Shown here piece after piece: positions 1 to 64,000 of a stretch of DNA of 64,000 bases. Positions within the stretch are counted from its first letter, which is position 1; the number at the start of each line of letters is the position of its first letter. The DNA comes from a virus: positions 32,001-96,000 of IMG/VR virus record IMGVR_UViG_3300036770_005816, one strand, 5' to 3'. The position numbers were made by a program, and so were the translations under genes. The notes beneath the pieces were generated by a model. The model was not told the origin of the DNA and ran no database searches. It saw only the letters and a list, made by a program, of their open reading frames with translations.

Positions 1-11
1 TAGCCAAAAAA

Positions 12-1562
12 ATGGGAGTTGTGCTTCCTCGTTCGATGTCAAAACAATTGGACGATTCGGTGGAATACCTGCTCGGTGAAGGCAAGACGGTCGCAGACGG
101 TTTTGTTCAAGGGATAAACAATCCAGACCCATTGGCTGTGGACGTTCTTAGGGTCAAAGGGCAAAGCATCCTTGATGCAGTCAAGTTGGCGGAGTCAGGT
201 CCTGAAGGAAGAGCACAAGTGAGGGAAGCAATCGCGCAGGGCTACTTGGAGACGATAACCGGCGTGGAGATGATGTTCACGGATAATCCCGCCATGAGGG
301 GTGCGCTCATGCTTGATTTGCACGGAGATGAATACTCCAAGAAATTCCCAGCAATGAAAGAGGCGGCTGGATATGCGTACCAAACCTACACCCCGAATGG
401 GATGATGACTCAGGTCAATTTCCTGCCGCATTCATTGATGTTTGACCAAGATGCAATCCAAGGAATTGTTCCAAAAGGTCAAGGGCTGAATCACAGCGTA
501 AGATTTTCTGGTGCAGACGACCATCAAATAGGTTTGGGTATACACGAAGCGGCGCACGCGGAGCACTTCTACCACCAATACGCAGCGTTGGGCATAAAAA
601 TCGGGCAAGACTCAGGAACGATAGAACAACAGGTAAGAGCAAAAGGACCGCGACTTGAAGATTCGTATATTGGGGTTATGTTCGCCCACAGATACGAATT
701 CTCGTCAGAAATGACATGGGACGAAGTGGTGGAACAGTTGGATAAGGCGGGTAGCAATGAGTCGCTTGATTCGTTGATGGCTGTTGTCGCCCAAGATGCG
801 ACGAGAATCAACATGAAGACTGGCACCCCTGCAGATGATGCAAAGACGGGATATTTGTACTCTCACTTCGGAGGCGCGAACGGAATACAATCAGGTAAGC
901 AAACTGTCTCCGTGATTGAGGCAGTTGAGAATTACACGAGGGCACAGCAATTCCCCAACATTGTTCCATTTTTGCCGAGGGACGAACAAGGAAACCAAAT
1001 CCCCATTCAACGATTGACTCAAGCGCAGACCGACGAAGTGTACGAAAAAGCCAAAGCAGCCGTCAAACTTGAATTGCCCGAAAATATTGAACTTGTCGAC
1101 CCGAATACGGGTGAGGTTCTTTCTGACGAAGGTGCCGCGAAGATGGTGAAAGATGCCATGAACGGACAATTCATTTCAGGGCTTGCCCAAGAATATGTTG
1201 GAGTTAGAAACGACTATCTCGGTATCAGGGAATCCACCATTTCGACAAATGGAGTACCCAACGAAGAAGTTATGGCTGCGCTTGGCGTCTCTTCTGACTA
1301 CGGCAAAACGAACATCATGGAAGCGACAGCAGAAGGTAGAGTCGTTGATGTATACGGACGCAATTTCACGAGTTTCAACATGGAGCAAGAGCAAGTAACG
1401 AAAGTTCGGGAAATGTTAGGGCGTCTTTTCCCCAAGAGTTACGACGACAGACCCTCAGGTAAACCACCGTCTGCGGCTGTTCTCCAACAAAAAATACAGC
1501 AAATCACATCACGAATGCCCACAATCAGAAGAAAAGAAGGAAGCGTAGATTCCGTCGTATGA
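12..1562 (+). CDS. Large head-associated protein with zincin (HExxH) metallopeptidase domain; probably 5'-truncated by window edge
   Basis: GIHEAAHAEH motif plus downstream YGKTNIMEATAE (third ligand Glu motif typical of phage MuF-associated/lethal-factor-like zincins); frame is open to the window start. Confidence 0.6.
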   Translation: MGVVLPRSMSKQLDDSVEYLLGEGKTVADGFVQGINNPDPLAVDVLRVKGQSILDAVKLAESGPEGRAQVREAIAQGYLETITGVEMMFTDNPAMRGALMLDLHGDEYSKKFPAMKEAAGYAYQTYTPNGMMTQVNFLPHSLMFDQDAIQGIVPKGQGLNHSVRFSGADDHQIGLGIHEAAHAEHFYHQYAALGIKIGQDSGTIEQQVRAKGPRLEDSYIGVMFAHRYEFSSEMTWDEVVEQLDKAGSNESLDSLMAVVAQDATRINMKTGTPADDAKTGYLYSHFGGANGIQSGKQTVSVIEAVENYTRAQQFPNIVPFLPRDEQGNQIPIQRLTQAQTDEVYEKAKAAVKLELPENIELVDPNTGEVLSDEGAAKMVKDAMNGQFISGLAQEYVGVRNDYLGIRESTISTNGVPNEEVMAALGVSSDYGKTNIMEATAEGRVVDVYGRNFTSFNMEQEQVTKVREMLGRLFPKSYDDRPSGKPPSAAVLQQKIQQITSRMPTIRRKEGSVDSVV

Positions 1563-1801
1563 AAAAAAATACGAAAAACGATGAAATAGTAAGCGTAGAG
1601 CAGGTTCATTGGGTGGGTTACGGCTGGCTTGTCGTATCCCCAAATGGACAAGAAGAGTGGTATCGGATATATCTGAAAGACGAAAAACTAACCCCTCAAG
1701 AATGGGATTTTGTGCAGACGGTACGCCCCAAAGTGATGCTTCCACCAAAGATTATCAATGACGAAAACATACAAGAGTGGCGAAAAACAATTAAACAGTA
1801 G
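1559..1801 (+). CDS. Small hypothetical protein, candidate immunity/partner of upstream peptidase
   Basis: 80 aa ORF, ATGA overlap with upstream stop. Confidence 0.5.
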   Translation: MKKNTKNDEIVSVEQVHWVGYGWLVVSPNGQEEWYRIYLKDEKLTPQEWDFVQTVRPKVMLPPKIINDENIQEWRKTIKQ

Positions 1802-1859
1802 ACATAATCATGCTCATTTAGCGTGACCTGTAAATAAGGTACAATCAAATAGCCAGCCA

Positions 1860-3230
1860 GTGTGGCTTATCACGGCGAGGGTACGGATGCAAAACGGCTT
1901 AAATTCATCAATTGCGCAACTTCTCCGCAAACAGGTACGTCTTTCGCGCGGTCACAAAAGCATGCGCAGAACCGTGTTGCCGATAGAACGAGAATACAAC
2001 ATCAAATTTTCGGAAATTGAACAAACCAATTCGTTTGACGAATCCGACATCTATAACGCGCCATTGAACGGCGACAGAAACCTAATCAATTTCAAAACAA
2101 TGATGTACCTAAGGAAACTGGAGTCGCGACTCGCTTCACCCATTGACATACTCGCATACGACGAAAAGGTCGGGTTGGTCGGTTCAAGAACAGGGTTCGG
2201 CAGAACACTTCAAGCAGTCGGTTCCGCAATCACGCCGGGCAACATCAGCACGATACGAAGCCCTGTCCGTTCTGCTATTTGGCGGGCTTTGACACCGGGC
2301 GGTGGCGGAGGAAGAGGGCGAAAACTTCCCGGCGAGCGTGGATACAGGTGCCCTGCTGGTTTTGAATTCGGTGGTCGTTTTACCGACAGTGCATTTTCTA
2401 CATGTGGCGCTCAGTTGTTTGAGATACCAGGTCCGCTCGCGTTGGCTGCTCGCGCCATCCGCGGAGCGATGAACCCTCCGTCGGCAAGGCTTGAAAGCCT
2501 CTCGCAGGTGGTTCAAGGCAACGCGTCGCCTGATAGGGCTGTGCAAATTCAGCGAATGGCTCAGATTCCTCGCGACAACATACCCAATAAACAAAAGTTT
2601 GCACAATCAGTCGCATCATCAATAACAACATTGAAGGCGTCCCCACAGGGTGATGCCCGAATGATTCGCAGGGATGGAACAATTTTCCGACCAATCGTTC
2701 CTTCCTCAATCCTTAGACAATTCAGCGGAAACAAAGACATGATGGACGGCGCATTTGTCCGAGCGGTACAAGTGCCGAAAGATATCGCACCTGACGATGT
2801 CGCCCTGCTTGCCGGCGCATCAATGCAAAGAATTTCATTTGTTGCACCAAACGGTGTGGTAATTTCGATTGAGCGACCACGCGCACTGACGGTAGGTGAA
2901 CGACGGAAGTTCGGTCGCCAACTGAACAAAGTGATAGGTGAAACAGACCAATATGAAGTTGGTAAAAACATCAAAGATTTTGCCGAAAGAAGTAACGGTG
3001 CGTTCAAGTACACAGAAACATATGGCGATGTGAAAAACCCGAACGAGTTAGTGACAGTGATTGGCAAAGATGGCGTTGAACGACAGGTGCGTCGATGGAT
3101 TTACGAAACCTTCATAAAGGCTGGCGAAGAAGCACGGACACCCAAACAGCAGGGCGCGAAGCGACGCCAAGTGGCGGAGGCTGGACGAGAAGCGGCTGAG
3201 CGTCTAGCGGAAAGTTCATCAAGAAGATGA
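1860..3230 (+). CDS. Hypothetical head-associated protein with RCPxGxxxGGxxTD...CG module
   Basis: GYRCPAGFEFGGRFTDSAFSTCG resembles GWRCPVGTRYGGQITDRFGRNCG in the two giant ORFs downstream; start may be ATG 1887. Confidence 0.6.
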   Translation: MWLITARVRMQNGLNSSIAQLLRKQVRLSRGHKSMRRTVLPIEREYNIKFSEIEQTNSFDESDIYNAPLNGDRNLINFKTMMYLRKLESRLASPIDILAYDEKVGLVGSRTGFGRTLQAVGSAITPGNISTIRSPVRSAIWRALTPGGGGGRGRKLPGERGYRCPAGFEFGGRFTDSAFSTCGAQLFEIPGPLALAARAIRGAMNPPSARLESLSQVVQGNASPDRAVQIQRMAQIPRDNIPNKQKFAQSVASSITTLKASPQGDARMIRRDGTIFRPIVPSSILRQFSGNKDMMDGAFVRAVQVPKDIAPDDVALLAGASMQRISFVAPNGVVISIERPRALTVGERRKFGRQLNKVIGETDQYEVGKNIKDFAERSNGAFKYTETYGDVKNPNELVTVIGKDGVERQVRRWIYETFIKAGEEARTPKQQGAKRRQVAEAGREAAERLAESSSRR

Positions 3231-6200
3231 AGAAAGTATTTTTCGTTCGTCGTGACGGCGGAAAGCCGTACATGCTTGTCACCGTTCAACCGGGTGGGAC
3301 GGAATTCCAACCCATTTCCGATGATGCCGACGATGTATCTGATGTTCTTGAAAGTGTGTTCAAAAACAAGCCGATAACCAAACGACAACTCGACGATGCA
3401 CTAGACCAAGATTTCGCCATTGAGGGACCTGTTGCCGTAACTCGTGACACAAACAAAAAAATCAAGGAGTTCGCGAACACCGATGTGCCTTCTTTGAAGA
3501 GCATGGATTTTTCTGCAATCAAAATCAGCGATTTGGGTGTATCGAACACTAAAGATTTGGTGAACTTTAAGGCTCGCTCGTTCTTGTATGACCAAACAAA
3601 AACAACCTTCAATTATGAAGTGAAACGGGTTCGCGCAATCTGGGACCCAAGTTTGTCTATTCCGGGGACGGGTCGCCGTGGCGGTTGGAGATGTCCTGTA
3701 GGCACTAGATATGGTGGACAAATCACCGACAGATTTGGCAGAAATTGTGGTTGGGGTGTCGCGCGAAGAATAGCCAACGCAATCACAAACATCGGTGAAC
3801 GACTAGAAAGTGTTGACGATAGGCGCAGGGGGCGCAGAGCCGAACAAAGAAATCAGCGAGTTATGCGACGCCTCCAAAGAGATGCTCGTGGTGGAGCAGC
3901 CGAGCGAGGTTTGAGGGCTGTTGCGGATGTTCTTGACGGCGAAGATACGGCATCGCCAACGCCAGAAGCACCAGCAGCAAGAACACCGAAAGCGCCTGCG
4001 AAGCCACGCGGTCGGAGAAGAGTGTTCGATAGTGACGTTCGGGATGCGGGTTTACGCGACTCGGAATTGAGAAGAGTGCGTCGGGAAATCGAAGAACCTG
4101 GCGCTCCTCGAACAGGTGTAATCGACTTGGACGACACGATTGAACTTCCCGCTGGAGAGAGTACACCCGACAGCCGTTCTTTCCGTAATGTCAACAATAG
4201 ATTCCCGAAGAATGGTCTGCCCGACGAAGCGTATTGGCGTAGGGACAGTTACACGGGTGACGACAAAGCGGAACTCGAAAGGCGTTTTGGAAGATACTAC
4301 GACGATAAAAACAAGATTAACCAAAGAGGGAAGTTTGTAAATCAGCGTCTAGATGATTTCCGTAAGCGTCAAGCGGCTCCCAAGAAGAAACCAGAACCAC
4401 GAAAACAGCCTCGCGGTAAGCGCAAGCCGAGCCAGCGACCGAAAGGTGTTGTCGAAGGTCCGCTGGACGGTGAATCTTTCAATGACTATGTCGACCGAAA
4501 ATACGATGAGTACAAAAATCGTGTAGAGAAGATACAACGAGATGGTGGTCGTGCTGGTTTGTTGACGAAGAAAGAGTGGTTTGATGTTAACCAAGGGAAT
4601 TTGCGTAGTGCTTGGGATAAGAAAAATCCCGACAAGAAGCGACGCGAACCGCGCAAAAAGCCAGCAGGAAGAGCAAAACCACCTGTAGCAGACAAAGAGC
4701 CGACACCTAAGCGACCCCGAAAAATCAGCAAGAAAGATGTTTTCGATAACAGCATCCAAGCGGTTTCCTATGAGGGCGCCGCAAAGAAAATTGATGACCT
4801 TCCAGATAACTGGCTCGGGGACGGACCGAATCGTTTTGCCAATGCCGAAGGAATGAGGGACAGCCTGCGTAGACTCGCAGCGCGTCTCGCCAAATACGAC
4901 AAAGACGACCGAGTTGAACTTGAAAACGGGGAAGATATTCGTGTAGAGGATTTGGCGAAGAATGTGCTCGATGCTGCTGACGCTTGGGATAGGTTCGCAA
5001 AGCGTGCCGGGAACGATGATGATGAGAGGGCGCGTCGTGCGGAGGTAGCCGACATTTTGGAGAATCAGCGCGCCAACAATAGACCAGCACAACCTGATAC
5101 ACGGGAACGAATTGAACAACTGATTGACGAAGAAGCAGAGATTGAACGACAGTTGGAGCGTAACAATCTCGCGAACTTTGGTGCCGACGCCAAAGATTGG
5201 ACAGAAGCACACGACGGCATGATGAAACAAATCGGTTTGCGCAACGACGAAGTCCGCAACGAAGACGACCAAGCATTTAAAGATAATTGGAATGCAGAAG
5301 ATGCAGAACAAAGAAACCAATTTGAAGAAGAGATGGCGCAGTTGGACATGGGCAACATGGACGCCGCCGAACTAGAAGAGCGAATAAACCTCCGAGATGA
5401 ACAAATTAAACAAGCGCTTGAACAACTAGAAAAAGATTTGAAACTAGTTGAAAAGTTAAGAAAACCCCAAAATCCAGAAGAGTTTGCTGAACGCAAGAGA
5501 GCGTTTGAGCGCATTGCAGCCAACGAACGACGCGTAAACCTGAATAAGCAATTCAACAAAGAAAACAGAGGCATTCTCGAAGGGATGCGTGACAATGGTG
5601 GGACGACTCAGTCTCCACCACGAGGTGCGAAGAAACCCAAGAATTCTGACATTAAACGGGTAGTCAAGTTTGAGGAAATAGACGAAAACGAAGGCATCAG
5701 TGTCGGTGACGCAATAGCCCATATCGGATTTAGAGACGAGGACGACAGAGTTATCGATGCACTTGCAGAGAAGTTCGGAATTCCCACACGAGACACTCAA
5801 CGACAAAGAGAATCTAATGTCGGGCGAGTCAATATGGCTGATGTTGGAGAAGCAATTCGTGAGCGGATTGAGCGAAACAAGAAAGAACGATGGAACCCAA
5901 ACGAGAAAAAAGAATTTGCAGAAAAACTAGCCGACCAAGATGATGATGTTTTGGACAGAACCGAAGAGGACGCTGACCGCGCCGTGGACCAGGCTGCAGA
6001 CAAAGTTCGTACAGCGTTGGAAGATTTGGCACGAATCAGAAGAAAAATCAAAGAACGTAAAGGCTCACTCAAGAGACTAAAGAAAGAAGATAAACAAGAC
6101 TTGCAGAGAGAGGCTGACCGTCTCATAGTGTGGAACGCAATTCTTCTCGAAAAGCGCGCCCGTTTGAAGATGGTGCAAGACGAACTTCAAAAGCGACAGG

Positions 6201-8086
6201 GTCGTGGAGGTGTGGCAGAAAACGACGCTAAAGCATTTGACGATGTTGTCAAAGAAGTTAACGGGATGGTGAGTCGAACCGATGACAAACTTAGTGATTC
6301 GCAAGTTGCGGAACTGAAAAACATTTTCGAAGAATATCGAAATCAAGCAGGACCGATTAAAAGAAATGTCGATGCTCGCATAGAGTTCGACAGACTAGTT
6401 AATGAAGGTCAAATAGACCCACAAATCGACGAGTTGATTCAAGGTAGGCGCGACAAATTGGATGAAGCGCAAAGAAAGCGTAACGTCGCTAGACAAAACA
6501 TGGATAGGGGTCTTGGCAACGGAAAAGTTTCAGAGAAGATGGATGAAATCCGCGAATATGTTAAGGCGCAAAGAAATGTCCGTCAGATTGAAGAAGAATT
6601 AGACAGGTTCGAGAAGCGCAAAAATGTCATAAAACAGCAGAAGAAGCGAATTCCGTCGGATTACAAACTGTTTGTTGATGAAGGTGGAATGGAACTGAAT
6701 GATGTTACAAGCGAAATGTTGCGCGGTGGCGCGGACAGGGGAGCGGTCGAGCAGGATTGGTTTAGGAAACAAGTCGAAGACGGCATCGCCAAACAAGTCC
6801 TAGATGAAGGAAACGATTTCGAAGGAGGCGCCGTTTATCGACTCCCGAACGGTTCGTATGTTTTCATTTCCGATAAGCAGCGAACACGAATGCGACAGAT
6901 GGAGGAGAGAGAACGACTTCCCAAAAATCAAAGAGCAGAGCGAATAATCATAATCGACAAAAAATATGCCCCCGACAGACCAGCGAACGCACGACCACAA
7001 ATGCAGAAAGCGTTGGGGACAGAAGACCGAGGTCCTGTCGGCAACGCATTCCCACGACGCAGAAATGAAATGGGCGAATTCGGCATCAAATTCTCCGAAA
7101 AAGGAATCGGAGAGTATGTTCCCGTCAACAACCCTGAGATACGCACAAAAGAAGATGCAATCAAATGGGTCGCGAATGGGGAATCACTCGATGAAGTTCC
7201 GCACGAGTTTTGGCACGACGCAATTGAAGCGAACTCAAGCACAGCGAAACGCGATAAATCTAAGCGATTTAGGCAACTTGCTAGAAACGGTGGAGCAGTT
7301 GGGGATACGCGAATATACGTCCTCCGCGATAAAAGCGGTTATGGAACGAATCATGGCATCGTTCTCAAAGCGGCACAACCCGGAGACAATATTGGCGAGG
7401 TGGTTGGGTGGAATTATCTAGACCGCCTGGGCATCATTGATGGCGGCGCCGTATATGACGGCGAATCAGAAGGAGGTCAGCGGTATGTCATGTTTAACTT
7501 CGCGTTCAAAGACATTCCAGAAGGAAATGAAATTGACATGAGAGAAGGCGTCGAAAACTTCGCTGTTGGCGATGCAGAAGCAGACCCGTACCAGGCTCTT
7601 CCGGGACGTGTCACCCATTGGCTTGCAAACTATATGCTTGGCGTTTCGGATAGACATCCATGGAACGGATTCCTCAAAAGGGTTAAAAATGATGGACAAG
7701 ACAAGGTTCATATAGTCCCAATTGATTTGGGCTGGGCGGGTCGCGCTGTTCTCGACGACCCAATCCAATTTGTCGAATTTGGGTATCTTGGACTCGACAG
7801 CGGAATTCTTGACGACATGCAACGTCTATATGCTTCCGCTACGCCAGAAAATAAACAACGAATACTTCGCGACCTGACAAGAGCCGTGGACAATGTGATT
7901 GAAAAAACTGAAAACATGCTCGATGTCGATTTGGATGTCTTTGTTGCTCAGGCTATAAAAAACGTGCCCGAGAAAGAACGAAGAAGCGCGCAAAATAAGT
8001 CTGAGAGACTATACAACCAGATGAAAGGTCTCTTGGATACCCTAAAGCGTAGACGTCAAGCAATTATCGACAAGGTGACAAGGTAG
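3227..8086 (+). CDS. Giant mosaic protein (1619 aa) with C-terminal HipA/PI3-PI4-kinase-like domain
   Basis: C-terminal VLKAA...NYMLGVSDRHPWN...IVPIDLG (DRHxxN + IDxG catalytic motifs); coiled-coil middle; N-terminal modules shared with 8435..12238 and 12559..13911. Confidence 0.7.
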   Translation: MKKVFFVRRDGGKPYMLVTVQPGGTEFQPISDDADDVSDVLESVFKNKPITKRQLDDALDQDFAIEGPVAVTRDTNKKIKEFANTDVPSLKSMDFSAIKISDLGVSNTKDLVNFKARSFLYDQTKTTFNYEVKRVRAIWDPSLSIPGTGRRGGWRCPVGTRYGGQITDRFGRNCGWGVARRIANAITNIGERLESVDDRRRGRRAEQRNQRVMRRLQRDARGGAAERGLRAVADVLDGEDTASPTPEAPAARTPKAPAKPRGRRRVFDSDVRDAGLRDSELRRVRREIEEPGAPRTGVIDLDDTIELPAGESTPDSRSFRNVNNRFPKNGLPDEAYWRRDSYTGDDKAELERRFGRYYDDKNKINQRGKFVNQRLDDFRKRQAAPKKKPEPRKQPRGKRKPSQRPKGVVEGPLDGESFNDYVDRKYDEYKNRVEKIQRDGGRAGLLTKKEWFDVNQGNLRSAWDKKNPDKKRREPRKKPAGRAKPPVADKEPTPKRPRKISKKDVFDNSIQAVSYEGAAKKIDDLPDNWLGDGPNRFANAEGMRDSLRRLAARLAKYDKDDRVELENGEDIRVEDLAKNVLDAADAWDRFAKRAGNDDDERARRAEVADILENQRANNRPAQPDTRERIEQLIDEEAEIERQLERNNLANFGADAKDWTEAHDGMMKQIGLRNDEVRNEDDQAFKDNWNAEDAEQRNQFEEEMAQLDMGNMDAAELEERINLRDEQIKQALEQLEKDLKLVEKLRKPQNPEEFAERKRAFERIAANERRVNLNKQFNKENRGILEGMRDNGGTTQSPPRGAKKPKNSDIKRVVKFEEIDENEGISVGDAIAHIGFRDEDDRVIDALAEKFGIPTRDTQRQRESNVGRVNMADVGEAIRERIERNKKERWNPNEKKEFAEKLADQDDDVLDRTEEDADRAVDQAADKVRTALEDLARIRRKIKERKGSLKRLKKEDKQDLQREADRLIVWNAILLEKRARLKMVQDELQKRQGRGGVAENDAKAFDDVVKEVNGMVSRTDDKLSDSQVAELKNIFEEYRNQAGPIKRNVDARIEFDRLVNEGQIDPQIDELIQGRRDKLDEAQRKRNVARQNMDRGLGNGKVSEKMDEIREYVKAQRNVRQIEEELDRFEKRKNVIKQQKKRIPSDYKLFVDEGGMELNDVTSEMLRGGADRGAVEQDWFRKQVEDGIAKQVLDEGNDFEGGAVYRLPNGSYVFISDKQRTRMRQMEERERLPKNQRAERIIIIDKKYAPDRPANARPQMQKALGTEDRGPVGNAFPRRRNEMGEFGIKFSEKGIGEYVPVNNPEIRTKEDAIKWVANGESLDEVPHEFWHDAIEANSSTAKRDKSKRFRQLARNGGAVGDTRIYVLRDKSGYGTNHGIVLKAAQPGDNIGEVVGWNYLDRLGIIDGGAVYDGESEGGQRYVMFNFAFKDIPEGNEIDMREGVENFAVGDAEADPYQALPGRVTHWLANYMLGVSDRHPWNGFLKRVKNDGQDKVHIVPIDLGWAGRAVLDDPIQFVEFGYLGLDSGILDDMQRLYASATPENKQRILRDLTRAVDNVIEKTENMLDVDLDVFVAQAIKNVPEKERRSAQNKSERLYNQMKGLLDTLKRRRQAIIDKVTR

Positions 8087-8091
8087 CGGTT

Positions 8092-8445
8092 ATGGCTGAT
8101 TTTGCAAAAATAGTTTTAGACAATGATTACTTCTATTCATTCAAAGATGAACCAGATACATGCATCGCCAAAAATGATAACGGGAACATAGAGTTGCGGG
8201 GCAATAACAAAAAAATTGTGGACTTTGTTTATGATGTTTTGTCTGAGTCTGCAGGCAAATCGACATATTCAAACTCGAAATATGGTTTAGAATATGTGTT
8301 GTCAAAATTGGTCGGTCCGTCAATTGACTACAGTTCCGATTTCTCATTTATTGAAGAGGATTATGAGGAACTTGCCGAAAAACTCAAAGTGACCAAATCT
8401 TTCAAAGTTATATCTACAAAGAAACAAATGAGCGATGACGAATAA
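8092..8445 (+). CDS. Small acidic protein, candidate immunity protein for upstream kinase
   Basis: 117 aa, starts 5 nt after kinase-protein stop and overlaps next gene. Confidence 0.5.
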   Translation: MADFAKIVLDNDYFYSFKDEPDTCIAKNDNGNIELRGNNKKIVDFVYDVLSESAGKSTYSNSKYGLEYVLSKLVGPSIDYSSDFSFIEEDYEELAEKLKVTKSFKVISTKKQMSDDE

Positions 8446-11400
8446 GAATCTCATCAACTATAAAGCGCAACGCTTCCAAAGTGAACTGAATAAAACCACG
8501 TTCGCTTATGAAGTGAAGCGTGTTCGCGCGTTGTGGGACCCGACACTTTCAATACCTGGGACGGGTAGACGTGGCGGTTGGAGATGTCCTGTTGGTACGC
8601 GGTACGGAGGTCAGATAACCGACCGTTTTGGAAGAAACTGTGGGTGGGGCGTTGCTCGCCGTATTGCAAACTCCATCACGAACATTGGTGAAAGATTGGA
8701 AAGCCTCGACGACAGGCGTAGGGGCAGACGAGTAGATAGACGAAACAGGCGTATGGCTGGACGGCTTCAGCGGAACGCGGAAGCAGGTCGGGCAGAGCGC
8801 CGTTTGCGCGGTGTCGCCGATGTCCTGGATGGCGGAGAAGGAACCGACCGAGTAGCACGACCGCCACGAGGGAGAGAAGTTGTCCTTGATGATGTGGACG
8901 CTCCAGAGACTTCCCCTGTTGTCTTAGATGATGGTGGGAGACCGCTAGACGGAAGAGCCGAAAGACGAGAGGCGCGTAAGCGCAGAAGGCAAGAACGACG
9001 CGAGCGACGACTCCGTGAAGCGCAGGAAAGAGAAGAGAGAGGTGACCCACCTGCAGGTCAACTTGGTCGCGGCTGGCGAGGCGTTCTTTCGGAAGGCAAT
9101 CGAAGATACAACGAACAAGGAAATCGTCCTTGGTGGGGTGAGGGTCAACCTGCACCGCGCCCTGATGCTGATTCGGTTGATGTTCCGAGCAGACCAGACA
9201 GAGGTGACGCAGATGCGGAAACACCGCGTCCTCGTCGCCCGCGACCAGAAGGAGAACGCGGACGACGCAGACCGCGAGCAGAGCGAGACGAAGCAGACAT
9301 AGTTGAACCGACTCCAGAAACACCTGATGCATCAGAACCGACACCAGAGGCTCCGAGACCGCCACGGAGACCACGAGCACCGCGAGATGGGGAGGAAAGA
9401 CGACCACGCCCAGGCGAGCGGAGACCTCCACGCGTACCGGCTGCCGACGAAGAAGACGAAGGACTGTTTGACGATTTCCTTAGACCCGGCGCACCGAAGC
9501 GTGACGGCAGAGAACCTGGGGAGATTGTTATCGGTAGCGACGGAGAACCCTATAAATGGGTACCGAACCCCGATGCGAACGTTATTGGTGCAGGAAAACA
9601 AGAAAAGGGTTTTTGGGTTCCCGCATCTGAAGTCGATTTAGAAAATGACCGCCTGAGAAAGAAAGAGCGAAGAGTAAAAGGCGACGATTTACGCAACCCG
9701 AAATCACCAAAAGGTGCACCAGACCCAGAAGGCAAGAACCGTATTTGGACGGACGATGAGGGCGACCAATGGGAGTACGACCCGAACAGCAGACAGTGGA
9801 ACATCAGAGGCAATCCGAGTAAGCGCCGTGAGGCTGAAGAAAACGACAGAGCAAGGCGAGACAATAGGAATGAGCGGTTGCGTGAAAGAAACGAGCGTGG
9901 GAGACGCAGGGCGCCACGCGATGAAGATGAGCGAGACAGAGATTTGCGTTTTTCTGAACGCCGACGTGTACGAAGAGAAATAGAAGAACCCGGCGCACCA
10001 CGAACAGCGCCCGGGGAAACACCAGAAGCGGAAGCACCAAAGCCCAAGAGACCTGCTCGCAAGAGGAACCGTAGACGTGCCGCTTCTGATGAAATCGCAA
10101 CTGAGTCAGCGACTCGACGACCACCAACTCCGAAAGACAAGCCACAAGGCGGACAACCTAAGCCGTCAGAGCGAATCAACCTTGATGAGGAAATGATTGA
10201 ACTTGCGGAAGGCGAGAGTATGCCCGATTCGCGTTCATTCCGAAATGTGAATAACCGTTTCCCGAAGAACGGTCTCCCGAAGAGCGCATATTGGCGTAAA
10301 CCAGATTACGACGGTAATGACAAACCAGAACTTGAACGACGTTTTGGCAGATACTACGATGCGGACGGGAATATCAATAACCGTGGTCGTTTGGTTAATC
10401 AAGAAATTGAAAAACGTAAACGTGGGGGTGGTCTCACACCGAAAGGTCGCAAGCCTCGCCAACGCAAAAAGCCGGCTGATGCACCGAAGCAACCCGTGGA
10501 GAACACTCCACCGAATCAGGCTGATATCCCATCGCCACCGTCATTGGCGGTCACCGAGGAAGCATCAACTGCATTCAGAGAACTTCCGGACGACGCCAAG
10601 ACAAAAGCGCGACAACTTTTCCGTGTGCTTATGCGAGGCAGAGACAGGGAAAATGAAGTTCAAGATGATGTCGTCGATAATGCGATTCGTCGTCCACCTG
10701 GCGATGTAAACAATCAGAATCTTAGAGCACTGCTTGCCGCTCAGCAACAAAATATACAAAGAATAACAAAAGACAAATCTGACGCAACAGCAAACATTGA
10801 GCGGTTGAAACAGGATTACGGGTTGGATAGTCCAACGGGTTTGCGATACGACATTCTTCCTGATGATGTCAAAGACCGCTATGTAGACAATGTTGCCGTC
10901 GTCATGCGCGCAGATAAAGAACTGGCGAGCAATCAAAGACGAATCGCAAGATTGCAAGAAGAAATTATCAGGCGAGATATCGCGAACCCTCCAGTAAACC
11001 AGCCGCAGACTCCGCAGGCTGGACAGACCCCTTCGCCAACGCCGCAATCTCCGCAGCCTCAAGGTCGAAGAAAACTCGCTGACAGATTCATGTTTGTAAA
11101 GCGACGCAAGAATCGTGACAATGTGGTTGCCCCACTCGGTGACGTCGACAAAAATGGAGTCGTTGTTGGCAAGACGGTGAAAGTTGGCGAAAACGGCATG
11201 AACACCAAAGATGAAGCCGTTAAATATTTGCAAGATGGTGGTGAAATAGGAAACGTTCCAGACGAATTCCTGTTTGATGCACTTGAGGGAGTGTCGCATG
11301 ACGGTTCACAGGATTGGGGAGATTTCGTAACCGAAGATGTGTTCAACGACTTGGTTACTAGGGGTGTGATTAACGCGGATGGAATCGACTACGACGCATT

Positions 11401-12238
11401 CCGCCGAAAGAAGTATCATCACTTCTTGTTTGCGCAGGCTCTCTCTGCTTCCGACATGGAAATACCCGAGGAACTCAGAGACAAACTTAAAGGGAAAAAG
11501 TTCGTTCGACTAAGGAGCGGAAGTGCGGCAGCACCTTGGTTGCATTTCCGTGTTTCGGATGACGGGAAACGCCTCACCGGTGAGGGTTTCGTTATCAAGC
11601 CACCAGATGGCTATAACGGCGACGAATCCAACATGTTTGAACTTATGGGCGCCGAATTGTCCGCAATGCTAGGAGCACCAGGCGAAGGTGGTCGTGTTGA
11701 CGGACTCAAAAACGGAAGTAGAACCATTGTTATTCCTTTCGGTGGAAACATGATTGAAGGGAAAATGGTTGTCGGCGTCTATAATCACAAAGGCAATAAA
11801 AAAGACAGACTATTGAATGTCTTGTCGAATTTTGTTCTCAATGTTGGCGACAGACATGGGTTTAATGGAATGGTGTTTAAAGATGAAAACGGGAACGATG
11901 TCGCATATCCGATTGATTTTGGTCGAGCAAGCCCTGGGCGAACTGTGACCGAGGACGGGTTGCGCAATTATTGGGAGACTTTCGATATGGATAGAAAAGC
12001 GGGAATGGGCGCGCGCGATATTGGAGCAGCGAACGAGTTGGGAAGAGAACTTCTTCCCAGACTTAAGGCTATTGATTTTGAAGAAATGGCACGACGATTT
12101 GGCGCAATGTATGGTGACAAACAGGCTCTAAGCGCTGCACAGGTTGCGGAGAGAATTGACCAAATCAGGAAACGGGTCAACGCCATTATTCGCATCCTTG
12201 AGACACGAGGGCTTGGCGATGTTCTGTTTCAGCGTTAA
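8435..12238 (+). CDS. Giant mosaic protein (1267 aa), paralog of 3227..8086, C-terminal HipA/PI3-PI4-kinase-like domain
   Basis: FVIKPP...NFVLNVGDRHGFN...AYPIDFG; shares YEVKRVRAxWDP...RCPVGTRYGGQITDRFGRNCGW and PDSRSFRNVNNRFPKNGLP modules with 3227..8086. Confidence 0.7.
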   Translation: MTNKNLINYKAQRFQSELNKTTFAYEVKRVRALWDPTLSIPGTGRRGGWRCPVGTRYGGQITDRFGRNCGWGVARRIANSITNIGERLESLDDRRRGRRVDRRNRRMAGRLQRNAEAGRAERRLRGVADVLDGGEGTDRVARPPRGREVVLDDVDAPETSPVVLDDGGRPLDGRAERREARKRRRQERRERRLREAQEREERGDPPAGQLGRGWRGVLSEGNRRYNEQGNRPWWGEGQPAPRPDADSVDVPSRPDRGDADAETPRPRRPRPEGERGRRRPRAERDEADIVEPTPETPDASEPTPEAPRPPRRPRAPRDGEERRPRPGERRPPRVPAADEEDEGLFDDFLRPGAPKRDGREPGEIVIGSDGEPYKWVPNPDANVIGAGKQEKGFWVPASEVDLENDRLRKKERRVKGDDLRNPKSPKGAPDPEGKNRIWTDDEGDQWEYDPNSRQWNIRGNPSKRREAEENDRARRDNRNERLRERNERGRRRAPRDEDERDRDLRFSERRRVRREIEEPGAPRTAPGETPEAEAPKPKRPARKRNRRRAASDEIATESATRRPPTPKDKPQGGQPKPSERINLDEEMIELAEGESMPDSRSFRNVNNRFPKNGLPKSAYWRKPDYDGNDKPELERRFGRYYDADGNINNRGRLVNQEIEKRKRGGGLTPKGRKPRQRKKPADAPKQPVENTPPNQADIPSPPSLAVTEEASTAFRELPDDAKTKARQLFRVLMRGRDRENEVQDDVVDNAIRRPPGDVNNQNLRALLAAQQQNIQRITKDKSDATANIERLKQDYGLDSPTGLRYDILPDDVKDRYVDNVAVVMRADKELASNQRRIARLQEEIIRRDIANPPVNQPQTPQAGQTPSPTPQSPQPQGRRKLADRFMFVKRRKNRDNVVAPLGDVDKNGVVVGKTVKVGENGMNTKDEAVKYLQDGGEIGNVPDEFLFDALEGVSHDGSQDWGDFVTEDVFNDLVTRGVINADGIDYDAFRRKKYHHFLFAQALSASDMEIPEELRDKLKGKKFVRLRSGSAAAPWLHFRVSDDGKRLTGEGFVIKPPDGYNGDESNMFELMGAELSAMLGAPGEGGRVDGLKNGSRTIVIPFGGNMIEGKMVVGVYNHKGNKKDRLLNVLSNFVLNVGDRHGFNGMVFKDENGNDVAYPIDFGRASPGRTVTEDGLRNYWETFDMDRKAGMGARDIGAANELGRELLPRLKAIDFEEMARRFGAMYGDKQALSAAQVAERIDQIRKRVNAIIRILETRGLGDVLFQR

Positions 12239-12265
12239 ATTTATGCAGATTGGTAGAGTGCAATC

Positions 12266-12562
12266 ATGAAAAAAACCATGTGGGTCGGTATGGTCGGGAT
12301 GGGGAACTCTGTTGTTGTGGGTTTCGACGGAGAAAAGGTGAGGTGCGCATCAACCTCGCCAGAGTTCGAAGAGTATGTTTTGAACAATGTCAATTCTGAA
12401 CGAGTTTCGGAATTGGCGCAAAAAGATAAAGATTTCAATTATCCGCTTTATGTTGGGACATCAACCATGATGTCCTTCGGGGAGGAAGTTCCTTGGGATG
12501 AAGAGGGTTTCAAAATGTTGTCAGAAATCGCTCGCGCCTTAAGGGAAAAACAGCAAAAGTGA
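12266..12562 (+). CDS. Small protein, candidate immunity protein for upstream kinase
   Basis: 98 aa directly after second kinase protein; GTGA overlap with next gene. Confidence 0.5.
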   Translation: MKKTMWVGMVGMGNSVVVGFDGEKVRCASTSPEFEEYVLNNVNSERVSELAQKDKDFNYPLYVGTSTMMSFGEEVPWDEEGFKMLSEIARALREKQQK

Positions 12563-13911
12563 CTACTTCGTTCGTTGTTCGCAAACGTGACGGTTCCCCG
12601 TATTTCGTCGCCACGACAGGTAAAGGGAAAACCACTTTCCGTGCTGTCTCTGCTGACGCCAAAGAACTTCTCTCCGCTTTCAAGGACGAATACTCCGATT
12701 CTGATATAACCAAACAAGAATTGGAAGTTGCCCTAGACAGAGGTATGACCGTCGAGGGTCCAATGCCCGAGTCGGCAGTTCCAAATGCGCTGGAGCGTGA
12801 AGTGAAGCCGAACGAAAAGGCTGCGAGGGTGGCATCTCGTGAGCAGGCTCTCACCGTAGCGAGACTTCTCGGTTGTCGAGGCGCCCATCAGCACGAAAAT
12901 GGTTCGTGGATGCCATGCACAACTCATGAAGAATTCGAGGCGTTGAAAAAAGGCAAGAACGACTACTACCAAGTTTCTTCGAAGAGCCGTATGCACGGTT
13001 TCACCGAGATTGAGCATCGAACGCAATTGGCGTTGACCAAATCAGGCGAGTATTACGAGGACAGGGCGATGGCTGAAGAAGCGTCGAAAAGACGCGGATG
13101 TAAGGGTGTGCGAGTCATAAAGATTGGTGGCGTCACCTACTACGCCCCTTGTGTTGCTACGGAAAGATTCGAGAAGTTGCGTGAGCGTCCGGTGGCGGGA
13201 ATTGAGACACTTCCTGACGGCGGTTTGGTATCAGCGAAAATGGACACAAAAGGATTTGTTCCTTTTGTCAGCAGGTCTACCGACCCAGACACATTCCCGA
13301 ATCCTGATTCGGCGCGTATCCGTGCAAGAAATCTTGGCTGTATCGGCATACGAAGGTATGTTGCTCGTGACGGGAAAACTGTTTGGATGCCGTGCTCCAA
13401 CGGCTCAGATTACAACCGAGTCATGAAACTGCGGAATGATGGAAGCCCGAAAAACAGGAGAGGCAATAAACCCAGTCGCGGTCGCAAGAGTTTGGTTGAT
13501 TCATCCTTTATTGAGGAAAAGGTTGTCAGAAAGCCGAAGCGAAAGAGTCCACAAATTGATAGCGAGACCGTGAACCGCCTCGCTGTTCTTGTTCGACGCC
13601 ACAATGCTGATGTATCCAAGCAGATACATCGAACCAATTTGAGGGACGCGAAGATTGTGTATCTACGCGGTCTTTCTTCTGGTGGCGAGGCGTCTGCGAA
13701 AAAACGTTTGTCGGATTTCTTTGAATCCATGAAGTCTGACAAGCCCACAAAGCGCGGAACCCGCAGGGATTTCGACTTGGTTCCCGACAATCATCCTTCC
13801 AAGAGCGGGAAGTCAGCAAAAAGGGACGACGCTTACGGTGACGGTGTTATGGGGGTTAAGTATTCGGGTGGGTGTTGCCCCAAGGTTGTGAAACGATATC
13901 ACCGACTGTAA
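12559..13911 (+). CDS. Head-associated protein with three GCxG...(W/Y)xPC repeats
   Basis: LGCRGAHQHENGSWMPC / RGCKGVRVIKIGGVTYYAPC / LGCIGIRRYVARDGKTVWMPC; N-terminal ~70 aa similar to N-terminus of 3227..8086. Confidence 0.6.
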   Translation: MTTSFVVRKRDGSPYFVATTGKGKTTFRAVSADAKELLSAFKDEYSDSDITKQELEVALDRGMTVEGPMPESAVPNALEREVKPNEKAARVASREQALTVARLLGCRGAHQHENGSWMPCTTHEEFEALKKGKNDYYQVSSKSRMHGFTEIEHRTQLALTKSGEYYEDRAMAEEASKRRGCKGVRVIKIGGVTYYAPCVATERFEKLRERPVAGIETLPDGGLVSAKMDTKGFVPFVSRSTDPDTFPNPDSARIRARNLGCIGIRRYVARDGKTVWMPCSNGSDYNRVMKLRNDGSPKNRRGNKPSRGRKSLVDSSFIEEKVVRKPKRKSPQIDSETVNRLAVLVRRHNADVSKQIHRTNLRDAKIVYLRGLSSGGEASAKKRLSDFFESMKSDKPTKRGTRRDFDLVPDNHPSKSGKSAKRDDAYGDGVMGVKYSGGCCPKVVKRYHRL

Positions 13912-14075
13912 ACAATTTATAGTTAGATTCTGTTTTTGGTATTAGTTGCATTTATTGCTACTACAAACATGTTATTCTCGTACTAGTAGTTAATGTAACA
14001 GTTGACTGCTGACTGGGTGCTTACCTAAGTCGAAATATATCAGTACCCAATCAAGTATTTCCGTAGGAGGAAATC

Positions 14076-15392
14076 ATGTCAGACGACATTCGTCTTCGCG
14101 AGTTGCAGAACGCACTTCGCGAAAAGATGGCTGACAACAAGACCATTGCCGACTCGTTCAAAGTCGAAGATGGCACTGTTGTTGTTTCAGCCGAACAAAA
14201 GTCAGCGTTCGACCGCAATATGTCGGACATCCGTGAAATCAAGAGCCTGATTGAGGGCATTGAGGGAATGCGCGATGCAGAGAAGTGGGCTTCGGCTCCT
14301 GCCTCTGAGTCGGTTGCGCAGGCTTCGAATGCACAGCCTCAGCAGGTCGAGCAGAGAATGAGCATCAAGAGCCTCGGCGAAGCGTTCCTTTCGTCCGATG
14401 AGTACAAGGCGCTCGCCTCTGGTCGAAACGGCGCGAACATGCCGGCTCCGTTCGTGTACAACGTGAAGGATGTCTTCACGGGTATGCCGACCGGTCCTGC
14501 TTCGCCGCTTTCCTCGGTTGAACAGTTCGGTCAGTTCCAGCGTGACCCGATGGTGGTCTCGCCGACCCGTACCCGTCGCGTCCGCGACCTCTTCCCGAAG
14601 CGCACCACGAACGCTGCGGTGATTGAGTACTTCCGCCAGATTGGTTACACCGCCGTCACTGGCGCGCCGACCAACAATGCGGCTCCTGTCTCTGAGCGCT
14701 CGGGTTCGCCCGCAGTGTTCACTGCGAAGCCACAGTCTGGTTTGAAGTTCACTGGTCATCAGGCACCGGTTCGCACGCTTGCCCACTGGGAAGCAGCGCA
14801 CCGCAATGTGCTCGCCGACGAGCCGCAACTCCGTAGCATCATCGACAACGAGTTGATGTACGGTCTGCGTCTTCTTGAGGACGAGCAAATCCTGAACGGT
14901 GACGGCACCGGCGAGAACCTCGAAGGTGTTCTCCAGACCACGGGCATCCAGACCTACGATTGGTCTTCTGGTGCGACGGGTGACCTCAAGGCGGACGCGA
15001 TTCGTCGCGCAGCCACCTTGTCGTTCCTCGCGTACTACGAGCCGACGGGCGTCGTGATGCACCCGAACGACTGGGAAGACATCGAACTGTCGAAGGACGA
15101 CAACGGACAGTACCTGGTTGCTGTCTCGGTCGCCCTCGGCGGAACCCCGCGTCTGTGGCGCATCCCGGTTGTGGACACGCCGGCAATCGCAGAAGGCACC
15201 GCTCTTGTCGGTGCGTTCGGCACTGCCGCGCAGATTTACGACCGTGAGCAGGCAAGCATCCGAATCAGCGAGCAGCACGCAGACTTCTTCGTGCGCAACG
15301 CGATTGTGGTGCTCGCCGAGCAGCGTCTCGCACTCGCTGTCAAGCGTCCTGAGGCATTCGTTGCCGTCTCGTTTGACAACGCTCCTGCCTGA
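14076..15392 (+). CDS. Major capsid protein, HK97 fold, with N-terminal scaffold/delta domain
   Basis: SIKSLGEAF processing-site pattern, LADEPQLRSIIDNELMYGL, EDEQILNGDGTG, VMHPNDW, FVRNAIVVLAEQRLALAVKRPEAF; strong RBS (AGGAGG), strongly biased codons. Confidence 0.93.
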   Translation: MSDDIRLRELQNALREKMADNKTIADSFKVEDGTVVVSAEQKSAFDRNMSDIREIKSLIEGIEGMRDAEKWASAPASESVAQASNAQPQQVEQRMSIKSLGEAFLSSDEYKALASGRNGANMPAPFVYNVKDVFTGMPTGPASPLSSVEQFGQFQRDPMVVSPTRTRRVRDLFPKRTTNAAVIEYFRQIGYTAVTGAPTNNAAPVSERSGSPAVFTAKPQSGLKFTGHQAPVRTLAHWEAAHRNVLADEPQLRSIIDNELMYGLRLLEDEQILNGDGTGENLEGVLQTTGIQTYDWSSGATGDLKADAIRRAATLSFLAYYEPTGVVMHPNDWEDIELSKDDNGQYLVAVSVALGGTPRLWRIPVVDTPAIAEGTALVGAFGTAAQIYDREQASIRISEQHADFFVRNAIVVLAEQRLALAVKRPEAFVAVSFDNAPA

Positions 15393-15413
15393 TAACGGCT
15401 GAAGCGCAGTAAG

Positions 15414-15462
15414 CGTAGCCCCCACCCAAGCCCTTCGGGGTGCGGGTGGGGGTTTCGTTTTT
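15414..15462 (+). terminator. Rho-independent terminator after capsid gene
   Basis: CCCCCACCC...GGGTGGGGG stem with internal CCC-TTCG-GGG followed by TTTCGTTTTT. Confidence 0.8.
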
Positions 15463-15492
15463 ATATCGACATGTTTGTTATGGGATAATTGA

Positions 15493-16356
15493 GTGATGGC
15501 TGACGAAAGCAAAAATCTGAAAGTAAAACTTCTTGGAATACCATTTAGTGGTTTTCTCCGCAGAGGGAAGCCCGGTATACCGAGAGATGGCGATGGTGAC
15601 GGAATGTTCACACCCGTCGGCTCTACTGAAGACAACATGCCGTATCCAGCAGTGGTAAACACGGTGGTTAATTTTCTCAGAAAAAAAACCCCTAGTTACA
15701 AGAAAGATTTGGCTCGCAGACGTAACCGCGTTAAGGAAATCATTGCAGACGCACGAAAAGGCGGATTCACTAGAGACAGAAATATTGAAGGGGATGTAAA
15801 AACAGGGATATCGGTAGGTCTCAACAGACACGGATTGAGCAGAGATGTTTCTGATGTTTGGGATAAAGATGGAAACCCGAAAGAAGAAGCAATTCAAACA
15901 GTTCTTGCATGGATGCAGTATCACGGTGACAAAGTATTCGGCAATCCGCTTCCGGGGGCGCGTGAGCGCGGGATTGGCGGATGGGTGCAAACCGTAGATG
16001 GCGTGCCGCGATTCTTCCTCGATGTCGTAGACATATATCCGACCACAGACGAAAATATTGCAAAAGCAGCGTCTCTTGGCAAAGCACAAAATCAGAAAGA
16101 AGTGGCAATTTTGGACAAGGTTTGGGAGGCTAAGGAAGCCGACGCACGGAAGGAGCCTTCAGATTGGAATGCTCCTTTCATAGACAGCGGTGGAGATGGT
16201 GCAGATGTCATTGATTGGGAGTTTTTCAATGACGCGCGCGGAGTTTTCGCTGAACCGAAACGAACGATATCTAGAATATTTAGACCGAATCAATCTGGCA
16301 AATCAGAAGATTTGTCATTCAGGTTTGTGATAACGGAGGATTCATCAAATGGCTGA
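15493..16356 (+). CDS. Hypothetical protein carrying VK(L/V)LG-P...DGDGDG tag
   Basis: VKLLGIPFSG...RDGDGDGMFTPVGSTEDNMPYPA, matches tags in 28723..31098 and 31095..33566. Confidence 0.65.
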   Translation: MMADESKNLKVKLLGIPFSGFLRRGKPGIPRDGDGDGMFTPVGSTEDNMPYPAVVNTVVNFLRKKTPSYKKDLARRRNRVKEIIADARKGGFTRDRNIEGDVKTGISVGLNRHGLSRDVSDVWDKDGNPKEEAIQTVLAWMQYHGDKVFGNPLPGARERGIGGWVQTVDGVPRFFLDVVDIYPTTDENIAKAASLGKAQNQKEVAILDKVWEAKEADARKEPSDWNAPFIDSGGDGADVIDWEFFNDARGVFAEPKRTISRIFRPNQSGKSEDLSFRFVITEDSSNG

Positions 16357-16504
16357 GAACGAAAACGGAAACATGAAATTTAGGAATGTTTCGATACCGA
16401 AAGATTTTTGGTCGATGCCATTGGAGAAGCAGCGGGAGTTCGCAAGGGATTTTCTCATGCGTTTTAGCCCGAATGAAGAGGTACGGAAACAGTCGGATAA
16501 ATGA
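16349..16504 (+). CDS. Small hypothetical protein (51 aa), overlapping upstream tagged gene
   Basis: Read manually: MAENENGNMKFRNVSIPKDFWSMPLEKQREFARDFL...; GGAGG RBS upstream; below ORF-track cutoff. Confidence 0.5.
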   Translation: MAENENGNMKFRNVSIPKDFWSMPLEKQREFARDFLMRFSPNEEVRKQSDK

Positions 16505-16630
16505 TGTATAGGTTGTCTATTTTGAAATTCAAACTGCAATCGTGTATTTATTCTGTGTTGGTTAAATTTTTGGATTGGCGTCTATCTGCTTGGAAACGGG
16601 CAGAGAAAAGAAAACGAATGAGAGACAGTA

Positions 16631-17035
16631 ATGAGTGAACGATTTTGGTATGGTGCAACCGTTTTGAAAGTGGTTGACGGTGACACTGTCGATTTGATGA
16701 TTGACCTCGGATTCAACATCCACCACAAAGTCCGTGTTCGCCTTTATGGTGTCAACACGCCCGAATCCCGAACCAAAGATTTAGCGGAAAAACAAATGGG
16801 CTTGAAAGCGAAATCATTTACCGAGGATTGGCTGACTCGTCACAAATGGGTGTACATAAATACAATCCCCGACAAGAACGACAAGTACGGTCGCATACTC
16901 GCACGCGTATTCTCGTCAGACGATGTTGAATCACCAACAACTGCGTGTCTGAACAAAGACATTATTGATGCAGGGTATGCGCGCGAATACTACGGTGTCG
17001 GCGACAAAACATGGACGGAATTCAAACAGGGTTAG
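16631..17035 (+). CDS. Thermonuclease (SNase-family) nuclease
   Basis: VVDGDTV, VRLYGVNTPE, DKYGRILA motifs. Confidence 0.9.
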   Translation: MSERFWYGATVLKVVDGDTVDLMIDLGFNIHHKVRVRLYGVNTPESRTKDLAEKQMGLKAKSFTEDWLTRHKWVYINTIPDKNDKYGRILARVFSSDDVESPTTACLNKDIIDAGYAREYYGVGDKTWTEFKQG

Positions 17036-17298
17036 TCAGCCTCTTGGGGGGTTGTCCAACCCCTATTTGATGCACGCCATACAGAAGGTGAGTGTTCCTT
17101 TTCTACGGAACTTTTCACATCCAAGTCCTCATACAGTCTGAGAACATGTATGCATGGGTCATCGTTTTCGTCTAGCGCCCACGCCTCGCTTTCCGATGCG
17201 GGAAGCCCGTCATGCATAGCACATACGGGCGGACCACAAAAACCCTTCTTGTATCCGTATTCGAGCCATTCTTCTGCGCTCATATTGATGTCTGTCAT
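17032..17298 (-). CDS. Hypothetical protein
   Basis: 88 aa ORF in a tightly packed minus-strand run; C/H motifs. Confidence 0.6.
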   Translation of the reverse strand: MTDINMSAEEWLEYGYKKGFCGPPVCAMHDGLPASESEAWALDENDDPCIHVLRLYEDLDVKSSVEKEHSPSVWRASNRGWTTPQEAD

Positions 17299-17300
17299 AG

Positions 17301-17567
17301 TTATTTATTGTCCTTCCCATAATAAAAGGGTTTAGCCATATCGGAAATTTTTCTGGTTATGTCACCGAGAGTTCCCGATGTTTTCTCCCATACGACCATT
17401 GTCTGCTTGGTATTCGCAGTGACTTCTTTTTGAACTCCCTTGATTTGACCTCGAAGTTCCAGCATCTCCTTGCGGATGTCTTCGATGTCTTTTTGGAGTT
17501 CGTCGATGGTTTCCGCGAATTCCTGTCTGATTTTTTCGAACTGTGGATTGTCGCCTTGTTCAGCCAC
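17301..17567 (-). CDS. Hypothetical coiled-coil protein
   Basis: Heptad-like E/K/L pattern, packed between neighbours. Confidence 0.6.
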   Translation of the reverse strand: MAEQGDNPQFEKIRQEFAETIDELQKDIEDIRKEMLELRGQIKGVQKEVTANTKQTMVVWEKTSGTLGDITRKISDMAKPFYYGKDNK

Positions 17568-17570
17568 TGC

Positions 17571-17870
17571 TTAACCGATATACCTTTCTTTGTCTACTTG
17601 GTTTTCTGCTTTGGATGCAATGTTTTCCCAAATGTCTGGACGGTGTTTTCTCACCCAACGAGCAGCGAGTTGTGCGCGTTTTGCGTTGAGAACAGCGTAA
17701 TACCGAGCCGAAGCGGCTCCATGCTGTGTTTTGCGATACTTGCGCATATATTCACTCGCCGCCTCCTTGCAGGAGTTACATCTGCATTTTCTGTTGGTAT
17801 ACGAGTTGTATGTTCCGTGGTTGATTGGAGAGCCTTTAGCGCCCATCACATTTCCTCCGCAGGGTGCCAT
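17571..17870 (-). CDS. Hypothetical protein with HGT-Y-CRC-C zinc motif
   Basis: HGTYNSYTNRKCRCNSC motif common in actinophage proteins. Confidence 0.6.
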   Translation of the reverse strand: MAPCGGNVMGAKGSPINHGTYNSYTNRKCRCNSCKEAASEYMRKYRKTQHGAASARYYAVLNAKRAQLAARWVRKHRPDIWENIASKAENQVDKERYIG

Positions 17871-18376
17871 GGGTCTAAACGCAAACCGTTCTCATGGATT
17901 TTGAGGAGTTCGTCCTTTTTGAACCCGAACAATTTTTCCAAATAGGAAATAATCAGTTCGTTCGGACAAAATGACCGCCTGTACCTCATTCCCGAGTATG
18001 AACTTGACGGGTGGTTGTTGCGCAAGGTGATGTAAGCCTCTTCAGCGTCCCAGCCGTTGGAGATTGCCACACCCCATGCTGTGGATGTTGAGCGACTGAT
18101 TCCTGCGTGACAATGAACAAGGATGTTTTCCCGCCCATGCCCCCAAGAAACCATTTCTCGTACATTCTCAAATGTGGGTGGTTTCATCCCCCAATGACTG
18201 TCAACAACATCATCGAATTCCACAACGAGGTGGTCGGGATGGTCGAACTTGACTTCGCGCTTGCTTGGTCCTGCCGTTATTACGGACGCATACTCGTGAG
18301 CGTGCTTCCGTGCCTCCTCCAAGTTTCTTACCGTCGGGAGGAGAGCCAGCGACGATTGTGTGTATGTATTACTCAT
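17846..18376 (-). CDS. Protein-tyrosine/dual-specificity phosphatase (CX5R)
   Basis: LVHCHAGISRS P-loop, upstream EFDD acid loop, downstream PN motif. Confidence 0.88.
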   Translation of the reverse strand: MSNTYTQSSLALLPTVRNLEEARKHAHEYASVITAGPSKREVKFDHPDHLVVEFDDVVDSHWGMKPPTFENVREMVSWGHGRENILVHCHAGISRSTSTAWGVAISNGWDAEEAYITLRNNHPSSSYSGMRYRRSFCPNELIISYLEKLFGFKKDELLKIHENGLRLDPWHPAEEM

Positions 18377-18531
18377 GGGAATAGTGTATGTCGAGGGAAT
18401 GTGGTTGTCAACCCCTTTGTGGTTACTTACATGGGTGTAATTAGGGGTTGCAAATCAAAACGTACCTAGTTAAGATTGCACCAATCAATCAATCGGTGGG
18501 TAAAACTGCCGTTACAAGTGGAGAAACACAC

Positions 18532-18783
18532 ATGACAACTACATATGAAAAAATGCGAAACAAGGTCGGAAACCGTCGCGGTAGAAAACCGCTACCTGAG
18601 CATGTTCGCAAAGAGCGTTTGGAACAGCGCAAGGCTGAGAACCGTCAAAGAATGGAAGCGAAGCGTCGTGCATGGTTCGTTCTTGAGAACAAGTACACCG
18701 ATGAGTTCACCAAGGTGTATGAAGAGGAACTTCGCAAACTCCAACGGGGCAAGTACTCCGTAAAGACCAAAAACAACAAGTAA
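18532..18783 (+). CDS. Small basic hypothetical protein
   Basis: GGAG RBS, RRGRKP motif, followed by terminator. Confidence 0.6.
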   Translation: MTTTYEKMRNKVGNRRGRKPLPEHVRKERLEQRKAENRQRMEAKRRAWFVLENKYTDEFTKVYEEELRKLQRGKYSVKTKNNK

Positions 18784-18819
18784 ACATCTAGTCCGCAGAT
18801 GTCGGACCAAGGTTTCTGC

Positions 18820-18870
18820 CCCATCGCCTCTCTCACCCCTTTCCGAGAGGCGGTGGGGTATTTTTTTGTG
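18820..18870 (+). terminator. Probable rho-independent terminator
   Basis: CCCCATCGCCTCTC...GAGAGGCGGTGGGG stem followed by TATTTTTTT. Confidence 0.6.
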
Positions 18871-19189
18871 TTACCATCTGAAAGTGAGCACGAATCCCGA
18901 ATACCTATACGGAGAATTCCAAATATTGCGCGCCGACAGACAGCCCTGCCCGATTTGTGGACACCCGACAGGCGATTGCCCAAACGACTCTGCGGAACCT
19001 TTGCACAATAAAAACATTGTTGGTGTTGGTCTTTTTCAGAGCCTAGACCACGAAACCAAAATAATAGTCAATGAAGATGTGTACGAAGAACGAACCCTCT
19101 ATGGTCGTCAAACAATAAAAGTTTTAAAGTTCCGAAAAGGTCAACAAATACCTATTTCTGTTGCGCGTGAAAACGGACTCATCGAATAG
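18866..19189 (+). CDS. Hypothetical protein with CxxC-H-C motif
   Basis: CPICGHPTGDC; start probably GTG 18884. Confidence 0.55.
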   Translation: MCYHLKVSTNPEYLYGEFQILRADRQPCPICGHPTGDCPNDSAEPLHNKNIVGVGLFQSLDHETKIIVNEDVYEERTLYGRQTIKVLKFRKGQQIPISVARENGLIE

Positions 19190-19270
19190 CGCGACAGACC
19201 GTTTACTGAAACACCCGCCTAGGGTAAAATAGTTTCTTCCCAAAACCAAACAAGAAAGAAAAGTGTCCCC

Positions 19271-21202
19271 ATGGAGAAAGTCGGCTTGACCCCACAGTTT
19301 TTGGAGCAGTATCGAAATGTGGTTCCGCCTTGGGGTTTCAGTGGACTTGGGGAAATCGTCTACCTTCGAACATACTCTCGCCCAATCGAGGGTGTTGAAC
19401 GAAACGAAACATGGATTGAAACCGTGTCGCGCTGCGTAAACGGAGCGGTAGAAATCGGCGTGCCGTGGACACAAAAAGATTTGGAAGCAATCTTCGACCA
19501 TGTCTACAACCTTCGTTGCTCTTTCTCTGGTCGCGCACTGTGGCAGTTGGGGACTCCACTCATCAAGAAGTTCAACGCGTCCTCGCTAAACAACTGCTAT
19601 TTCACAAACATTGAAAGAATTGAAGATTTCGAACTTTTGTTTGATTACTTGATGCTCGGTGGCGGAGTGGGTTTTTCGGTTGAGCGCTCAAAAATTCACG
19701 ACTTGCCCAAAGTTCGCGCCAATGTAAAAATCACGCACGAGCGAACCAATGATGCTGACATCATTGTCCCCGACAGCAGGCAAGGGTGGCGTCGTCTTCT
19801 GCACAGCGTATTGAAGTCTTTCTTCGATACGGGCAAATCTTTCACCTACTCCACTATTCTCATCCGCGAATTCGGTGCACCACTCAAAACCTTCGGTGGC
19901 ACCGCCAGCGGACCGGGGGCGCTCGTTGACGGCATCGAAGATATCTGCAAGGTGATGAGAAACCGCGAAGGGAAAAAGTTGCGGTCAGTAGATGTTCTAG
20001 ATATTTGCAACATCATCGGTCGGATTGTCGTCTCAGGTTCATCCCGAAGGTCTGCGCAGATTGCCATCGGCGACCCCGACGATGTCCTTTTCCTTCGTGC
20101 AAAAAATTGGGCTAACGGCGACATCCCCGCTTGGCGTGCCAACAGCAACAACAGCATTTACGCCGACTACTACGACCACATCATGCCAGAACTCTGGAAG
20201 GGGTACACAGGTAACGGGGAACCTTACGGACTCGTGAACAGGCGTCTTGCTCGGAAGCATGGTCGCCTTGGCGATGTCCGACCCGACAACAGCATTGAGG
20301 GATTCAATCCTTGCGCAGAAATTGGGCTTGGGGACGGCGAGTCATGCAACCTTGCGACTATCTTCCTGCCGAATGTGGAGTCATTGAAACAGTTGAAGGA
20401 AATATCGCGCCTTCTTTACATGCTCCAAAAGCAGATAACACGCCTTTCGTATCCGTATGAAAAGACAACAGAAATTGTGAACAAAAATGCTCGACTTGGG
20501 CAAAGCATTACAGGGATTCTTCAATGCAATGACGAACAAATTTCTTGGCTTTCCGATGCGTATGAAGCGTTGGACAAACTCGACCAAGAGTATTCACAGA
20601 AACACGGTTTCCCCCGTTCGGTGAGGCTTACGACGGTTCAGCCATCTGGAACACTTTCCCTACTGCCAGGTGTCACTCCGGGTGTGCATCCAGCGTTCGC
20701 GCCGTTCTACATCCGTAGAGTGCGTTTCGGCGCAGCCGACCCGCTTGTGGACAACCTGCGCAAACGGGGGCATAAGGTCGTGTGGGATATCGGTCTCGAC
20801 GGTCGGGAAGACCACACCAAATATGTGGTCGAATTCCCCTGCAAATCACCACAGGGCGCTGTCCTCGCAGAAAACATGACAGCCATTGAACAGTTGGAAT
20901 GGGTCAAAAAAATGCAGACGGTATGGGCTGACAATGCCGTTTCAGTCACCGTTTACTACCGCAAAGAAGAACTTGACTCCATCAAGGAATGGCTTTCCAA
21001 GAACTACGACGATGGTATCAAATCGGTATCATTCCTTCTCCACAGCGACCACAACTTCCCGCTACCCCCTTACGAGGCGTGCACGGAAGAGCACTACAAC
21101 CAAATGGTCTCAAAAATTGACCTGAGTGTTGCCCTTACGCCGATATCGGGAGAAGATTTGGATATCGACGCATGCGCTTCGGGGGCTTGTCCAATCAAGT
21201 AG
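19271..21202 (+). CDS. nrdJ: Class II (B12-dependent) ribonucleotide reductase
   Basis: VYLRTYSR, LNNC, GGGVGFS, RRSAQI, FNPCAEI, TTVQPSGT, C-terminal CASGACP. Confidence 0.93.
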   Translation: MEKVGLTPQFLEQYRNVVPPWGFSGLGEIVYLRTYSRPIEGVERNETWIETVSRCVNGAVEIGVPWTQKDLEAIFDHVYNLRCSFSGRALWQLGTPLIKKFNASSLNNCYFTNIERIEDFELLFDYLMLGGGVGFSVERSKIHDLPKVRANVKITHERTNDADIIVPDSRQGWRRLLHSVLKSFFDTGKSFTYSTILIREFGAPLKTFGGTASGPGALVDGIEDICKVMRNREGKKLRSVDVLDICNIIGRIVVSGSSRRSAQIAIGDPDDVLFLRAKNWANGDIPAWRANSNNSIYADYYDHIMPELWKGYTGNGEPYGLVNRRLARKHGRLGDVRPDNSIEGFNPCAEIGLGDGESCNLATIFLPNVESLKQLKEISRLLYMLQKQITRLSYPYEKTTEIVNKNARLGQSITGILQCNDEQISWLSDAYEALDKLDQEYSQKHGFPRSVRLTTVQPSGTLSLLPGVTPGVHPAFAPFYIRRVRFGAADPLVDNLRKRGHKVVWDIGLDGREDHTKYVVEFPCKSPQGAVLAENMTAIEQLEWVKKMQTVWADNAVSVTVYYRKEELDSIKEWLSKNYDDGIKSVSFLLHSDHNFPLPPYEACTEEHYNQMVSKIDLSVALTPISGEDLDIDACASGACPIK

Positions 21203-21204
21203 TG

Positions 21205-21603
21205 ATGCTGTACTGCCTGAAGGACGCAAAAGTCCACGAGATTTATCGGAAAACTGCTGAAATAATCAGCGAACATGGATTCACGCATGTTCTTCCGTAC
21301 GACCCATACACAAAACAAGTTGACTTTTATGGCGCTCTTCTTCTCGCGTGTGGTGCATCAGAAAAACTTTTGGCATCAGGGTTTGAAGATGCAGAAGATA
21401 CGAATGTCCCCCCAATAAATTTGGGGAAGGTTAAAGTCGCCTACGAATACATCGAGGCGGTGCTAGGGGAAGACCCATCCGTATGGGCGGAAACCCATAC
21501 ATCGGAACAAGCACAAAAAGTGCTTCTTCGGCTTGCGGACAGAATAGAAATTTCTATAAATCTGCCAGAAACTACTTCTTTGAAGCCTCATCAAACAAAC
21601 TAA
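21205..21603 (+). CDS. Hypothetical protein
   Basis: ORF immediately after nrdJ. Confidence 0.55.
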   Translation: MLYCLKDAKVHEIYRKTAEIISEHGFTHVLPYDPYTKQVDFYGALLLACGASEKLLASGFEDAEDTNVPPINLGKVKVAYEYIEAVLGEDPSVWAETHTSEQAQKVLLRLADRIEISINLPETTSLKPHQTN

Positions 21604-22957
21604 GTTGTTCCGTCGCTTTACGCAGAGCGATGTCTTCGAGTTCTTTGTCTAGTCTGCGCGTTGCGATTCCCGCATATTCTGGATTGAGTTCACAACCGCG
21701 ATAGTCGCGACCCAAACGCATCGCCACAACACCAGTCGTACCAGACCCAAAGAACGGGTCAAGAACAGTGCAGGGAACAATTTCTTCTGTCGCACAGTCA
21801 CAACTCTTCTCCCATCCCTTTGTTTCCGTATGCGTATACCCAGCGTCTCCTTTGCCGTTGATTTCCGCGTATGCCCCATCGTAATTATTCGGGCGGTACC
21901 GTGGGTCGTCCTCGGGTAATTCACTTCGCGAAATGCGCTTGCGCTCCACAACTCGATGGTAAGGCGACAGACACAGGGCGCAACATCCGTGTTCGGATGT
22001 TCCTGCCTTGATGCAAGGCTCAACCAAGTCTGTTGGGAATGTCGCGAAATGTGCTTCTTTGAATGGTTTCGTTGTCACTGACCAAACTGAGCGTTTGTTT
22101 CTTGTCGCGCCAGTTGTGCCATTCATTGAGTTGCTGATTACCCCGCGTCGCTTATCTGCTCTGGAGCCTCTGTCGTCGAAAGCGTAAACTGCGGGTTCTT
22201 TGATTGATTCGGAATCAAAAAAGTATCTAGGTTTCTTTGTCAAAAGAAAGATGTATTCATGAGCCTTGGTGCATCTGTCCAAAACTGATTCTGGCATCGG
22301 GTTCGGCTTATGCCAAATAATATCTTGCCGTAGATACCAGCCTGCTTCTTGGAGCGCTAGAGCCACTCTCCACGGGATGCCGACAAGGTCTTTGGGTTTT
22401 AGGTGTCCGTCGTCGCGACCTATCTTTGCGCGAAAATCTTCGTTATCGCCGCCCGCGTTTGAAGCGTTCGTTGAAGCAATCGACTGCTTGTAGCCGTTGC
22501 CGTTACTGCCAGCATACGAATCTCCGAGGTTCAGCCACAGTGTCCCATCGTCTCGCAAGACACGCCAAATTTCAGCAAAAACACCGACCATGTCTTTGAC
22601 ATATTCATCAAACGTCGGTTCAAGCCCTAGTTGACTGTCCTCGCGGGTGGCGCCACATCTTTTACATATCGTTTTGTATATACCGTCCCCGATTGCGCCC
22701 TCTAGGTTTCTTTGACCCGTCGAGCAACTTTCGCTGAACTTGCTGTCTCGCTTATGCGAACAAGACGGGTCTCCACCTATCCACTTTGCTGTTCCGTAAT
22801 CCCGCAAACCCCAATAGGGGGGAGACGTGATAACACAATGAACGCTTCCATCAGGAAGCGACTTCAATGTTTCCCGAACATCACCTATCAGGATTTTCGG
22901 GTTCAAGTTTTGTTCCCCTGTCACGGGGGAGAAGTCTAGCGACCCCTCTTGAACCAT
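21572..22957 (-). CDS. DNA methyltransferase, N4-C/N6-A beta class, with Cys-rich insertions
   Basis: VITSPPYWGLRDY, IIWHKPNPMPES, HFATFP, LDPFFGSGTTG. Confidence 0.92.
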   Translation of the reverse strand: MVQEGSLDFSPVTGEQNLNPKILIGDVRETLKSLPDGSVHCVITSPPYWGLRDYGTAKWIGGDPSCSHKRDSKFSESCSTGQRNLEGAIGDGIYKTICKRCGATREDSQLGLEPTFDEYVKDMVGVFAEIWRVLRDDGTLWLNLGDSYAGSNGNGYKQSIASTNASNAGGDNEDFRAKIGRDDGHLKPKDLVGIPWRVALALQEAGWYLRQDIIWHKPNPMPESVLDRCTKAHEYIFLLTKKPRYFFDSESIKEPAVYAFDDRGSRADKRRGVISNSMNGTTGATRNKRSVWSVTTKPFKEAHFATFPTDLVEPCIKAGTSEHGCCALCLSPYHRVVERKRISRSELPEDDPRYRPNNYDGAYAEINGKGDAGYTHTETKGWEKSCDCATEEIVPCTVLDPFFGSGTTGVVAMRLGRDYRGCELNPEYAGIATRRLDKELEDIALRKATEQLSLFDEASKK

Positions 22958-23208
22958 GCAAGGACACGCTGTCTCACCGAAGAGGACTTGATGTCGTTCG
23001 CGTACACGACGACCGACTCAAACGCCTTCTCCACTGCTGGAGCAGCCTCTGCGACCGCCGAGGCAACCGCCACGGCAGCGTCTTCAATGTCCTTCTTTGT
23101 TGATGCAACGCTCTTCTTCTTGGCAGAGGCAGACTTTGTGGAAGTCTTCTTCACCGAAGAGGTCTTTTTGTTGGTTTTCTTGTTGGTGGTTTTCTTCTTT
23201 TGTGCCAT
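22936..23208 (-). CDS. Small Lys/Ala-rich (histone-like) protein
   Basis: MAQKKKTTNKKTNKKTSSVKK... then Ala-rich helix. Confidence 0.5.
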   Translation of the reverse strand: MAQKKKTTNKKTNKKTSSVKKTSTKSASAKKKSVASTKKDIEDAAVAVASAVAEAAPAVEKAFESVVVYANDIKSSSVRQRVLAWFKRGR

Positions 23209-23275
23209 ACCCGAAACACTAGTAGATGACACGACGCCCCAATGCAACCCTTGGAACAACACCAAATAGGCTATT

Positions 23276-23917
23276 TTGGGGGTGATGGAAACAGGCGTAT
23301 ACGAGACCGATTTAGACAAGGTCGCACTTGCAGTTGAAGCCATAAAACTGGCTAAACAGGCGACAGTTAGCGAGGGCGGTATCGGGGAAGACATGAACAT
23401 AAACCTGTTTTGTTGGAAAGGGGCGAAATTGGTGTCAATTCTCCAACTCACATCAACCCACAATTTGGACAGAGATGAGCGTCTGGAGCGCCTCACAAAG
23501 GCTGCCTGTATCAAGCGTCAGGGTTGGGGTGTCGATTCCTTCACATTCATAGCGGAGGGGTATTGCTCCCTGAAACCCTCCGAAACCAAAAATCAGGATT
23601 TGGCAAAACTGTTCGCCCAGCCCAACTCCCCAGTAACAGAATGTCTATCATTTACTCAACTTGGCTCAGATGTACCTATCTTTATATCAGTGCCTTACAA
23701 AATACTTTTGGGAAAACAAGTACAATTTGGGGACGCGCTCTGGTATTCCGCTCTGGATGTCATGCGCGACCTAACATATGCCGCGACGCTAAACGCTTCA
23801 CTGAAACTTGCTTACCACAGTGCCAAATTCACTGATGCAAAAGATGTTTACTTTGAGACTTTGGCTGACGAAATACACGACATAGGTTTTGACATTTTTT
23901 ATCGAGACGATTTGTGA
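23276..23917 (+). CDS. Hypothetical protein
   Basis: 213 aa ORF; FTFIAEGY segment resembles LAFTAEVF in 36613..37284. Confidence 0.6.
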   Translation: MGVMETGVYETDLDKVALAVEAIKLAKQATVSEGGIGEDMNINLFCWKGAKLVSILQLTSTHNLDRDERLERLTKAACIKRQGWGVDSFTFIAEGYCSLKPSETKNQDLAKLFAQPNSPVTECLSFTQLGSDVPIFISVPYKILLGKQVQFGDALWYSALDVMRDLTYAATLNASLKLAYHSAKFTDAKDVYFETLADEIHDIGFDIFYRDDL

Positions 23918-23924
23918 GAACGAA

Positions 23925-24269
23925 ATGGTAGGACAAGACAAAATGGACTTTGCAAACTATCAGTGGCGGACAGGGCATACTGCGATTTATCCGACAGATA
24001 AGGCTCTTGAGTATCTATCGCTTGGTCTCGTGTCTGAGGCTGGAGAAGTGGCAGGAAAAGTTAAGAAGATTATCCGCGACCACGGTTCAGAACTCACCAC
24101 AGAATTGGTTGATGCGCTGGAATTAGAACTTGGTGATGTCCTTTGGTATATCGCACAGATGTGCACTGTCCTCAAATCAAATCTCGGGGTTGTGGCTAAC
24201 CGCAATGTGGACAAACTTGCTTTGCGCAAAGAGGCGAATACCCTTAAGGGAAGCGGGGACAATAGATAA
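23925..24269 (+). CDS. MazG-like nucleotide pyrophosphohydrolase
   Basis: LGLVSEAGEVAGKVKKIIRD...ELGDVLWY...GSGDNR. Confidence 0.9.
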   Translation: MVGQDKMDFANYQWRTGHTAIYPTDKALEYLSLGLVSEAGEVAGKVKKIIRDHGSELTTELVDALELELGDVLWYIAQMCTVLKSNLGVVANRNVDKLALRKEANTLKGSGDNR

Positions 24270-24481
24270 TGGGCAAGAAAAACAAGCGCGTCACACGCGG
24301 CGCACAGCAAAGAGTTCGGTTCAACTATTTGACTGGGCAGACTGAAACCGTCCCCGGCACCAAGGCTGGCAAGAAACGCACTCGCTTGCCGTACGGTCAC
24401 CCCCTCAGAACCCACGACATGCCGAGAACGCGTGCAAACAAAAAAGAGAAGAGAGATGGAACGCCGAATAGCGATTCTTGA
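24269..24481 (+). CDS. Small basic hypothetical protein
   Basis: 70 aa K/R-rich, coupled to MazG stop. Confidence 0.55.
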   Translation: MGKKNKRVTRGAQQRVRFNYLTGQTETVPGTKAGKKRTRLPYGHPLRTHDMPRTRANKKEKRDGTPNSDS

Positions 24482-25274
24482 CCATCATGATGCACAGCCA
24501 TCATTTGTGTTGGTGAAAGATGCAGAGATAGGGCACATACCACCCACCCCAACGGTTCCACCAAGTGATGATGTTGTGGAACAGGCACGCAAGTTGCTTT
24601 TGAAATTTGGTGCACACTACGGAATTCCAGTCGGGTATGCACAGGAACAAAACGGTCGTCTCATACAACATGTTCTCCCTAATCCCAAAACCGAGTATTC
24701 GCAAATGTCTTCGTCGTCAAAGACGATTCTCAAACTCCACACAGAGACAGCGTTTCACCCTTATAAGCCTGACTGGATTATCCTGATGTGTTTGCGTGGA
24801 GATGAAAACGCGTTCACCACTTATGCGCTTTGCAGTGACATTTTGCGTGATTTGGATAATGAGACGATTCTGGAATTGCGCAAACCACAGTTTTTTACGA
24901 CCACAGACGAAAGTTTTAGGCGCAACGGAGAGAAACACAGAATGATTCGTCTGCCTATTTTGGAAGACGGTTCGAACGGATTGGAGTTGTGTTACGACGA
25001 TGATTTGATGACGGGCGAAAACGCTGTCGCGGAGCGTGCTCTTCGTGCTTTGAGGTATGTGGTGGAATCAAAAACGAGGGAAATTGCGCTCGAATCTGGT
25101 GATGTTTTCATCATCAACAACAGAAAGTTGGTTCATGGTCGCAAACCTTTCCAGCCGCGATACGACGGAACAGACAGGTGGATGCTCAGATTGTTGCTGG
25201 TTGAAAAACTGCCGCCGAAATCGGAAATGATGAACCAACCACACCCCGTAATCAACACAGATTTTGGGGTGTAA
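24456..25274 (+). CDS. TauD/TfdA-family Fe(II)/2-oxoglutarate dioxygenase (clavaminate-synthase-like)
   Basis: LHTETAF (HxE), PDWIILMCLR, INNRKLVHGR, RWMLR. Confidence 0.85.
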   Translation: MERRIAILDHHDAQPSFVLVKDAEIGHIPPTPTVPPSDDVVEQARKLLLKFGAHYGIPVGYAQEQNGRLIQHVLPNPKTEYSQMSSSSKTILKLHTETAFHPYKPDWIILMCLRGDENAFTTYALCSDILRDLDNETILELRKPQFFTTTDESFRRNGEKHRMIRLPILEDGSNGLELCYDDDLMTGENAVAERALRALRYVVESKTREIALESGDVFIINNRKLVHGRKPFQPRYDGTDRWMLRLLLVEKLPPKSEMMNQPHPVINTDFGV

Positions 25275-25275
25275 T

Positions 25276-25476
25276 TTAGAACCAGTTAGGTCCTGAAAAA
25301 TATTTCTCTTCCAAAACAGGTTTGCTTGCTTTGTTTTCACGCAAGCCATATCCTTCGTAATCTTCAACAGACCTGTTCAGAACCGCAAAGTGGAAAAGCA
25401 AACCAGCAAAAATTATTGTTATAAGCGATAAGAGCATGCCGAATATTGTAAACAATATGCTTGTGCGCAGACGCAC
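25276..25476 (-). CDS. Small membrane protein
   Basis: N-terminal hydrophobic helix. Confidence 0.5.
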   Translation of the reverse strand: MRLRTSILFTIFGMLLSLITIIFAGLLFHFAVLNRSVEDYEGYGLRENKASKPVLEEKYFSGPNWF

Positions 25477-26108
25477 TAAGTCGTGTGACTTGCCTCACCC
25501 TCAGGTTTTTCCTCTTCGTCTCCGTCGCCCTCCGTCAACGCAGGCATATTTCCCAACAAGCCAGTAAGCGCACTATCAGAAATAACACCAGCATCACGCA
25601 TAATCGACAACAACTTCTTAGCCTCAGTCTCGGGGTCAAACTTCGACGATTCCTTGACGCCGGGAGCGCCAGCCAAAACAGCCCGAAGATTCTGCTCTGA
25701 CGGATTGCCGAAAGTTTGCATATTTACATTGACATTGGACTGCTCCATACCCAACAGACGAGCACGACGGTCAATAATTGCGAGAACCGTTGACACCGCC
25801 TTAATGTCTGGTTCCATCGCAACCTCGGTGCCGTCATCCATTTTCACTTTTCGGTGTTGCGTGAGCGGCCAGATTGCGCTCTGAAGGGCGTCCAGACGCT
25901 CCAGTTCCATCTGTAAGACCTCTGGATAGGCGAGGAGGGCTTCCTGACTCAACTTACCCAACTGACGCCTAATAGAGCCGTGTACAGCATTGTTGGTCAT
26001 GCCAAAACGACGCGAAATCTCCGCAATAGGCACACCCGCCTGACGCATCTTGAAAATACGCACATCACGCTCGGCGAGAAACTCCCGAGTCAAACCTTTT
26101 TCTGTCAT
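25476..26108 (-). CDS. HTH protein, terminase small-subunit-like
   Basis: N-terminal HTH (RQAGVPIAEISRRFG) and ELERLDAL...AVSTVLAIIDRRARLLG pattern seen in actinophage small terminase-like proteins. Confidence 0.6.
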   Translation of the reverse strand: MTEKGLTREFLAERDVRIFKMRQAGVPIAEISRRFGMTNNAVHGSIRRQLGKLSQEALLAYPEVLQMELERLDALQSAIWPLTQHRKVKMDDGTEVAMEPDIKAVSTVLAIIDRRARLLGMEQSNVNVNMQTFGNPSEQNLRAVLAGAPGVKESSKFDPETEAKKLLSIMRDAGVISDSALTGLLGNMPALTEGDGDEEEKPEGEASHTT

Positions 26109-27859
26109 ATTGGTTCTCTCAAATCAAGCAGTTCAAACGGGAAAACTTTCCCTCTCTTAAGTTTAGTCGGGAATGGTCGCTCATCACGGGCACCACGGAA
26201 ATGGCGGACATCGTAAACATATTCACCAACAGCAGTCGCATCAGGGTGTAAAGCCAAACCGAACTCTGGCCACCGCGACCAAACCGCAGACCCAAACGGA
26301 CGCAAATCCCTTGTACTCATAGAAGTACCGAGGGGGGCGTGGTGCTCAAGCCAAAGCGTGCAGTTGTAGTAGTCGCGAATCATGTCAAAATACCGAGCGA
26401 CCTCAACCGCAACAGCCTCAGATGTTCGTCCACCTGGGTCGATGAACGACTTGTAGATAGGTCCGATGAACAGCATGTCGGGCTTAATGGTCTCAACCGC
26501 TTCTTCAACGACAAGACGGTCTTTCGCCGTCAATAGATTCAGTCCAGCAGGCTTGATGAGAATATGAGCGTCGACTGATTTGACATGACCGAACCTGACA
26601 GCCGCACCCATAATATTCGCCGATGTTCTACGGATGATTCTCTCAGGGTTTTCTAGGTCTATCGTCAAAGTCCTGATTGGTTTGATTCGAGAAAAATTGA
26701 AGGGATGCAAACCAGCGGAAGCACAAATGGCGACCTGTCTGGCGAGCATCGTTTTTCCGACACCTTCGGCTGCGACGACCATTATTCGTTCGCCTCGCTC
26801 AACAAGTTGCGGAATTACCCAATCATAACTTTCATCAGCAGACTCACCCAAAAATTCTTGCCAATTGACCAAACGACCCTTGTCGTAATCGTTTTCGGTG
26901 TTTATTTGATTAAGAAGCATTGACGCCCGCGCGATACGGGTATCCTCAGATAGGTCATCACGCAAAAGAACTTTTGTCACCTGCTGAGCGACAGACGCAA
27001 GCGAACTGGTCGCTTCTTCCACCGCTATTTCGTCTTGCTCCTCGGATTCTTCTTCTTTTGCCTCAGACTCAGTTAGAGGCTCTGCATCTTTTGACTCCAA
27101 GAGGTCATTAAGTGAGCCACCATCGGCTAGCAAGTCGGAAACATCTTTGTATTTCGCTGGCGGAACCCACTGAATAACGGAGCACCCCGCATCACGCAAT
27201 ACGCTCGCCACATGGTCGGAATGCTCGCGTCCGGGGGCATCGTTGTCAGCAACGATGTAGACATTTGCGTTAGCCAAAGTCTCAGTGAAATTGTCCTGCC
27301 ACTTCCCTGCACCATTCGGTGGTGTCGTCGCACACCAACCAAGTTTTACGAGATTGTCTGCGTCTTTCTCTCCTTCGACCAACCATATGGTCTCGCCGTC
27401 TGATTTTGCTTTCAAAACCTGTGGCAGTCGATATAAAACTTTCGTGACACCGTTAAGTGAGTACACCCATTTTTTGGGATTGTCTGGGTCGGGGCGCCGT
27501 TGCATGAATGTCTTCTTGTTCCATTGGTCAACGAACCGCTGTTTTTGATAAAGCAACTCACCCTTTTCGTTCCTGTAATCGTATGTCGCGATAAGGGAAA
27601 GTTTCCGCTCTTCCTGTCGTGGCGGATACAACTCAGTCACTTTCATGTTCAGCGATTTGCAAATATCCACCACATCGCACCCGCCACCGCGATGGCAGGT
27701 GACTAATACGCGCCCGTCATTGCCTTGCCCAATGGAAAGAGATGGATTGTCATCGTCGTTCCTGCATGGGCATCGAGCCTGCCAACCAGAACCAGTCGCT
27801 CGGACACCATTGAGTTTGTCCAAAAATGACTGAACTGTTGGAGATGAAACATTTGGCAT
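26105..27859 (-). CDS. DNA primase-helicase (Zn finger + Toprim + RecA-like AAA)
   Basis: ARCPC...TCHRGGGC, LVEGEKDAD, ADNDAPG, Walker A AAEGVGKT. Confidence 0.9.
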   Translation of the reverse strand: MPNVSSPTVQSFLDKLNGVRATGSGWQARCPCRNDDDNPSLSIGQGNDGRVLVTCHRGGGCDVVDICKSLNMKVTELYPPRQEERKLSLIATYDYRNEKGELLYQKQRFVDQWNKKTFMQRRPDPDNPKKWVYSLNGVTKVLYRLPQVLKAKSDGETIWLVEGEKDADNLVKLGWCATTPPNGAGKWQDNFTETLANANVYIVADNDAPGREHSDHVASVLRDAGCSVIQWVPPAKYKDVSDLLADGGSLNDLLESKDAEPLTESEAKEEESEEQDEIAVEEATSSLASVAQQVTKVLLRDDLSEDTRIARASMLLNQINTENDYDKGRLVNWQEFLGESADESYDWVIPQLVERGERIMVVAAEGVGKTMLARQVAICASAGLHPFNFSRIKPIRTLTIDLENPERIIRRTSANIMGAAVRFGHVKSVDAHILIKPAGLNLLTAKDRLVVEEAVETIKPDMLFIGPIYKSFIDPGGRTSEAVAVEVARYFDMIRDYYNCTLWLEHHAPLGTSMSTRDLRPFGSAVWSRWPEFGLALHPDATAVGEYVYDVRHFRGARDERPFPTKLKRGKVFPFELLDLREPI

Positions 27860-27862
27860 CGG

Positions 27863-28255
27863 CTACTTGGTTTCCTCTTTGTTCTGAAGAGCGAGCGCCT
27901 GCCGTTTGCGTCGTTTGCTCTCCTTGTCGTTGTAAAGTCTCCGTGTTCGTTTCGCAACATCCGAAACGGTTCCCTGAGGCAGCGCGATGTTTCGCTCGAT
28001 GCGGTGATACTCGCGTTCCGATTCCGTCATGCCACCCCAAATGCCGAATGACTCGTTTTTGATTGCATACTCCGCACAAGGTTCACGAACTTCACAACCC
28101 ATGCAAATAGAAATCGCTTTCTTCTGTTCCCTTGAACGGACATGAGCAGATGACTCACCTTTTGGATAGAACAGACTGATTTCCGCACTACCTCGACAGG
28201 CAGCGAGTGAGGTGTCGAACGGCAAATAGTAACTGTTGGTGAGTTCTGTCGTCAT
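27863..28255 (-). CDS. whiB: WhiB-family transcription factor
   Basis: AACRG...ICMGCEVREPC...FGIWGG(M)T: four Cys + G(I/V)WGG turn. Confidence 0.92.
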   Translation of the reverse strand: MTTELTNSYYLPFDTSLAACRGSAEISLFYPKGESSAHVRSREQKKAISICMGCEVREPCAEYAIKNESFGIWGGMTESEREYHRIERNIALPQGTVSDVAKRTRRLYNDKESKRRKRQALALQNKEETK

Positions 28256-28282
28256 GGGGCAATATCGTATTGCCTACAGCGC

Positions 28283-28726
28283 TCAAATGTCAACAGTATT
28301 CTGACGACCAGCCACAATTTGTTTTATTTGGTCGTAACCCAGCAACACCGTCGCATAGTTGACAACCAACCGACCATCGTCGTCAACAGATGACACAATT
28401 TCAACGCTTTCATTAGGGCATCCGAAAGCACTGGCAAGCGCCGACTGCATACGGGCGATACCGACCTCATCAACAATATCTTGGTCATAGAAATCCCATA
28501 ATTCTTCAGTGACAGGGGGCGGAACAACGGTTAGCGTCCGCAACTGCCTCCCCGTTTCGGAAGCGACGACACACCAAGTGCACGCAATCTGCTCCGTTCT
28601 CGCAGGGCGTTTTCGTATCTCCACATGTCCACATTCGAGTGTATGGTGATACTCCACCCCACCCCAACTTCCGACACGCTCAATATTTTTAACTGTTTTT
28701 TGTGGAGCGGATTTTTTATTAATCAC
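28283..28726 (-). CDS. Hypothetical protein with LECGH...CTWC zinc motif
   Basis: ORF overlapping upstream gene stop (GTGA). Confidence 0.6.
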   Translation of the reverse strand: MINKKSAPQKTVKNIERVGSWGGVEYHHTLECGHVEIRKRPARTEQIACTWCVVASETGRQLRTLTVVPPPVTEELWDFYDQDIVDEVGIARMQSALASAFGCPNESVEIVSSVDDDGRLVVNYATVLLGYDQIKQIVAGRQNTVDI

Positions 28727-31098
28727 TTTTTCCTGTTGCGGTAACTCGCAGCCCTCCGCTCAGCAATCGTAGTGTTCGCCACAAACTGTCGCCCCCTCTT
28801 GTCGCCCTCAATCTTTTTGCGGTTAGTCGCCGCTCTCTGCGCAGGCGTCAAACGACCCCACACCTTATCGGGCAGATACCTGCGCATTTTGCCTCCACGC
28901 AACGCTGGTTTGCCGTCAGAAGTACGCCACTTCTCACGCGTCCACTTCTTCAACGAGCGTTGCTTCTTGTTCGGCGACTTACCCTTCTTGTACCCACCGC
29001 CAGCCTTACGGTATCTGACGGCTACCAACTGTGCTTTACGAGCAGACCACTGCCCAGGTCTGCCACCTTCGCTTCCAGCCATCACCCGTGCCTTGATTCT
29101 TTCACGCAAAGCATTGTTCGTGTAAGGGGACTCACCCTTAATATCGACAGCATTCGATTGGACAAGATAGAACTCGGCAACCCTTTGGTTGTAAACAGAC
29201 ATATCATCTCCCGTCTTTCGCTTCAATTTCTTTGCGATTCTCTTTCCTCTTCTATAGACACGCCTAACCAAACTTGCTATCGCGTCAAGCAAAACTTTCG
29301 ATTCTTTGGTTTCATCCACAGAATATTGCTGATTTTTGTTTTCTTTCCTCGGTGTCGCACTAGCCAAACCAGAACACAACGAAATTTCAATTGCACCAGT
29401 TTTACTGAAAGACAAACCAGAGTGCTCATGAACATTGTCTCGTTTGGCTTCCTTCTTTTCAATCCACGACGACATTTTTCTCCAAGCATCAACAAGTTCT
29501 TCATGAGGTGGCGTCAAACCGATTTTATCTGCCGCTCGCTGTTCGGCAACCCATTCAGAAAAATTGACTCCGGCATACGGGGACGTGCGCACCATGCGCC
29601 TACCTCTGTCACCAAAAATCAAAGACATCATATTTCTATTAATATTGTCAAACCACAACGACCACTGATAACTATTCGGGTCTCTAATAACCCCCAAGAT
29701 ACTGTCGCGGTCACCGTTTTTGTTAACAAAAGCATTTCCATAAGCATCGTTGGAAATAAAGTGTGTAACCAACCTGTTCGCCGCCATAATCCACAAAATG
29801 TCATCAGGTATATTTTCGCGTCCATATTTGTCAAGCAAATCGCCGTTCAAAACATCCCTGATGCTCGGAACATTAAATGCCGGCATCGCCTCATCGGGCA
29901 ATTTTTTCATGGCTTCCTTGACGACACCTATGCCCTGAGCAATGAATTCCTCCATCTCTTTGATGTCCGCGTCGGTTATGTTGAAATTAGGATTTTTTGC
30001 ACCAACGGTTGCTTCCTTTTGCAGATTCTGCAAAATCAAAAGATTTCGTGCGACATCGGACTTGGTTTTGGGTTCGATAACAAATTTTTGGGATGTGAGC
30101 CAAGTGTAGTAATGTTCTGCGTGCACAAACTCGTGGTCGGCAACATACGCACCATAGAGATAGTCAAGTTGGTCGTCCGACATCCCTAACTGCTCCAATG
30201 GAAGCAGGAATTCCCTTTCAATTCCCCACAACCGTTTATTCATGTTGGAAATGTCCGCTCCGTCAACTGAAAGGTCTGGCGGGAAATCCAAATACGAATA
30301 CATCATTGGGCGCTGTTGGTCATCCTTGATGCTTTTTATGCCGTCGGAAATTATTCCCGCCACACCGTCGTATTTGACCGCCGCATTTCTGTCTCCTCGG
30401 CGAGAGATACCGCGAAGCAACGAGGCAACATCTGGGCGCTCCTCGCCCCTTCGGAGCAGGGTCAAAAATAAGCCCATATCCGCTGGTGTGGGAGGCTCAT
30501 TATCGAATGCTCTCGCGATTTCCCCATCTTCCAATGCGCGTTCAGAATCACCCAAATTTGGATAAACAGATTTGAGTGCTTTTACGGCGTTCTCGTTTTT
30601 GGTCAAATCGCCAAACTTGTTGGTGTACCGCTCATAGATTTCGGCGTGTGCCTTGAGTATGTTCTGTGCTGCTTTTAGCGAACGCTGTTGCTCATTGCTT
30701 GGTGTGCGGGATTCGAGTTTATTCACTGTTGCCGATTCGTCAGAGCGGAGGTTTCTGACCTTGTTGAAAACTTTTTTAAACAAGGAAACCAATTCGTCAA
30801 CAGGTGGCGTGTAGGGGATATTGTCCTCTCCGCCGGGACCAGTCCTGAACCCGTCGCCGTCACCATCGAAATCTGCGACACCACCGATAGGGGTACCGAG
30901 AACTTTTACAATAAACTCTCCGTGATGTTTGACTTCTGTTGATTGTTCAGCACCATTTTTGATTCTTTTCATTACTTTTTTCGGTTCTTCGTTTTCCACC
31001 AATGTGTAGTAGTAAAAATCAGCCTTCTGTTTCGGAGTCAAAACCTGTACGGCTTTAGCCAAGTCCCTAGATTCCTGTATTGACATAACTGAAATCAT
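28723..31098 (-). CDS. Tagged polyprotein: DGDGDG tag + zincin HExxH domain + C-terminal DUF5872-like basic domain
   Basis: VKVLGTPIGGVADFDGDGDG; ADHEFVHAEH...SPYAGVNFSEWVAE; GGRPGQWSARKAQL...QRSLKKWTREKWRT. Confidence 0.65.
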   Translation of the reverse strand: MISVMSIQESRDLAKAVQVLTPKQKADFYYYTLVENEEPKKVMKRIKNGAEQSTEVKHHGEFIVKVLGTPIGGVADFDGDGDGFRTGPGGEDNIPYTPPVDELVSLFKKVFNKVRNLRSDESATVNKLESRTPSNEQQRSLKAAQNILKAHAEIYERYTNKFGDLTKNENAVKALKSVYPNLGDSERALEDGEIARAFDNEPPTPADMGLFLTLLRRGEERPDVASLLRGISRRGDRNAAVKYDGVAGIISDGIKSIKDDQQRPMMYSYLDFPPDLSVDGADISNMNKRLWGIEREFLLPLEQLGMSDDQLDYLYGAYVADHEFVHAEHYYTWLTSQKFVIEPKTKSDVARNLLILQNLQKEATVGAKNPNFNITDADIKEMEEFIAQGIGVVKEAMKKLPDEAMPAFNVPSIRDVLNGDLLDKYGRENIPDDILWIMAANRLVTHFISNDAYGNAFVNKNGDRDSILGVIRDPNSYQWSLWFDNINRNMMSLIFGDRGRRMVRTSPYAGVNFSEWVAEQRAADKIGLTPPHEELVDAWRKMSSWIEKKEAKRDNVHEHSGLSFSKTGAIEISLCSGLASATPRKENKNQQYSVDETKESKVLLDAIASLVRRVYRRGKRIAKKLKRKTGDDMSVYNQRVAEFYLVQSNAVDIKGESPYTNNALRERIKARVMAGSEGGRPGQWSARKAQLVAVRYRKAGGGYKKGKSPNKKQRSLKKWTREKWRTSDGKPALRGGKMRRYLPDKVWGRLTPAQRAATNRKKIEGDKRGRQFVANTTIAERRAASYRNRKK

Positions 31099-33566
31099 TT
31101 GGACCTCTCCTGCACTGCCAGCATTGACCTATCGTAAACAACAACCACATTTGGTTCGGCATCACTATCTTCAGCAACTTCACTGACCCAACCATTGGAA
31201 ACAAGAACATTCAACCTAGTGCCCTTGACACCTCTCGCCGCCAAAGAACGGCTTATATCGTCATCACCATAAAAATTTGTTTCCCCACGCCCTATACGCG
31301 CGCGATGTTCGGCGACTGTTTTTTTCATTTCCTCGATAGACATCAATGCGTCTGGCGGAATTGCCACAACGAGCACTTCGCCACCGTCTTCGTAAAACCC
31401 TTGAGCATAAATATCGGCAGTTTCTCTATCTAGCGCAAAGTTAATGCCGTTGCCGTGCACCCCCATGCCCGCAAAATATTGACCGCTTCTGAAATCGTCA
31501 GCCATTTGTTTCGCTTTTATGACAGTTCCTTTCCCATCTTCACCCTCAACCATGGCTGTACTTAATCCTCTATATGCAATAATCCAACCTTCTTTACGGA
31601 GACGCTCTATCTCATCCGCAGAGACAACCTTTGGTGGTTTATCGAATCCCTGTTTTTCGGCAATCATTTCCAACTGAACATCCCGACCAACACCTTTTGG
31701 CACTTTCTCGAGCCTTTGTTTGTACTCTCTGCCTGCTTCAGACTTTTCGAATTCATCTTTGCTTTTACCAAATAGCGATGCCAAATCTTTAGTTAAGTCT
31801 CGTATTTGCCGCTTTAGTGGCGCAGGATATTTGTCGCCACCAGGACCGCTAACAAACCCGTCCCCGTCGCCGTCAATCTCAGACATACCGCCAATAGGCG
31901 TACCGAGAACCTTCACCGCCAAATTCTTTTTATCATTTTCTCCCGAATCAACCAAATCCCAGTACCCGAATTTCAACACGGCTGAAACACTCGGAACATC
32001 TATTCTTTCTCCATTCACGAGCAGATAGCCGACATCTTTGTCAACCTCAAACAATCTTGCTTCACCAGAAACGGCAATCAGTACACCAGACTCTCGCTTA
32101 TCGGATTTGCCTTGAAGGTCGCCCGGTTCAACAAATTTACCTTCTCTTGGCAAAATCTGAATAGGAACACCCAACTCAGCCAACCGTTTCTGAACATCTT
32201 TATTCGCGAACTTATAATTAAAAGGAACAGCGATATAGGCGATATCTTCAATCTTTACACCGCCAAATATCTGAGCCTCGAAGTATCGATTATTGTAAGA
32301 CGAATAGTCTGGCTTTTGGTCATTCACTGTCCCCGCCCAGCCACCCTGCACACCTATCCCCTTGGGGTCATTTAGTGGCGAAACACCCATAAATTGTCCT
32401 GCAATCGAATCACCGGCAGTCATCGTTGAACGCTCTTCCACACCGCGTTTCATAACCATTGTCAAACGACCATATGTTCCACCATTAACGCCAATCTGTT
32501 CAACACCATCCTCGAAAAAAAATCCGTACACCGGACGAGCAGATTTTTTGCTTCCAGCAACAGGGATTCCAAAAAGCATCTGTTCGGCAACTGCACGAAA
32601 CTCCATCTGCTTCCTTAATTTGTTTCGTTCTTGCGAATCCCTACGCTCTAGTTTCCACGCATCAATGAACGCATTCCGCCCATTATTTTCAAACAAATTT
32701 TTGTATTTCCCATCAGACAAAACCTTTTCCAGACCACCCTCAGATATGGCAATACCAATTCGGCGATTTTTGTTCTCTACAAGTTTTTTGGCAACTTCAT
32801 CTGCGTCGGGGACTGCGCCATCGCGTTTCACATCAGCCATGAACTGAATAATTTTCCCGCTCTTCTCCAGCCCCATAAGGCTGTGACCCAACCATCTGCC
32901 AATCGGGTTTGGATAATGCGCGGGAGAATTTTCGTATTTTTTGTACTCCAACATCGTTTTGTAAAACGGATGTGTTTCTTTCACGCCGTTTTGTTTAAGC
33001 GCTTCAATTACATGATTAACGTAATCATCGCTCCATTTTTTCACTTTCGCGTGGCGCGCCATTACCGGAACGCCGTTATCCCTGACGAACTTCAACAAAT
33101 CTTGAGATTCTTTAGAGTTTGCATCGTCACCAAGGTTTTTCAGTAATTCTTCAAAATACTTTTTGCCATCCGGGTCGTCTCTGTTCCCAATTACGCTGTG
33201 TGCACCGTCGAACAGTGCCACAATGACACTGTGTGCGTTGGGATTGTCTCCGTATTTATTCAGCCACGCGACGGCTATCGGTGCTAACCGTTTCTCAAAA
33301 TCAATCGCATCGTCCATTTGTTTGCGCAATTCGGGAGTCCACCCGTCCCTCAGTAAAGGCGCCCAAGGTCGGTTCTTTTTGTTTGCTTCAGCAAAATTGC
33401 TGGCAGGAACAAGGATTTCGTTAAGCCCATCAACAGCCTTTTTTATCGGCGCGGGGTACTTGTCACCGCCCGGACCGCTAACAAACCCGTCCCCATCACC
33501 ATCGACCTCGGACATCCCACCAATAGGGGTTCCAAGAACTTTTACATAAAGACCAGACACCCCCAT
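31095..33566 (-). CDS. Tagged polyprotein with two DGDGDG tags and two putative ADP-ribosyltransferase-fold domains (DUF3626-like and YRG..GxGxxF type)
   Basis: Tag at N-terminus and again internally; RPVYG...YG...STMTAGDS...YFEAQIFGGV; AYRGLS...GMGVHGNGINFA. Confidence 0.6.
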   Translation of the reverse strand: MGVSGLYVKVLGTPIGGMSEVDGDGDGFVSGPGGDKYPAPIKKAVDGLNEILVPASNFAEANKKNRPWAPLLRDGWTPELRKQMDDAIDFEKRLAPIAVAWLNKYGDNPNAHSVIVALFDGAHSVIGNRDDPDGKKYFEELLKNLGDDANSKESQDLLKFVRDNGVPVMARHAKVKKWSDDYVNHVIEALKQNGVKETHPFYKTMLEYKKYENSPAHYPNPIGRWLGHSLMGLEKSGKIIQFMADVKRDGAVPDADEVAKKLVENKNRRIGIAISEGGLEKVLSDGKYKNLFENNGRNAFIDAWKLERRDSQERNKLRKQMEFRAVAEQMLFGIPVAGSKKSARPVYGFFFEDGVEQIGVNGGTYGRLTMVMKRGVEERSTMTAGDSIAGQFMGVSPLNDPKGIGVQGGWAGTVNDQKPDYSSYNNRYFEAQIFGGVKIEDIAYIAVPFNYKFANKDVQKRLAELGVPIQILPREGKFVEPGDLQGKSDKRESGVLIAVSGEARLFEVDKDVGYLLVNGERIDVPSVSAVLKFGYWDLVDSGENDKKNLAVKVLGTPIGGMSEIDGDGDGFVSGPGGDKYPAPLKRQIRDLTKDLASLFGKSKDEFEKSEAGREYKQRLEKVPKGVGRDVQLEMIAEKQGFDKPPKVVSADEIERLRKEGWIIAYRGLSTAMVEGEDGKGTVIKAKQMADDFRSGQYFAGMGVHGNGINFALDRETADIYAQGFYEDGGEVLVVAIPPDALMSIEEMKKTVAEHRARIGRGETNFYGDDDISRSLAARGVKGTRLNVLVSNGWVSEVAEDSDAEPNVVVVYDRSMLAVQERSK

Positions 33567-33582
33567 ATTTTACTACGAACCA

Positions 33583-33852
33583 TCAACCACGCTCTAAACG
33601 AATAGCACCCTCCACAATTAAATCATTCACCGAAACCCTCTCCAACAACCCCAACAAAAACTCGGCATCAGGGTCACCAGCCTCAGCAGCCTCCCCCAAA
33701 AAATCCAACACATCCTGCTCCGTCCGAGCATCCCTCACCACCCACGGCGTAAAACCCTTCGGCACCAACCCCGAACCAGACAACCTGATTTCCCTAGACG
33801 CGACATCGCGAGACCCGCGTTGCACAGAACGACGCTTATGATGCTTCGGCAT
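33583..33852 (-). CDS. Hypothetical protein
   Basis: MPKHHKRR... ORF downstream of DUF1599-like gene. Confidence 0.45.
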   Translation of the reverse strand: MPKHHKRRSVQRGSRDVASREIRLSGSGLVPKGFTPWVVRDARTEQDVLDFLGEAAEAGDPDAEFLLGLLERVSVNDLIVEGAIRLERG

Positions 33853-34369
33853 ACGCCAAAGGTAGCAAAAACACTCCACCAACCCACATACAGCCGATAG
33901 CACAATAACCAACCACATCCAAAAGATTGTCAGCCAACGACTCATTCTGCGGAGACGCATCCCGCGCCAACAAATTCTCCAAACGCGCCACCTTGTCATG
34001 CAAACGAACAAACAACCCGCGCTCACCAAACCTACGAATATTCTCATGCCCGTAATCCGTCTGCTTACGAACCAGCGTCTTCGTCACCACATCAGCATCC
34101 AACTCATACCCAAGAACCGACGCCAACATCACACCAGCACGACCGATATCACGCCACGAAGCCAACCGAGCCTCCCCGCTACGCGACTGCTCCTCAAAAT
34201 CGAGACCGATAGCAGCATCCAAAAACGCGCGCAAATCCCCAACCGACCGCACCATCAATTTGTCACTGCTCAAACCACCAAAAATACGGTCAACCGCAAC
34301 CACAGCCGCATCATTCCACGAAACCCCAACCCGACCAGAACCCCAAAAAATGTGATTTTCCATACCCAC
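33836..34369 (-). CDS. DUF1599 / nucleotide-modification-associated domain protein
   Basis: KQTDYG...VRLHDKVARLENL...ESLADNLLDVVGY. Confidence 0.75.
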   Translation of the reverse strand: MGMENHIFWGSGRVGVSWNDAAVVAVDRIFGGLSSDKLMVRSVGDLRAFLDAAIGLDFEEQSRSGEARLASWRDIGRAGVMLASVLGYELDADVVTKTLVRKQTDYGHENIRRFGERGLFVRLHDKVARLENLLARDASPQNESLADNLLDVVGYCAIGCMWVGGVFLLPLAYAEAS

Positions 34370-34386
34370 ACAATAGACTCAAAACA

Positions 34387-34746
34387 GTGAACAACATACG
34401 CACCCAATACACCCGCCGAAGCAACGCCTACGTCATCCTCTGCTACGCCCGCATGATGGCACACTGGAAAGGGCGGGAATGGTTTACAGACAAGGACTAT
34501 CACACCTTCCAAGCAGGACGCATACAAACCAAACGAATCCGAGAAACCCTCAAACGGCTCGTCCAACAAAACTTCCTCACCAAAGACAACACCAACCCCA
34601 AAACACCCCGCTACCACATAACCGAAAAAGGAATCGGCGCAATCTACGACGTAGAACGCAGATACCCATCACAAGAAATCAACAAAGACATCTACCGACC
34701 CGTCCCCAAACAACAAAAACCCAAAGCCCCAGCCGTCATTAAATAA
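34387..34746 (+). CDS. Winged-helix-like protein
   Basis: LKRLVQQNFL...RYHITEKG wing motif. Confidence 0.55.
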   Translation: MNNIRTQYTRRSNAYVILCYARMMAHWKGREWFTDKDYHTFQAGRIQTKRIRETLKRLVQQNFLTKDNTNPKTPRYHITEKGIGAIYDVERRYPSQEINKDIYRPVPKQQKPKAPAVIK

Positions 34747-34753
34747 AACAAAC

Positions 34754-35296
34754 ATGCCCATCTCAGAAATAATGACACTCACCGCCAAAGAACTCATCCA
34801 CGTCGTCACCTGGGTCAAACAAGCACAAGCCAACAAACGCAACCACAAAGTAAACGACCAAATCTACGCAAAAACCCTCGGCTCAGAAGGCATCGCACTC
34901 ATGGGCAAATGCGGAGAAGTCATCGCCGCCCGCTACTACGGCGTCCAACCCGACTGGAACATCTACATCGGCGCAGACAACGGCAACGACCTCCACATCC
35001 ACAACAAAAAAACCGAAATCAAAACCTCAACCCAACGCAACCTCATCATCAACGACCCCGCCCACAACAAATACGGCATCTGGAAACCCGACACCGAAAT
35101 CTGCATCCTCGTCCACTGCAACCGACCCCCCAAAACCGCCATAACCATCAGCACCACCACACAATTCCAAATAATCGGCGCAATCAACCGCCACGAATTC
35201 TTCCAAATCGCCCAAAAACGCAACTACGGCTACGGACCCCGCCTAGTAGCCACAGAACAACAACTCCACGGCAACGAAATCTTCCAAATCAAATAA
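34754..35296 (+). CDS. Hypothetical protein, possible PD-(D/E)xK nuclease
   Basis: GKCGE...DNGND...TEIKT pattern. Confidence 0.45.
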   Translation: MPISEIMTLTAKELIHVVTWVKQAQANKRNHKVNDQIYAKTLGSEGIALMGKCGEVIAARYYGVQPDWNIYIGADNGNDLHIHNKKTEIKTSTQRNLIINDPAHNKYGIWKPDTEICILVHCNRPPKTAITISTTTQFQIIGAINRHEFFQIAQKRNYGYGPRLVATEQQLHGNEIFQIK

Positions 35297-35319
35297 CCCA
35301 AAACAACTAACATCAAACC

Positions 35320-36054
35320 GTGCAAACCAACACAATCACGGTCAACGACGCCACCCAAACACTCCAACAACTCCCCGACAACAGCATCCACACCGTCATC
35401 ACCTCACCCCCCTACAACAAAAAAGGCATAAACGGCGGCAAAACACAAAACAGCAACCAAATCTGGCAAAAACACAACATCAACTACAACCAATACCACG
35501 ACAACATGCCAGAACACCAATACCAACAATGGCTAATAGAAATAATCAACCAACTCCACCGCATCATCACACCAGACGGCTCAATCTTCCTCAACCACAA
35601 ACCCCGACGCCACAACAACCAAGCCCACCTCCCAACCGAAATAATCCACAAAACCAACGCCAACATCTACCAACTCATCATCTGGAACCGCCACAACTCC
35701 CCCAACATCCGAAACGACCACCTCCTCCCCAACACCGAACACATCTACTGGCTCACCAAAAACAAACCACGCACATACCGCAACCAACTACACCCCAAAT
35801 ACATCACCGAAATCTGGGACATCCCCCCACAAAAACAAAACCAACACCCCGCACCATTCCCACCACAACTCGTCGAAAACTGCATCCTCCTCACCACACA
35901 ACCCGGAGACATCATCCTCGACCCATTCAACGGAATCGGAACAACCACCACCACCGCACACAAACTCCAACGCCAATACATCGGCTACGACATAGACCCC
36001 CACTACACACAAATCGCACAACAAGCCATCACAGTCCCCGCTCTCACAAAATAA
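35320..36054 (+). CDS. DNA methyltransferase, N4-C/N6-A beta class
   Basis: VITSPPYN, HPAPFP, LDPFNGIGTT, YIGYDI. Confidence 0.9.
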   Translation: MQTNTITVNDATQTLQQLPDNSIHTVITSPPYNKKGINGGKTQNSNQIWQKHNINYNQYHDNMPEHQYQQWLIEIINQLHRIITPDGSIFLNHKPRRHNNQAHLPTEIIHKTNANIYQLIIWNRHNSPNIRNDHLLPNTEHIYWLTKNKPRTYRNQLHPKYITEIWDIPPQKQNQHPAPFPPQLVENCILLTTQPGDIILDPFNGIGTTTTTAHKLQRQYIGYDIDPHYTQIAQQAITVPALTK

Positions 36055-36152
36055 ACAGAACACACCCGACCAAAAAATTGGCGCACACCCGCCCCCGGTG
36101 CTGTCGAGGCGCCCCTAGGTTGTAGTCCCGCTTATTTGGCTTTTTTGTGTGT

Positions 36153-36265
36153 GAACATGTGTTCGTGTGTGTTTGTTGTGTGTGATTGGGGGCGAACATG
36201 TGTTTGTGGGGGCGAACATGTGTTTTTGTGTGTGAACATGTGTTCGTGTTTGCGAACATGTGTTT
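36153..36265. repeat. Five copies of GAACATGTGTT(C/T), 20-bp phased (LexA-box-like / iteron-like)
   Basis: Copies start at 36153, 36194, 36214, 36234, 36254. Confidence 0.85.
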
Positions 36266-36612
36266 GTTTGTGGTTTGTGGTTTGACTTTCGTTTCGTCGT
36301 GTTGTAAAGTGTTGTGCGATTATCCGTTTTGTTTATTTTGATGAAAGTGAGAGTGTGAGTGTGGCTAAGTACAGGTATCGGAATCGTTATGACATCGCAC
36401 CGTGTTATGAAGAGCGTGGTAAGTGGTGGGTTGTTGATACTGAGAGTCGTTATGCGAAGGTGAAGTTGTGTGGGTCTCGTGCTGAGGCGTTGCGTGAGTC
36501 GTATCGTCTTGACCGTGTGTTGGCGTGAAGTTTCGCAAGGCTCACGGGTGATTTACGGGTGATTTGTGATGTGTATTCGTATGATGAAACTAGGTGAGAG
36601 ACACATGAAAGG

Positions 36613-37284
36613 ATGTGTGAGTGTATGAGTTCGTTAGCGACTAAGTATTGTGATTTCATCACTGAACTTGCTCAACATAGGAAGAGTGAAGCATGTCTTA
36701 TGAATCGTGGTGTGACAGATACAAGTTCGTTCGTGTCTGTTTCGTACAGAGATGAGATGATGACCATTGACGCTACGGGTGGTGAAACACTTGTTGAGAC
36801 GCTACCTCGAACATTGGATGCTGTCATAAAGACAGGTCTCATGAAGTTTGATGTGCTTGCGTTCACCGCAGAAGTGTTCATGAAACCCGCAGAAGGTATG
36901 ACAGAAGAGGAAGCGAAACGATACAAGCGTGGCGACCTTGAGAAGGAATACCAAACGAATCCGCTAACCGATGTGATGGAAGGTTTGTTTACTGTCGTCA
37001 CTACTTGGGAAGGTGATACCGCATACCGTTTCGTGAAAGTGAACTACGACGACAGGGGGCAACCCGTGTACGGGGATACGGGTAGTGAAGTTGCTACCCC
37101 TCAACGAAACATGTCAGGGTTCGTGACTCGCATACTGAACGACTATCGTGACTACTGTCGTAGGGAACTCTCAACCGATGAAGGCAAAGAGTATCTCGAA
37201 GCGTTTGATGAACTCGTCACAGAGCAAGGGTCGTTAGCGAAGGCTGTCGCATACATAGCGAACCTAGACACAGGGAAGAACTAG
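36613..37284 (+). CDS. Hypothetical protein
   Basis: 223 aa ORF followed by inverted repeat at ~37295-37326. Confidence 0.6.
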   Translation: MCECMSSLATKYCDFITELAQHRKSEACLMNRGVTDTSSFVSVSYRDEMMTIDATGGETLVETLPRTLDAVIKTGLMKFDVLAFTAEVFMKPAEGMTEEEAKRYKRGDLEKEYQTNPLTDVMEGLFTVVTTWEGDTAYRFVKVNYDDRGQPVYGDTGSEVATPQRNMSGFVTRILNDYRDYCRRELSTDEGKEYLEAFDELVTEQGSLAKAVAYIANLDTGKN

Positions 37285-37504
37285 CGACGGGTTGCTCACG
37301 GGTAGCACCCCTACTACCCGTGAGACTCACCTCTAATCAGACATACGCCTCATACTCGATGTGGAGTTGGTCGTCGTGGAGATACTTGACTACCTCAACG
37401 GCTTTCTGTCTCGCCGTGTTGATGATGTCTGCTTCAGTCATGGTCTCAGTCGTATCCTCAACCTCGACTAGGAAGGTGACATAGCACTCGTAGAGAATCG
37501 TCAT

Positions 37505-37581
37505 TTCGTATTTCCTCTCTCACCCTCACGGGTGGCTAGTAGTTGTGTATCAGTATTACGCACCGAAGTCATGAAGTGTGA
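37505..37581 (-). promoter_or_regulatory. Phage promoter + CTACTAG-hairpin leader (representative minus-strand copy)
   Basis: Reverse strand reads GTCACAC-N12-GTGCGTAATA...ACTACTAG-CCACCC-GTGA-GGGTG-AGAGAGG...ATG. Confidence 0.75.
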
Positions 37582-37825
37582 CGCTCAGCAGTAGTCGCCG
37601 TCAGGCGGACAGCACTCGTGGCACTCAACCGACGCACCCTCAGGAATCGTGTTGGGGTCGAAGTTCACCCCCAACCAAGATTCGGCGATGTCGCAGAAGA
37701 TTTCGCAGTCGTCGTGAGAAACCTCACGCCCGCAAGAGTTACAAGTAAGCATTTCGTATCACCTCTCCCACCCGTTACGGGTGTCTAGTAGTTGCCGACT
37801 ACCTTAGGGAAAGGGTGTTACGGGG

Positions 37826-38599
37826 TTACTCGTAGTCAGCGTGAGAATCCAAGAACGAAAGCAACCGCTCAGCCGTCGTGTCACCGTCATACGCAGGCGC
37901 AGAACGCAACCACCTGATGAAGTCGTACCACTTGCGTTGTTGCTCAGCAGACTCAAAGACAAGCGTGTACTGAACCACCGCCTTGGAGTTCGCACCACCA
38001 ACCACCGTGCCACTCCCCTGAACCACCGCCCTCGCAGTATCAGTCGAAGCAGGCGCAACCACCCCCGACCCCTCAGCAGTCTCAACCACAGTCAGAGGCG
38101 CAACGGGACTAGCGGACTCGACAACGGGATTCGGATTCACAATCACGGGCGGAGTGTAGGTCGTGTCATCATCCGACACATAATCATCTTCCATCGAAGC
38201 GAACTCGAACTCATCCCATCCGAGCGACTCGAACAAATCCGCATAATCATCAGCAGTCGTAATCATCTCGAACAGAAGGTTGCTATCCACCGTGCCAAGT
38301 TCAGTAGTACGGTTATCAGCAAGAGCGAAAGCGACAGCACGGGAATCGTCGCCATCGAACTCGACGCACGCAACTTCCGACCAACCAAGCCGACGGCACG
38401 CCTCGACCTGATGATTACCCGCAAGCACCGTGTAAGTCCCGTCACCGTTGCCACGCACCACGACGGGTTTCACTTGACCGAACTCCTTGTACGACGCCAT
38501 AATCGCATCGACATTTCCTTTACGGGGGTTGCCGTCGAGAGGAATCAACTTCTCAATCGGCATCGCCAAGTTCTTTATCGACTCGTGGATGTTGCTCAT
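37826..38599 (-). CDS. ParB/Srx-like N-terminal domain protein
   Basis: NPRKG...FGQVKPVVV...LAGNHQVEA...ALADNR. Confidence 0.8.
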   Translation of the reverse strand: MSNIHESIKNLAMPIEKLIPLDGNPRKGNVDAIMASYKEFGQVKPVVVRGNGDGTYTVLAGNHQVEACRRLGWSEVACVEFDGDDSRAVAFALADNRTTELGTVDSNLLFEMITTADDYADLFESLGWDEFEFASMEDDYVSDDDTTYTPPVIVNPNPVVESASPVAPLTVVETAEGSGVVAPASTDTARAVVQGSGTVVGGANSKAVVQYTLVFESAEQQRKWYDFIRWLRSAPAYDGDTTAERLLSFLDSHADYE

Positions 38600-38955
38600 T
38601 GGTTCACCTGAACTCTCACATTTGCGTTTAGTGTTCGCAACGAATCCAACGCCGACCTCACGGACAGCAACTTCTCCCGTTTCGCTTTCACCAACGCCTC
38701 AGCAATCTTGTATCCGTACACCTCGTCGGACAGTTTGTAGTCAGCCCACGCTTCCCGCTCTTTTATAGACCCCTTCGCAGACAGATACTCTTTCGCCCAA
38801 TTTGCTTTCATCAACGCTTCTTTCTTGGCGCAGTCCACACTCAGCGTTTCGAACGCTTCGGTTTCCTCCTCCATTTGCGCCATCAAACGCATCATTTCAC
38901 GCTCGATGTCCACCTGTGAAATCGGTTGTGTTCTCGTCACGACAGTCCCGTCCAA
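38596..38955 (-). CDS. Hypothetical coiled-coil protein
   Basis: LDSLRTLNANVR C-terminus; coupled to RuvC-like gene. Confidence 0.6.
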   Translation of the reverse strand: MDGTVVTRTQPISQVDIEREMMRLMAQMEEETEAFETLSVDCAKKEALMKANWAKEYLSAKGSIKEREAWADYKLSDEVYGYKIAEALVKAKREKLLSVRSALDSLRTLNANVRVQVNQ

Positions 38956-39446
38956 TCAACTTTCTCCAACGCCGATAACTGTTGGGCAGACCAAGCGTAT
39001 TCACTCGAACCGAGTTTCGCAATAAGCATCTGTTCGAGAATCCAAGCGTCACAACGGTCATCGCCATCTCCGCCACCCCACACAATGCCCGTCATCGCCG
39101 AGATAGCCGACACAACTTCGGACTTTCCCGCATTTCCTTTCCCTGTTGCGAACTTCGCACGGCAAGTCGGGGGGATTTCGATGTACGGGATTCCCCTCTC
39201 GAACAAGGCGACCCTGACAACTCCGCCGAGTTCGCCAATCGAGTGCGCCTGAGAGTTGCGGGACATGTAAGAGTAGCCCTCCACTCCGACGACCTGTATG
39301 CGTTGCCCTTCACAGATGTTCATCACCCTGTCTCTGATTTCGACGAGACGCTCAGCACCACGGGTGGTTGGGCGGATACTTTCCGTGTTCCCGTTGTAGG
39401 AAACGCCCGTCGAAGTGAGCGACAAGTCGAGTCCGAGCGTGTTCAC
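38937..39446 (-). CDS. RuvC-like Holliday junction resolvase
   Basis: LGLDLSLTSTG, VGVEG, KFATGKGNAGK, DDRCDA. Confidence 0.85.
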   Translation of the reverse strand: MNTLGLDLSLTSTGVSYNGNTESIRPTTRGAERLVEIRDRVMNICEGQRIQVVGVEGYSYMSRNSQAHSIGELGGVVRVALFERGIPYIEIPPTCRAKFATGKGNAGKSEVVSAISAMTGIVWGGGDGDDRCDAWILEQMLIAKLGSSEYAWSAQQLSALEKVDWTGLS

Positions 39447-39462
39447 GAGGCAAACAATACAA

Positions 39463-39503
39463 CAAAAAAGCGCGTGCCACCCGAAACCGAGTGGACACGC
39501 GCC
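39463..39503 (-). terminator. Rho-independent terminator
   Basis: GCGCGTG..CAC..GTG..CACGCGC stem with AAAAAA on plus strand (U-tract on minus). Confidence 0.6.
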
Positions 39504-39524
39504 TTATTGTGCGTGACAGCAGAT

Positions 39525-39905
39525 TTAGAGGTTCTTGCCTCTGTAAGCAATGGCGACAGTGAAACCCGTGCCTGCCGTGCCTGAGCCAACCTGGTCTACG
39601 TCAACGGTGATGACATCACCAGCAGCGAACGACTTGACTGCCGCTGCGCCGGCGGTTGCCGAGACAGCAGCCGCGGCAACGGTGGGGCGGTTCGCCTGCG
39701 TTGTGAAAATGGTAGTCCCGTTCTTGTTGACATCGAAAATCGCTGACGACCCTGCGGGTGCGCTGAGCACCGACACGGTTACACCGACGATGTGACCTGC
39801 GACGGGCATGCGAACCCGCGCCTTACCTGTGCCTGTGGACAGGACTTCTTCGCTTGACAGTGTGACGATTCCCGCCAACTGCTTTCCGTTTCTCCATGTG
39901 CTCAT
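39525..39905 (-). CDS. Probable virion beta-sandwich (decoration-like) protein
   Basis: G/A/T/V-rich, FDVNKNGTTIFT...AGDVITVDVDQVGS. Confidence 0.55.
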   Translation of the reverse strand: MSTWRNGKQLAGIVTLSSEEVLSTGTGKARVRMPVAGHIVGVTVSVLSAPAGSSAIFDVNKNGTTIFTTQANRPTVAAAAVSATAGAAAVKSFAAGDVITVDVDQVGSGTAGTGFTVAIAYRGKNL

Positions 39906-39972
39906 TGCTTTTCTCCCCCGCACGCCTCAGCGCACGAACTAATGGTTTATGTTACCTAACAGAATACCACAA

Positions 39973-40353
39973 TCAGCGTTCCCAACTTCTTTTTGCGAGA
40001 CCCAACTCGAACGCTAACTGCGGGTTTTCCCCGATTCGCCGATGGCACGGGCGACAGACCGCAATACAATTCGTCTCATCTGTGATGCTTCCGCCTTGTG
40101 AGCGTCGTACCAACTCGTGGATGTCCCGCGAAGGTCGTTTGACGAAGACTGCTTTCCCGTCGTAGCCCGCGAAGATTTGGCACGCTTCGCACCACGGGCG
40201 TTCTTTGAGGAGGCGGGCGACGAGCGGTTTCCTTTCTTCGTCATACACCTTCTGCCGTTTCTTTGACCGTTTGTTGAGCGGGGTGCGTTTGAGCGGTTTC
40301 CCGCGTTTCACCCTCTGAGCCTTTGCCCGCATTTCAGACAAAACTCTGACCAC
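39973..40353 (-). CDS. HNH endonuclease
   Basis: CEAC...DIHE...RSQGG...NCIAVCRPCH. Confidence 0.8.
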   Translation of the reverse strand: MVRVLSEMRAKAQRVKRGKPLKRTPLNKRSKKRQKVYDEERKPLVARLLKERPWCEACQIFAGYDGKAVFVKRPSRDIHELVRRSQGGSITDETNCIAVCRPCHRRIGENPQLAFELGLAKRSWER

Positions 40354-40634
40354 GGGTACGATTTCCTGTGGGAGAGCGGATGTTGGCAGTTCACCAACTC
40401 GTTTGCTTTCCCGACTGCGACTTCACGAACGAACTCCGACATCGATTTCCCTTCGTGTTCGGCAGCCTTCTTGATGAGTTCGTGGTCTTCTTTGCTTGCT
40501 CGAATCAAGATTTGGCTTTGCGCGGGTTCGCCTTCTTGTGTTCGCGGGACTTTCTTGCGAGACGGGGTGAGCGTTTCGGCGACTTTGCTCATCGCTTGTT
40601 CGAGGTTGCTTGGTTCTTTGTTCTCGTCATTCAT
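40308..40634 (-). CDS. Ribbon-helix-helix protein (DUF1778-like) with C-terminal Zn motif
   Basis: QILIRASKEDHELIKKAAEHEGKSMSEFVR; CQH...CLKC. Confidence 0.65.
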   Translation of the reverse strand: MNDENKEPSNLEQAMSKVAETLTPSRKKVPRTQEGEPAQSQILIRASKEDHELIKKAAEHEGKSMSEFVREVAVGKANELVNCQHPLSHRKSYPWSEFCLKCGQRLRG

Positions 40635-41056
40635 TGTTTGTCGCCTTTCGCCAAATACTCTTCTGCTTTTTGGACTGAATCTTTCAGGTTTTCCGACCAT
40701 TGATGGTTGAGTTTGCTTGCCCACGGGGTGTGGAACCATTGCGGGAACTTCCCTGCGGCAGCCAGGTCCGATGAGAGTGGGTCGCGTTTGTTGAGTTCTT
40801 CGCTTGCTTGGATGGCGCGAGTAATCCATTCTTGCTGTTCTTTGACCCACGCGTTTGCTTGGTCTAGTTCTGCTTCTGTTGGGGAGTCGTCTAGTCCCGC
40901 CGATGCGAGGATGGATTGGATGATGTTGTCGGGTGGCAGGAAGTCTTTGAGTTCGGGGTCTTCGAAGTCGAGTGTTGCGTCGCTTGTGGTGGCTATCACC
41001 AATTCCCTGATTTCTTGGGGGAGTTGGTTGGCGACTATTTGTGCGGTGATTTTCAC
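40631..41056 (-). CDS. Hypothetical protein
   Basis: 141 aa ORF, ATGA overlap. Confidence 0.55.
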   Translation of the reverse strand: MKITAQIVANQLPQEIRELVIATTSDATLDFEDPELKDFLPPDNIIQSILASAGLDDSPTEAELDQANAWVKEQQEWITRAIQASEELNKRDPLSSDLAAAGKFPQWFHTPWASKLNHQWSENLKDSVQKAEEYLAKGDKQ

Positions 41057-41174
41057 GAGACTAGATTAGTTGAGAGTTTGCTATCGCGATGCGACAGGTT
41101 GTGTTAGGTGAGCCTTACATGGTGACTTTTGTCCCCTTGACAAACCCCTTGTCACCTATTATGATGGTAGTTAG

Positions 41175-41924
41175 ATGAACACACTAACCTACATACCAAA
41201 CCTAGATAACACGAAAACCGATACACAGCGCGTGCTATTCGCAGGCGACATACACGGCGAAATCGGACACGCAAAGTTCGTGTTCGCGGAAGCAAAGCGT
41301 CAGAACGCTACCCACATCATCGCATGTGGCGACTTCGGCTATTGGGTACACATGCCCAAAGGCGAAAAGTTCGTAAATCAAGTTGCTGAACTCGCAGAAA
41401 AAAACCAAATCAAGTTCCTGTGGGTAGACGGCAACCACGAAAACCACGACCTGCTCAACGACCTCGTAGACATCTACGGAGACTCAGAACCGATTGACAC
41501 ACCAAACGAATGGTGTCAATGGATACCTCGCGGATGTCGTTTCGTCATCGGAGACACCGAGTTCATGGGCTACGGAGGCGCGTACAGCGTCGATTGGCTA
41601 CACCGCGTGGAAGGCGTTTCATGGTGGAGAGGCGAACTCATCAACCCGTACCACATCGACCAACTCCCCGACGGCAAAGTGGACATCCTCATCACGCACG
41701 AAGCACCGTTCGGTCAGGCAATCTCCTACAAAGATGACATCCCCGTAAGCGTCGCGCAACGCGCGCTTGTATCAGAACTCGTACAACGGTTCTCACCGAA
41801 GCGAGTCATCTGCGGTCACCACCACACGCGCGAAACTTGGAAAGACGAAAACGGCATCACAACCGTAGATGTCTTGGGTCGCGACGGAATGGGCAAAGAA
41901 AGCGTCTTGGTGCTAGATGTCTGA
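41175..41924 (+). CDS. Calcineurin-like metallophosphoesterase
   Basis: GDIHG, CGDFG, DGNHE, THEAP, CGHHH; TTGACA-N17-TATGAT promoter just upstream. Confidence 0.9.
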   Translation: MNTLTYIPNLDNTKTDTQRVLFAGDIHGEIGHAKFVFAEAKRQNATHIIACGDFGYWVHMPKGEKFVNQVAELAEKNQIKFLWVDGNHENHDLLNDLVDIYGDSEPIDTPNEWCQWIPRGCRFVIGDTEFMGYGGAYSVDWLHRVEGVSWWRGELINPYHIDQLPDGKVDILITHEAPFGQAISYKDDIPVSVAQRALVSELVQRFSPKRVICGHHHTRETWKDENGITTVDVLGRDGMGKESVLVLDV

Positions 41925-42225
41925 CATCATCCACGACGACTTCATTGACGAACGCGACTTCGTACAATCGTTTGACGAGTTCAGCGAACAAATCGAAGCA
42001 TCGTACGCAAACACACCACTAGTCGGCATCGTCAGATACGCACCAAACCACGGAGGGTTCGCAATCTACGGACCATTCGCAGACGGCAAAGAAGCGATGC
42101 GTTGGATGCGACAAGTCGCGTCTCGCGTACGGGTGGAGTTCGTACCGTTGGAAGACCCATCGGTGAACCGCACATACAACGATTTCTACGACCCAAAACA
42201 AAGCAAACGATACGGAGGAAAATAA
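41917..42225 (+). CDS. Hypothetical protein
   Basis: Overlaps upstream gene. Confidence 0.55.
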   Translation: MSDIIHDDFIDERDFVQSFDEFSEQIEASYANTPLVGIVRYAPNHGGFAIYGPFADGKEAMRWMRQVASRVRVEFVPLEDPSVNRTYNDFYDPKQSKRYGGK

Positions 42226-42623
42226 TGAACAATCAAGCAGTAGTAGTACGAACCGACGGAAGCATCAACTTCATTCCGCTCAACGACAGCGAAGCAATCC
42301 GTCGCGAGGTCGGCGGGTGGTTTGATGTCGCACGCGAAAGCAACGGGTACAACCTCCGTGCGTATGTAAACGACACGGGCATCATCGACAAACTAGAACC
42401 AAACGCAATCGTCTCAATGCTCTTCGGCATCATCCTGTGTGGTGATGCGGTCATCGTATCCAACGACGAAGAAGGCTACGACACCGCACCACCAGACAGT
42501 TTCTTCACGGAAGATTTCGCGGAACAAGCACGCGAAATGAACGGAAATCTCCCCCTACGGATAAACCTTTCCGACCTCCGCGACAAAATCGCGAAGCAAC
42601 CGTTCGAAATCAGAACCCTCTAA
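42225..42623 (+). CDS. DUF3846-like protein
   Basis: IRREVGGWF...YVNDTG...LEPN...LCGDAVI; GGAGG RBS. Confidence 0.6.
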   Translation: MNNQAVVVRTDGSINFIPLNDSEAIRREVGGWFDVARESNGYNLRAYVNDTGIIDKLEPNAIVSMLFGIILCGDAVIVSNDEEGYDTAPPDSFFTEDFAEQAREMNGNLPLRINLSDLRDKIAKQPFEIRTL

Positions 42624-43082
42624 TCAGAAAGGTTCTTCGGTCTCCTCAACGAGAGCAGGCTGAGCCTTCTTCGCAGGCGCAGATGAACGCGTCGCCGTAC
42701 GAGCAGGCGGGACTGAACCGTTAGCCGACTTCTCTTTCTTGTTGTACGAATCGACTCCGTACACGGAAAGACCGATGTTGTCGGCGAGAACCTCGACGGT
42801 CGAACGCTTGTTGCCTTCCTTGTCTTCCCATGAACGCTGTTCCAAACGACCCGTGATGACGACTTTGCTTCCCTTCGAGAGGACATTCCCGCCGTCTTCG
42901 GCGAGAGTGCGCCACGCAACAATGTTGAAGAACGAAGTCTTCTCCTGCTTCTCACCTGCTTGGTCTGTCCAATAATGGTTACAGGCGATGCTGAAACTGA
43001 GTTTCGCTGCTCCGCTGGAAAGGTATTCCAACTTTGGGTCGGCGGTGAGATTGCCGACGAGGGTTACGGGTGATGCTGACAC
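42624..43082 (-). CDS. ssb: Single-stranded DNA-binding protein
   Basis: VTLVGNLTADP, GRLEQRSWEDKEG, acidic EEPF tail. Confidence 0.93.
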   Translation of the reverse strand: MSASPVTLVGNLTADPKLEYLSSGAAKLSFSIACNHYWTDQAGEKQEKTSFFNIVAWRTLAEDGGNVLSKGSKVVITGRLEQRSWEDKEGNKRSTVEVLADNIGLSVYGVDSYNKKEKSANGSVPPARTATRSSAPAKKAQPALVEETEEPF

Positions 43083-43167
43083 TTCGGTTCCTCCTAGTGT
43101 GATGTAGTCCCGCCTATCGGAACTAACGAGGCAACACTAGCAGGGAACCAGCACACACGCAACTAGG

Positions 43168-43449
43168 ATGGCGCACATGGCAAAGACGAACGAAGAAACT
43201 CGCTTGGAAATCCACGAAATAATCACCGAAATCTTGGTCACCTTGGCGGTTGATGACGAAACCACAGACGAAGAGGTTGCGGTGTTCGAGGAAGAAATGG
43301 GAAACATCGCTTCGCTTGTTCTCGACTCGCTGAACTTCTCGGTCACTTCGGTCGAGGTAGATGACAACGGGACTACGAACTTGGTTGCCTCGCTGTCCTA
43401 TGAGGATGGCGACCCGATTAGCGAGGAAGAACTCAGCGAACTCGGTTGA
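43168..43449 (+). CDS. Small acidic protein
   Basis: Very E/D-rich 93 aa ORF. Confidence 0.5.
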   Translation: MAHMAKTNEETRLEIHEIITEILVTLAVDDETTDEEVAVFEEEMGNIASLVLDSLNFSVTSVEVDDNGTTNLVASLSYEDGDPISEEELSELG

Positions 43450-43452
43450 GTT

Positions 43453-43923
43453 TCACCAAAACTTGCGTCGCTTCTTGCGGGTTGGGTGCTTGTCTTGTAG
43501 CACTTCGTTCACGGCTTTCTTGGCGTAGAACTGTGAGAGTTTGTACACCTCGTAGTGGAGTTCCCGTACTGCGTCGGTGTTCCTGACCTTCCCCCACATT
43601 TCGGGGTCGTAGCCGTCAAAGACCTTGAAGAACATTTCTTCCACATCCGACTCGGAGAGAACGATTTCCAAATCCCATCCGTGGCGTCGCTGTACATAGT
43701 TCATGATGAAATCGCTGACTTCTTCGTCGTCGTCGAACTGCTCGTACAGTTCATCCAAATAGTCCCGCACTCTGCGGTTCATGTCGTCTTCTTTCTCTAT
43801 GTGTTGTGCGATGAACTTCGAGAGTTCTTCGATGATGTTGCGTGGCACTTCCAACTCGGGGAGAGGTACGACGATTGGTTCTTCTTCGTCCAACCCGAAA
43901 TCTTGTTCTTCACCGTTTTCCAC
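43453..43923 (-). CDS. Acidic hypothetical protein
   Basis: C-terminal half of 43453..44307 frame; N-terminal half overlaps DUF932 gene and is likely spurious. Confidence 0.55.
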   Translation of the reverse strand: MENGEEQDFGLDEEEPIVVPLPELEVPRNIIEELSKFIAQHIEKEDDMNRRVRDYLDELYEQFDDDEEVSDFIMNYVQRRHGWDLEIVLSESDVEEMFFKVFDGYDPEMWGKVRNTDAVRELHYEVYKLSQFYAKKAVNEVLQDKHPTRKKRRKFW

Positions 43924-43946
43924 AAGAAAATGGTACCACTTGGTGA

Positions 43947-44972
43947 TTACACCAACGAAAGGACAGCCTTTTGAGCGGTAATCTTTCGCTTGGTCACCCA
44001 CGAGTTTTCGTCGATGGATGCCAATGCTCGTTCGGTTGATGTTGCGCTTCGATGATGGTCGAGGTATTCGACAATCGTGTTGTAGATAGACCAACCGTTG
44101 AACCCGTAGCCTCCTGCGTTGCGCTGGTTTGCGTACAAAGCGCGGATAGTCCCGTTGATTTCTTCCCAATTCCTTCGAACGCGGTCGCCGTCGTCGACGC
44201 TTGGTGGTGTGAACACAGCCTCGATAACTTTGTCGACCTTGTTGCTCGATTGGGGTACTGCGATTCCGAGCATTGTTTCTGCTTCTTTGCGGAAATGGGT
44301 TGCCCATTCGGTGGAGATGTGGAGTGCTTCTTGTGCGGTTTTCAGGTACTCGTCCACATTGCGTGTGTGGCGTGCGGTGAAAACTCGTTCCGCTTGCTTG
44401 AGTCCGAGCATCACGGTGTTTTGGCAGACCGCGCGAACATCGGTGTTTGCGTACCGAATCGGCCAGAGTCCGTCGTGTCCGTGGGAGACGACCAAGTAGC
44501 GGGCAATCTTGTCGTTCACGCCCGTCGGGTCGATGATGAGAGTCCCGAGGTCAATCGTGGAGAAGAATCGTGCGCCCCTTTTCAGAACTCCGCAGGTGTC
44601 GATGATGGCGTCGCCTGATGACGCGCCGACGACCGCGAGTGCGCGTTCCAATACTTCGCGGTTTTGTCGGACATCGTAACGAGTTCCGACGGTTGAGAGT
44701 GCGTCAAATGTGCCGTTTTCGTTCACTCGTACGGTTGCTCGGCTATCGTCCACGATGACGGGTGTGCCGTCGGCGTTGAGGATTGGGTTGCCGTCGTCAT
44801 CTGCGACGATAACTTTCGTCAAAATGACCTGATAGTCGGCTTGGGCTGCTTCGAGCATCTCGTCAATGGTCGAGAGTCCCGTCATACGTTTGCCGAGTTT
44901 GTGCCACGGGGTTTCCCCTGCGAAAGCGAACTTTGCGGTTCCGTCGTTGCTGATTTCTATGTTGTGTGCCAT
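43947..44972 (-). CDS. DUF932 (LGT_TIGR03299-like) protein
   Basis: MAHNIE...PWHKLG...SHGHDG...VRAVCQNT...RHT...WSIYNTIVEYLDH. Confidence 0.85.
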   Translation of the reverse strand: MAHNIEISNDGTAKFAFAGETPWHKLGKRMTGLSTIDEMLEAAQADYQVILTKVIVADDDGNPILNADGTPVIVDDSRATVRVNENGTFDALSTVGTRYDVRQNREVLERALAVVGASSGDAIIDTCGVLKRGARFFSTIDLGTLIIDPTGVNDKIARYLVVSHGHDGLWPIRYANTDVRAVCQNTVMLGLKQAERVFTARHTRNVDEYLKTAQEALHISTEWATHFRKEAETMLGIAVPQSSNKVDKVIEAVFTPPSVDDGDRVRRNWEEINGTIRALYANQRNAGGYGFNGWSIYNTIVEYLDHHRSATSTERALASIDENSWVTKRKITAQKAVLSLV

Positions 44973-45074
44973 AACCCCATAATAGTCGGTTCTCACTAAA
45001 TAGCAACCCCCGAAATAATGCCCCCGTAAATAAACCGCAGGTCTTGGGCGGGTCTAGGTGGCAGGTTTCCGCGC

Positions 45075-45148
45075 TTGACAACCGTACTACAACCGTGCGT
45101 AGTATGGGTAGTACCTACTAGCCCCTTCGGGGAGAAAGGAGAAAAACC
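45075..45148 (+). promoter_or_regulatory. Promoter + CTACTAG-hairpin leader
   Basis: TTGACA...GTGCGTAGTAT...CTACTAG-CCCC-TTCG-GGG-AGAAAGGAG. Confidence 0.75.
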
Positions 45149-45346
45149 GTGGCTAACGGCACCGTAGACCGTGGCAGGCTCGTCCTGTCGCGCGAGCAAT
45201 GGGCGGAAATCCATGCGCTGAGGTATGACGCTCGCGCGTACTACTTCCGTCGCGTGCGTCTCGACGGCTGGTCGCACGACGACGCGATGAACTCCATCGC
45301 GCGCATCGAGCGGAACGAGCGTGGCACCATCAACCTGATGTGGTGA
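45149..45346 (+). CDS. Small hypothetical protein
   Basis: Own promoter/leader and downstream bidirectional hairpin (45358-45402). Confidence 0.6.
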   Translation: MANGTVDRGRLVLSREQWAEIHALRYDARAYYFRRVRLDGWSHDDAMNSIARIERNERGTINLMW

Positions 45347-45399
45347 CCGCCTGACCCTAAACCCCCGTCTGCGTGCCTCTTGGCGCGTATGGCGGGGGT

Positions 45400-47325
45400 T
45401 TAGCCGTTTATGCCCAACCCGCGAGACGCGAACAACCCAACAAGGTCACTCGTAGACACATCGCGCGCCACCGTACCGCCTTCGGTAGCCACATCAACAA
45501 CGCCACGCTTACGCTCAATCAGGTCGTAAATCTCCTCATCAATCGTGCCTTCGCATAGCAGATAGGTAGCCGTCACCGAACCCTTCTGCCCGATTCGGTG
45601 GCAACGACCATAGGTTTGGTCTACATCTGCGGGTGTCCACGGCAACTCCACGAACAACACATCTTGCGACGCAGTCAACGTGTGCCCGGTCTTGGCAGCC
45701 TGAATACTCAACACAATCACGGGTGCGTCGGCGCACGACCCGTCTTGGAAACGGGACTTGTGAGCCTCCACCTCCTCCACCGGCATACCGCCCTGAATCT
45801 TCAGACCGCCGAACCGGTTCGCGATTTCATCAACAATGTCCCTGTGGTGAGCAGCCACAACCACTTTCAGACCGGCTTCCGCATGAGACTCAATGAACTC
45901 AACGACCGAATCCATCTTCGCTTTGGCTGCCAGCCGGCGCAAAACCGACAATTTCACCAAATGTTCGTTCGCTTCCGCCTTCATCCGGGCTAAAACGGCT
46001 GCGGACCTGGGTGACAAACCGAGTTCCTCGGCGATTTGTTTCGCTCGTTCCACCAAATACTCGACGATGTCCCGCTCCGCTTTCCTGTACTCCAACATCT
46101 GTGCGGGACTCCCCGTGACGTACACGGGTGCGTGCCGGACTGGCGGCAACTCGGAGAGGACCTGACCTTTCGTGCGCCGAATGTAGCAGTTTCCTCTCAA
46201 CTTCTCGTTTAGTTCATCAAGATTGCTGTGACCTGAGATGTTCCATTGACCGAACCTGTCTCGGAACGCACCGCAATACCGTCGGTAGAAACCCCACCTT
46301 CCGCCGAACAAATCAAGTTTCCCAAGAACTTCCAACTGGCTGGCGTACTCCGCCGGGCGGCTGGTCACCGGCGTGCCGGTTAGACACAACACGATGCCTT
46401 CGGGTTGAACGCGTTTCGCAATCTTCACGGCTGCTTTGGTGCGTTGAGCATCGGGACTCTTGACATAGTGGCTCTCATCGAACACGACGGCTTGGAAACC
46501 TGTGAGTCGCTTCTCCCAATGATGAATGTTGCTGTATCCGACAACAACCACATCGGTCGGTGTTTCGGGAAATGTTTTGCGGTCGGTAATCGTGGACACG
46601 GTGCGGTCAGGCAACCACTTTGCGTACTCTTTCTTCCAATTCAGAACCAAGTTCGGTGGGCAAACCACCAAAACGGGGTACGAATCCATCACATACTCGA
46701 CGGTCGCAATCGCCTGAATCGTCTTCCCAAGACCCATGTCGTCGGCGATGAACGACCTGCGTGCGTGCGACGCATAGGCGACACCTGCCCGCTGATACGG
46801 GAGAAGTGGGAGTCCCGCGACATCAACCTCTGCTTCTGTTGAGCGGGACATCTGTACGGACTCGTCGTGTTTGCTTCTGATTTCCTGCGCCAACAACCTG
46901 AGGTCGTCGGGAACTTTCTCTCGGAAGTTGTCTGCCCACTCGATTGCTTCTGTTATCGACGAAACGGGTGCTCTCCACGCTTTCGTTTTGGTGTGCCAAG
47001 TAACGCTCGGTATCTGCTTTACTGCTTTCACCTTCACAGGGTCGTAGGTGAACGAGAGATAGATGTAGTCGCCTTCCAACCGCACTCCGAACACTTGGTT
47101 CAGCGGGGTCGGCAAATCAAATGTGAGTATCTGCGGGTCTACGGTGAACCCGTGTTTGTTCCCGAAGTCCCGTATCTCGGCGAGCGAGGTGGCGGGTATG
47201 CGCCATGCTTTGGCAAGTTTGTCCCATTTCGCTCCGCTGATTTGTTTGATTTCTGCGACTTGGTCTGCGTCGTACGGGAAGTAGGCGACGATGTGGTCGT
47301 CGTTGAGTAGTAGTTGTTTGTCCAC
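45400..47325 (-). CDS. SNF2/HARP-like (SMARCAL1-type) helicase
   Basis: ADDMGLGKT, FDESH, LTGTP, QTYGRCHRIGQ; two N-terminal HARP-like repeats (KQIxxxxW...KAWR). Confidence 0.9.
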   Translation of the reverse strand: MDKQLLLNDDHIVAYFPYDADQVAEIKQISGAKWDKLAKAWRIPATSLAEIRDFGNKHGFTVDPQILTFDLPTPLNQVFGVRLEGDYIYLSFTYDPVKVKAVKQIPSVTWHTKTKAWRAPVSSITEAIEWADNFREKVPDDLRLLAQEIRSKHDESVQMSRSTEAEVDVAGLPLLPYQRAGVAYASHARRSFIADDMGLGKTIQAIATVEYVMDSYPVLVVCPPNLVLNWKKEYAKWLPDRTVSTITDRKTFPETPTDVVVVGYSNIHHWEKRLTGFQAVVFDESHYVKSPDAQRTKAAVKIAKRVQPEGIVLCLTGTPVTSRPAEYASQLEVLGKLDLFGGRWGFYRRYCGAFRDRFGQWNISGHSNLDELNEKLRGNCYIRRTKGQVLSELPPVRHAPVYVTGSPAQMLEYRKAERDIVEYLVERAKQIAEELGLSPRSAAVLARMKAEANEHLVKLSVLRRLAAKAKMDSVVEFIESHAEAGLKVVVAAHHRDIVDEIANRFGGLKIQGGMPVEEVEAHKSRFQDGSCADAPVIVLSIQAAKTGHTLTASQDVLFVELPWTPADVDQTYGRCHRIGQKGSVTATYLLCEGTIDEEIYDLIERKRGVVDVATEGGTVARDVSTSDLVGLFASRGLGING

Positions 47326-47334
47326 GAATCTAGT

Positions 47335-47880
47335 TTAGAGTTCGTCGTCTGAGATTCGTTTCTTGATTTCGTCGGTGAACATTTGACCCAAAAGGATTGT
47401 TGTTTGGGTTAGGTGGTTGCGTTCGCTTTCGGACATTCTTGCCCATTCGGTAACAATCGAGACGAGCCTTCCTGCGTGTACGGTGTCGGTGACTGCGGTG
47501 CGTGCTTTTTGGTTGTTTTCTTTTGCCCAACCGAGAACATTTATGAGGTCTCGAATCGTTCGTTCTTCTGCTAGTTCGTCAAGCATGGAGATGATTTTGC
47601 TGTCTGCTCCGCTGTTGTGGTTTTCTGCTAAGCCGTTTTGTTCGTAAACGATTTCTGATTGTTCTAGGTACATGAGTTGGTAGTACTCCGCTACTTCCAC
47701 TAGGTCGTTTGGTCGCCTACACCAAGTTCCCATTGGTGCGTTGTCTACCCGTCTCCAAGTGTCTAGGTGCCATTCCTTCATGGCGATAGATGTTCTCAGT
47801 TCGCCTAATCGTGTTCGCCGTCTGTCTCCGTCGTCGTAGTAGCCGTCGTCGATTATGAAGTCAATCATTTGCGAATCCAT
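47335..47880 (-). CDS. Hypothetical protein
   Basis: 181 aa ORF. Confidence 0.55.
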   Translation of the reverse strand: MDSQMIDFIIDDGYYDDGDRRRTRLGELRTSIAMKEWHLDTWRRVDNAPMGTWCRRPNDLVEVAEYYQLMYLEQSEIVYEQNGLAENHNSGADSKIISMLDELAEERTIRDLINVLGWAKENNQKARTAVTDTVHAGRLVSIVTEWARMSESERNHLTQTTILLGQMFTDEIKKRISDDEL

Positions 47881-48019
47881 TTCCCTTCGACGAGAACGAA
47901 TCCCATGTGCTCTGCGTAGTCGGGGTCGTCGTGAAACGCCACATTTCGACAGTAGTCACAGATTTCGTTGTGGTAGTAAAACCGTGTAGTTGGACAAGTA
48001 CATACTTCTTTTGTGTTCA

Positions 48020-48346
48020 TCAGCACTCCTCGTAGATGTTTCCGTTATTTGCTATTTTTAGTGAGCAATCTTGGTTTGTTGGTAGGTAGATGTTGTCGCC
48101 TGATTGGATTACCGTTCCGTAGACTGCGACAAGTTTGTCGGTGACCACCTGAATGTTGCCGTCGCATTTCTTTTCTGCGATGCTCCATAGCGTGTCGTAT
48201 GCGAAAACCTTGTGCGGTGTCGTGTCGCAGGTGAACCGTTCAGCGTTTCTACCGCCGATTGCCAACGCCACCATTGACGCTACCGCTAATCCCAACAACA
48301 TGAGCGTGTTGCGTAGGTTGCGTGAACGATACTTGTGCGTGTTCAT
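48020..48346 (-). CDS. Membrane-anchored LysM-like protein
   Basis: TM helix then HKVFAYDTLWSIA...IQSGDNIYLP. Confidence 0.65.
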   Translation of the reverse strand: MNTHKYRSRNLRNTLMLLGLAVASMVALAIGGRNAERFTCDTTPHKVFAYDTLWSIAEKKCDGNIQVVTDKLVAVYGTVIQSGDNIYLPTNQDCSLKIANNGNIYEEC

Positions 48347-48527
48347 TTAGCGACCTTCGCTTCTTGGTCTTTTTCCCAAAGTGCTTCCGCTTTCTCTGCG
48401 ATTGTGTCGTCGTACTTGTCGGTAGCCCACACATCGTCGCTGAGTGGTAGCCACGCTGACTCAACAAGGTTGTTGGTCGCTCGTTCCCAATACTCGTCAA
48501 TCGTGTCTTGGTCTTGGTCGAACAAAC

Positions 48528-48752
48528 TCATTTCTCCTGAACCTTGCCCTTCGTGGTGTCGAACACTTCGTCGATAAGGTTTTTCCAAACCTCGAACTGA
48601 TTGTTTTCGTAGTCGCCCGTGATTGCCTGCTCGTATGTAATCTTTCCGAGAAGGTTCATCGGTATGCCGAGCACGAGTGCGTCGGTCGCCGAGTAGACGA
48701 TGTTGTCTAGATAGTCCTTCTTGGTGTCGTCTGATTCTGTTGATGTACTCAT
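48528..48752 (-). CDS. Small hypothetical protein
   Basis: Preceded by CTACTAG-GAAAGG leader. Confidence 0.55.
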   Translation of the reverse strand: MSTSTESDDTKKDYLDNIVYSATDALVLGIPMNLLGKITYEQAITGDYENNQFEVWKNLIDEVFDTTKGKVQEK

Positions 48753-48802
48753 TGGGTTCCCTTTCCTAGTAGTTGGTTATTACACAATACATAACATACT
48801 AC

Positions 48803-49513
48803 TCAGGGGTGTAACACGGAAACAACCTGCTTCCGTTCTTTTCTCCGATGATTGAGATTCTGAACCACAACACCGCAACCGAGTTCCCGCCACGAGCGAT
48901 ACCAACCCCGTTTCGTTTTGTAACTCAGATTCGTCGGGTCGGAGAAGTATGCGAGCACACCCCAATCAAACTCCGAGACACGCAGTTCATGACCCTGTGT
49001 GTAATACGACAACGCCCGACTCCGCAAAGAGTCCCGCTCCTGAGACATACCGAAATCCGACAAAGGGAACAATTTCAAGTCCGACATCGGGACTATCAGA
49101 TTTGACGGAACATGTATGTTTTTTGCGGGTCGTGCGAACTGCTCGGAAGTCAAGTCCAAGATGAAGTTGTCGGTCTCCACAAGAAGGTGTCCGCTCCAAC
49201 CGCCGAAGTCTTGGGAGAAACGGGTAACCGCCACATTCCAAGCATCATCGGGAAGGTCGTTCGCGTTCGTTCCGAACATTTCGAACCCTTTGGTGTTGAA
49301 AGAAATTGCGCCGACGGGTCGAAGTCGGTGCGGAACTTTTTGGTTTTCAAGGATTCTGCGTGCGAAGTTGCCCGCAAGAACACAAGAGTTACCCCCGTTC
49401 CCGAGAGTCCCGATGCGTCCCGCCTCGATGTCTCGCCAACCGTCAACGATTGCGTCGAGAATGAACTTCTCTTCGTCGATGGTTATTTGTTTATTTGGTT
49501 TTATCGTTTTCAT
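48803..49513 (-). CDS. Hypothetical protein with C...H...D triad pattern (possible papain/transglutaminase-like)
   Basis: NSCVLA...WSGHLLV...ILDLTSEQF. Confidence 0.45.
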   Translation of the reverse strand: MKTIKPNKQITIDEEKFILDAIVDGWRDIEAGRIGTLGNGGNSCVLAGNFARRILENQKVPHRLRPVGAISFNTKGFEMFGTNANDLPDDAWNVAVTRFSQDFGGWSGHLLVETDNFILDLTSEQFARPAKNIHVPSNLIVPMSDLKLFPLSDFGMSQERDSLRSRALSYYTQGHELRVSEFDWGVLAYFSDPTNLSYKTKRGWYRSWRELGCGVVVQNLNHRRKERKQVVSVLHP

Positions 49514-49689
49514 TTTCGTTACTCCATTTGTCGGAAAGGTTTTTTACGGCAAGGCTGAACATGAGCGACATCAAAACCAAAATCGCTAGTCCCATAACTG
49601 CTTCATACATAATAAAAAAGGTTACTGATTTGATGTCTGCTTGTCAAGGGGGGTGGCAAACAATGAACGGGACTGTTAGCCTGACCCGC

Positions 49690-49992
49690 ATGGAAAACGA
49701 ACCACTCGCCGACGAAAAAACTTATGTAGTCACATGGAAAACCGTCGTAACCCTGAACCCGACAAGCGACCAAGAACTTGACGAAAGTTGGGCTGTCCTT
49801 ACCGCCCGAAACACGATGCGAGACCTTGTCGCCGACCCGGAACACCCGGACAACTGGTTCGAAGTCGAGTCAATCGGGAACAGTCCCGCGACCCGAACAT
49901 ATGTTCGCCTAACGGACGCGATTGACAACTACGGGACTGATAACTTCGCTGCCCGCATGGAAGCGAAGTATGGAATAACCGACCCGAAGTAA
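49690..49992 (+). CDS. Hypothetical protein
   Basis: Distal part of 49495..49992 frame; start uncertain. Confidence 0.45.
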   Translation: MENEPLADEKTYVVTWKTVVTLNPTSDQELDESWAVLTARNTMRDLVADPEHPDNWFEVESIGNSPATRTYVRLTDAIDNYGTDNFAARMEAKYGITDPK

Positions 49993-50005
49993 GCCGCGGT
50001 TTCCT

Positions 50006-50020
50006 GACGGTGGCGGAAAG
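50006..50020 (+). repeat. GACGGTGGCGGAAAG boundary element, copy 1 of 5
   Basis: Also at 53391, 55698 (one mismatch), 57696, 60487, same orientation. Confidence 0.85.
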
Positions 50021-50180
50021 CCGGGCGGGGAGCCGCCCTTGTGCGGGTCGGGCTGTGCCTGAATCACGGGTTTCGTGATGTGATGGCGGTTCGCTACCCA
50101 TCGCACACTTCGTAACACCCCGTGCGTAATCTCGGTATCACCTACTAGCCCACCTTCGGGTGGAGAAAGCGAGATACCCA

Positions 50181-50669
50181 ATGTCCACCGCCACCCTTCC
50201 ACCGCTCACGCGCACCGAGCGCGTTGTTGCGTGGCTCCGCGATAACGCGGGCGACAACAACTTCCTGCGTTCCGTTCTTGCGAATTACGACCGTTGGGGT
50301 CGTCTGTCCGACAAGCAACTTGACGCGGTTGAGCGCAACATGAACCGACCCGCGCGCGTTGCGAACCCGAACCCCGTCACCGAAGTCGGCATGTACCGCG
50401 ATGACGCGGGTGTCGTGTTTCGCGTGAAGTTGTCCAAGCAGGGCAGGCTGTACGCGATGCGTTTCGTTCCCGAAGCGCAGGTCAAGTCCGAGCGTTTCGT
50501 CTACGCGGGTGGTGCGGTTCGCGCACTTCGCGCGGATAACCGCATGAGCGTCGCGCAGGCGCAGGCACTTGGCGTTCAGTTCGGCATCTGCTGTGTCTGT
50601 GGCGCGGAACTCACCGCGAGCGAGTCCGTCGCTAACGGCATCGGACCGGTGTGCGCTAAGCGCGTCTGA
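50181..50669 (+). CDS. DUF6011-like Zn-finger protein
   Basis: GRLSDKQ...CCVCGAELTASESVANGIGPVCA; own promoter/leader at 50103-50180 and terminator at ~50683-50732. Confidence 0.75.
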   Translation: MSTATLPPLTRTERVVAWLRDNAGDNNFLRSVLANYDRWGRLSDKQLDAVERNMNRPARVANPNPVTEVGMYRDDAGVVFRVKLSKQGRLYAMRFVPEAQVKSERFVYAGGAVRALRADNRMSVAQAQALGVQFGICCVCGAELTASESVANGIGPVCAKRV

Positions 50670-50763
50670 CGCGCTAGGCGGGTTTCCCCCGTCTCCGTAC
50701 CTTCGGGTGCGGGGGCGGGGGTTTCGTCGTTTCTAGGGGCTTCTCCGCGCGTCTAGCAGGGTT

Positions 50764-51390
50764 CTACGGGGTCACCTTCTTGGTGCGCTTGCATAGGTGC
50801 GCCCACTTCTCCCCGTAGGTACACGGGTTCCACGGGTTCCAACCCGAATAATCGTAAAGCAGTTTCCCTGCCCGCAGGTTCGTGAGCGGGTCAAGTAACG
50901 GTTCCTGTTCGCAGATACCCATGTCTAGACAGATACGCGCCCACTTGTTGCGTTTCAGGTCGTAGTTCACCCCGTTGATTTGGAGTAGACCCGTATCCGA
51001 GCGGTGATTCCACTCGCGTACCCGCAGGATTTCGCAGGTTTCGCTAGGGACATCGCCACCACGCAGGTTCGGACACCCGCCCGACTCCCGCAGGATTATC
51101 GCCCGCAAGGTCGGGAGATGCTCAGGTAGCCACCCCGCTTCGAGCGCCAGGTCGTCGAGCCAGTCCACCTGCCCATGCCTAAACACAATGGGGGCGGGGG
51201 CGGCGGGGAGTCCCGTCTCCGTCGCCACCCTGTCGGGTGCTGGCGGGACTACGAAATCGGGTCTAGTTTCCGAGATAATTACTTGTGTTTCTGGTTTTGC
51301 GACGTTTTCTGGTGCCGGGTCAATCCGGGAGACCACCCCGAATACTGCGCCATAGAAAATAGTTATCGCTGTTCCTACTTTGAGTAACAA
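50764..51390 (-). CDS. Membrane-anchored lytic transglycosylase-like (SLT/lysozyme fold) protein
   Basis: RESGG...SDTGLLQIN...DPLTNLRAG...GWNPW; N-terminal hydrophobic segment. Confidence 0.75.
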   Translation of the reverse strand: MLLKVGTAITIFYGAVFGVVSRIDPAPENVAKPETQVIISETRPDFVVPPAPDRVATETGLPAAPAPIVFRHGQVDWLDDLALEAGWLPEHLPTLRAIILRESGGCPNLRGGDVPSETCEILRVREWNHRSDTGLLQINGVNYDLKRNKWARICLDMGICEQEPLLDPLTNLRAGKLLYDYSGWNPWNPCTYGEKWAHLCKRTKKVTP

Positions 51391-52215
51391 AATTGTTTCC
51401 TTTGTTCGGTTGATGTGATGTGTATTCGTTTCCGGAGTCCGTTCTCCGTCTAATAATCTGATAACAAGTATACCTGTTGGGGGTTTTCGGGGTCAATAAG
51501 CAGCGCACGTGCAGCGCAGCAGCCAGATTTTTGATTTTTTTTCGCTTTTTGGGAGGTCCTGCGGGAGGTCCTGTTGGGCTGCCCGCGTCGCCTGCTGTCT
51601 AGTCCCGCAAATGGCTTGGTTGTTGGGTTTGGTGGGCGGGACTGTGGTGTGGTGGGGTGGGGGTTGGGTCGGGTTGTTATCGGGTCGGGTGGTGGTTGGG
51701 GAGAAGAACACTTCGGTTTTTTGGTGTGACGCGGTTCACATCAGGTTTCAGGTGCGAATAACCCCGCCCGTGTCGGTTCGGGCGGGGGTTCGGTCGGCTA
51801 CGGGTTCAGGGTGTCGCGTGGTGCGCGCACCACCAACACACTATGTCGTCGTGGCGGTCACTCCAAGTAGGCAGATAGTTGTCATGCCTCTCCGTCATTA
51901 CATCATCACAGATAGGACACTCGCGTCCTTCGTGCTCGTTGCTCATAGGTTATTTCCCCCCTTTCATCATGAAGTAGTTCGCTACCACTATGACCACGCC
52001 GTAGGTGACTAAGAATGTCGCTACATAGTTCACGGGTCATTCACCGCGCTCGGGTAGTGGTTGTATGTCCCATTTCGTGCAGTGTCCGTCGTAGCACGCT
52101 TCGCATACGACAGTGCCGTCGTACTCGTAGTCGCTTCCGTCGGGGAGTATCCCGATAGGTGCTAGCCACCACTTGTCCGTGACGGTTTCGCAGTACTCGC
52201 AGGTTCGTTCATCGT

Positions 52216-52545
52216 TCATCGCGCGCACCTCACATACTTCTCGCGGATAGCGATACTGTCGTGGTGACGCGCACGCGACGGTCGGTGTGTCTTTCTCTGC
52301 CATTGACGCTGAGTCATCGTGAGATACGCGAGACGGTGCTCACGCTTGGCACGGTAGATAGCGCGGAACATCTCCGAGTATCCTCGCGCCTTCGCGTCAC
52401 GCAACGCCATGACGGTTTTTGTGTCCTCTACGGGTACGCGGTATCCGCTCACCATTTCGTTGTAGATAGCCCACATAATTTTGTCGGTTTCCGTGCCTTC
52501 TTTGAGAAGGTTCGGCATACCCGATTGGGTTTCATACTTGCTCAT
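52216..52545 (-). CDS. Hypothetical protein
   Basis: Full promoter + CTACTAG-hairpin leader at 52546-52622. Confidence 0.65.
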   Translation of the reverse strand: MSKYETQSGMPNLLKEGTETDKIMWAIYNEMVSGYRVPVEDTKTVMALRDAKARGYSEMFRAIYRAKREHRLAYLTMTQRQWQRKTHRPSRARHHDSIAIREKYVRCAR

Positions 52546-52623
52546 TTCGGTATTCCTTTCCCCGCCCTTCGGCGGTCTAGTAGTTGCTGATTACATTACG
52601 CACGAATCGTCGTGAAGTGTGAT

Positions 52624-53025
52624 TCACCGCGACGGGTAGAACGGAATCTGCCCCAAGTAGAACCCGTTGTCGTCGTACTGAGATGAGAGAAACGCTCGGT
52701 GCTCGTTTTCTATCTTGCGTCGCTCGTCGTCCGCGCGAAGGTCATCTAGCCACATTTTGAGACCTTCACCGCTCGCGCCGTATTCCATTTCGCCGTAGAA
52801 CGGGTTCGGGTAGCCGACGATGTTGCCGACCCACTTGTCCGCGTCACGCGCCGATGTTTCTCCGCTGAATACGCGCTCGGTTGCCCAACCGTTATTTTCA
52901 CCGCCCGATACCGCGATGCGGATTCGGATTAGGTACGGGTTCACGGGTGCGCGCCATACGCTCACTTCGTATCCGAGTGAGAGTGCCTGCGATTTCTTTT
53001 CCCAAGTGATTCCTAAGAGACTCAT
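52624..53025 (-). CDS. Hypothetical protein
   Basis: CTACTAG-CCC-TTCG-GGG-GAAAGG leader places start at 53025. Confidence 0.65.
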   Translation of the reverse strand: MSLLGITWEKKSQALSLGYEVSVWRAPVNPYLIRIRIAVSGGENNGWATERVFSGETSARDADKWVGNIVGYPNPFYGEMEYGASGEGLKMWLDDLRADDERRKIENEHRAFLSSQYDDNGFYLGQIPFYPSR

Positions 53026-53246
53026 TCTGATTCCTTTCCCCCGAAGGGCTAGTAGTTGATTCCTACCCCCCACAATAACAAGGGGGTGTAATACGGTTAT
53101 CAGCGTATCGGGTCAGAACGGGTATCACGCGACAGGGGGTGTAACACGGTTTCACGACCACGCGATTTCGGATTCCCACTTTTTCGCAACGCCTTCACCC
53201 GCCCGCAAGAGACACGCGAACCGAAACCGCACGCAGGACACGGGCG

Positions 53247-53405
53247 AGTCCCGCCCGAAAGACAGAAGATTGGAGTCCCGCGCGCGTATTCATTGTCGCG
53301 GGACTAGCGACTGTCGAGAGCGGACGGGACTGTTGGGCGGTGGCGCGCTTGTTGGGTCGCGTTGCGTTTGTTGCGTTTGTTGCGTTTCCCGACGGTGGCG
53401 GAAAG
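53247..53405 (+). repeat. Boundary element: nested AGTCCCGC/GCGGGACT stems + GACGGTGGCGGAAAG
   Basis: AGTCCCGC at 53247, 53274; (G/A)CGGGACT at 53298, 53324; 15-mer at 53391. Confidence 0.8.
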
Positions 53406-53601
53406 CGGGGGAATCTTGACTCGTGCTGTCGGGTTTCGTGTGGCGGGTGAACGCTGAGAGTGTTCGTTCGGCTACTTGCTCGTACTCGTACCCTTAGTGT
53501 CACGAGTCACATCGCAGAATGTCACTACCGTACTACACCCGTGCGTAGTATGTATGTCATCAACTACTAGCCCGACGAGAGTCGGAGAAACGAGATACGA
53601 A

Positions 53602-54078
53602 ATGAGCAAGAAGAAGAAGGGCAAGGGCAAGAAGCGCGAGAAGAAGCCACTACGCGAATGGACTCAGAAAGACCATTTCCCTATCCAAGTGAACGGCAAG
53701 AAGTTTCGTTGGGACATCATCAACGACATCATCAACGAGCGAGTCGCTATCACCGTCTCGCCGATTCCACCGAACATTCGTGATTGGAAATGCGAAGATT
53801 GCGGAGCACCCAAGCGGTACATCACCGAGCGCGAAACACCGAGCGACCACGACGACTACAAGATTATCGGGTGCGTGTTCTGCTACAAGTTCATCACTAT
53901 CTATCTGAACGAGCGCAAGCACGGCAACACACCTATCCGTCCTGACCAAGTAGCGAAAGGAATCACGCGATACTACACACCGTGTTGCGGAGTCGAGATA
54001 AACCTGAGTCACAAGACGATTGAGCAAGTACGCGAAGCGTGTCGGCAAGATTGTAAGACGAGAAAGGTGGTGAAGTGA
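53602..54078 (+). CDS. Cys-rich hypothetical protein
   Basis: CEDC, CVFC, PCCG, CRQDC; promoter/leader at 53521-53601. Confidence 0.65.
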   Translation: MSKKKKGKGKKREKKPLREWTQKDHFPIQVNGKKFRWDIINDIINERVAITVSPIPPNIRDWKCEDCGAPKRYITERETPSDHDDYKIIGCVFCYKFITIYLNERKHGNTPIRPDQVAKGITRYYTPCCGVEINLSHKTIEQVREACRQDCKTRKVVK

Positions 54079-54300
54079 TGAAACGGAGAGAATGGAACGA
54101 CGCTGATAGGCAAGCGTTCGCAGACGGAGCGCGTACACGAGCGCAGACCCACGCGAACAAGAAGCGCGCGCGCAACAAGCGCGAGTGTCGGGAATACCGT
54201 TGGCGCGGAGCGGAGTAATCCGCGAAACGCCATAACACCCACACCGTAAAGTGTGGATTACACAACTAGCCCGACGCGAGTCGGAGAAAGAGATGAAGTA

Positions 54301-54588
54301 ATGAGCAACTATCCGAATGACCGAGAGCGTCCAACAATCGTGTTGGACAAGCGGTACGACGCGCGCACGAAATGGGTGACGCGCGAGTATGGCGAGTTCG
54401 TCGGCAAGACAATCAAGGAAATCCGACCGATGCGTAAATCCGAATCCGAAGCGTTCGGGTGGGATTACGAGAGCGAAGATGCGTTCGCAATCGTGTTCAC
54501 GGACGGAAGCGTTCTAATCCCGTCGCAAGACCCCGAAGGAAACGGAGCGGGTTGGCTATTCGTCGCAGATGCGGTGGTAGCGAAATGA
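54301..54588 (+). CDS. Hypothetical protein
   Basis: Leader hairpin at 54265-54290; PSQDPEGNGAG motif. Confidence 0.65.
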   Translation: MSNYPNDRERPTIVLDKRYDARTKWVTREYGEFVGKTIKEIRPMRKSESEAFGWDYESEDAFAIVFTDGSVLIPSQDPEGNGAGWLFVADAVVAK

Positions 54589-54800
54589 GCGAAATCACCG
54601 AAACGCGCATCGAGCATCGCTACACCGTCACATTCGTCGGAGCGTATTTCGTGCTATCCATTCACATCTTCGCAGAGAACGAAGAACAAGCGGTGGATAA
54701 CGCAGACGCGCTATTGGGCGACTACTACGGGTGGAATGTGAAAGATGTTTCGCAGGAAATCACCGTAGAGGACGAGGGAGATTCACGAACAACACCGTGA
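54585..54800 (+). CDS. Small acidic protein, paralog of 55171..55353
   Basis: VTFVGAYFV vs VIFVGDYFV. Confidence 0.6.
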   Translation: MSEITETRIEHRYTVTFVGAYFVLSIHIFAENEEQAVDNADALLGDYYGWNVKDVSQEITVEDEGDSRTTP

Positions 54801-54879
54801 GCGTCACGCTCACGCCTACATCGTGCGTAATACAAGCACAACACCAACACCGACGAGAGTCGGAGAAAGAGATAAAGAA

Positions 54880-55119
54880 ATGTTCACCATACCCAACACC
54901 GAGGATTTCCACCTAGAAGTAATGGAGCGTCGTGCGCGACTCGTCGGCAAGCGCGTCCGTTTGGATTACACGAGCGACCCATACACGAAACTCGTGCGCG
55001 GTGACGAAGGCATCGTGCGAAGCATAGATGTATTCGGCACGGTACACATCGCGTGGGACAACGGAAGCACACTCGGACTCATCGAGGACGCGGGCGACTC
55101 GTTCACAATCATCGGGTGA
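54880..55119 (+). CDS. DUF4314-like protein
   Basis: GKRVRL...DPY...GDEGIV..ID.FGTVHIAWDNGSTLGLI. Confidence 0.75.
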   Translation: MFTIPNTEDFHLEVMERRARLVGKRVRLDYTSDPYTKLVRGDEGIVRSIDVFGTVHIAWDNGSTLGLIEDAGDSFTIIG

Positions 55120-55170
55120 AATCCCGATGCCACTACCAACACCGACAAGCGTCGGAGAAAGAGAAACGAA

Positions 55171-55353
55171 ATGAGCAAGACCGAAACGAAAGCACCGAGA
55201 AAGAATGTCATCTTCGTAGGCGACTATTTCGTCACCGTGTTCACGGTGGAAGCGAGCGACGACGACACCGCGATAGCGCAAGCGGAGCAGATGTTCGCAG
55301 ACGAGTTCGGGAGCGACATCGGCTACAACGAGGTGACAGTAGAAGAAGCGTGA
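55171..55353 (+). CDS. Small acidic protein, paralog of 54585..54800
   Basis: Leader hairpin upstream; shared FVGxYFV motif. Confidence 0.6.
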   Translation: MSKTETKAPRKNVIFVGDYFVTVFTVEASDDDTAIAQAEQMFADEFGSDIGYNEVTVEEA

Positions 55354-55577
55354 TGTCACATCACGCCTACATCGTGCGTATCCATAGCACGACATCAACC
55401 ACGACAGAAAGGTAAATGAAATGAACGAACCAATCGGCAAGTGTCAAGAATGTGACCGCGAGTTTCATCTTCTCGACGAGGACGAAGCGAACGAGTATTG
55501 GTACGGACACGATTGCGAAGCGTCCTGACGAAATAGACAGAATGGAGCGAACCGAAAGGTTCGTTCTATTCGCGTCT

Positions 55578-55712
55578 AGTCCCGCGCGAAGACGCGCGAA
55601 TGCGGGACTGCCACCCCCGCGATGAAACAACGGGACTGTTTGTGTGGCGCGCGTTTGTTTGCTTTTGCCGACCGCGCGCGAGTGCGGGCGACCCATTGAC
55701 GGTGGCGGATAG
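55578..55712 (+). repeat. Boundary element copy
   Basis: AGTCCCGC 55578, GCGGGACT 55602, ACGGGACT 55630, GACGGTGGCGGATAG 55698. Confidence 0.8.
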
Positions 55713-55770
55713 CCGTGCGCAGCGCGATGCGGGCGCACCCGTTAGGGATACGCCCGCAAGTGTCGCGGTG

Positions 55771-56094
55771 TCAGTTCGCTGACTTATCCACGAAGTATTC
55801 GGGGTAATGGTTCTCGACCTGCCCGTCGCTATCGGGGTTAGCGACTTCGTACGCGTTCAGGTAAAGAGTGCCGTCCTTGACACCTTCGCCTTCGTTGCCG
55901 TCGCTGTCTACCGTGTGGTAGGTCTCTTCGCGAAGGTCTACGACGATTACTTCGTCGTGTACGCGGTTGCCGTCTGCGTCCTTCTTCGCGATAGCGATGA
56001 CGACCATCGCGCCTTCGCGCACCGCGCCTTCGTCGATGACTGCGCGGACTACGGTCTTACCGCACTCCATTTCCTTGATGCTTGTGACTGTCAT
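55771..56094 (-). CDS. Hypothetical protein
   Basis: Own promoter/leader at 56095-56166. Confidence 0.65.
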   Translation of the reverse strand: MTVTSIKEMECGKTVVRAVIDEGAVREGAMVVIAIAKKDADGNRVHDEVIVVDLREETYHTVDSDGNEGEGVKDGTLYLNAYEVANPDSDGQVENHYPEYFVDKSAN

Positions 56095-56210
56095 TTCGGT
56101 ATTCCCTTCTCCCCGTGTGGGGGTTGTTGTTGTTGTTAGTTACGCACGATGTGTTCGGTGGTGTGATGTGACGGGTGCGCGCCCCACCTTGACGCGCACC
56201 CGTCGTTAGT

Positions 56211-56513
56211 TCACTTGTTGTTCGGTCGTCTGCCGATAGCACCGCGCACTTCGCGCACCTTCGGGGTGCTCGGTGTGTTGAGCAACCACTCGCCTGCCGT
56301 TCGGTACGCGTTCAGGTATCCGCCGTCCACGATGCCACTCGTGAGTCGGATTAGTCCGTTGACATACTCCGCTTCGGTGACATCTAGGTCTTCGAACTCG
56401 ACGCTACCGCTCAGGTAGTCACTCCACGCGTTGACGATGATGTCACGCCCGTAAAGTTCTCCGATGCCGATGTAGTTGTCTGCGATGACTTCATCTAGTG
56501 AGAAGTCTCTCAT
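56211..56513 (-). CDS. Hypothetical protein
   Basis: Own promoter/leader at 56514-56584 fixes start at 56513. Confidence 0.65.
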   Translation of the reverse strand: MRDFSLDEVIADNYIGIGELYGRDIIVNAWSDYLSGSVEFEDLDVTEAEYVNGLIRLTSGIVDGGYLNAYRTAGEWLLNTPSTPKVREVRGAIGRRPNNK

Positions 56514-56601
56514 GTGTTGTCTCCTTCTCCCCGTTCGGGGTGTTGTTGTTGATAGTGATACGCACGGAACACCATCAAGTGTGATGCTCCGTGCGCGTGG
56601 T

Positions 56602-56982
56602 TCACTTGCTTGCGTGTTGCTCGGTGAGCGCGTGCCACCTTGCGTACCGCTCGTCTGAGTTGAGTAGCGCGAGCGTCTCCGCTTCGTATGCGAGCAACGC
56701 CTTCGGGGAGTATCGCGCGACCTGACGGGTCGGGAGATACTCGTACACCGCTTCTTCGCCGAATAGCGCGAACTCGGTGACTTCGTAGCCACCGCCGTCG
56801 CGATAGACGGACTCACGAAGAACCGCCATGAATCGCTTGCGGTCTGCGTCGTGGTGAATGTCGAGCGTCACCTGCTTGCGGTTGCCGTCCGCGTCGGGTT
56901 GCGCTTCGGGGTTGCGCCAACGGTAGACGACTTCGCGCTTGCCAAGTCGCTCCCTTCGCTCCGAGCCGATGATGATAGTCAT
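56602..56982 (-). CDS. Hypothetical protein
   Basis: Own promoter/leader at 56983-57058. Confidence 0.65.
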   Translation of the reverse strand: MTIIIGSERRERLGKREVVYRWRNPEAQPDADGNRKQVTLDIHHDADRKRFMAVLRESVYRDGGGYEVTEFALFGEEAVYEYLPTRQVARYSPKALLAYEAETLALLNSDERYARWHALTEQHASK

Positions 56983-57082
56983 TTCTTATTCCCTTCTCCG
57001 ACTTGTGTCGGGCTAGTAGTTGGTTATTACATTACGCACGGGGTGTAGCAGGGTGTGACATCGCACCCTGCCCACCTTCGGT

Positions 57083-57400
57083 TCATTCGTGCCACGCTCC
57101 GCACTCAGGACAACCGCCGACCGCGTACGGGTTGTCGCACTCGTAGCACGCTTGCGCTCCGCGTTCGTCGTCCGAATCTTCGTCGGATTCGTCACCGAGT
57201 CCGTCGACATTCACCCATGCGAGCACGGTGCGAAGTAGGTTGTCGTAATCTCCGCTTGTCGCTTCTGCCCTGAACGCATCGACTTCGGATTCGCTGATTC
57301 CTGCGCGACTCATCGCACGGGTGACGCGACCGAGAATCGAGAACGCGTTGCCGTCTTCGCCAACGAGTTGCACATTCACTTCGGGATACTTCGGATTCAT
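57083..57400 (-). CDS. Conserved phage protein (LVGEDGNAF...SGDYDNLL family) with C-terminal CxxC/CxxC
   Basis: Motif recognition; own promoter/leader at 57401-57477. Confidence 0.7.
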   Translation of the reverse strand: MNPKYPEVNVQLVGEDGNAFSILGRVTRAMSRAGISESEVDAFRAEATSGDYDNLLRTVLAWVNVDGLGDESDEDSDDERGAQACYECDNPYAVGGCPECGAWHE

Positions 57401-57522
57401 TACCTATCTCCTTCTCCGACTGTCGTCGGTTCTAGTAGTTGATACACATAGTACGCACGGGGTGTTACATAGTGTGACATCGCGTGTGATGCGACCTGCG
57501 TCACATTGGGTACACGGGTGCT

Positions 57523-57592
57523 CGACCGAGCGACCGACCGACCGAGCGGGCGACCGAGCGGGCGACCGACCGAGCGACCGACCGAGCGAGCA
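57523..57592. repeat. Low-complexity GACC/GAGC/GGGC 4-mer tandem repeat
   Basis: cgaccgagcgaccgaccgaccgagcgggcgaccgagcgggcgaccgaccgagcgaccgaccgagcgagc. Confidence 0.8.
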
Positions 57593-57617
57593 GACGCACG
57601 CGCGCGCACGCGCGGGG

Positions 57618-57710
57618 AGTCCCGCGATGGTTTCGCGGGCGCGGGACTGTGCGTGTGGGGCGCACCCAAAGATGTGAGAGATGAACAAGTTTCCCGACGG
57701 TGGCGGAAAG
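57618..57710 (+). repeat. Boundary element copy
   Basis: AGTCCCGC 57618, GCGGGACTGT 57641, 15-mer 57696. Confidence 0.8.
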
Positions 57711-57921
57711 CCGGTAGCCGGCGCAGCGTGATGTTCGGAAAGTTTGATTTCTGTGTGACCCCGATGTACACACGGCGTGTACTCAGATGTGACGACTGTC
57801 TCTTGACTTGCCGTGTCTATTACCCTATTATGTAAGTAGCAGGTGAGACAACCATGTCACACCCCGCTCGTATTGTGCGTAATAGAAGTATCAACCACCG
57901 AGCCACTACTAGGAGAAACAA

Positions 57922-58341
57922 ATGGATACAACCGAAACAAACAACGAAGTCGCAGAAGCGACACGCATCTTGGCGGAAGCGATTAGCGAGTACGGCAGAC
58001 CCGTCTACATCGTCAAAGTTCCTTCCCGTATTCAGCATCTCGTTCCGTTGGCAGTACGCAAAGAACTTCTCGCTAACTCCAAACTCAGCGAAGGTTGGGT
58101 ACGCGACAACGACGGTTGCTACTACAAAGGTCGACCCGACAACAAGAGCATTATTCTCGCATGGGCGAAAGAGAACCTTTACCAACAAGTCACAACGAAA
58201 GACATCGCAGAAGCGACAGGCGTACCGATACACACCGTACGCACGGTCGTTGGCGACCGACCTGACATCTTCCGCGAGAGCGACGGGTGGACATACGAAG
58301 TCCGCGACCCGCAGGCAGACCGAAAGGCGGAGAAGAAATGA
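57922..58341 (+). CDS. HTH-containing hypothetical protein
   Basis: VTTKDIAEATGVPIHTVRTV; promoter at 57857-57885. Confidence 0.65.
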   Translation: MDTTETNNEVAEATRILAEAISEYGRPVYIVKVPSRIQHLVPLAVRKELLANSKLSEGWVRDNDGCYYKGRPDNKSIILAWAKENLYQQVTTKDIAEATGVPIHTVRTVVGDRPDIFRESDGWTYEVRDPQADRKAEKK

Positions 58342-58572
58342 GCAACACCAAACACGCTTGGGAGTTGGATTATGTCCACTCCGTATTTCAGGAGTTAGAA
58401 GCGCAAGGGGTAGCACTACCGATAGGTGACTACGGCATCGTCTACCGATACATAGAGGACGCTCGCGAAGTGTTCCTATCGGAAGAAGACACCGCGTCAC
58501 ACCCCTGAGTTATCGTGCGTAGTAATAACAACACCTACTAGCCCGACCGAGAGGTCGGAGAAAGAGCAAATA

Positions 58573-58872
58573 ATGAACAGCATAGACAAATGGGAACAAG
58601 CGTTCCTGTTCTACAACTTGGAGGACAACACTTGGGTCGCGTACGAAACGCTACCCCCGAACCACTCGCTCACCGCAGGTGAGGAGGAGAACACCCATGC
58701 GTTCGTGGACATCTCCCATTGGACACAAGCAGACCTTGACGAGTTTGACAAGTCCGAGGAGTTGGAACGACTCACGATTATTGAGTCGTTGGAGTTCACC
58801 GAGTTCAGCAAGCAGATGCGTGAGCATGGCTCAGGCGCAGGCATCGTGTTCGGTATGGGGGGTAGCAAGTGA
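58573..58872 (+). CDS. Hypothetical protein
   Basis: Promoter/leader at 58497-58572. Confidence 0.65.
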   Translation: MNSIDKWEQAFLFYNLEDNTWVAYETLPPNHSLTAGEEENTHAFVDISHWTQADLDEFDKSEELERLTIIESLEFTEFSKQMREHGSGAGIVFGMGGSK

Positions 58873-59324
58873 TTACCACCCAATACCACCTTCCCATTGA
58901 GGACGACAACAAGAAACCGATGCGCGACTCGGCGTTCTTCGTCGGCGACTACGGACACGAACTCGTGGCAACCGTGACCGACAAGACGCAAGACAGAACT
59001 ATCTCCGTCTACTGCGACGGCGAGATGCGTATCCACTTGTGGGAAACGAAAGAGGCGCGCGACCGAGGTGACGACCCCGAAGTCATCAGGTATGTGGACA
59101 GGCTGTTGGAAGCAGGTCTCACGAACGACGAACTTCTCGCGAAAGCGAACGAGGAGGAGCGTTTGGAGTGGGTGAACAACACTTGGTTCGACCTGTACGC
59201 AGACGCACCAAACGACCCTGAGCAGGGTTGGCTCAACGCTGTACACCACGACATCGTGGAAGCAGTAGAGCAGGCTCAGGCACTTATCAACGACGAAGAA
59301 ACATGGAAGGAACTCAACAAATGA
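58869..59324 (+). CDS. Hypothetical protein
   Basis: Coupled to upstream ORF. Confidence 0.6.
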   Translation: MITTQYHLPIEDDNKKPMRDSAFFVGDYGHELVATVTDKTQDRTISVYCDGEMRIHLWETKEARDRGDDPEVIRYVDRLLEAGLTNDELLAKANEEERLEWVNNTWFDLYADAPNDPEQGWLNAVHHDIVEAVEQAQALINDEETWKELNK

Positions 59325-59593
59325 AGATTTCAGACATCGTAGAACACCTGCAAGAGAAGTATTCACCGAACGAGGAAATCGTCATCGCATGGTGGGACAG
59401 AGACCTGTTCCCCAAGTATGACCCCGACAAGGACGACGACATACCGCTCACAAAGAAGGAGTGGACTCGCGCGTTGGAACTCATGGCGCGTGATTCGTCG
59501 GCGTGGTCAGACAACATCTCGGAGAAGATGTACGACTTCATCAAGTACTACACGGAGAAAGCAACAGAACAACTAGCAGAGGAGAACAAGTAA
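59321..59593 (+). CDS. Hypothetical protein
   Basis: ATGA overlap. Confidence 0.55.
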   Translation: MKISDIVEHLQEKYSPNEEIVIAWWDRDLFPKYDPDKDDDIPLTKKEWTRALELMARDSSAWSDNISEKMYDFIKYYTEKATEQLAEENK

Positions 59594-59832
59594 TGAGTAA
59601 TCAACATCAGCACACCGAGCACTACTTCGTGGTGGTCGGCATCGCAGACGAGGAAGGCAACATCTCGTTTCGCATAGACGGCGATACGGCGCAGGCTCGT
59701 TTCCCCGAAGGTTGTATTTGGACGGGAGACGAGTGGATTTCCGCTACACCAAGCGAGGAGTGGCTGTTGGAACGCGACAACGCGATTATCAAGGCTCTCG
59801 ACGACAAGTTCGACAAAGAGGTGAAGGTATGA
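59593..59832 (+). CDS. Hypothetical protein
   Basis: TAATG overlap, GAGGAG RBS. Confidence 0.55.
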   Translation: MSNQHQHTEHYFVVVGIADEEGNISFRIDGDTAQARFPEGCIWTGDEWISATPSEEWLLERDNAIIKALDDKFDKEVKV

Positions 59833-60176
59833 CCAAGAAGAAAGAAACACGCAAAGAACTCGACCCCGTGTTTGACGCGCGAGGAAACCGTGTGTGCGCT
59901 ATGGAAGGTTGCGTCACACGACTCTCCAAATACAACGACCATGTTGTGTGTCGCGCTCACACCGTTGAGTATGCGATAAACTATTTACCGATAGAGGAAC
60001 CTGTATGACCGAGCAAAGCAAGGCAACAGAACTTGTGGACAACGCTTTGAGAGAAATCTCAGGGCGCGACTTGGTATCCGCTAAGGAGATGACCGACCTG
60101 CTGTTGGACATCAGGCTGTACCTGATGAGCGAGGGCGAGAAAGCAAGCACGACACTAACCGAGTAAGGTGTAGGGC

Positions 60177-60374
60177 GTGAAAGTGACCTGTACCCTGTGT
60201 GGGGACGAACTAGACACCGCGACTATGGCGACCGTAGTGAAGGTCGTCGGGTGGGTTGAGTGGAAAGGCGACCGCGTTGTCGGCTCAGTCAAGAACCCTT
60301 CTGCCCCCGTCGGCTACGCACACAAGATGTGTGTCGACTCTCCACAGTCCCGAGACCAAATCACCCTGTTCTGA
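60177..60374 (+). CDS. Small Zn-binding hypothetical protein
   Basis: CTLC...HKMC. Confidence 0.5.
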   Translation: MKVTCTLCGDELDTATMATVVKVVGWVEWKGDRVVGSVKNPSAPVGYAHKMCVDSPQSRDQITLF

Positions 60375-60380
60375 CTTGTG

Positions 60381-60501
60381 AGTCCCGCGTTTCGCGCGCG
60401 GTAGCGGGGCTGTTGTGTGTGTGCTTGTGGTGCGGGACTTCTCGCGGGCGGGCGCGCCTGCGCGTGCGCGTGTGTGCGTGTTTCGTGACGGTGGCGGAAA
60501 G
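60381..60501 (+). repeat. Boundary element copy
   Basis: AGTCCCGC 60381, GCGGGACT 60432, 15-mer 60487. Confidence 0.8.
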
Positions 60502-60700
60502 CGAGCGCAGGTCGGGTTTGTTGGTGCGTTTGTTACCGTTCGGTAACTTACCGCTCGGTAACTTCGGTGTGACGAGCGTCTCTTGACTTCTCATCACACT
60601 TGCCGTATTATTGTGCGTAGTAATAGTGCCACCGAGTGGTGGGGACAGAAACGGGAAACCGTGTAACACCCCTTCCCTAATGTGGATAGCAAGAAGGACA

Positions 60701-60776
60701 TCACACGAACGAAAGTTCGTGCGTAATAGAGATACAAACTACTAGCCGACGAAAGTCGGGAAAGGCAAGAAACAAA
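60701..60776 (+). promoter_or_regulatory. Promoter with embedded LexA-type box + CTACTAG-hairpin leader
   Basis: TCACAC-GAACGAAAGTTC-GTGCGTAATA...CTACTAG-CCGAC-GAAA-GTCGG-GAAAGG. Confidence 0.75.
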
Positions 60777-61181
60777 ATGAAGCACAACATCACGGCTCTC
60801 ACGAGCGACTATCTCGCAAAGCGCGAGGCGGTGGAGACCGCAGAGAAGGCTCTCGCGCAAGCGGAGGCTCTCTTGAAGCAATCGTTCGCACAGAACGGTG
60901 TGGACTTCAACATCGTGAACGGCAAGAAAGTGTCGCTCATCAAGTCAATCCGAAACACTTACAGCGTGGAAGCGTTGAAGGGTCTCGTGTCCGACAAACT
61001 ATTCAAGAAGGTCACGAAGGTCACGGTTGACGGAACGAAGTTCAAGTCGGCGGTCGCTCTCGGAGACATCAAGCACGATGTCGCAGGCGCGGTCACGACC
61101 GAGACCGAGGTCGAGGCAATCCGCGTGTACGAAGTGGACGCGCAAGGCGCGGAAGTCAAGAAGGCGCGAAAGGTTGCGTGA
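60777..61181 (+). CDS. Hypothetical protein (possible Gam/host-nuclease-inhibitor-like coiled coil)
   Basis: N-terminal helix, KVTKVTVDGTKFKSAV pattern. Confidence 0.5.
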   Translation: MKHNITALTSDYLAKREAVETAEKALAQAEALLKQSFAQNGVDFNIVNGKKVSLIKSIRNTYSVEALKGLVSDKLFKKVTKVTVDGTKFKSAVALGDIKHDVAGAVTTETEVEAIRVYEVDAQGAEVKKARKVA

Positions 61182-61260
61182 ACTAGGCACGGTGTGGGGG
61201 GTCAATCCCCCCACGAAACCGTGTAACACCCCTGCCGTAAGGTGGTGGTCAGAAAGCAAG

Positions 61261-61343
61261 ACACACGAACGAAAGTTCGTGCGTAGTAATACCAACACAA
61301 ACTACTAGCCCGACAAAAGTCGGAGAAAGAAAAAGAGATAACA
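61261..61343 (+). promoter_or_regulatory. Promoter with embedded LexA-type box + CTACTAG-hairpin leader
   Basis: ACACAC-GAACGAAAGTTC-GTGCGTAGTAAT...CTACTAG-CCCGAC-AAAA-GTCGG-AGAAAG. Confidence 0.75.
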
Positions 61344-62081
61344 ATGGCTAATCAAGCAAAGGGTCGTCAAGACCTTCCACAATGTTGGAAGGATGTTGAG
61401 GACGCAATCAACGCAGGTGTTGACCGCATCATCTTGTTCGGTCCCCCAGGGACAGGCAAGACCTACGCAGGTCTCAACTACGGAGATGTCAACGCAGGCG
61501 CGTGGAGACTCATCTGCACCGAGGACATGACCAACGCGGATGTGACAGGACACTTCTTCCCGAACGCGCAAGGCGCGTGGACTTGGAACGAAGGCTCCGC
61601 TATCAAGGCGTGGCAGGGCGACGGTGAACGCGGTGGTCGTCTCGTTGTTGACGAGATTGACAAGGCAGGTGGCGATGTGTTCGCAACCTTGCTCGCGATG
61701 ACCGACTCACCTGAGTCAGCGAAGTGGGAGCATCCTGAGAACGGTCGCATCGTGCGACCGCGCGACGGTTTCTCGGTCATCATGACCACGAACATTGAGC
61801 AAATGGATGAACTACCTGAGGCGTTGAAGGACAGGTTCCCTGTCGCAATCCGCATCAACCAACCGCATCCTGACGCATTGGAAAAACTCTCTCCCGACCT
61901 ACGCAACTACGCGGTGCGTATGGCAGACGCAGGGGAACGGCGCATCTCGCTCCGAACCTTCTATGCGTTTGACAAACTCCGCAAGTCGTTGGGCGACGAG
62001 GAAGGCGCACGACTCGTGTTCGGCAAGAACGCAAAGTCGGTGTTGGACGCAATCGCGATTGACAAGTTGGAGGTGAAGTGA
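61344..62081 (+). CDS. MoxR/CbbQ-like AAA+ ATPase
   Basis: GPPGTGKT, LVVDEIDKA, MTTN, LPEALKDRF, ISLR. Confidence 0.88.
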   Translation: MANQAKGRQDLPQCWKDVEDAINAGVDRIILFGPPGTGKTYAGLNYGDVNAGAWRLICTEDMTNADVTGHFFPNAQGAWTWNEGSAIKAWQGDGERGGRLVVDEIDKAGGDVFATLLAMTDSPESAKWEHPENGRIVRPRDGFSVIMTTNIEQMDELPEALKDRFPVAIRINQPHPDALEKLSPDLRNYAVRMADAGERRISLRTFYAFDKLRKSLGDEEGARLVFGKNAKSVLDAIAIDKLEVK

Positions 62082-63613
62082 TGACCGCGACAAACTTGCA
62101 CAACCGTCCTCTCCCCGAACTCTTGGGGAGAAAGGACAAGGCAGATGACCTCGGAGCATGGGCAATCAAAGAGTGCAAACCTGTTCGTGGCGCACCGATG
62201 ACGAGTGTCGTTGACCGCGTGATGAATGTTCCGCACGGCGACGAGGCACTTGACCGCGTGGTTCGCGCTCACGAGATGGTTCACGCGAAGGTGTCCCCTG
62301 CGGATGACTTCCCGAAGTGGATTGAGCGCGGTATCGCTACCGAGACCGCGTTGCGAACCGTTGAGGAAGTGCGCGTCAACTACCTTGTCAAGAAGGCAGG
62401 GTTCGATGTTTCAATCCTCGCAGACGGTTCCGAACTTTCGTCAGGTGTTCTGCTCGCAGAACGCAACGATTGGGCATCGTGTGTCTACACGGCGGTCGGT
62501 TACGCAATCTGCGGAGGTGGCAAAGACTTCTTGACAGGTGTTCGTCGCGTCAATCGTGCGTGGGGCGCAACCTTGCGCGACATCGTGAAGCGTGTTGAGA
62601 AAGAGATGAAAGACGCAGACAAGGGTGGTGACTTGGCATCAACAGAAGTTGACGCTCGCACAGGTCTTGCTCCGCGCGGTTTCTCTCACACGGAACGCAT
62701 CGCGGAGTGGGTTGACCGTCTCGCTAATCCCCCAAAGGATGAGGACGAGAACGGCGAGGAGAACGGCGACGAGAACGGCGACGCTCAGGGCGACGCTCAG
62801 GACGGCGACGGTACTCAGGAAGGCGAAGGCAAAGAGACTCGCAAGAAAGGCAACGGTGCGAACAACGCGAAGCAAGGCGACAAACCTGCTCCGATTGACC
62901 CGAAGCAAATAAATCCTGCGGGTCGCGAGAGGGGTGCAATCCCAACTTGGGGCAAACTCATCACGCACAAACTTCCGTTGACTCGTCGCGCTAAGGGCGG
63001 TCTCGGTCGCAAGCGAACGGCGAACAACATCGGTCGCAATCCGCGTCGCATCGGCAACGCGCTCGTTGACCCTGAGCGTCGCGTCTTTGACAAACAAACC
63101 AAAGGCAACGGCGGTGTCGTGTTGATTGACGGAAGTGGCTCGATGTCGCTCTCGCACAAAGACATTCTCACGATTACTGAGAACGCACCAGGTTGCACGG
63201 TCGCGGTGTATTCCGCAGACAGGGACAATGTGAAACCGAACTTGCTAATCCTCGCGGAGAAGGGTCGCATGGTTGACAAACTTCCCGACCGCAACGGTGG
63301 CAACGGAGTGGACGGAGAAGCAATCCGTTGGGCAATCAAGCAACGGCAACGCTCGTCAACTCCTGTCGTTTGGATTACGGACGGACAAGTTCACGGTCTC
63401 GGCAACGGCGGTCAATGGGGTGGCTATCACGACATCCTCGCAATGGATTGCGTGACGCAAGCGTTGAAGGGCAATGTGTTCGTTGCACCTGATGTCGCGC
63501 GAGGCGTGGAAGTTCTCAAAGACTTGAAGAACGGACGCAAACCTCGCAAGTGGTATCCGTCTTGTTGGCAACAGACATACGAACGGCTAAACGGTCGGCG
63601 GTTGGGGAGATAA
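62078..63613 (+). CDS. VWA (MIDAS) protein with N-terminal HExxH domain and acidic linker; partner of AAA+ ATPase
   Basis: AHEMVH; LIDGSGSM (DxSxS); WITDG. Confidence 0.8.
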   Translation: MMTATNLHNRPLPELLGRKDKADDLGAWAIKECKPVRGAPMTSVVDRVMNVPHGDEALDRVVRAHEMVHAKVSPADDFPKWIERGIATETALRTVEEVRVNYLVKKAGFDVSILADGSELSSGVLLAERNDWASCVYTAVGYAICGGGKDFLTGVRRVNRAWGATLRDIVKRVEKEMKDADKGGDLASTEVDARTGLAPRGFSHTERIAEWVDRLANPPKDEDENGEENGDENGDAQGDAQDGDGTQEGEGKETRKKGNGANNAKQGDKPAPIDPKQINPAGRERGAIPTWGKLITHKLPLTRRAKGGLGRKRTANNIGRNPRRIGNALVDPERRVFDKQTKGNGGVVLIDGSGSMSLSHKDILTITENAPGCTVAVYSADRDNVKPNLLILAEKGRMVDKLPDRNGGNGVDGEAIRWAIKQRQRSSTPVVWITDGQVHGLGNGGQWGGYHDILAMDCVTQALKGNVFVAPDVARGVEVLKDLKNGRKPRKWYPSCWQQTYERLNGRRLGR

Positions 63614-63763
63614 TCCCCAACTTGCCTTTCAGTCGCACACTACCAAGTGTGTTATTCTGAGAGACGAGCGAGAGGGGCTTTTTCATCTCCTTTCACCCTC
63701 GGTCGTTCCGACGAACTCGGTGGCATCGTTCTAGTAGGCGATGTCCACCGAGTCTCGTTGTTT

Positions 63764-63973
63764 CTAGTCTCGTTTCCGTAAGCGCGTCGAGATACCCAAG
63801 TCAAAGTATCTGACTGCGATGAAGCACAACGAAGCAACGAGCGAGTCAATCCACGAGACATTCACGCCGAGCGCGTTCAATCCGTGATAGACGAAAAAAG
63901 AAAAGAACGAAAGACCCGCGACAAGTCCGAGAACGAAAGTGACAATCACACCAACAACTTTGGTGACGGTCAT
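63764..63973 (-). CDS. Small membrane protein
   Basis: Two hydrophobic helices. Confidence 0.5.
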   Translation of the reverse strand: MTVTKVVGVIVTFVLGLVAGLSFFSFFVYHGLNALGVNVSWIDSLVASLCFIAVRYFDLGISTRLRKRD

Positions 63974-64000
63974 ACGCTCACGAACATTGTCGTCTTGGTC

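Follow-up and report, generated by a model that had tools for sequence, protein, structure and literature searches.

The phage record spans 133,214 bp and derives from a large uncultured tailed phage; the window, the whole stretch of DNA analyzed here, is a 64-kb part of it. Coordinates are those of the window unless marked as genome coordinates. The 15-mer GACGGTGGCGGAAAG (M1) occurs five times in the window at two or fewer mismatches, always on the plus strand, against an expectation of 0.23, and five copies were reached in none of 100 dinucleotide shuffles. Genes were placed with our own crude codon-usage caller, which assigns 65% of the sequence as coding. M1 copy 1 (50006–50020) lies 14 nt past the stop of the upstream plus-strand ORF and 140 nt before the next plus-strand ORF. 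Copies 2 (53391–53405) and 4 (57696–57710) occupy divergent gaps, copy 3 (55698–55712) a convergent gap, and copy 5 (60487–60501) a tandem gap. Copy 3 is a GATAG variant with one mismatch and lacks the GTTTC(C/G)N motif that stands directly upstream of the other four. A preliminary description of this DNA had listed the same five plus-strand positions, usually with GTTTCNN ahead of them, and its junction types (divergent at 53.3 and 57.6 kb, convergent at 55.6 kb, tandem at 50.0 and 60.4 kb) match both the codon-usage gene map and the AT skew. The M1 core is ACGGTGG[CT]G, and the longer form, tGACGGTGGCGGAAAGc, is an asymmetric word of ~17 bp. The entire record contains 14 forward and no reverse copies at genome 82006–102381 (window numbering 50006–70381). 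The M1 series extends past the span first reported and past the window end.

The second component is the 7-mer pair AGYCCCG / CGGGRCT (M2), which in its 7–8-bp form reads AGYCCCG(C) / (G)CGGGRCT and whose two members are denoted L and R. The window contains 22 copies of AGTCCCGC (13 plus, 9 minus) against 1.6 expected. The AGTCCCGC...(G/A)CGGGACT inverted pair precedes all five M1 copies, as had been proposed, and its right arm ends 47–67 nt upstream of M1. Inverted pairs are found at 49882–49938 (AGTCCCGC ... ACGGGACT, within the 3' end of the upstream ORF) and at 57618–57648 (25 bp start to start). At two junctions the stem is more than a single pair: the 53.2-kb gap holds a four-site array (53247–53331) in the order L L R R with spacings of 27, 25, and 26 bp, and the 55.6-kb gap holds a three-site L R R array (55578–55637) preceded by a terminator-like hairpin at ~55546–55573. 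The array at 60346–60439 reads AGTCCCG, AGTCCCGC, CGGGGCT, and GCGGGACT. The reported stem-only copy without M1 is real (51601–51643), and a second such pair at 51209–51250 had been overlooked.

M2 occupies a single region. The entire genome has 50 copies of CGGGACT, and every one lies at genome 68033–102009 (window 36033–70009), a 34-kb non-structural region that makes up 26% of the genome; the portion inside the window runs from the first CGGGACT at 36033 to 64000. Six control 7-mers have 6–19 copies each, mostly outside this domain, and in two relatives all CGGGRCT copies (49/49 and 45/45) fall within ~20% of the genome, likewise in the non-structural part. Some M2 sites lie inside genes. 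The SNF2-helicase gene carries five single sites in both orientations (45753–47171, starting at 45753, 46105, 46453, 46811, and 47166) that are 348–358 bp apart and use all three reading frames. The position, orientation, and reading frame of intragenic sites differ between clades, while the spacing in the SNF2 gene stays at roughly 300–400 bp and at least one site is present in 35 of 37 orthologues.

The M2 arms have a fixed arrangement with respect to M1 and to each other. Of 297 M1 sites, 199 have an M2 in the preceding 200 nt, compared to 20% of control positions, with left arms peaking at −150 to −100 and right arms at −100 to −1; in distant clades, the pair ends just 10–13 nt before M1. 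The arm order is L-R in 278 cases and R-L in 6, and either order could fold. L-R start-to-start spacings form sharp peaks at 24–25 bp (139 pairs) and 33–34 bp (46 pairs), and L-L and R-R spacings peak at 27–29 bp, so the spacing is quantised in steps of ~9 bp. The third base of the two arms does not covary (T/A 53, T/G 83, C/G 97, C/A 45; Fisher p = 0.21), and complementarity scarcely continues beyond the eighth base. Because of the strict head-to-head order, the ~9-bp spacing steps, and the absence of compensatory change, M2 appears more consistent with a protein half-site than with a hairpin maintained only for its stability. The spacers between the arms fold slightly better than shuffled sequence (−15.9 versus −14.5 kcal/mol; better in 63% of 160, p = 3e-6), so a hairpin or cruciform may have some role. 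Canonical hairpin plus T-run terminators are separate elements just upstream of the M2 arrays in relatives L014 and L016. The suggestion of an attC-like recombination site is not supported: there is no match to Phage_integrase, the tyrosine recombinase/integrase family, in the phage, the arms lack compensatory change, and the length of the supposed loop is quantised. A REP-like reading of the module is also not supported.

M1 is a genuine polar element conserved throughout the family. At two or fewer mismatches it occurs 148 times forward and once in reverse across 44 related loci, of which 37 carry it, and its core occurs in 310 forward versus 24 reverse unique contexts among ~125 related viral contigs. 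In the IMG/VR stretches displayed with at least two tight M2-M1 composites, all copies lie on one strand in 22 of 22 (89 copies). Intergenic gaps hold 108 of 125 M1 sites, although uncalled sequence makes up only 35%. Of 24 relatives examined, 17 retain an M1 at the orthologous junction that precedes the DUF7376/AAA_5 operon. Conservation covers ~17 nt, with no conservation of the flanks and no bipartite or downstream conservation in relatives.

The preliminary description held that M1 orientation follows the genome rather than transcription. The window alone does not prove this, since a plus-strand gene comes next after four of the five window copies (13 of 14 in the genome). The relatives bear it out: ~70% of genes downstream of M1 are on the plus strand and ~30% of sites face minus-strand genes, and relative L237 has a plus-strand module between two minus-strand genes with no plus-strand gene to serve. 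M1 orientation is much more uniform than the orientation of neighboring genes. Local regulation does not require such genome-wide uniformity, which suits a genome-scale polar process (nicking or a replication/translocation barrier) at least equally well. M1 could be a strand-specific nicking recognition site, producing localized single-strand interruptions as in T5, phiKMV, and tf, with M2 accessory or unrelated. The 14 one-stranded copies, indifferent to local gene direction, resemble in number the 14 nicks of phage tf, whose consensus sites are described as all top strand despite two convergent transcription units (excerpted text of PMC3517423). We consider this reading fairly unlikely: known nick consensuses are not reported as restricted to intergenic gaps or to one region, whereas M1 stays within 20 kb and is tightly associated with M2 arrays and promoters, and no nickase candidate was identified in the phage.

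Predicted σ70-like promoters (TTGACT-17-TATTAT) lie on the plus strand at 57803–57831, 93 nt beyond M1 copy 4, and at 60583–60611, 82 nt beyond copy 5, where the promoter is followed by the shared leader GTGCGTAGTAATAG. Of 295 M1 sites, 61 are followed within 400 nt by a σ70-like plus-strand promoter versus 15.3 expected, and 47 are preceded within 400 nt by a minus-strand one versus 12.2 expected. Promoters directed towards M1 are not enriched (20 versus 16.8 and 8 versus 12.0 expected). The modules thus sit upstream of predicted promoters that diverge from them, and the M1/M2 gaps are probably little transcribed. The distance from M1 to the plus-strand promoter varies from 13 to 391 nt and therefore does not have classical activator geometry, and the overall promoter arrangement is compatible with a control module.

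M1 itself might be a promoter for the host RNA polymerase redirected by a phage factor, with M2 as attenuator, in a PeSL-like terminator-promoter cassette. M1 precedes every plus-strand gene block within genome 82–102 kb, is long, asymmetric, and conserved as such promoters are, lies close behind the M2 pair in distant clades, and in some cases stands 8–15 nt before a start that has no other Shine-Dalgarno; L025 and L044 have a small conserved ORF between M1 and the σ70 promoter. Still, this explanation is unlikely given the ~30% of sites that face minus-strand genes, the leaders of mostly 100–800 nt that would traverse a σ70 promoter, and the missing bipartite or downstream conservation. Searches of the phage gave no match to Sigma70_r2 and none to T7-type RNA polymerase families, the latter with a control search that was likewise silent, and two large uncharacterised phage proteins do not resemble polymerases.

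Activity in RNA is very improbable, whether as nut/ops-like antitermination, an SAS-like translation signal, a processing site, or a small RNA. Seven M1 copies at genome 100.2–102.4 kb lie within transcribed operon gaps, with a similar situation in relatives; some of these stand in for the Shine-Dalgarno, and the variant GGAGGAAAG occurs among them. GGCGGAAAG also resembles what we take to be the ops core, GGCGGTAG. Against this, M1 shows no excess near start codons (14.8% within 30 nt versus 17.0% of controls; 15/123 in a second count versus 17.9 expected), and the three σ70-like promoters predicted downstream of M1 in this genome place those copies outside the promoters' transcripts. The phage has no NusG/RfaH-type gene, and the module sequence has no Rfam match at gathering scores. 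The earlier alternative of a repeated ncRNA is not supported, given the same location upstream of promoters, the lack of Rfam matches and M2 covariation, and the end of M1 conservation at ~17 nt.

The region between modules is mosaic, and blocks are reordered or inverted relative to L009, L011, and L016 while the M1 strand is unchanged. The modules could therefore be mainly recombination linkers, direct repeats that allow homologous cassette shuffling and whose inverted copies are purged because they cause harmful inversions. Ends of homologous blocks between relatives lie within 150 nt of M1/M2 in 25 of 60 cases versus 25% of random positions, a 2.8-kb replacement between L016 and L027 begins 10 nt from an M2 arm, and PeSLs of T4-type phages are described as acting in this way (PMC2839356, in the portion available). 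The breakpoint excess is modest and confounded by faster intergenic divergence, and neither Phage_integrase nor Y1 transposase has a match in the phage, so no site-specific recombinase was found. The invariant 9-nt and 7-nt cores across 55–80% protein identity, the ordered, phased M2 arrays, and the M2 sites within conserved genes indicate that selection acts directly on the words, which makes linkage alone quite unlikely as the explanation.

From the directly observed anatomy, strand bias, regional confinement of M2, spacing rules, and promoter association, we infer protein binding at M1 and M2 together with its consequences. Most likely, sequence-specific DNA-binding proteins dock at the two words, in line with the earlier proposal of polar sites acting on DNA, which the location in gaps upstream of promoters and the one-sided orientation support as most likely. 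The proposed cis-acting module of the early, non-structural region consists of an array of one to four 7–8-bp M2 half-sites and a single asymmetric ~17-bp M1 on a constant side of the array and a constant strand. The docking proteins may be phage-encoded or host-derived. None is assignable among the phage proteins; the only hints of a DNA-binding protein are two weak helix-turn-helix matches of the Sigma70_r4_2 type that score under the family cut-off. Bound protein would control or insulate σ70-type early promoters that fire outward, those on the minus strand flanking M2 and those on the plus strand flanking M1, and would block transcription running between adjacent units. M1 copies in tight operon gaps may act as polar roadblocks, and single M2 sites across DNA-metabolism genes may extend control to the entire non-structural third of the genome. 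A roadblock upstream of a promoter does not alone regulate that promoter, which counts against this reading. We tentatively favor, at somewhat less than an even chance, a composite module that binds protein and controls or insulates early transcription units, similar to SAS/ESAS, stoperators, and T4 PeSLs.

The closest analogies to M2 are the region-restricted chromosomal site families matS/MatP, parS/ParB, and KorB operators and the uptake sequences DUS/USS, in which a word is enriched in one domain and absent elsewhere, occurs in either orientation, is tolerated in genes, and sometimes forms intergenic inverted pairs. matS, parS, and KorB operators differ from M2 in being contiguous palindromes, and DUS/USS in being genome-wide. 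The M2 domain encodes a ParB-like protein in which no helix-turn-helix was found, and which has GNHQVEA where CTPase ParBs have GxxRxxA; judged from its sequence, it thus apparently lacks the CTPase-type motif, unlike the parS/ParB system.

Stoperators are 13–14-bp protein-binding sites that act as polar transcription blocks on DNA. In each genome arm they are oriented along transcription, and the phages that carry them are temperate and have a repressor. The stoperators of Cluster A mycobacteriophages (L5 gp71) resemble M1 as multicopy asymmetric sites in short intergenic gaps, a description that comes in part from one sentence of PMC3203893. The stoperator-like label in the preliminary description is a fair analogy for how M1 may work, but M1 does not qualify as a stoperator by orientation or lifestyle markers: it is uniform whatever the gene direction, no integrase was found in this phage, and the phage has no known repressor. 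Nick sites are like M1 a short one-strand consensus regardless of transcription, while the intergenic, 20-kb-confined, and M2-paired traits of M1 are not described for the 14 tf sites in the excerpted text (PMC3517423).

PeSLs of T4-type phages are, like the module, repeated composites between small uncharacterised genes of a hyperplastic early region that adjoin σ70-type early promoters and are linked to cassette shuffling (available portions of PMC2839356 and PMC4122927). Their conserved part, as described there, is the σ70 promoter itself plus a generic G/C terminating stem-loop, whereas the words conserved here, M1 and M2, represent neither a promoter hexamer nor a terminator; the σ70-like promoter stands apart from M1, 13–391 nt away, and canonical terminators are likewise separate from the module.

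SAS/ESAS elements are known from Cluster K mycobacteriophages (PMC3203893), with similar motifs in Microbacterium phage clusters EF and EC (PMC7302621), and share no sequence similarity with M1/M2. In the available text of these sources, SAS lies 3–8 bp before starts and includes the ribosome-binding site, whereas M1 is not start-associated and lies mostly 100–800 nt from the next gene with a σ70-like promoter between. ESAS arms are 17 bp with a 4–13-bp spacer, compared to M2 arms of 7–8 bp spaced 24–25 or 33–34 bp, and unlike ESAS, M2 makes arrays and also occurs singly within genes. The likeness lies in organization. As described in the same portions, SAS is an asymmetric repeat of 13–18 bp present 10–19 times per genome and found only in the non-structural part, where almost every copy points the same way; about half of the copies have an upstream inverted-repeat pair with a spacer, and the ESAS repeat consensus varies by subcluster while the asymmetric word stays (PMC3203893, PMC7302621).

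The 15-mer of the boundary element, M1, is a strand-specific word common to a whole phage family. Its five copies in the window (50006, 53391, 55698, 57696 and 60487) all lie on the + strand, as the preliminary description had it, against 0.23 copies expected. The complete record holds 14 copies with ≤2 mismatches, 14 of 14 forward, between genome positions 82006 and 102381: the five in the window, two near genome 96.7 kb and seven packed into 100.2-102.4 kb. Related loci were fetched through the AAA_5 ATPase gene that adjoins the fifth copy (44 loci) and the SNF2 helicase gene (80 loci). The 44 AAA_5 loci contain 148 forward copies of M1 and a single reverse one (≤2 mismatches), with at least one copy in 37 of the loci. 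The conserved part is about 17 nt, tGACGGTGGCGGAAAGc, and its flanks carry no information (124 unique contexts). The invariant core ACGGTGG[CT]G was counted over all loci in 310 forward versus 24 reverse unique contexts; duplicates among the relatives were removed by local sequence only, and shared ancestry is ignored in all counts over them. A motif scattered at random over both strands, or one not conserved in relatives, does not fit the 310:24 bias and the presence in 37 of 44 loci; the word is about 93-100% one-stranded. The 3′ tail reads GAAAGC in the studied phage, GAAGA in the record of the related locus L025, and [T/G]ATA[T/C]A, accompanied by an upstream CCAAnnTGA, in the related loci L012-L016. 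The L012-L016 clade also carries an extra word, ATAAACCT(A/C)AAC, which stands between a preceding sigma70 -10 element or M1 core and AAGGAG ribosome-binding sites; in several of these loci no other 7-mer is as over-represented.

Some of the reverse core matches are probably glycine-rich coding repeats. Repeat-bearing regions of the studied genome lie outside the window at 113099-113122, 115234-115325 and 120.7-131.4 kb (stretches L137 and L138). L137 and L138 contain a GTA-triplet run, six copies of ACCGCCCTCTTTC in 90 bp and many CCGCCACCG-type repeats; the last stem from collagen-like or glycine-rich fibre genes and, on the reverse strand, partly mimic the M1 core. One live rival explanation for the strandedness of M1 is that its copies may be strand-specific nick sites. 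M1 shares with the nick sites of phages tf, phiKMV and T5 a consensus on one strand only, and phage tf has 14 sites, every one on the top strand although its transcription is convergent (PMC3517423).

The record is rated linear and 91% complete in IMG/VR at 133,214 bp, and its source is a tailed phage; the window covers bases 32001-96000 of it. The late genes encode a terminase, a portal, a prohead protease, an HK97-type capsid, a Baseplate_J protein, fibre proteins (collagen-like and glycine-rich) and a VanY-type lysin. Genes for replication and DNA metabolism form a block of their own, encoding a ribonucleotide reductase, methyltransferases, a primase-helicase, the SNF2 helicase, SSB, a Metallophos protein, a DUF932 protein and a ParB-like protein, and a further block consists of small genes without known function. 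No DNA-level relatives were found among GenBank phages, and the nearest proteins belong to distant actinophages (49% identity for the capsid, 35% for the helicase). Proteins adjoining the modules mostly lack a family; the family searches returned only DUF6011, DUF7376 and PHROGs of unknown function.

The second component, M2, is the 7-mer stem word with left arm AGYCCCG and right arm CGGGRCT. AGTCCCGC occurs 22 times in the window versus 1.6 expected, and the inverted AGTCCCGC/CGGGACT pair reported upstream of every 15-mer is there in each case, ending 47-67 nt before it. The stem-only copy is likewise present, at 51601-51643, and a second pair lacking M1 lies at 51209-51250. The conserved unit is the 7-mer CGGGACT/AGTCCCG, which takes the form CGGGRCT in relatives. 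All 50 copies in the studied genome (21 on +, 29 on -) fall within genome 68033-102009, or 26% of the record; six control 7-mers with 6-19 copies each lie mostly outside this domain. AGCCCCG or AGTCCCG ranks among the top four over-represented 7-mers in 26 of 44 loci. Two nearly complete relatives of 138 kb and 145 kb confine 49 of 49 and 45 of 45 M2 copies to about 28.5 kb; in the same two genomes the reversed control word occurs 11 and 9 times.

Intragenic M2 sites occur in all three reading frames. The SNF2 helicase gene contains five single sites 348-358 bp apart, and 35 of 37 orthologues contain M2 sites. Between clades the exact column, the orientation and the A/G variant of these sites differ while their neighbourhoods are kept (e.g. 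columns 1250, 1254 and 1261). In the nearest-neighbour distances over all loci (n = 1674, relatedness ignored) pairs stand out as a peak below 50 bp, distances of 75-200 bp are scarce, and a broad mode spans 200-475 bp. A less probable reading of this pattern is that M2 is a domain-marking code, with the M1 copies of this domain serving as polar stations in a DNA transaction on the scale of the genome. The 7-mer would then be kept about every 300-400 bp, in any orientation or frame, across the early and DNA-metabolism third and strictly excluded from the late two-thirds. M2 would mark this third for a sequence-specific binding or loading protein, and the transaction at M1 might be strand-specific nicking or a directional barrier to replication, entry or translocation.

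The left edge of the M2 domain is occupied by a DNA methyltransferase gene (window 35320-36054). Just left of the first M2 site, window 34001-36000 has a + strand GC skew of -0.50 and an AT skew of +0.51, extremes caused by C/A-rich repeats (CCACC-type words). Inside the domain, a minus-strand gene at window 37826-38599 encodes the 257-aa ParB-like partition protein (ParB_N/PHROG). By eye this protein has GNHQVEA at what we take to be the position of the CTPase-ParB motif GxxRxxA, followed by an acidic low-complexity linker. A ParB-parS or KorB-operator type of system, which combines a contiguous palindromic site with a CTPase ParB bearing a helix-turn-helix, was not supported for M2: the arms are about 17 bp apart, and the ParB-like protein matches ParB_N only and, by eye, deviates at the CTPase motif.

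Together the two words make up a single polar module. Of 297 M1 cores, 199 have an M2 site within the preceding 200 nt, versus 20% of control positions; left arms peak at -150 to -100 and right arms at -100 to -1 relative to M1, and M2 is depleted just downstream. The gap between pair and M1 is only 10-13 nt in distant clades and 47-67 nt in the clade of the studied phage, where a G/T-rich insert widens it. Of 24 relatives examined, 17 keep an M1 copy at the junction that precedes the DUF7376/AAA_5 operon. When the seven intergenic modules of the window are aligned, only the short words match. When IMG/VR was scanned for the tight composite (CGGGRCT, 5-30 nt, ACGGTGGYGGAA), 110 stretches matched, and among those listed all 22 with at least two copies were one-stranded (89 copies). 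The composite gave 48 single matches in 185,579 prokaryote genomes, many of them one conserved sequence recurring within a genus, and that scan found no 8-kb stretch with a second composite or a one-sided core excess (core ≤3 copies). The prokaryote matches are therefore read as chance and give no clue to the host.

The stretch at window 50669-52624, about 1.95 kb at 59% G+C with no gene called, contains the two M2 pairs that lack M1. Long G/T-rich runs with repeated G3-5 tracts follow these pairs, and a minus-strand sigma70-like promoter is located at 51496. Alternating GC/GT tracts also occur beside the modules at 57.6 and 60.45 kb. Together the runs and tracts are possible non-B DNA between divergent promoters.

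The order and spacing of M2 words follow strict rules. Neighbours 10-60 nt apart stand in the order AGYCCCG...CGGGRCT 278 times and in the reverse order 6 times, and folding is possible in both. Measured from start to start, pairs cluster at 24-25 bp (139 of them) and at 33-34 bp (46). Neighbours in the same direction peak at 27-29 bp, which yields arrays of two left arms followed by two right arms, such as the one at window 53247-53331. The variable third base of the arms does not covary (53 T/A, 83 T/G, 97 C/G and 45 C/A; Fisher p = 0.21), and complementarity seldom extends past the eighth base. Spacers fold slightly better than shuffled ones (-15.9 versus -14.5 kcal/mol, 63% of 160 pairs, p = 3e-6), so a hairpin or cruciform may still contribute. 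Selection for a hairpin thus has a mixed record, with no covariation yet a small folding-energy excess, and judged from their sequences the pairs look more like protein half-sites than stability-selected hairpins.

Integron attC sites have the tyrosine recombinase IntI encoded nearby and an imperfect hairpin with a variable loop that is kept by pairing. The earlier proposal of an attC-like site found no support, given the missing arm covariation, the quantised 24-25 and 33-34 bp spacing and the lack of a tyrosine recombinase: the Phage_integrase family (PF00589) had no match in the 91%-complete record, and the control search was positive for all 14 of its genomes. An intrinsic terminator was not supported for M2 either, on geometry, for which a G+C-rich stem, a short loop and a direct T-run are all required. 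The M2 loops are about 13-17 nt, and G/T-rich sequence follows the arms with the T-run absent. Canonical hairpins with T-runs are separate elements beside the modules in the related loci L014, L016 and L237, and a strict terminator scan upstream of M1 was positive at 9 of 295 sites versus 3.7 expected.

M1 was intergenic at 108 of 125 sites according to a crude codon-usage caller that left 35% of the sequence uncalled. A start codon (ORF ≥60 aa) lies within 30 nt of M1 at 14.8% of 297 sites versus 17.0% of controls, and a second count gave 15 of 123 versus 17.9 expected; start-adjacent copies are a minority of about 10-20%. Positions just after the stops of + ORFs are enriched (21.5% versus 8.7%). 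A minority of copies occupies tight operon gaps, placed after a stop and 8-15 nt before a start that in some cases has no further Shine-Dalgarno; these are located at genome 100494-102381, with homologous clusters in L014 and L016. An uncalled small ORF at window 54090-54194 (genome 86090-86194) is a homologue of a basic protein of about 53 aa (tblastn E 2e-6 to 3e-5). The ORF for this protein directly follows M1 in the relatives L025 and L044; its homologue in the studied genome adjoins no M1.

The preliminary description held that orientation follows the genome rather than transcription. A + gene comes next for 13 of the 14 M1 copies in the studied genome, so the window alone does not prove the point, and it is the family that bears it out. 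In relatives the gene downstream of M1, by crude calls, is + at 68 sites and - at 30. The downstream strand judged by purine skew is 58% versus 29% at M1 and 48% versus 35% at control positions. The + module of L237 (6894-6939) is flanked by minus-strand genes on both sides, its M2 lies within the spacer of the minus promoter, and next after its M1 comes a bidirectional terminator.

The M1 copies at window 57696, window 60487 and genome 96741 are followed, after 93, 82 and 45 nt, by consensus sigma70-like promoters (TTGACT-17-TATTAT) that share a leader. The promoters are located at window 57803-57831, window 60583-60611 and genome 96801 (window 64801, outside the window), and each is followed by the leader (G)TGCGTAGTAATAG. 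Promoter and leader look like a repeated early promoter-leader cassette. The three promoters are near-identical; weaker versions occur at genome 97802 and 99140, where the genes have a GGAGG ribosome-binding site. Of 295 M1 sites, 61 have a + promoter in the next 400 nt (15.3 expected) and 47 have a - promoter in the 400 nt before them (12.2 expected); promoters directed towards M1 are not enriched at these sites. The typical layout runs from a minus promoter through the M2 array and M1 to a plus promoter, at variable distances, and the + promoter is a separate element 13-391 nt downstream of M1. From this observed anatomy we tentatively propose that the module would be a protein-bound composite that controls or insulates early transcription units, a possibility we rate somewhat short of even. 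Candidate binders are small helix-turn-helix-like proteins encoded at window 57922-58341 and 25476-26108, along with the ParB-like protein.

M1 itself could be a promoter for a redirected host polymerase. This idea is also live, but no polymerase or sigma factor was found in the phage. The T7-type RNA polymerase family had no match, a weak result because the control search was silent as well; Sigma70_r2 had no match, and two Sigma70_r4_2 matches fell below cut-off. Two large proteins without a solid family gave no polymerase signal. Their genes are adjacent on the minus strand: one (window 28723-31098) encodes 791 aa, with a basic C-terminus that matches DUF5872 below cut-off and with two PHROGs of unknown function, and the other (window 31095-33566) encodes 823 aa, with low-scoring Atlas leads to DUF3626 and ART-PolyVal 'polyvalent' proteins, all <0.9. 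An ops/RfaH-type site was not supported: M1 is upstream, not downstream, of the three mapped promoters, and the phage has no NusG NGN match.

The control or insulator reading also competes with a live proposal that the module is a recombination linker like the PeSLs of T4-type phages. These are described as conserved repeats of a sigma70 early promoter and a terminating stem-loop that flank shuffled cassettes of unknown genes in a hyperplastic region (PMC2839356). The region between modules is mosaic, and breakpoints fall near sites in 25 of 60 cases versus 25% at random, a weakly positive and confounded result. Unlike PeSLs, M1 has no -35/-10 structure and the promoters are separate, and the M2 pairs lack a T-run and have canonical terminators beside them.

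Two other classes were set aside. The suggestion of a repeated ncRNA found no backing, with 0 Rfam matches at gathering score in the 64-kb window, where no tRNA or tmRNA was found either. REP/BIME elements with a RAYT were not supported, given the lack of a Y1 (HUH) transposase match (PF01797) in the genome.

Cluster A stoperators have an orientation tied to the transcription direction of nearby genes and belong to temperate phages with an immunity repressor and an integrase. The M1 core differs in being 310:24 one-stranded while only about 70% of downstream genes are +. As to lifestyle, the 91%-complete record gave no Phage_integrase match. The description 'stoperator-like' is a fair analogy for the possible action of the element and fails as class membership, since M1 orientation is independent of gene direction, as in L237. 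M1 resembles the SAS and ESAS in being asymmetric, in one orientation and limited to the non-structural region, and in having upstream inverted repeats, which accompany about half of SAS copies. The SAS of Cluster K lie a few bp upstream of start codons, overlapping the ribosome-binding site (PMC3203893). SAS identity was not supported for M1, which has no start-codon association, and a limited literature search found no later RNA-seq work on SAS/ESAS.

Actinophage-like genomes repeatedly show conserved intergenic words that run in one direction and lack an explanation; no function is given for SAS/ESAS, for the Cluster EC motif or for localized nick sites in the cited reports (PMC3203893, PMC7302621, PMC3517423). 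With >100 related viral contigs, the present case contributes a large natural data set, and M1 and M2 would serve as simple metagenome markers for the phage family. The case also places new constraints on mechanism: M1 orientation is independent of local gene direction, M2 is confined to the non-structural domain, where its spacing is roughly regular even within a conserved helicase gene, and M2 sites obey a strict rule of order and spacing with no compensatory change. Binding factors, if found, would show how a large lytic-looking phage partitions and times the expression or handling of its genome. If the domain-marking code is real, it would be a phage counterpart of macrodomain sites and Ter- or nick-type polar sites, common to a large uncultured phage family.
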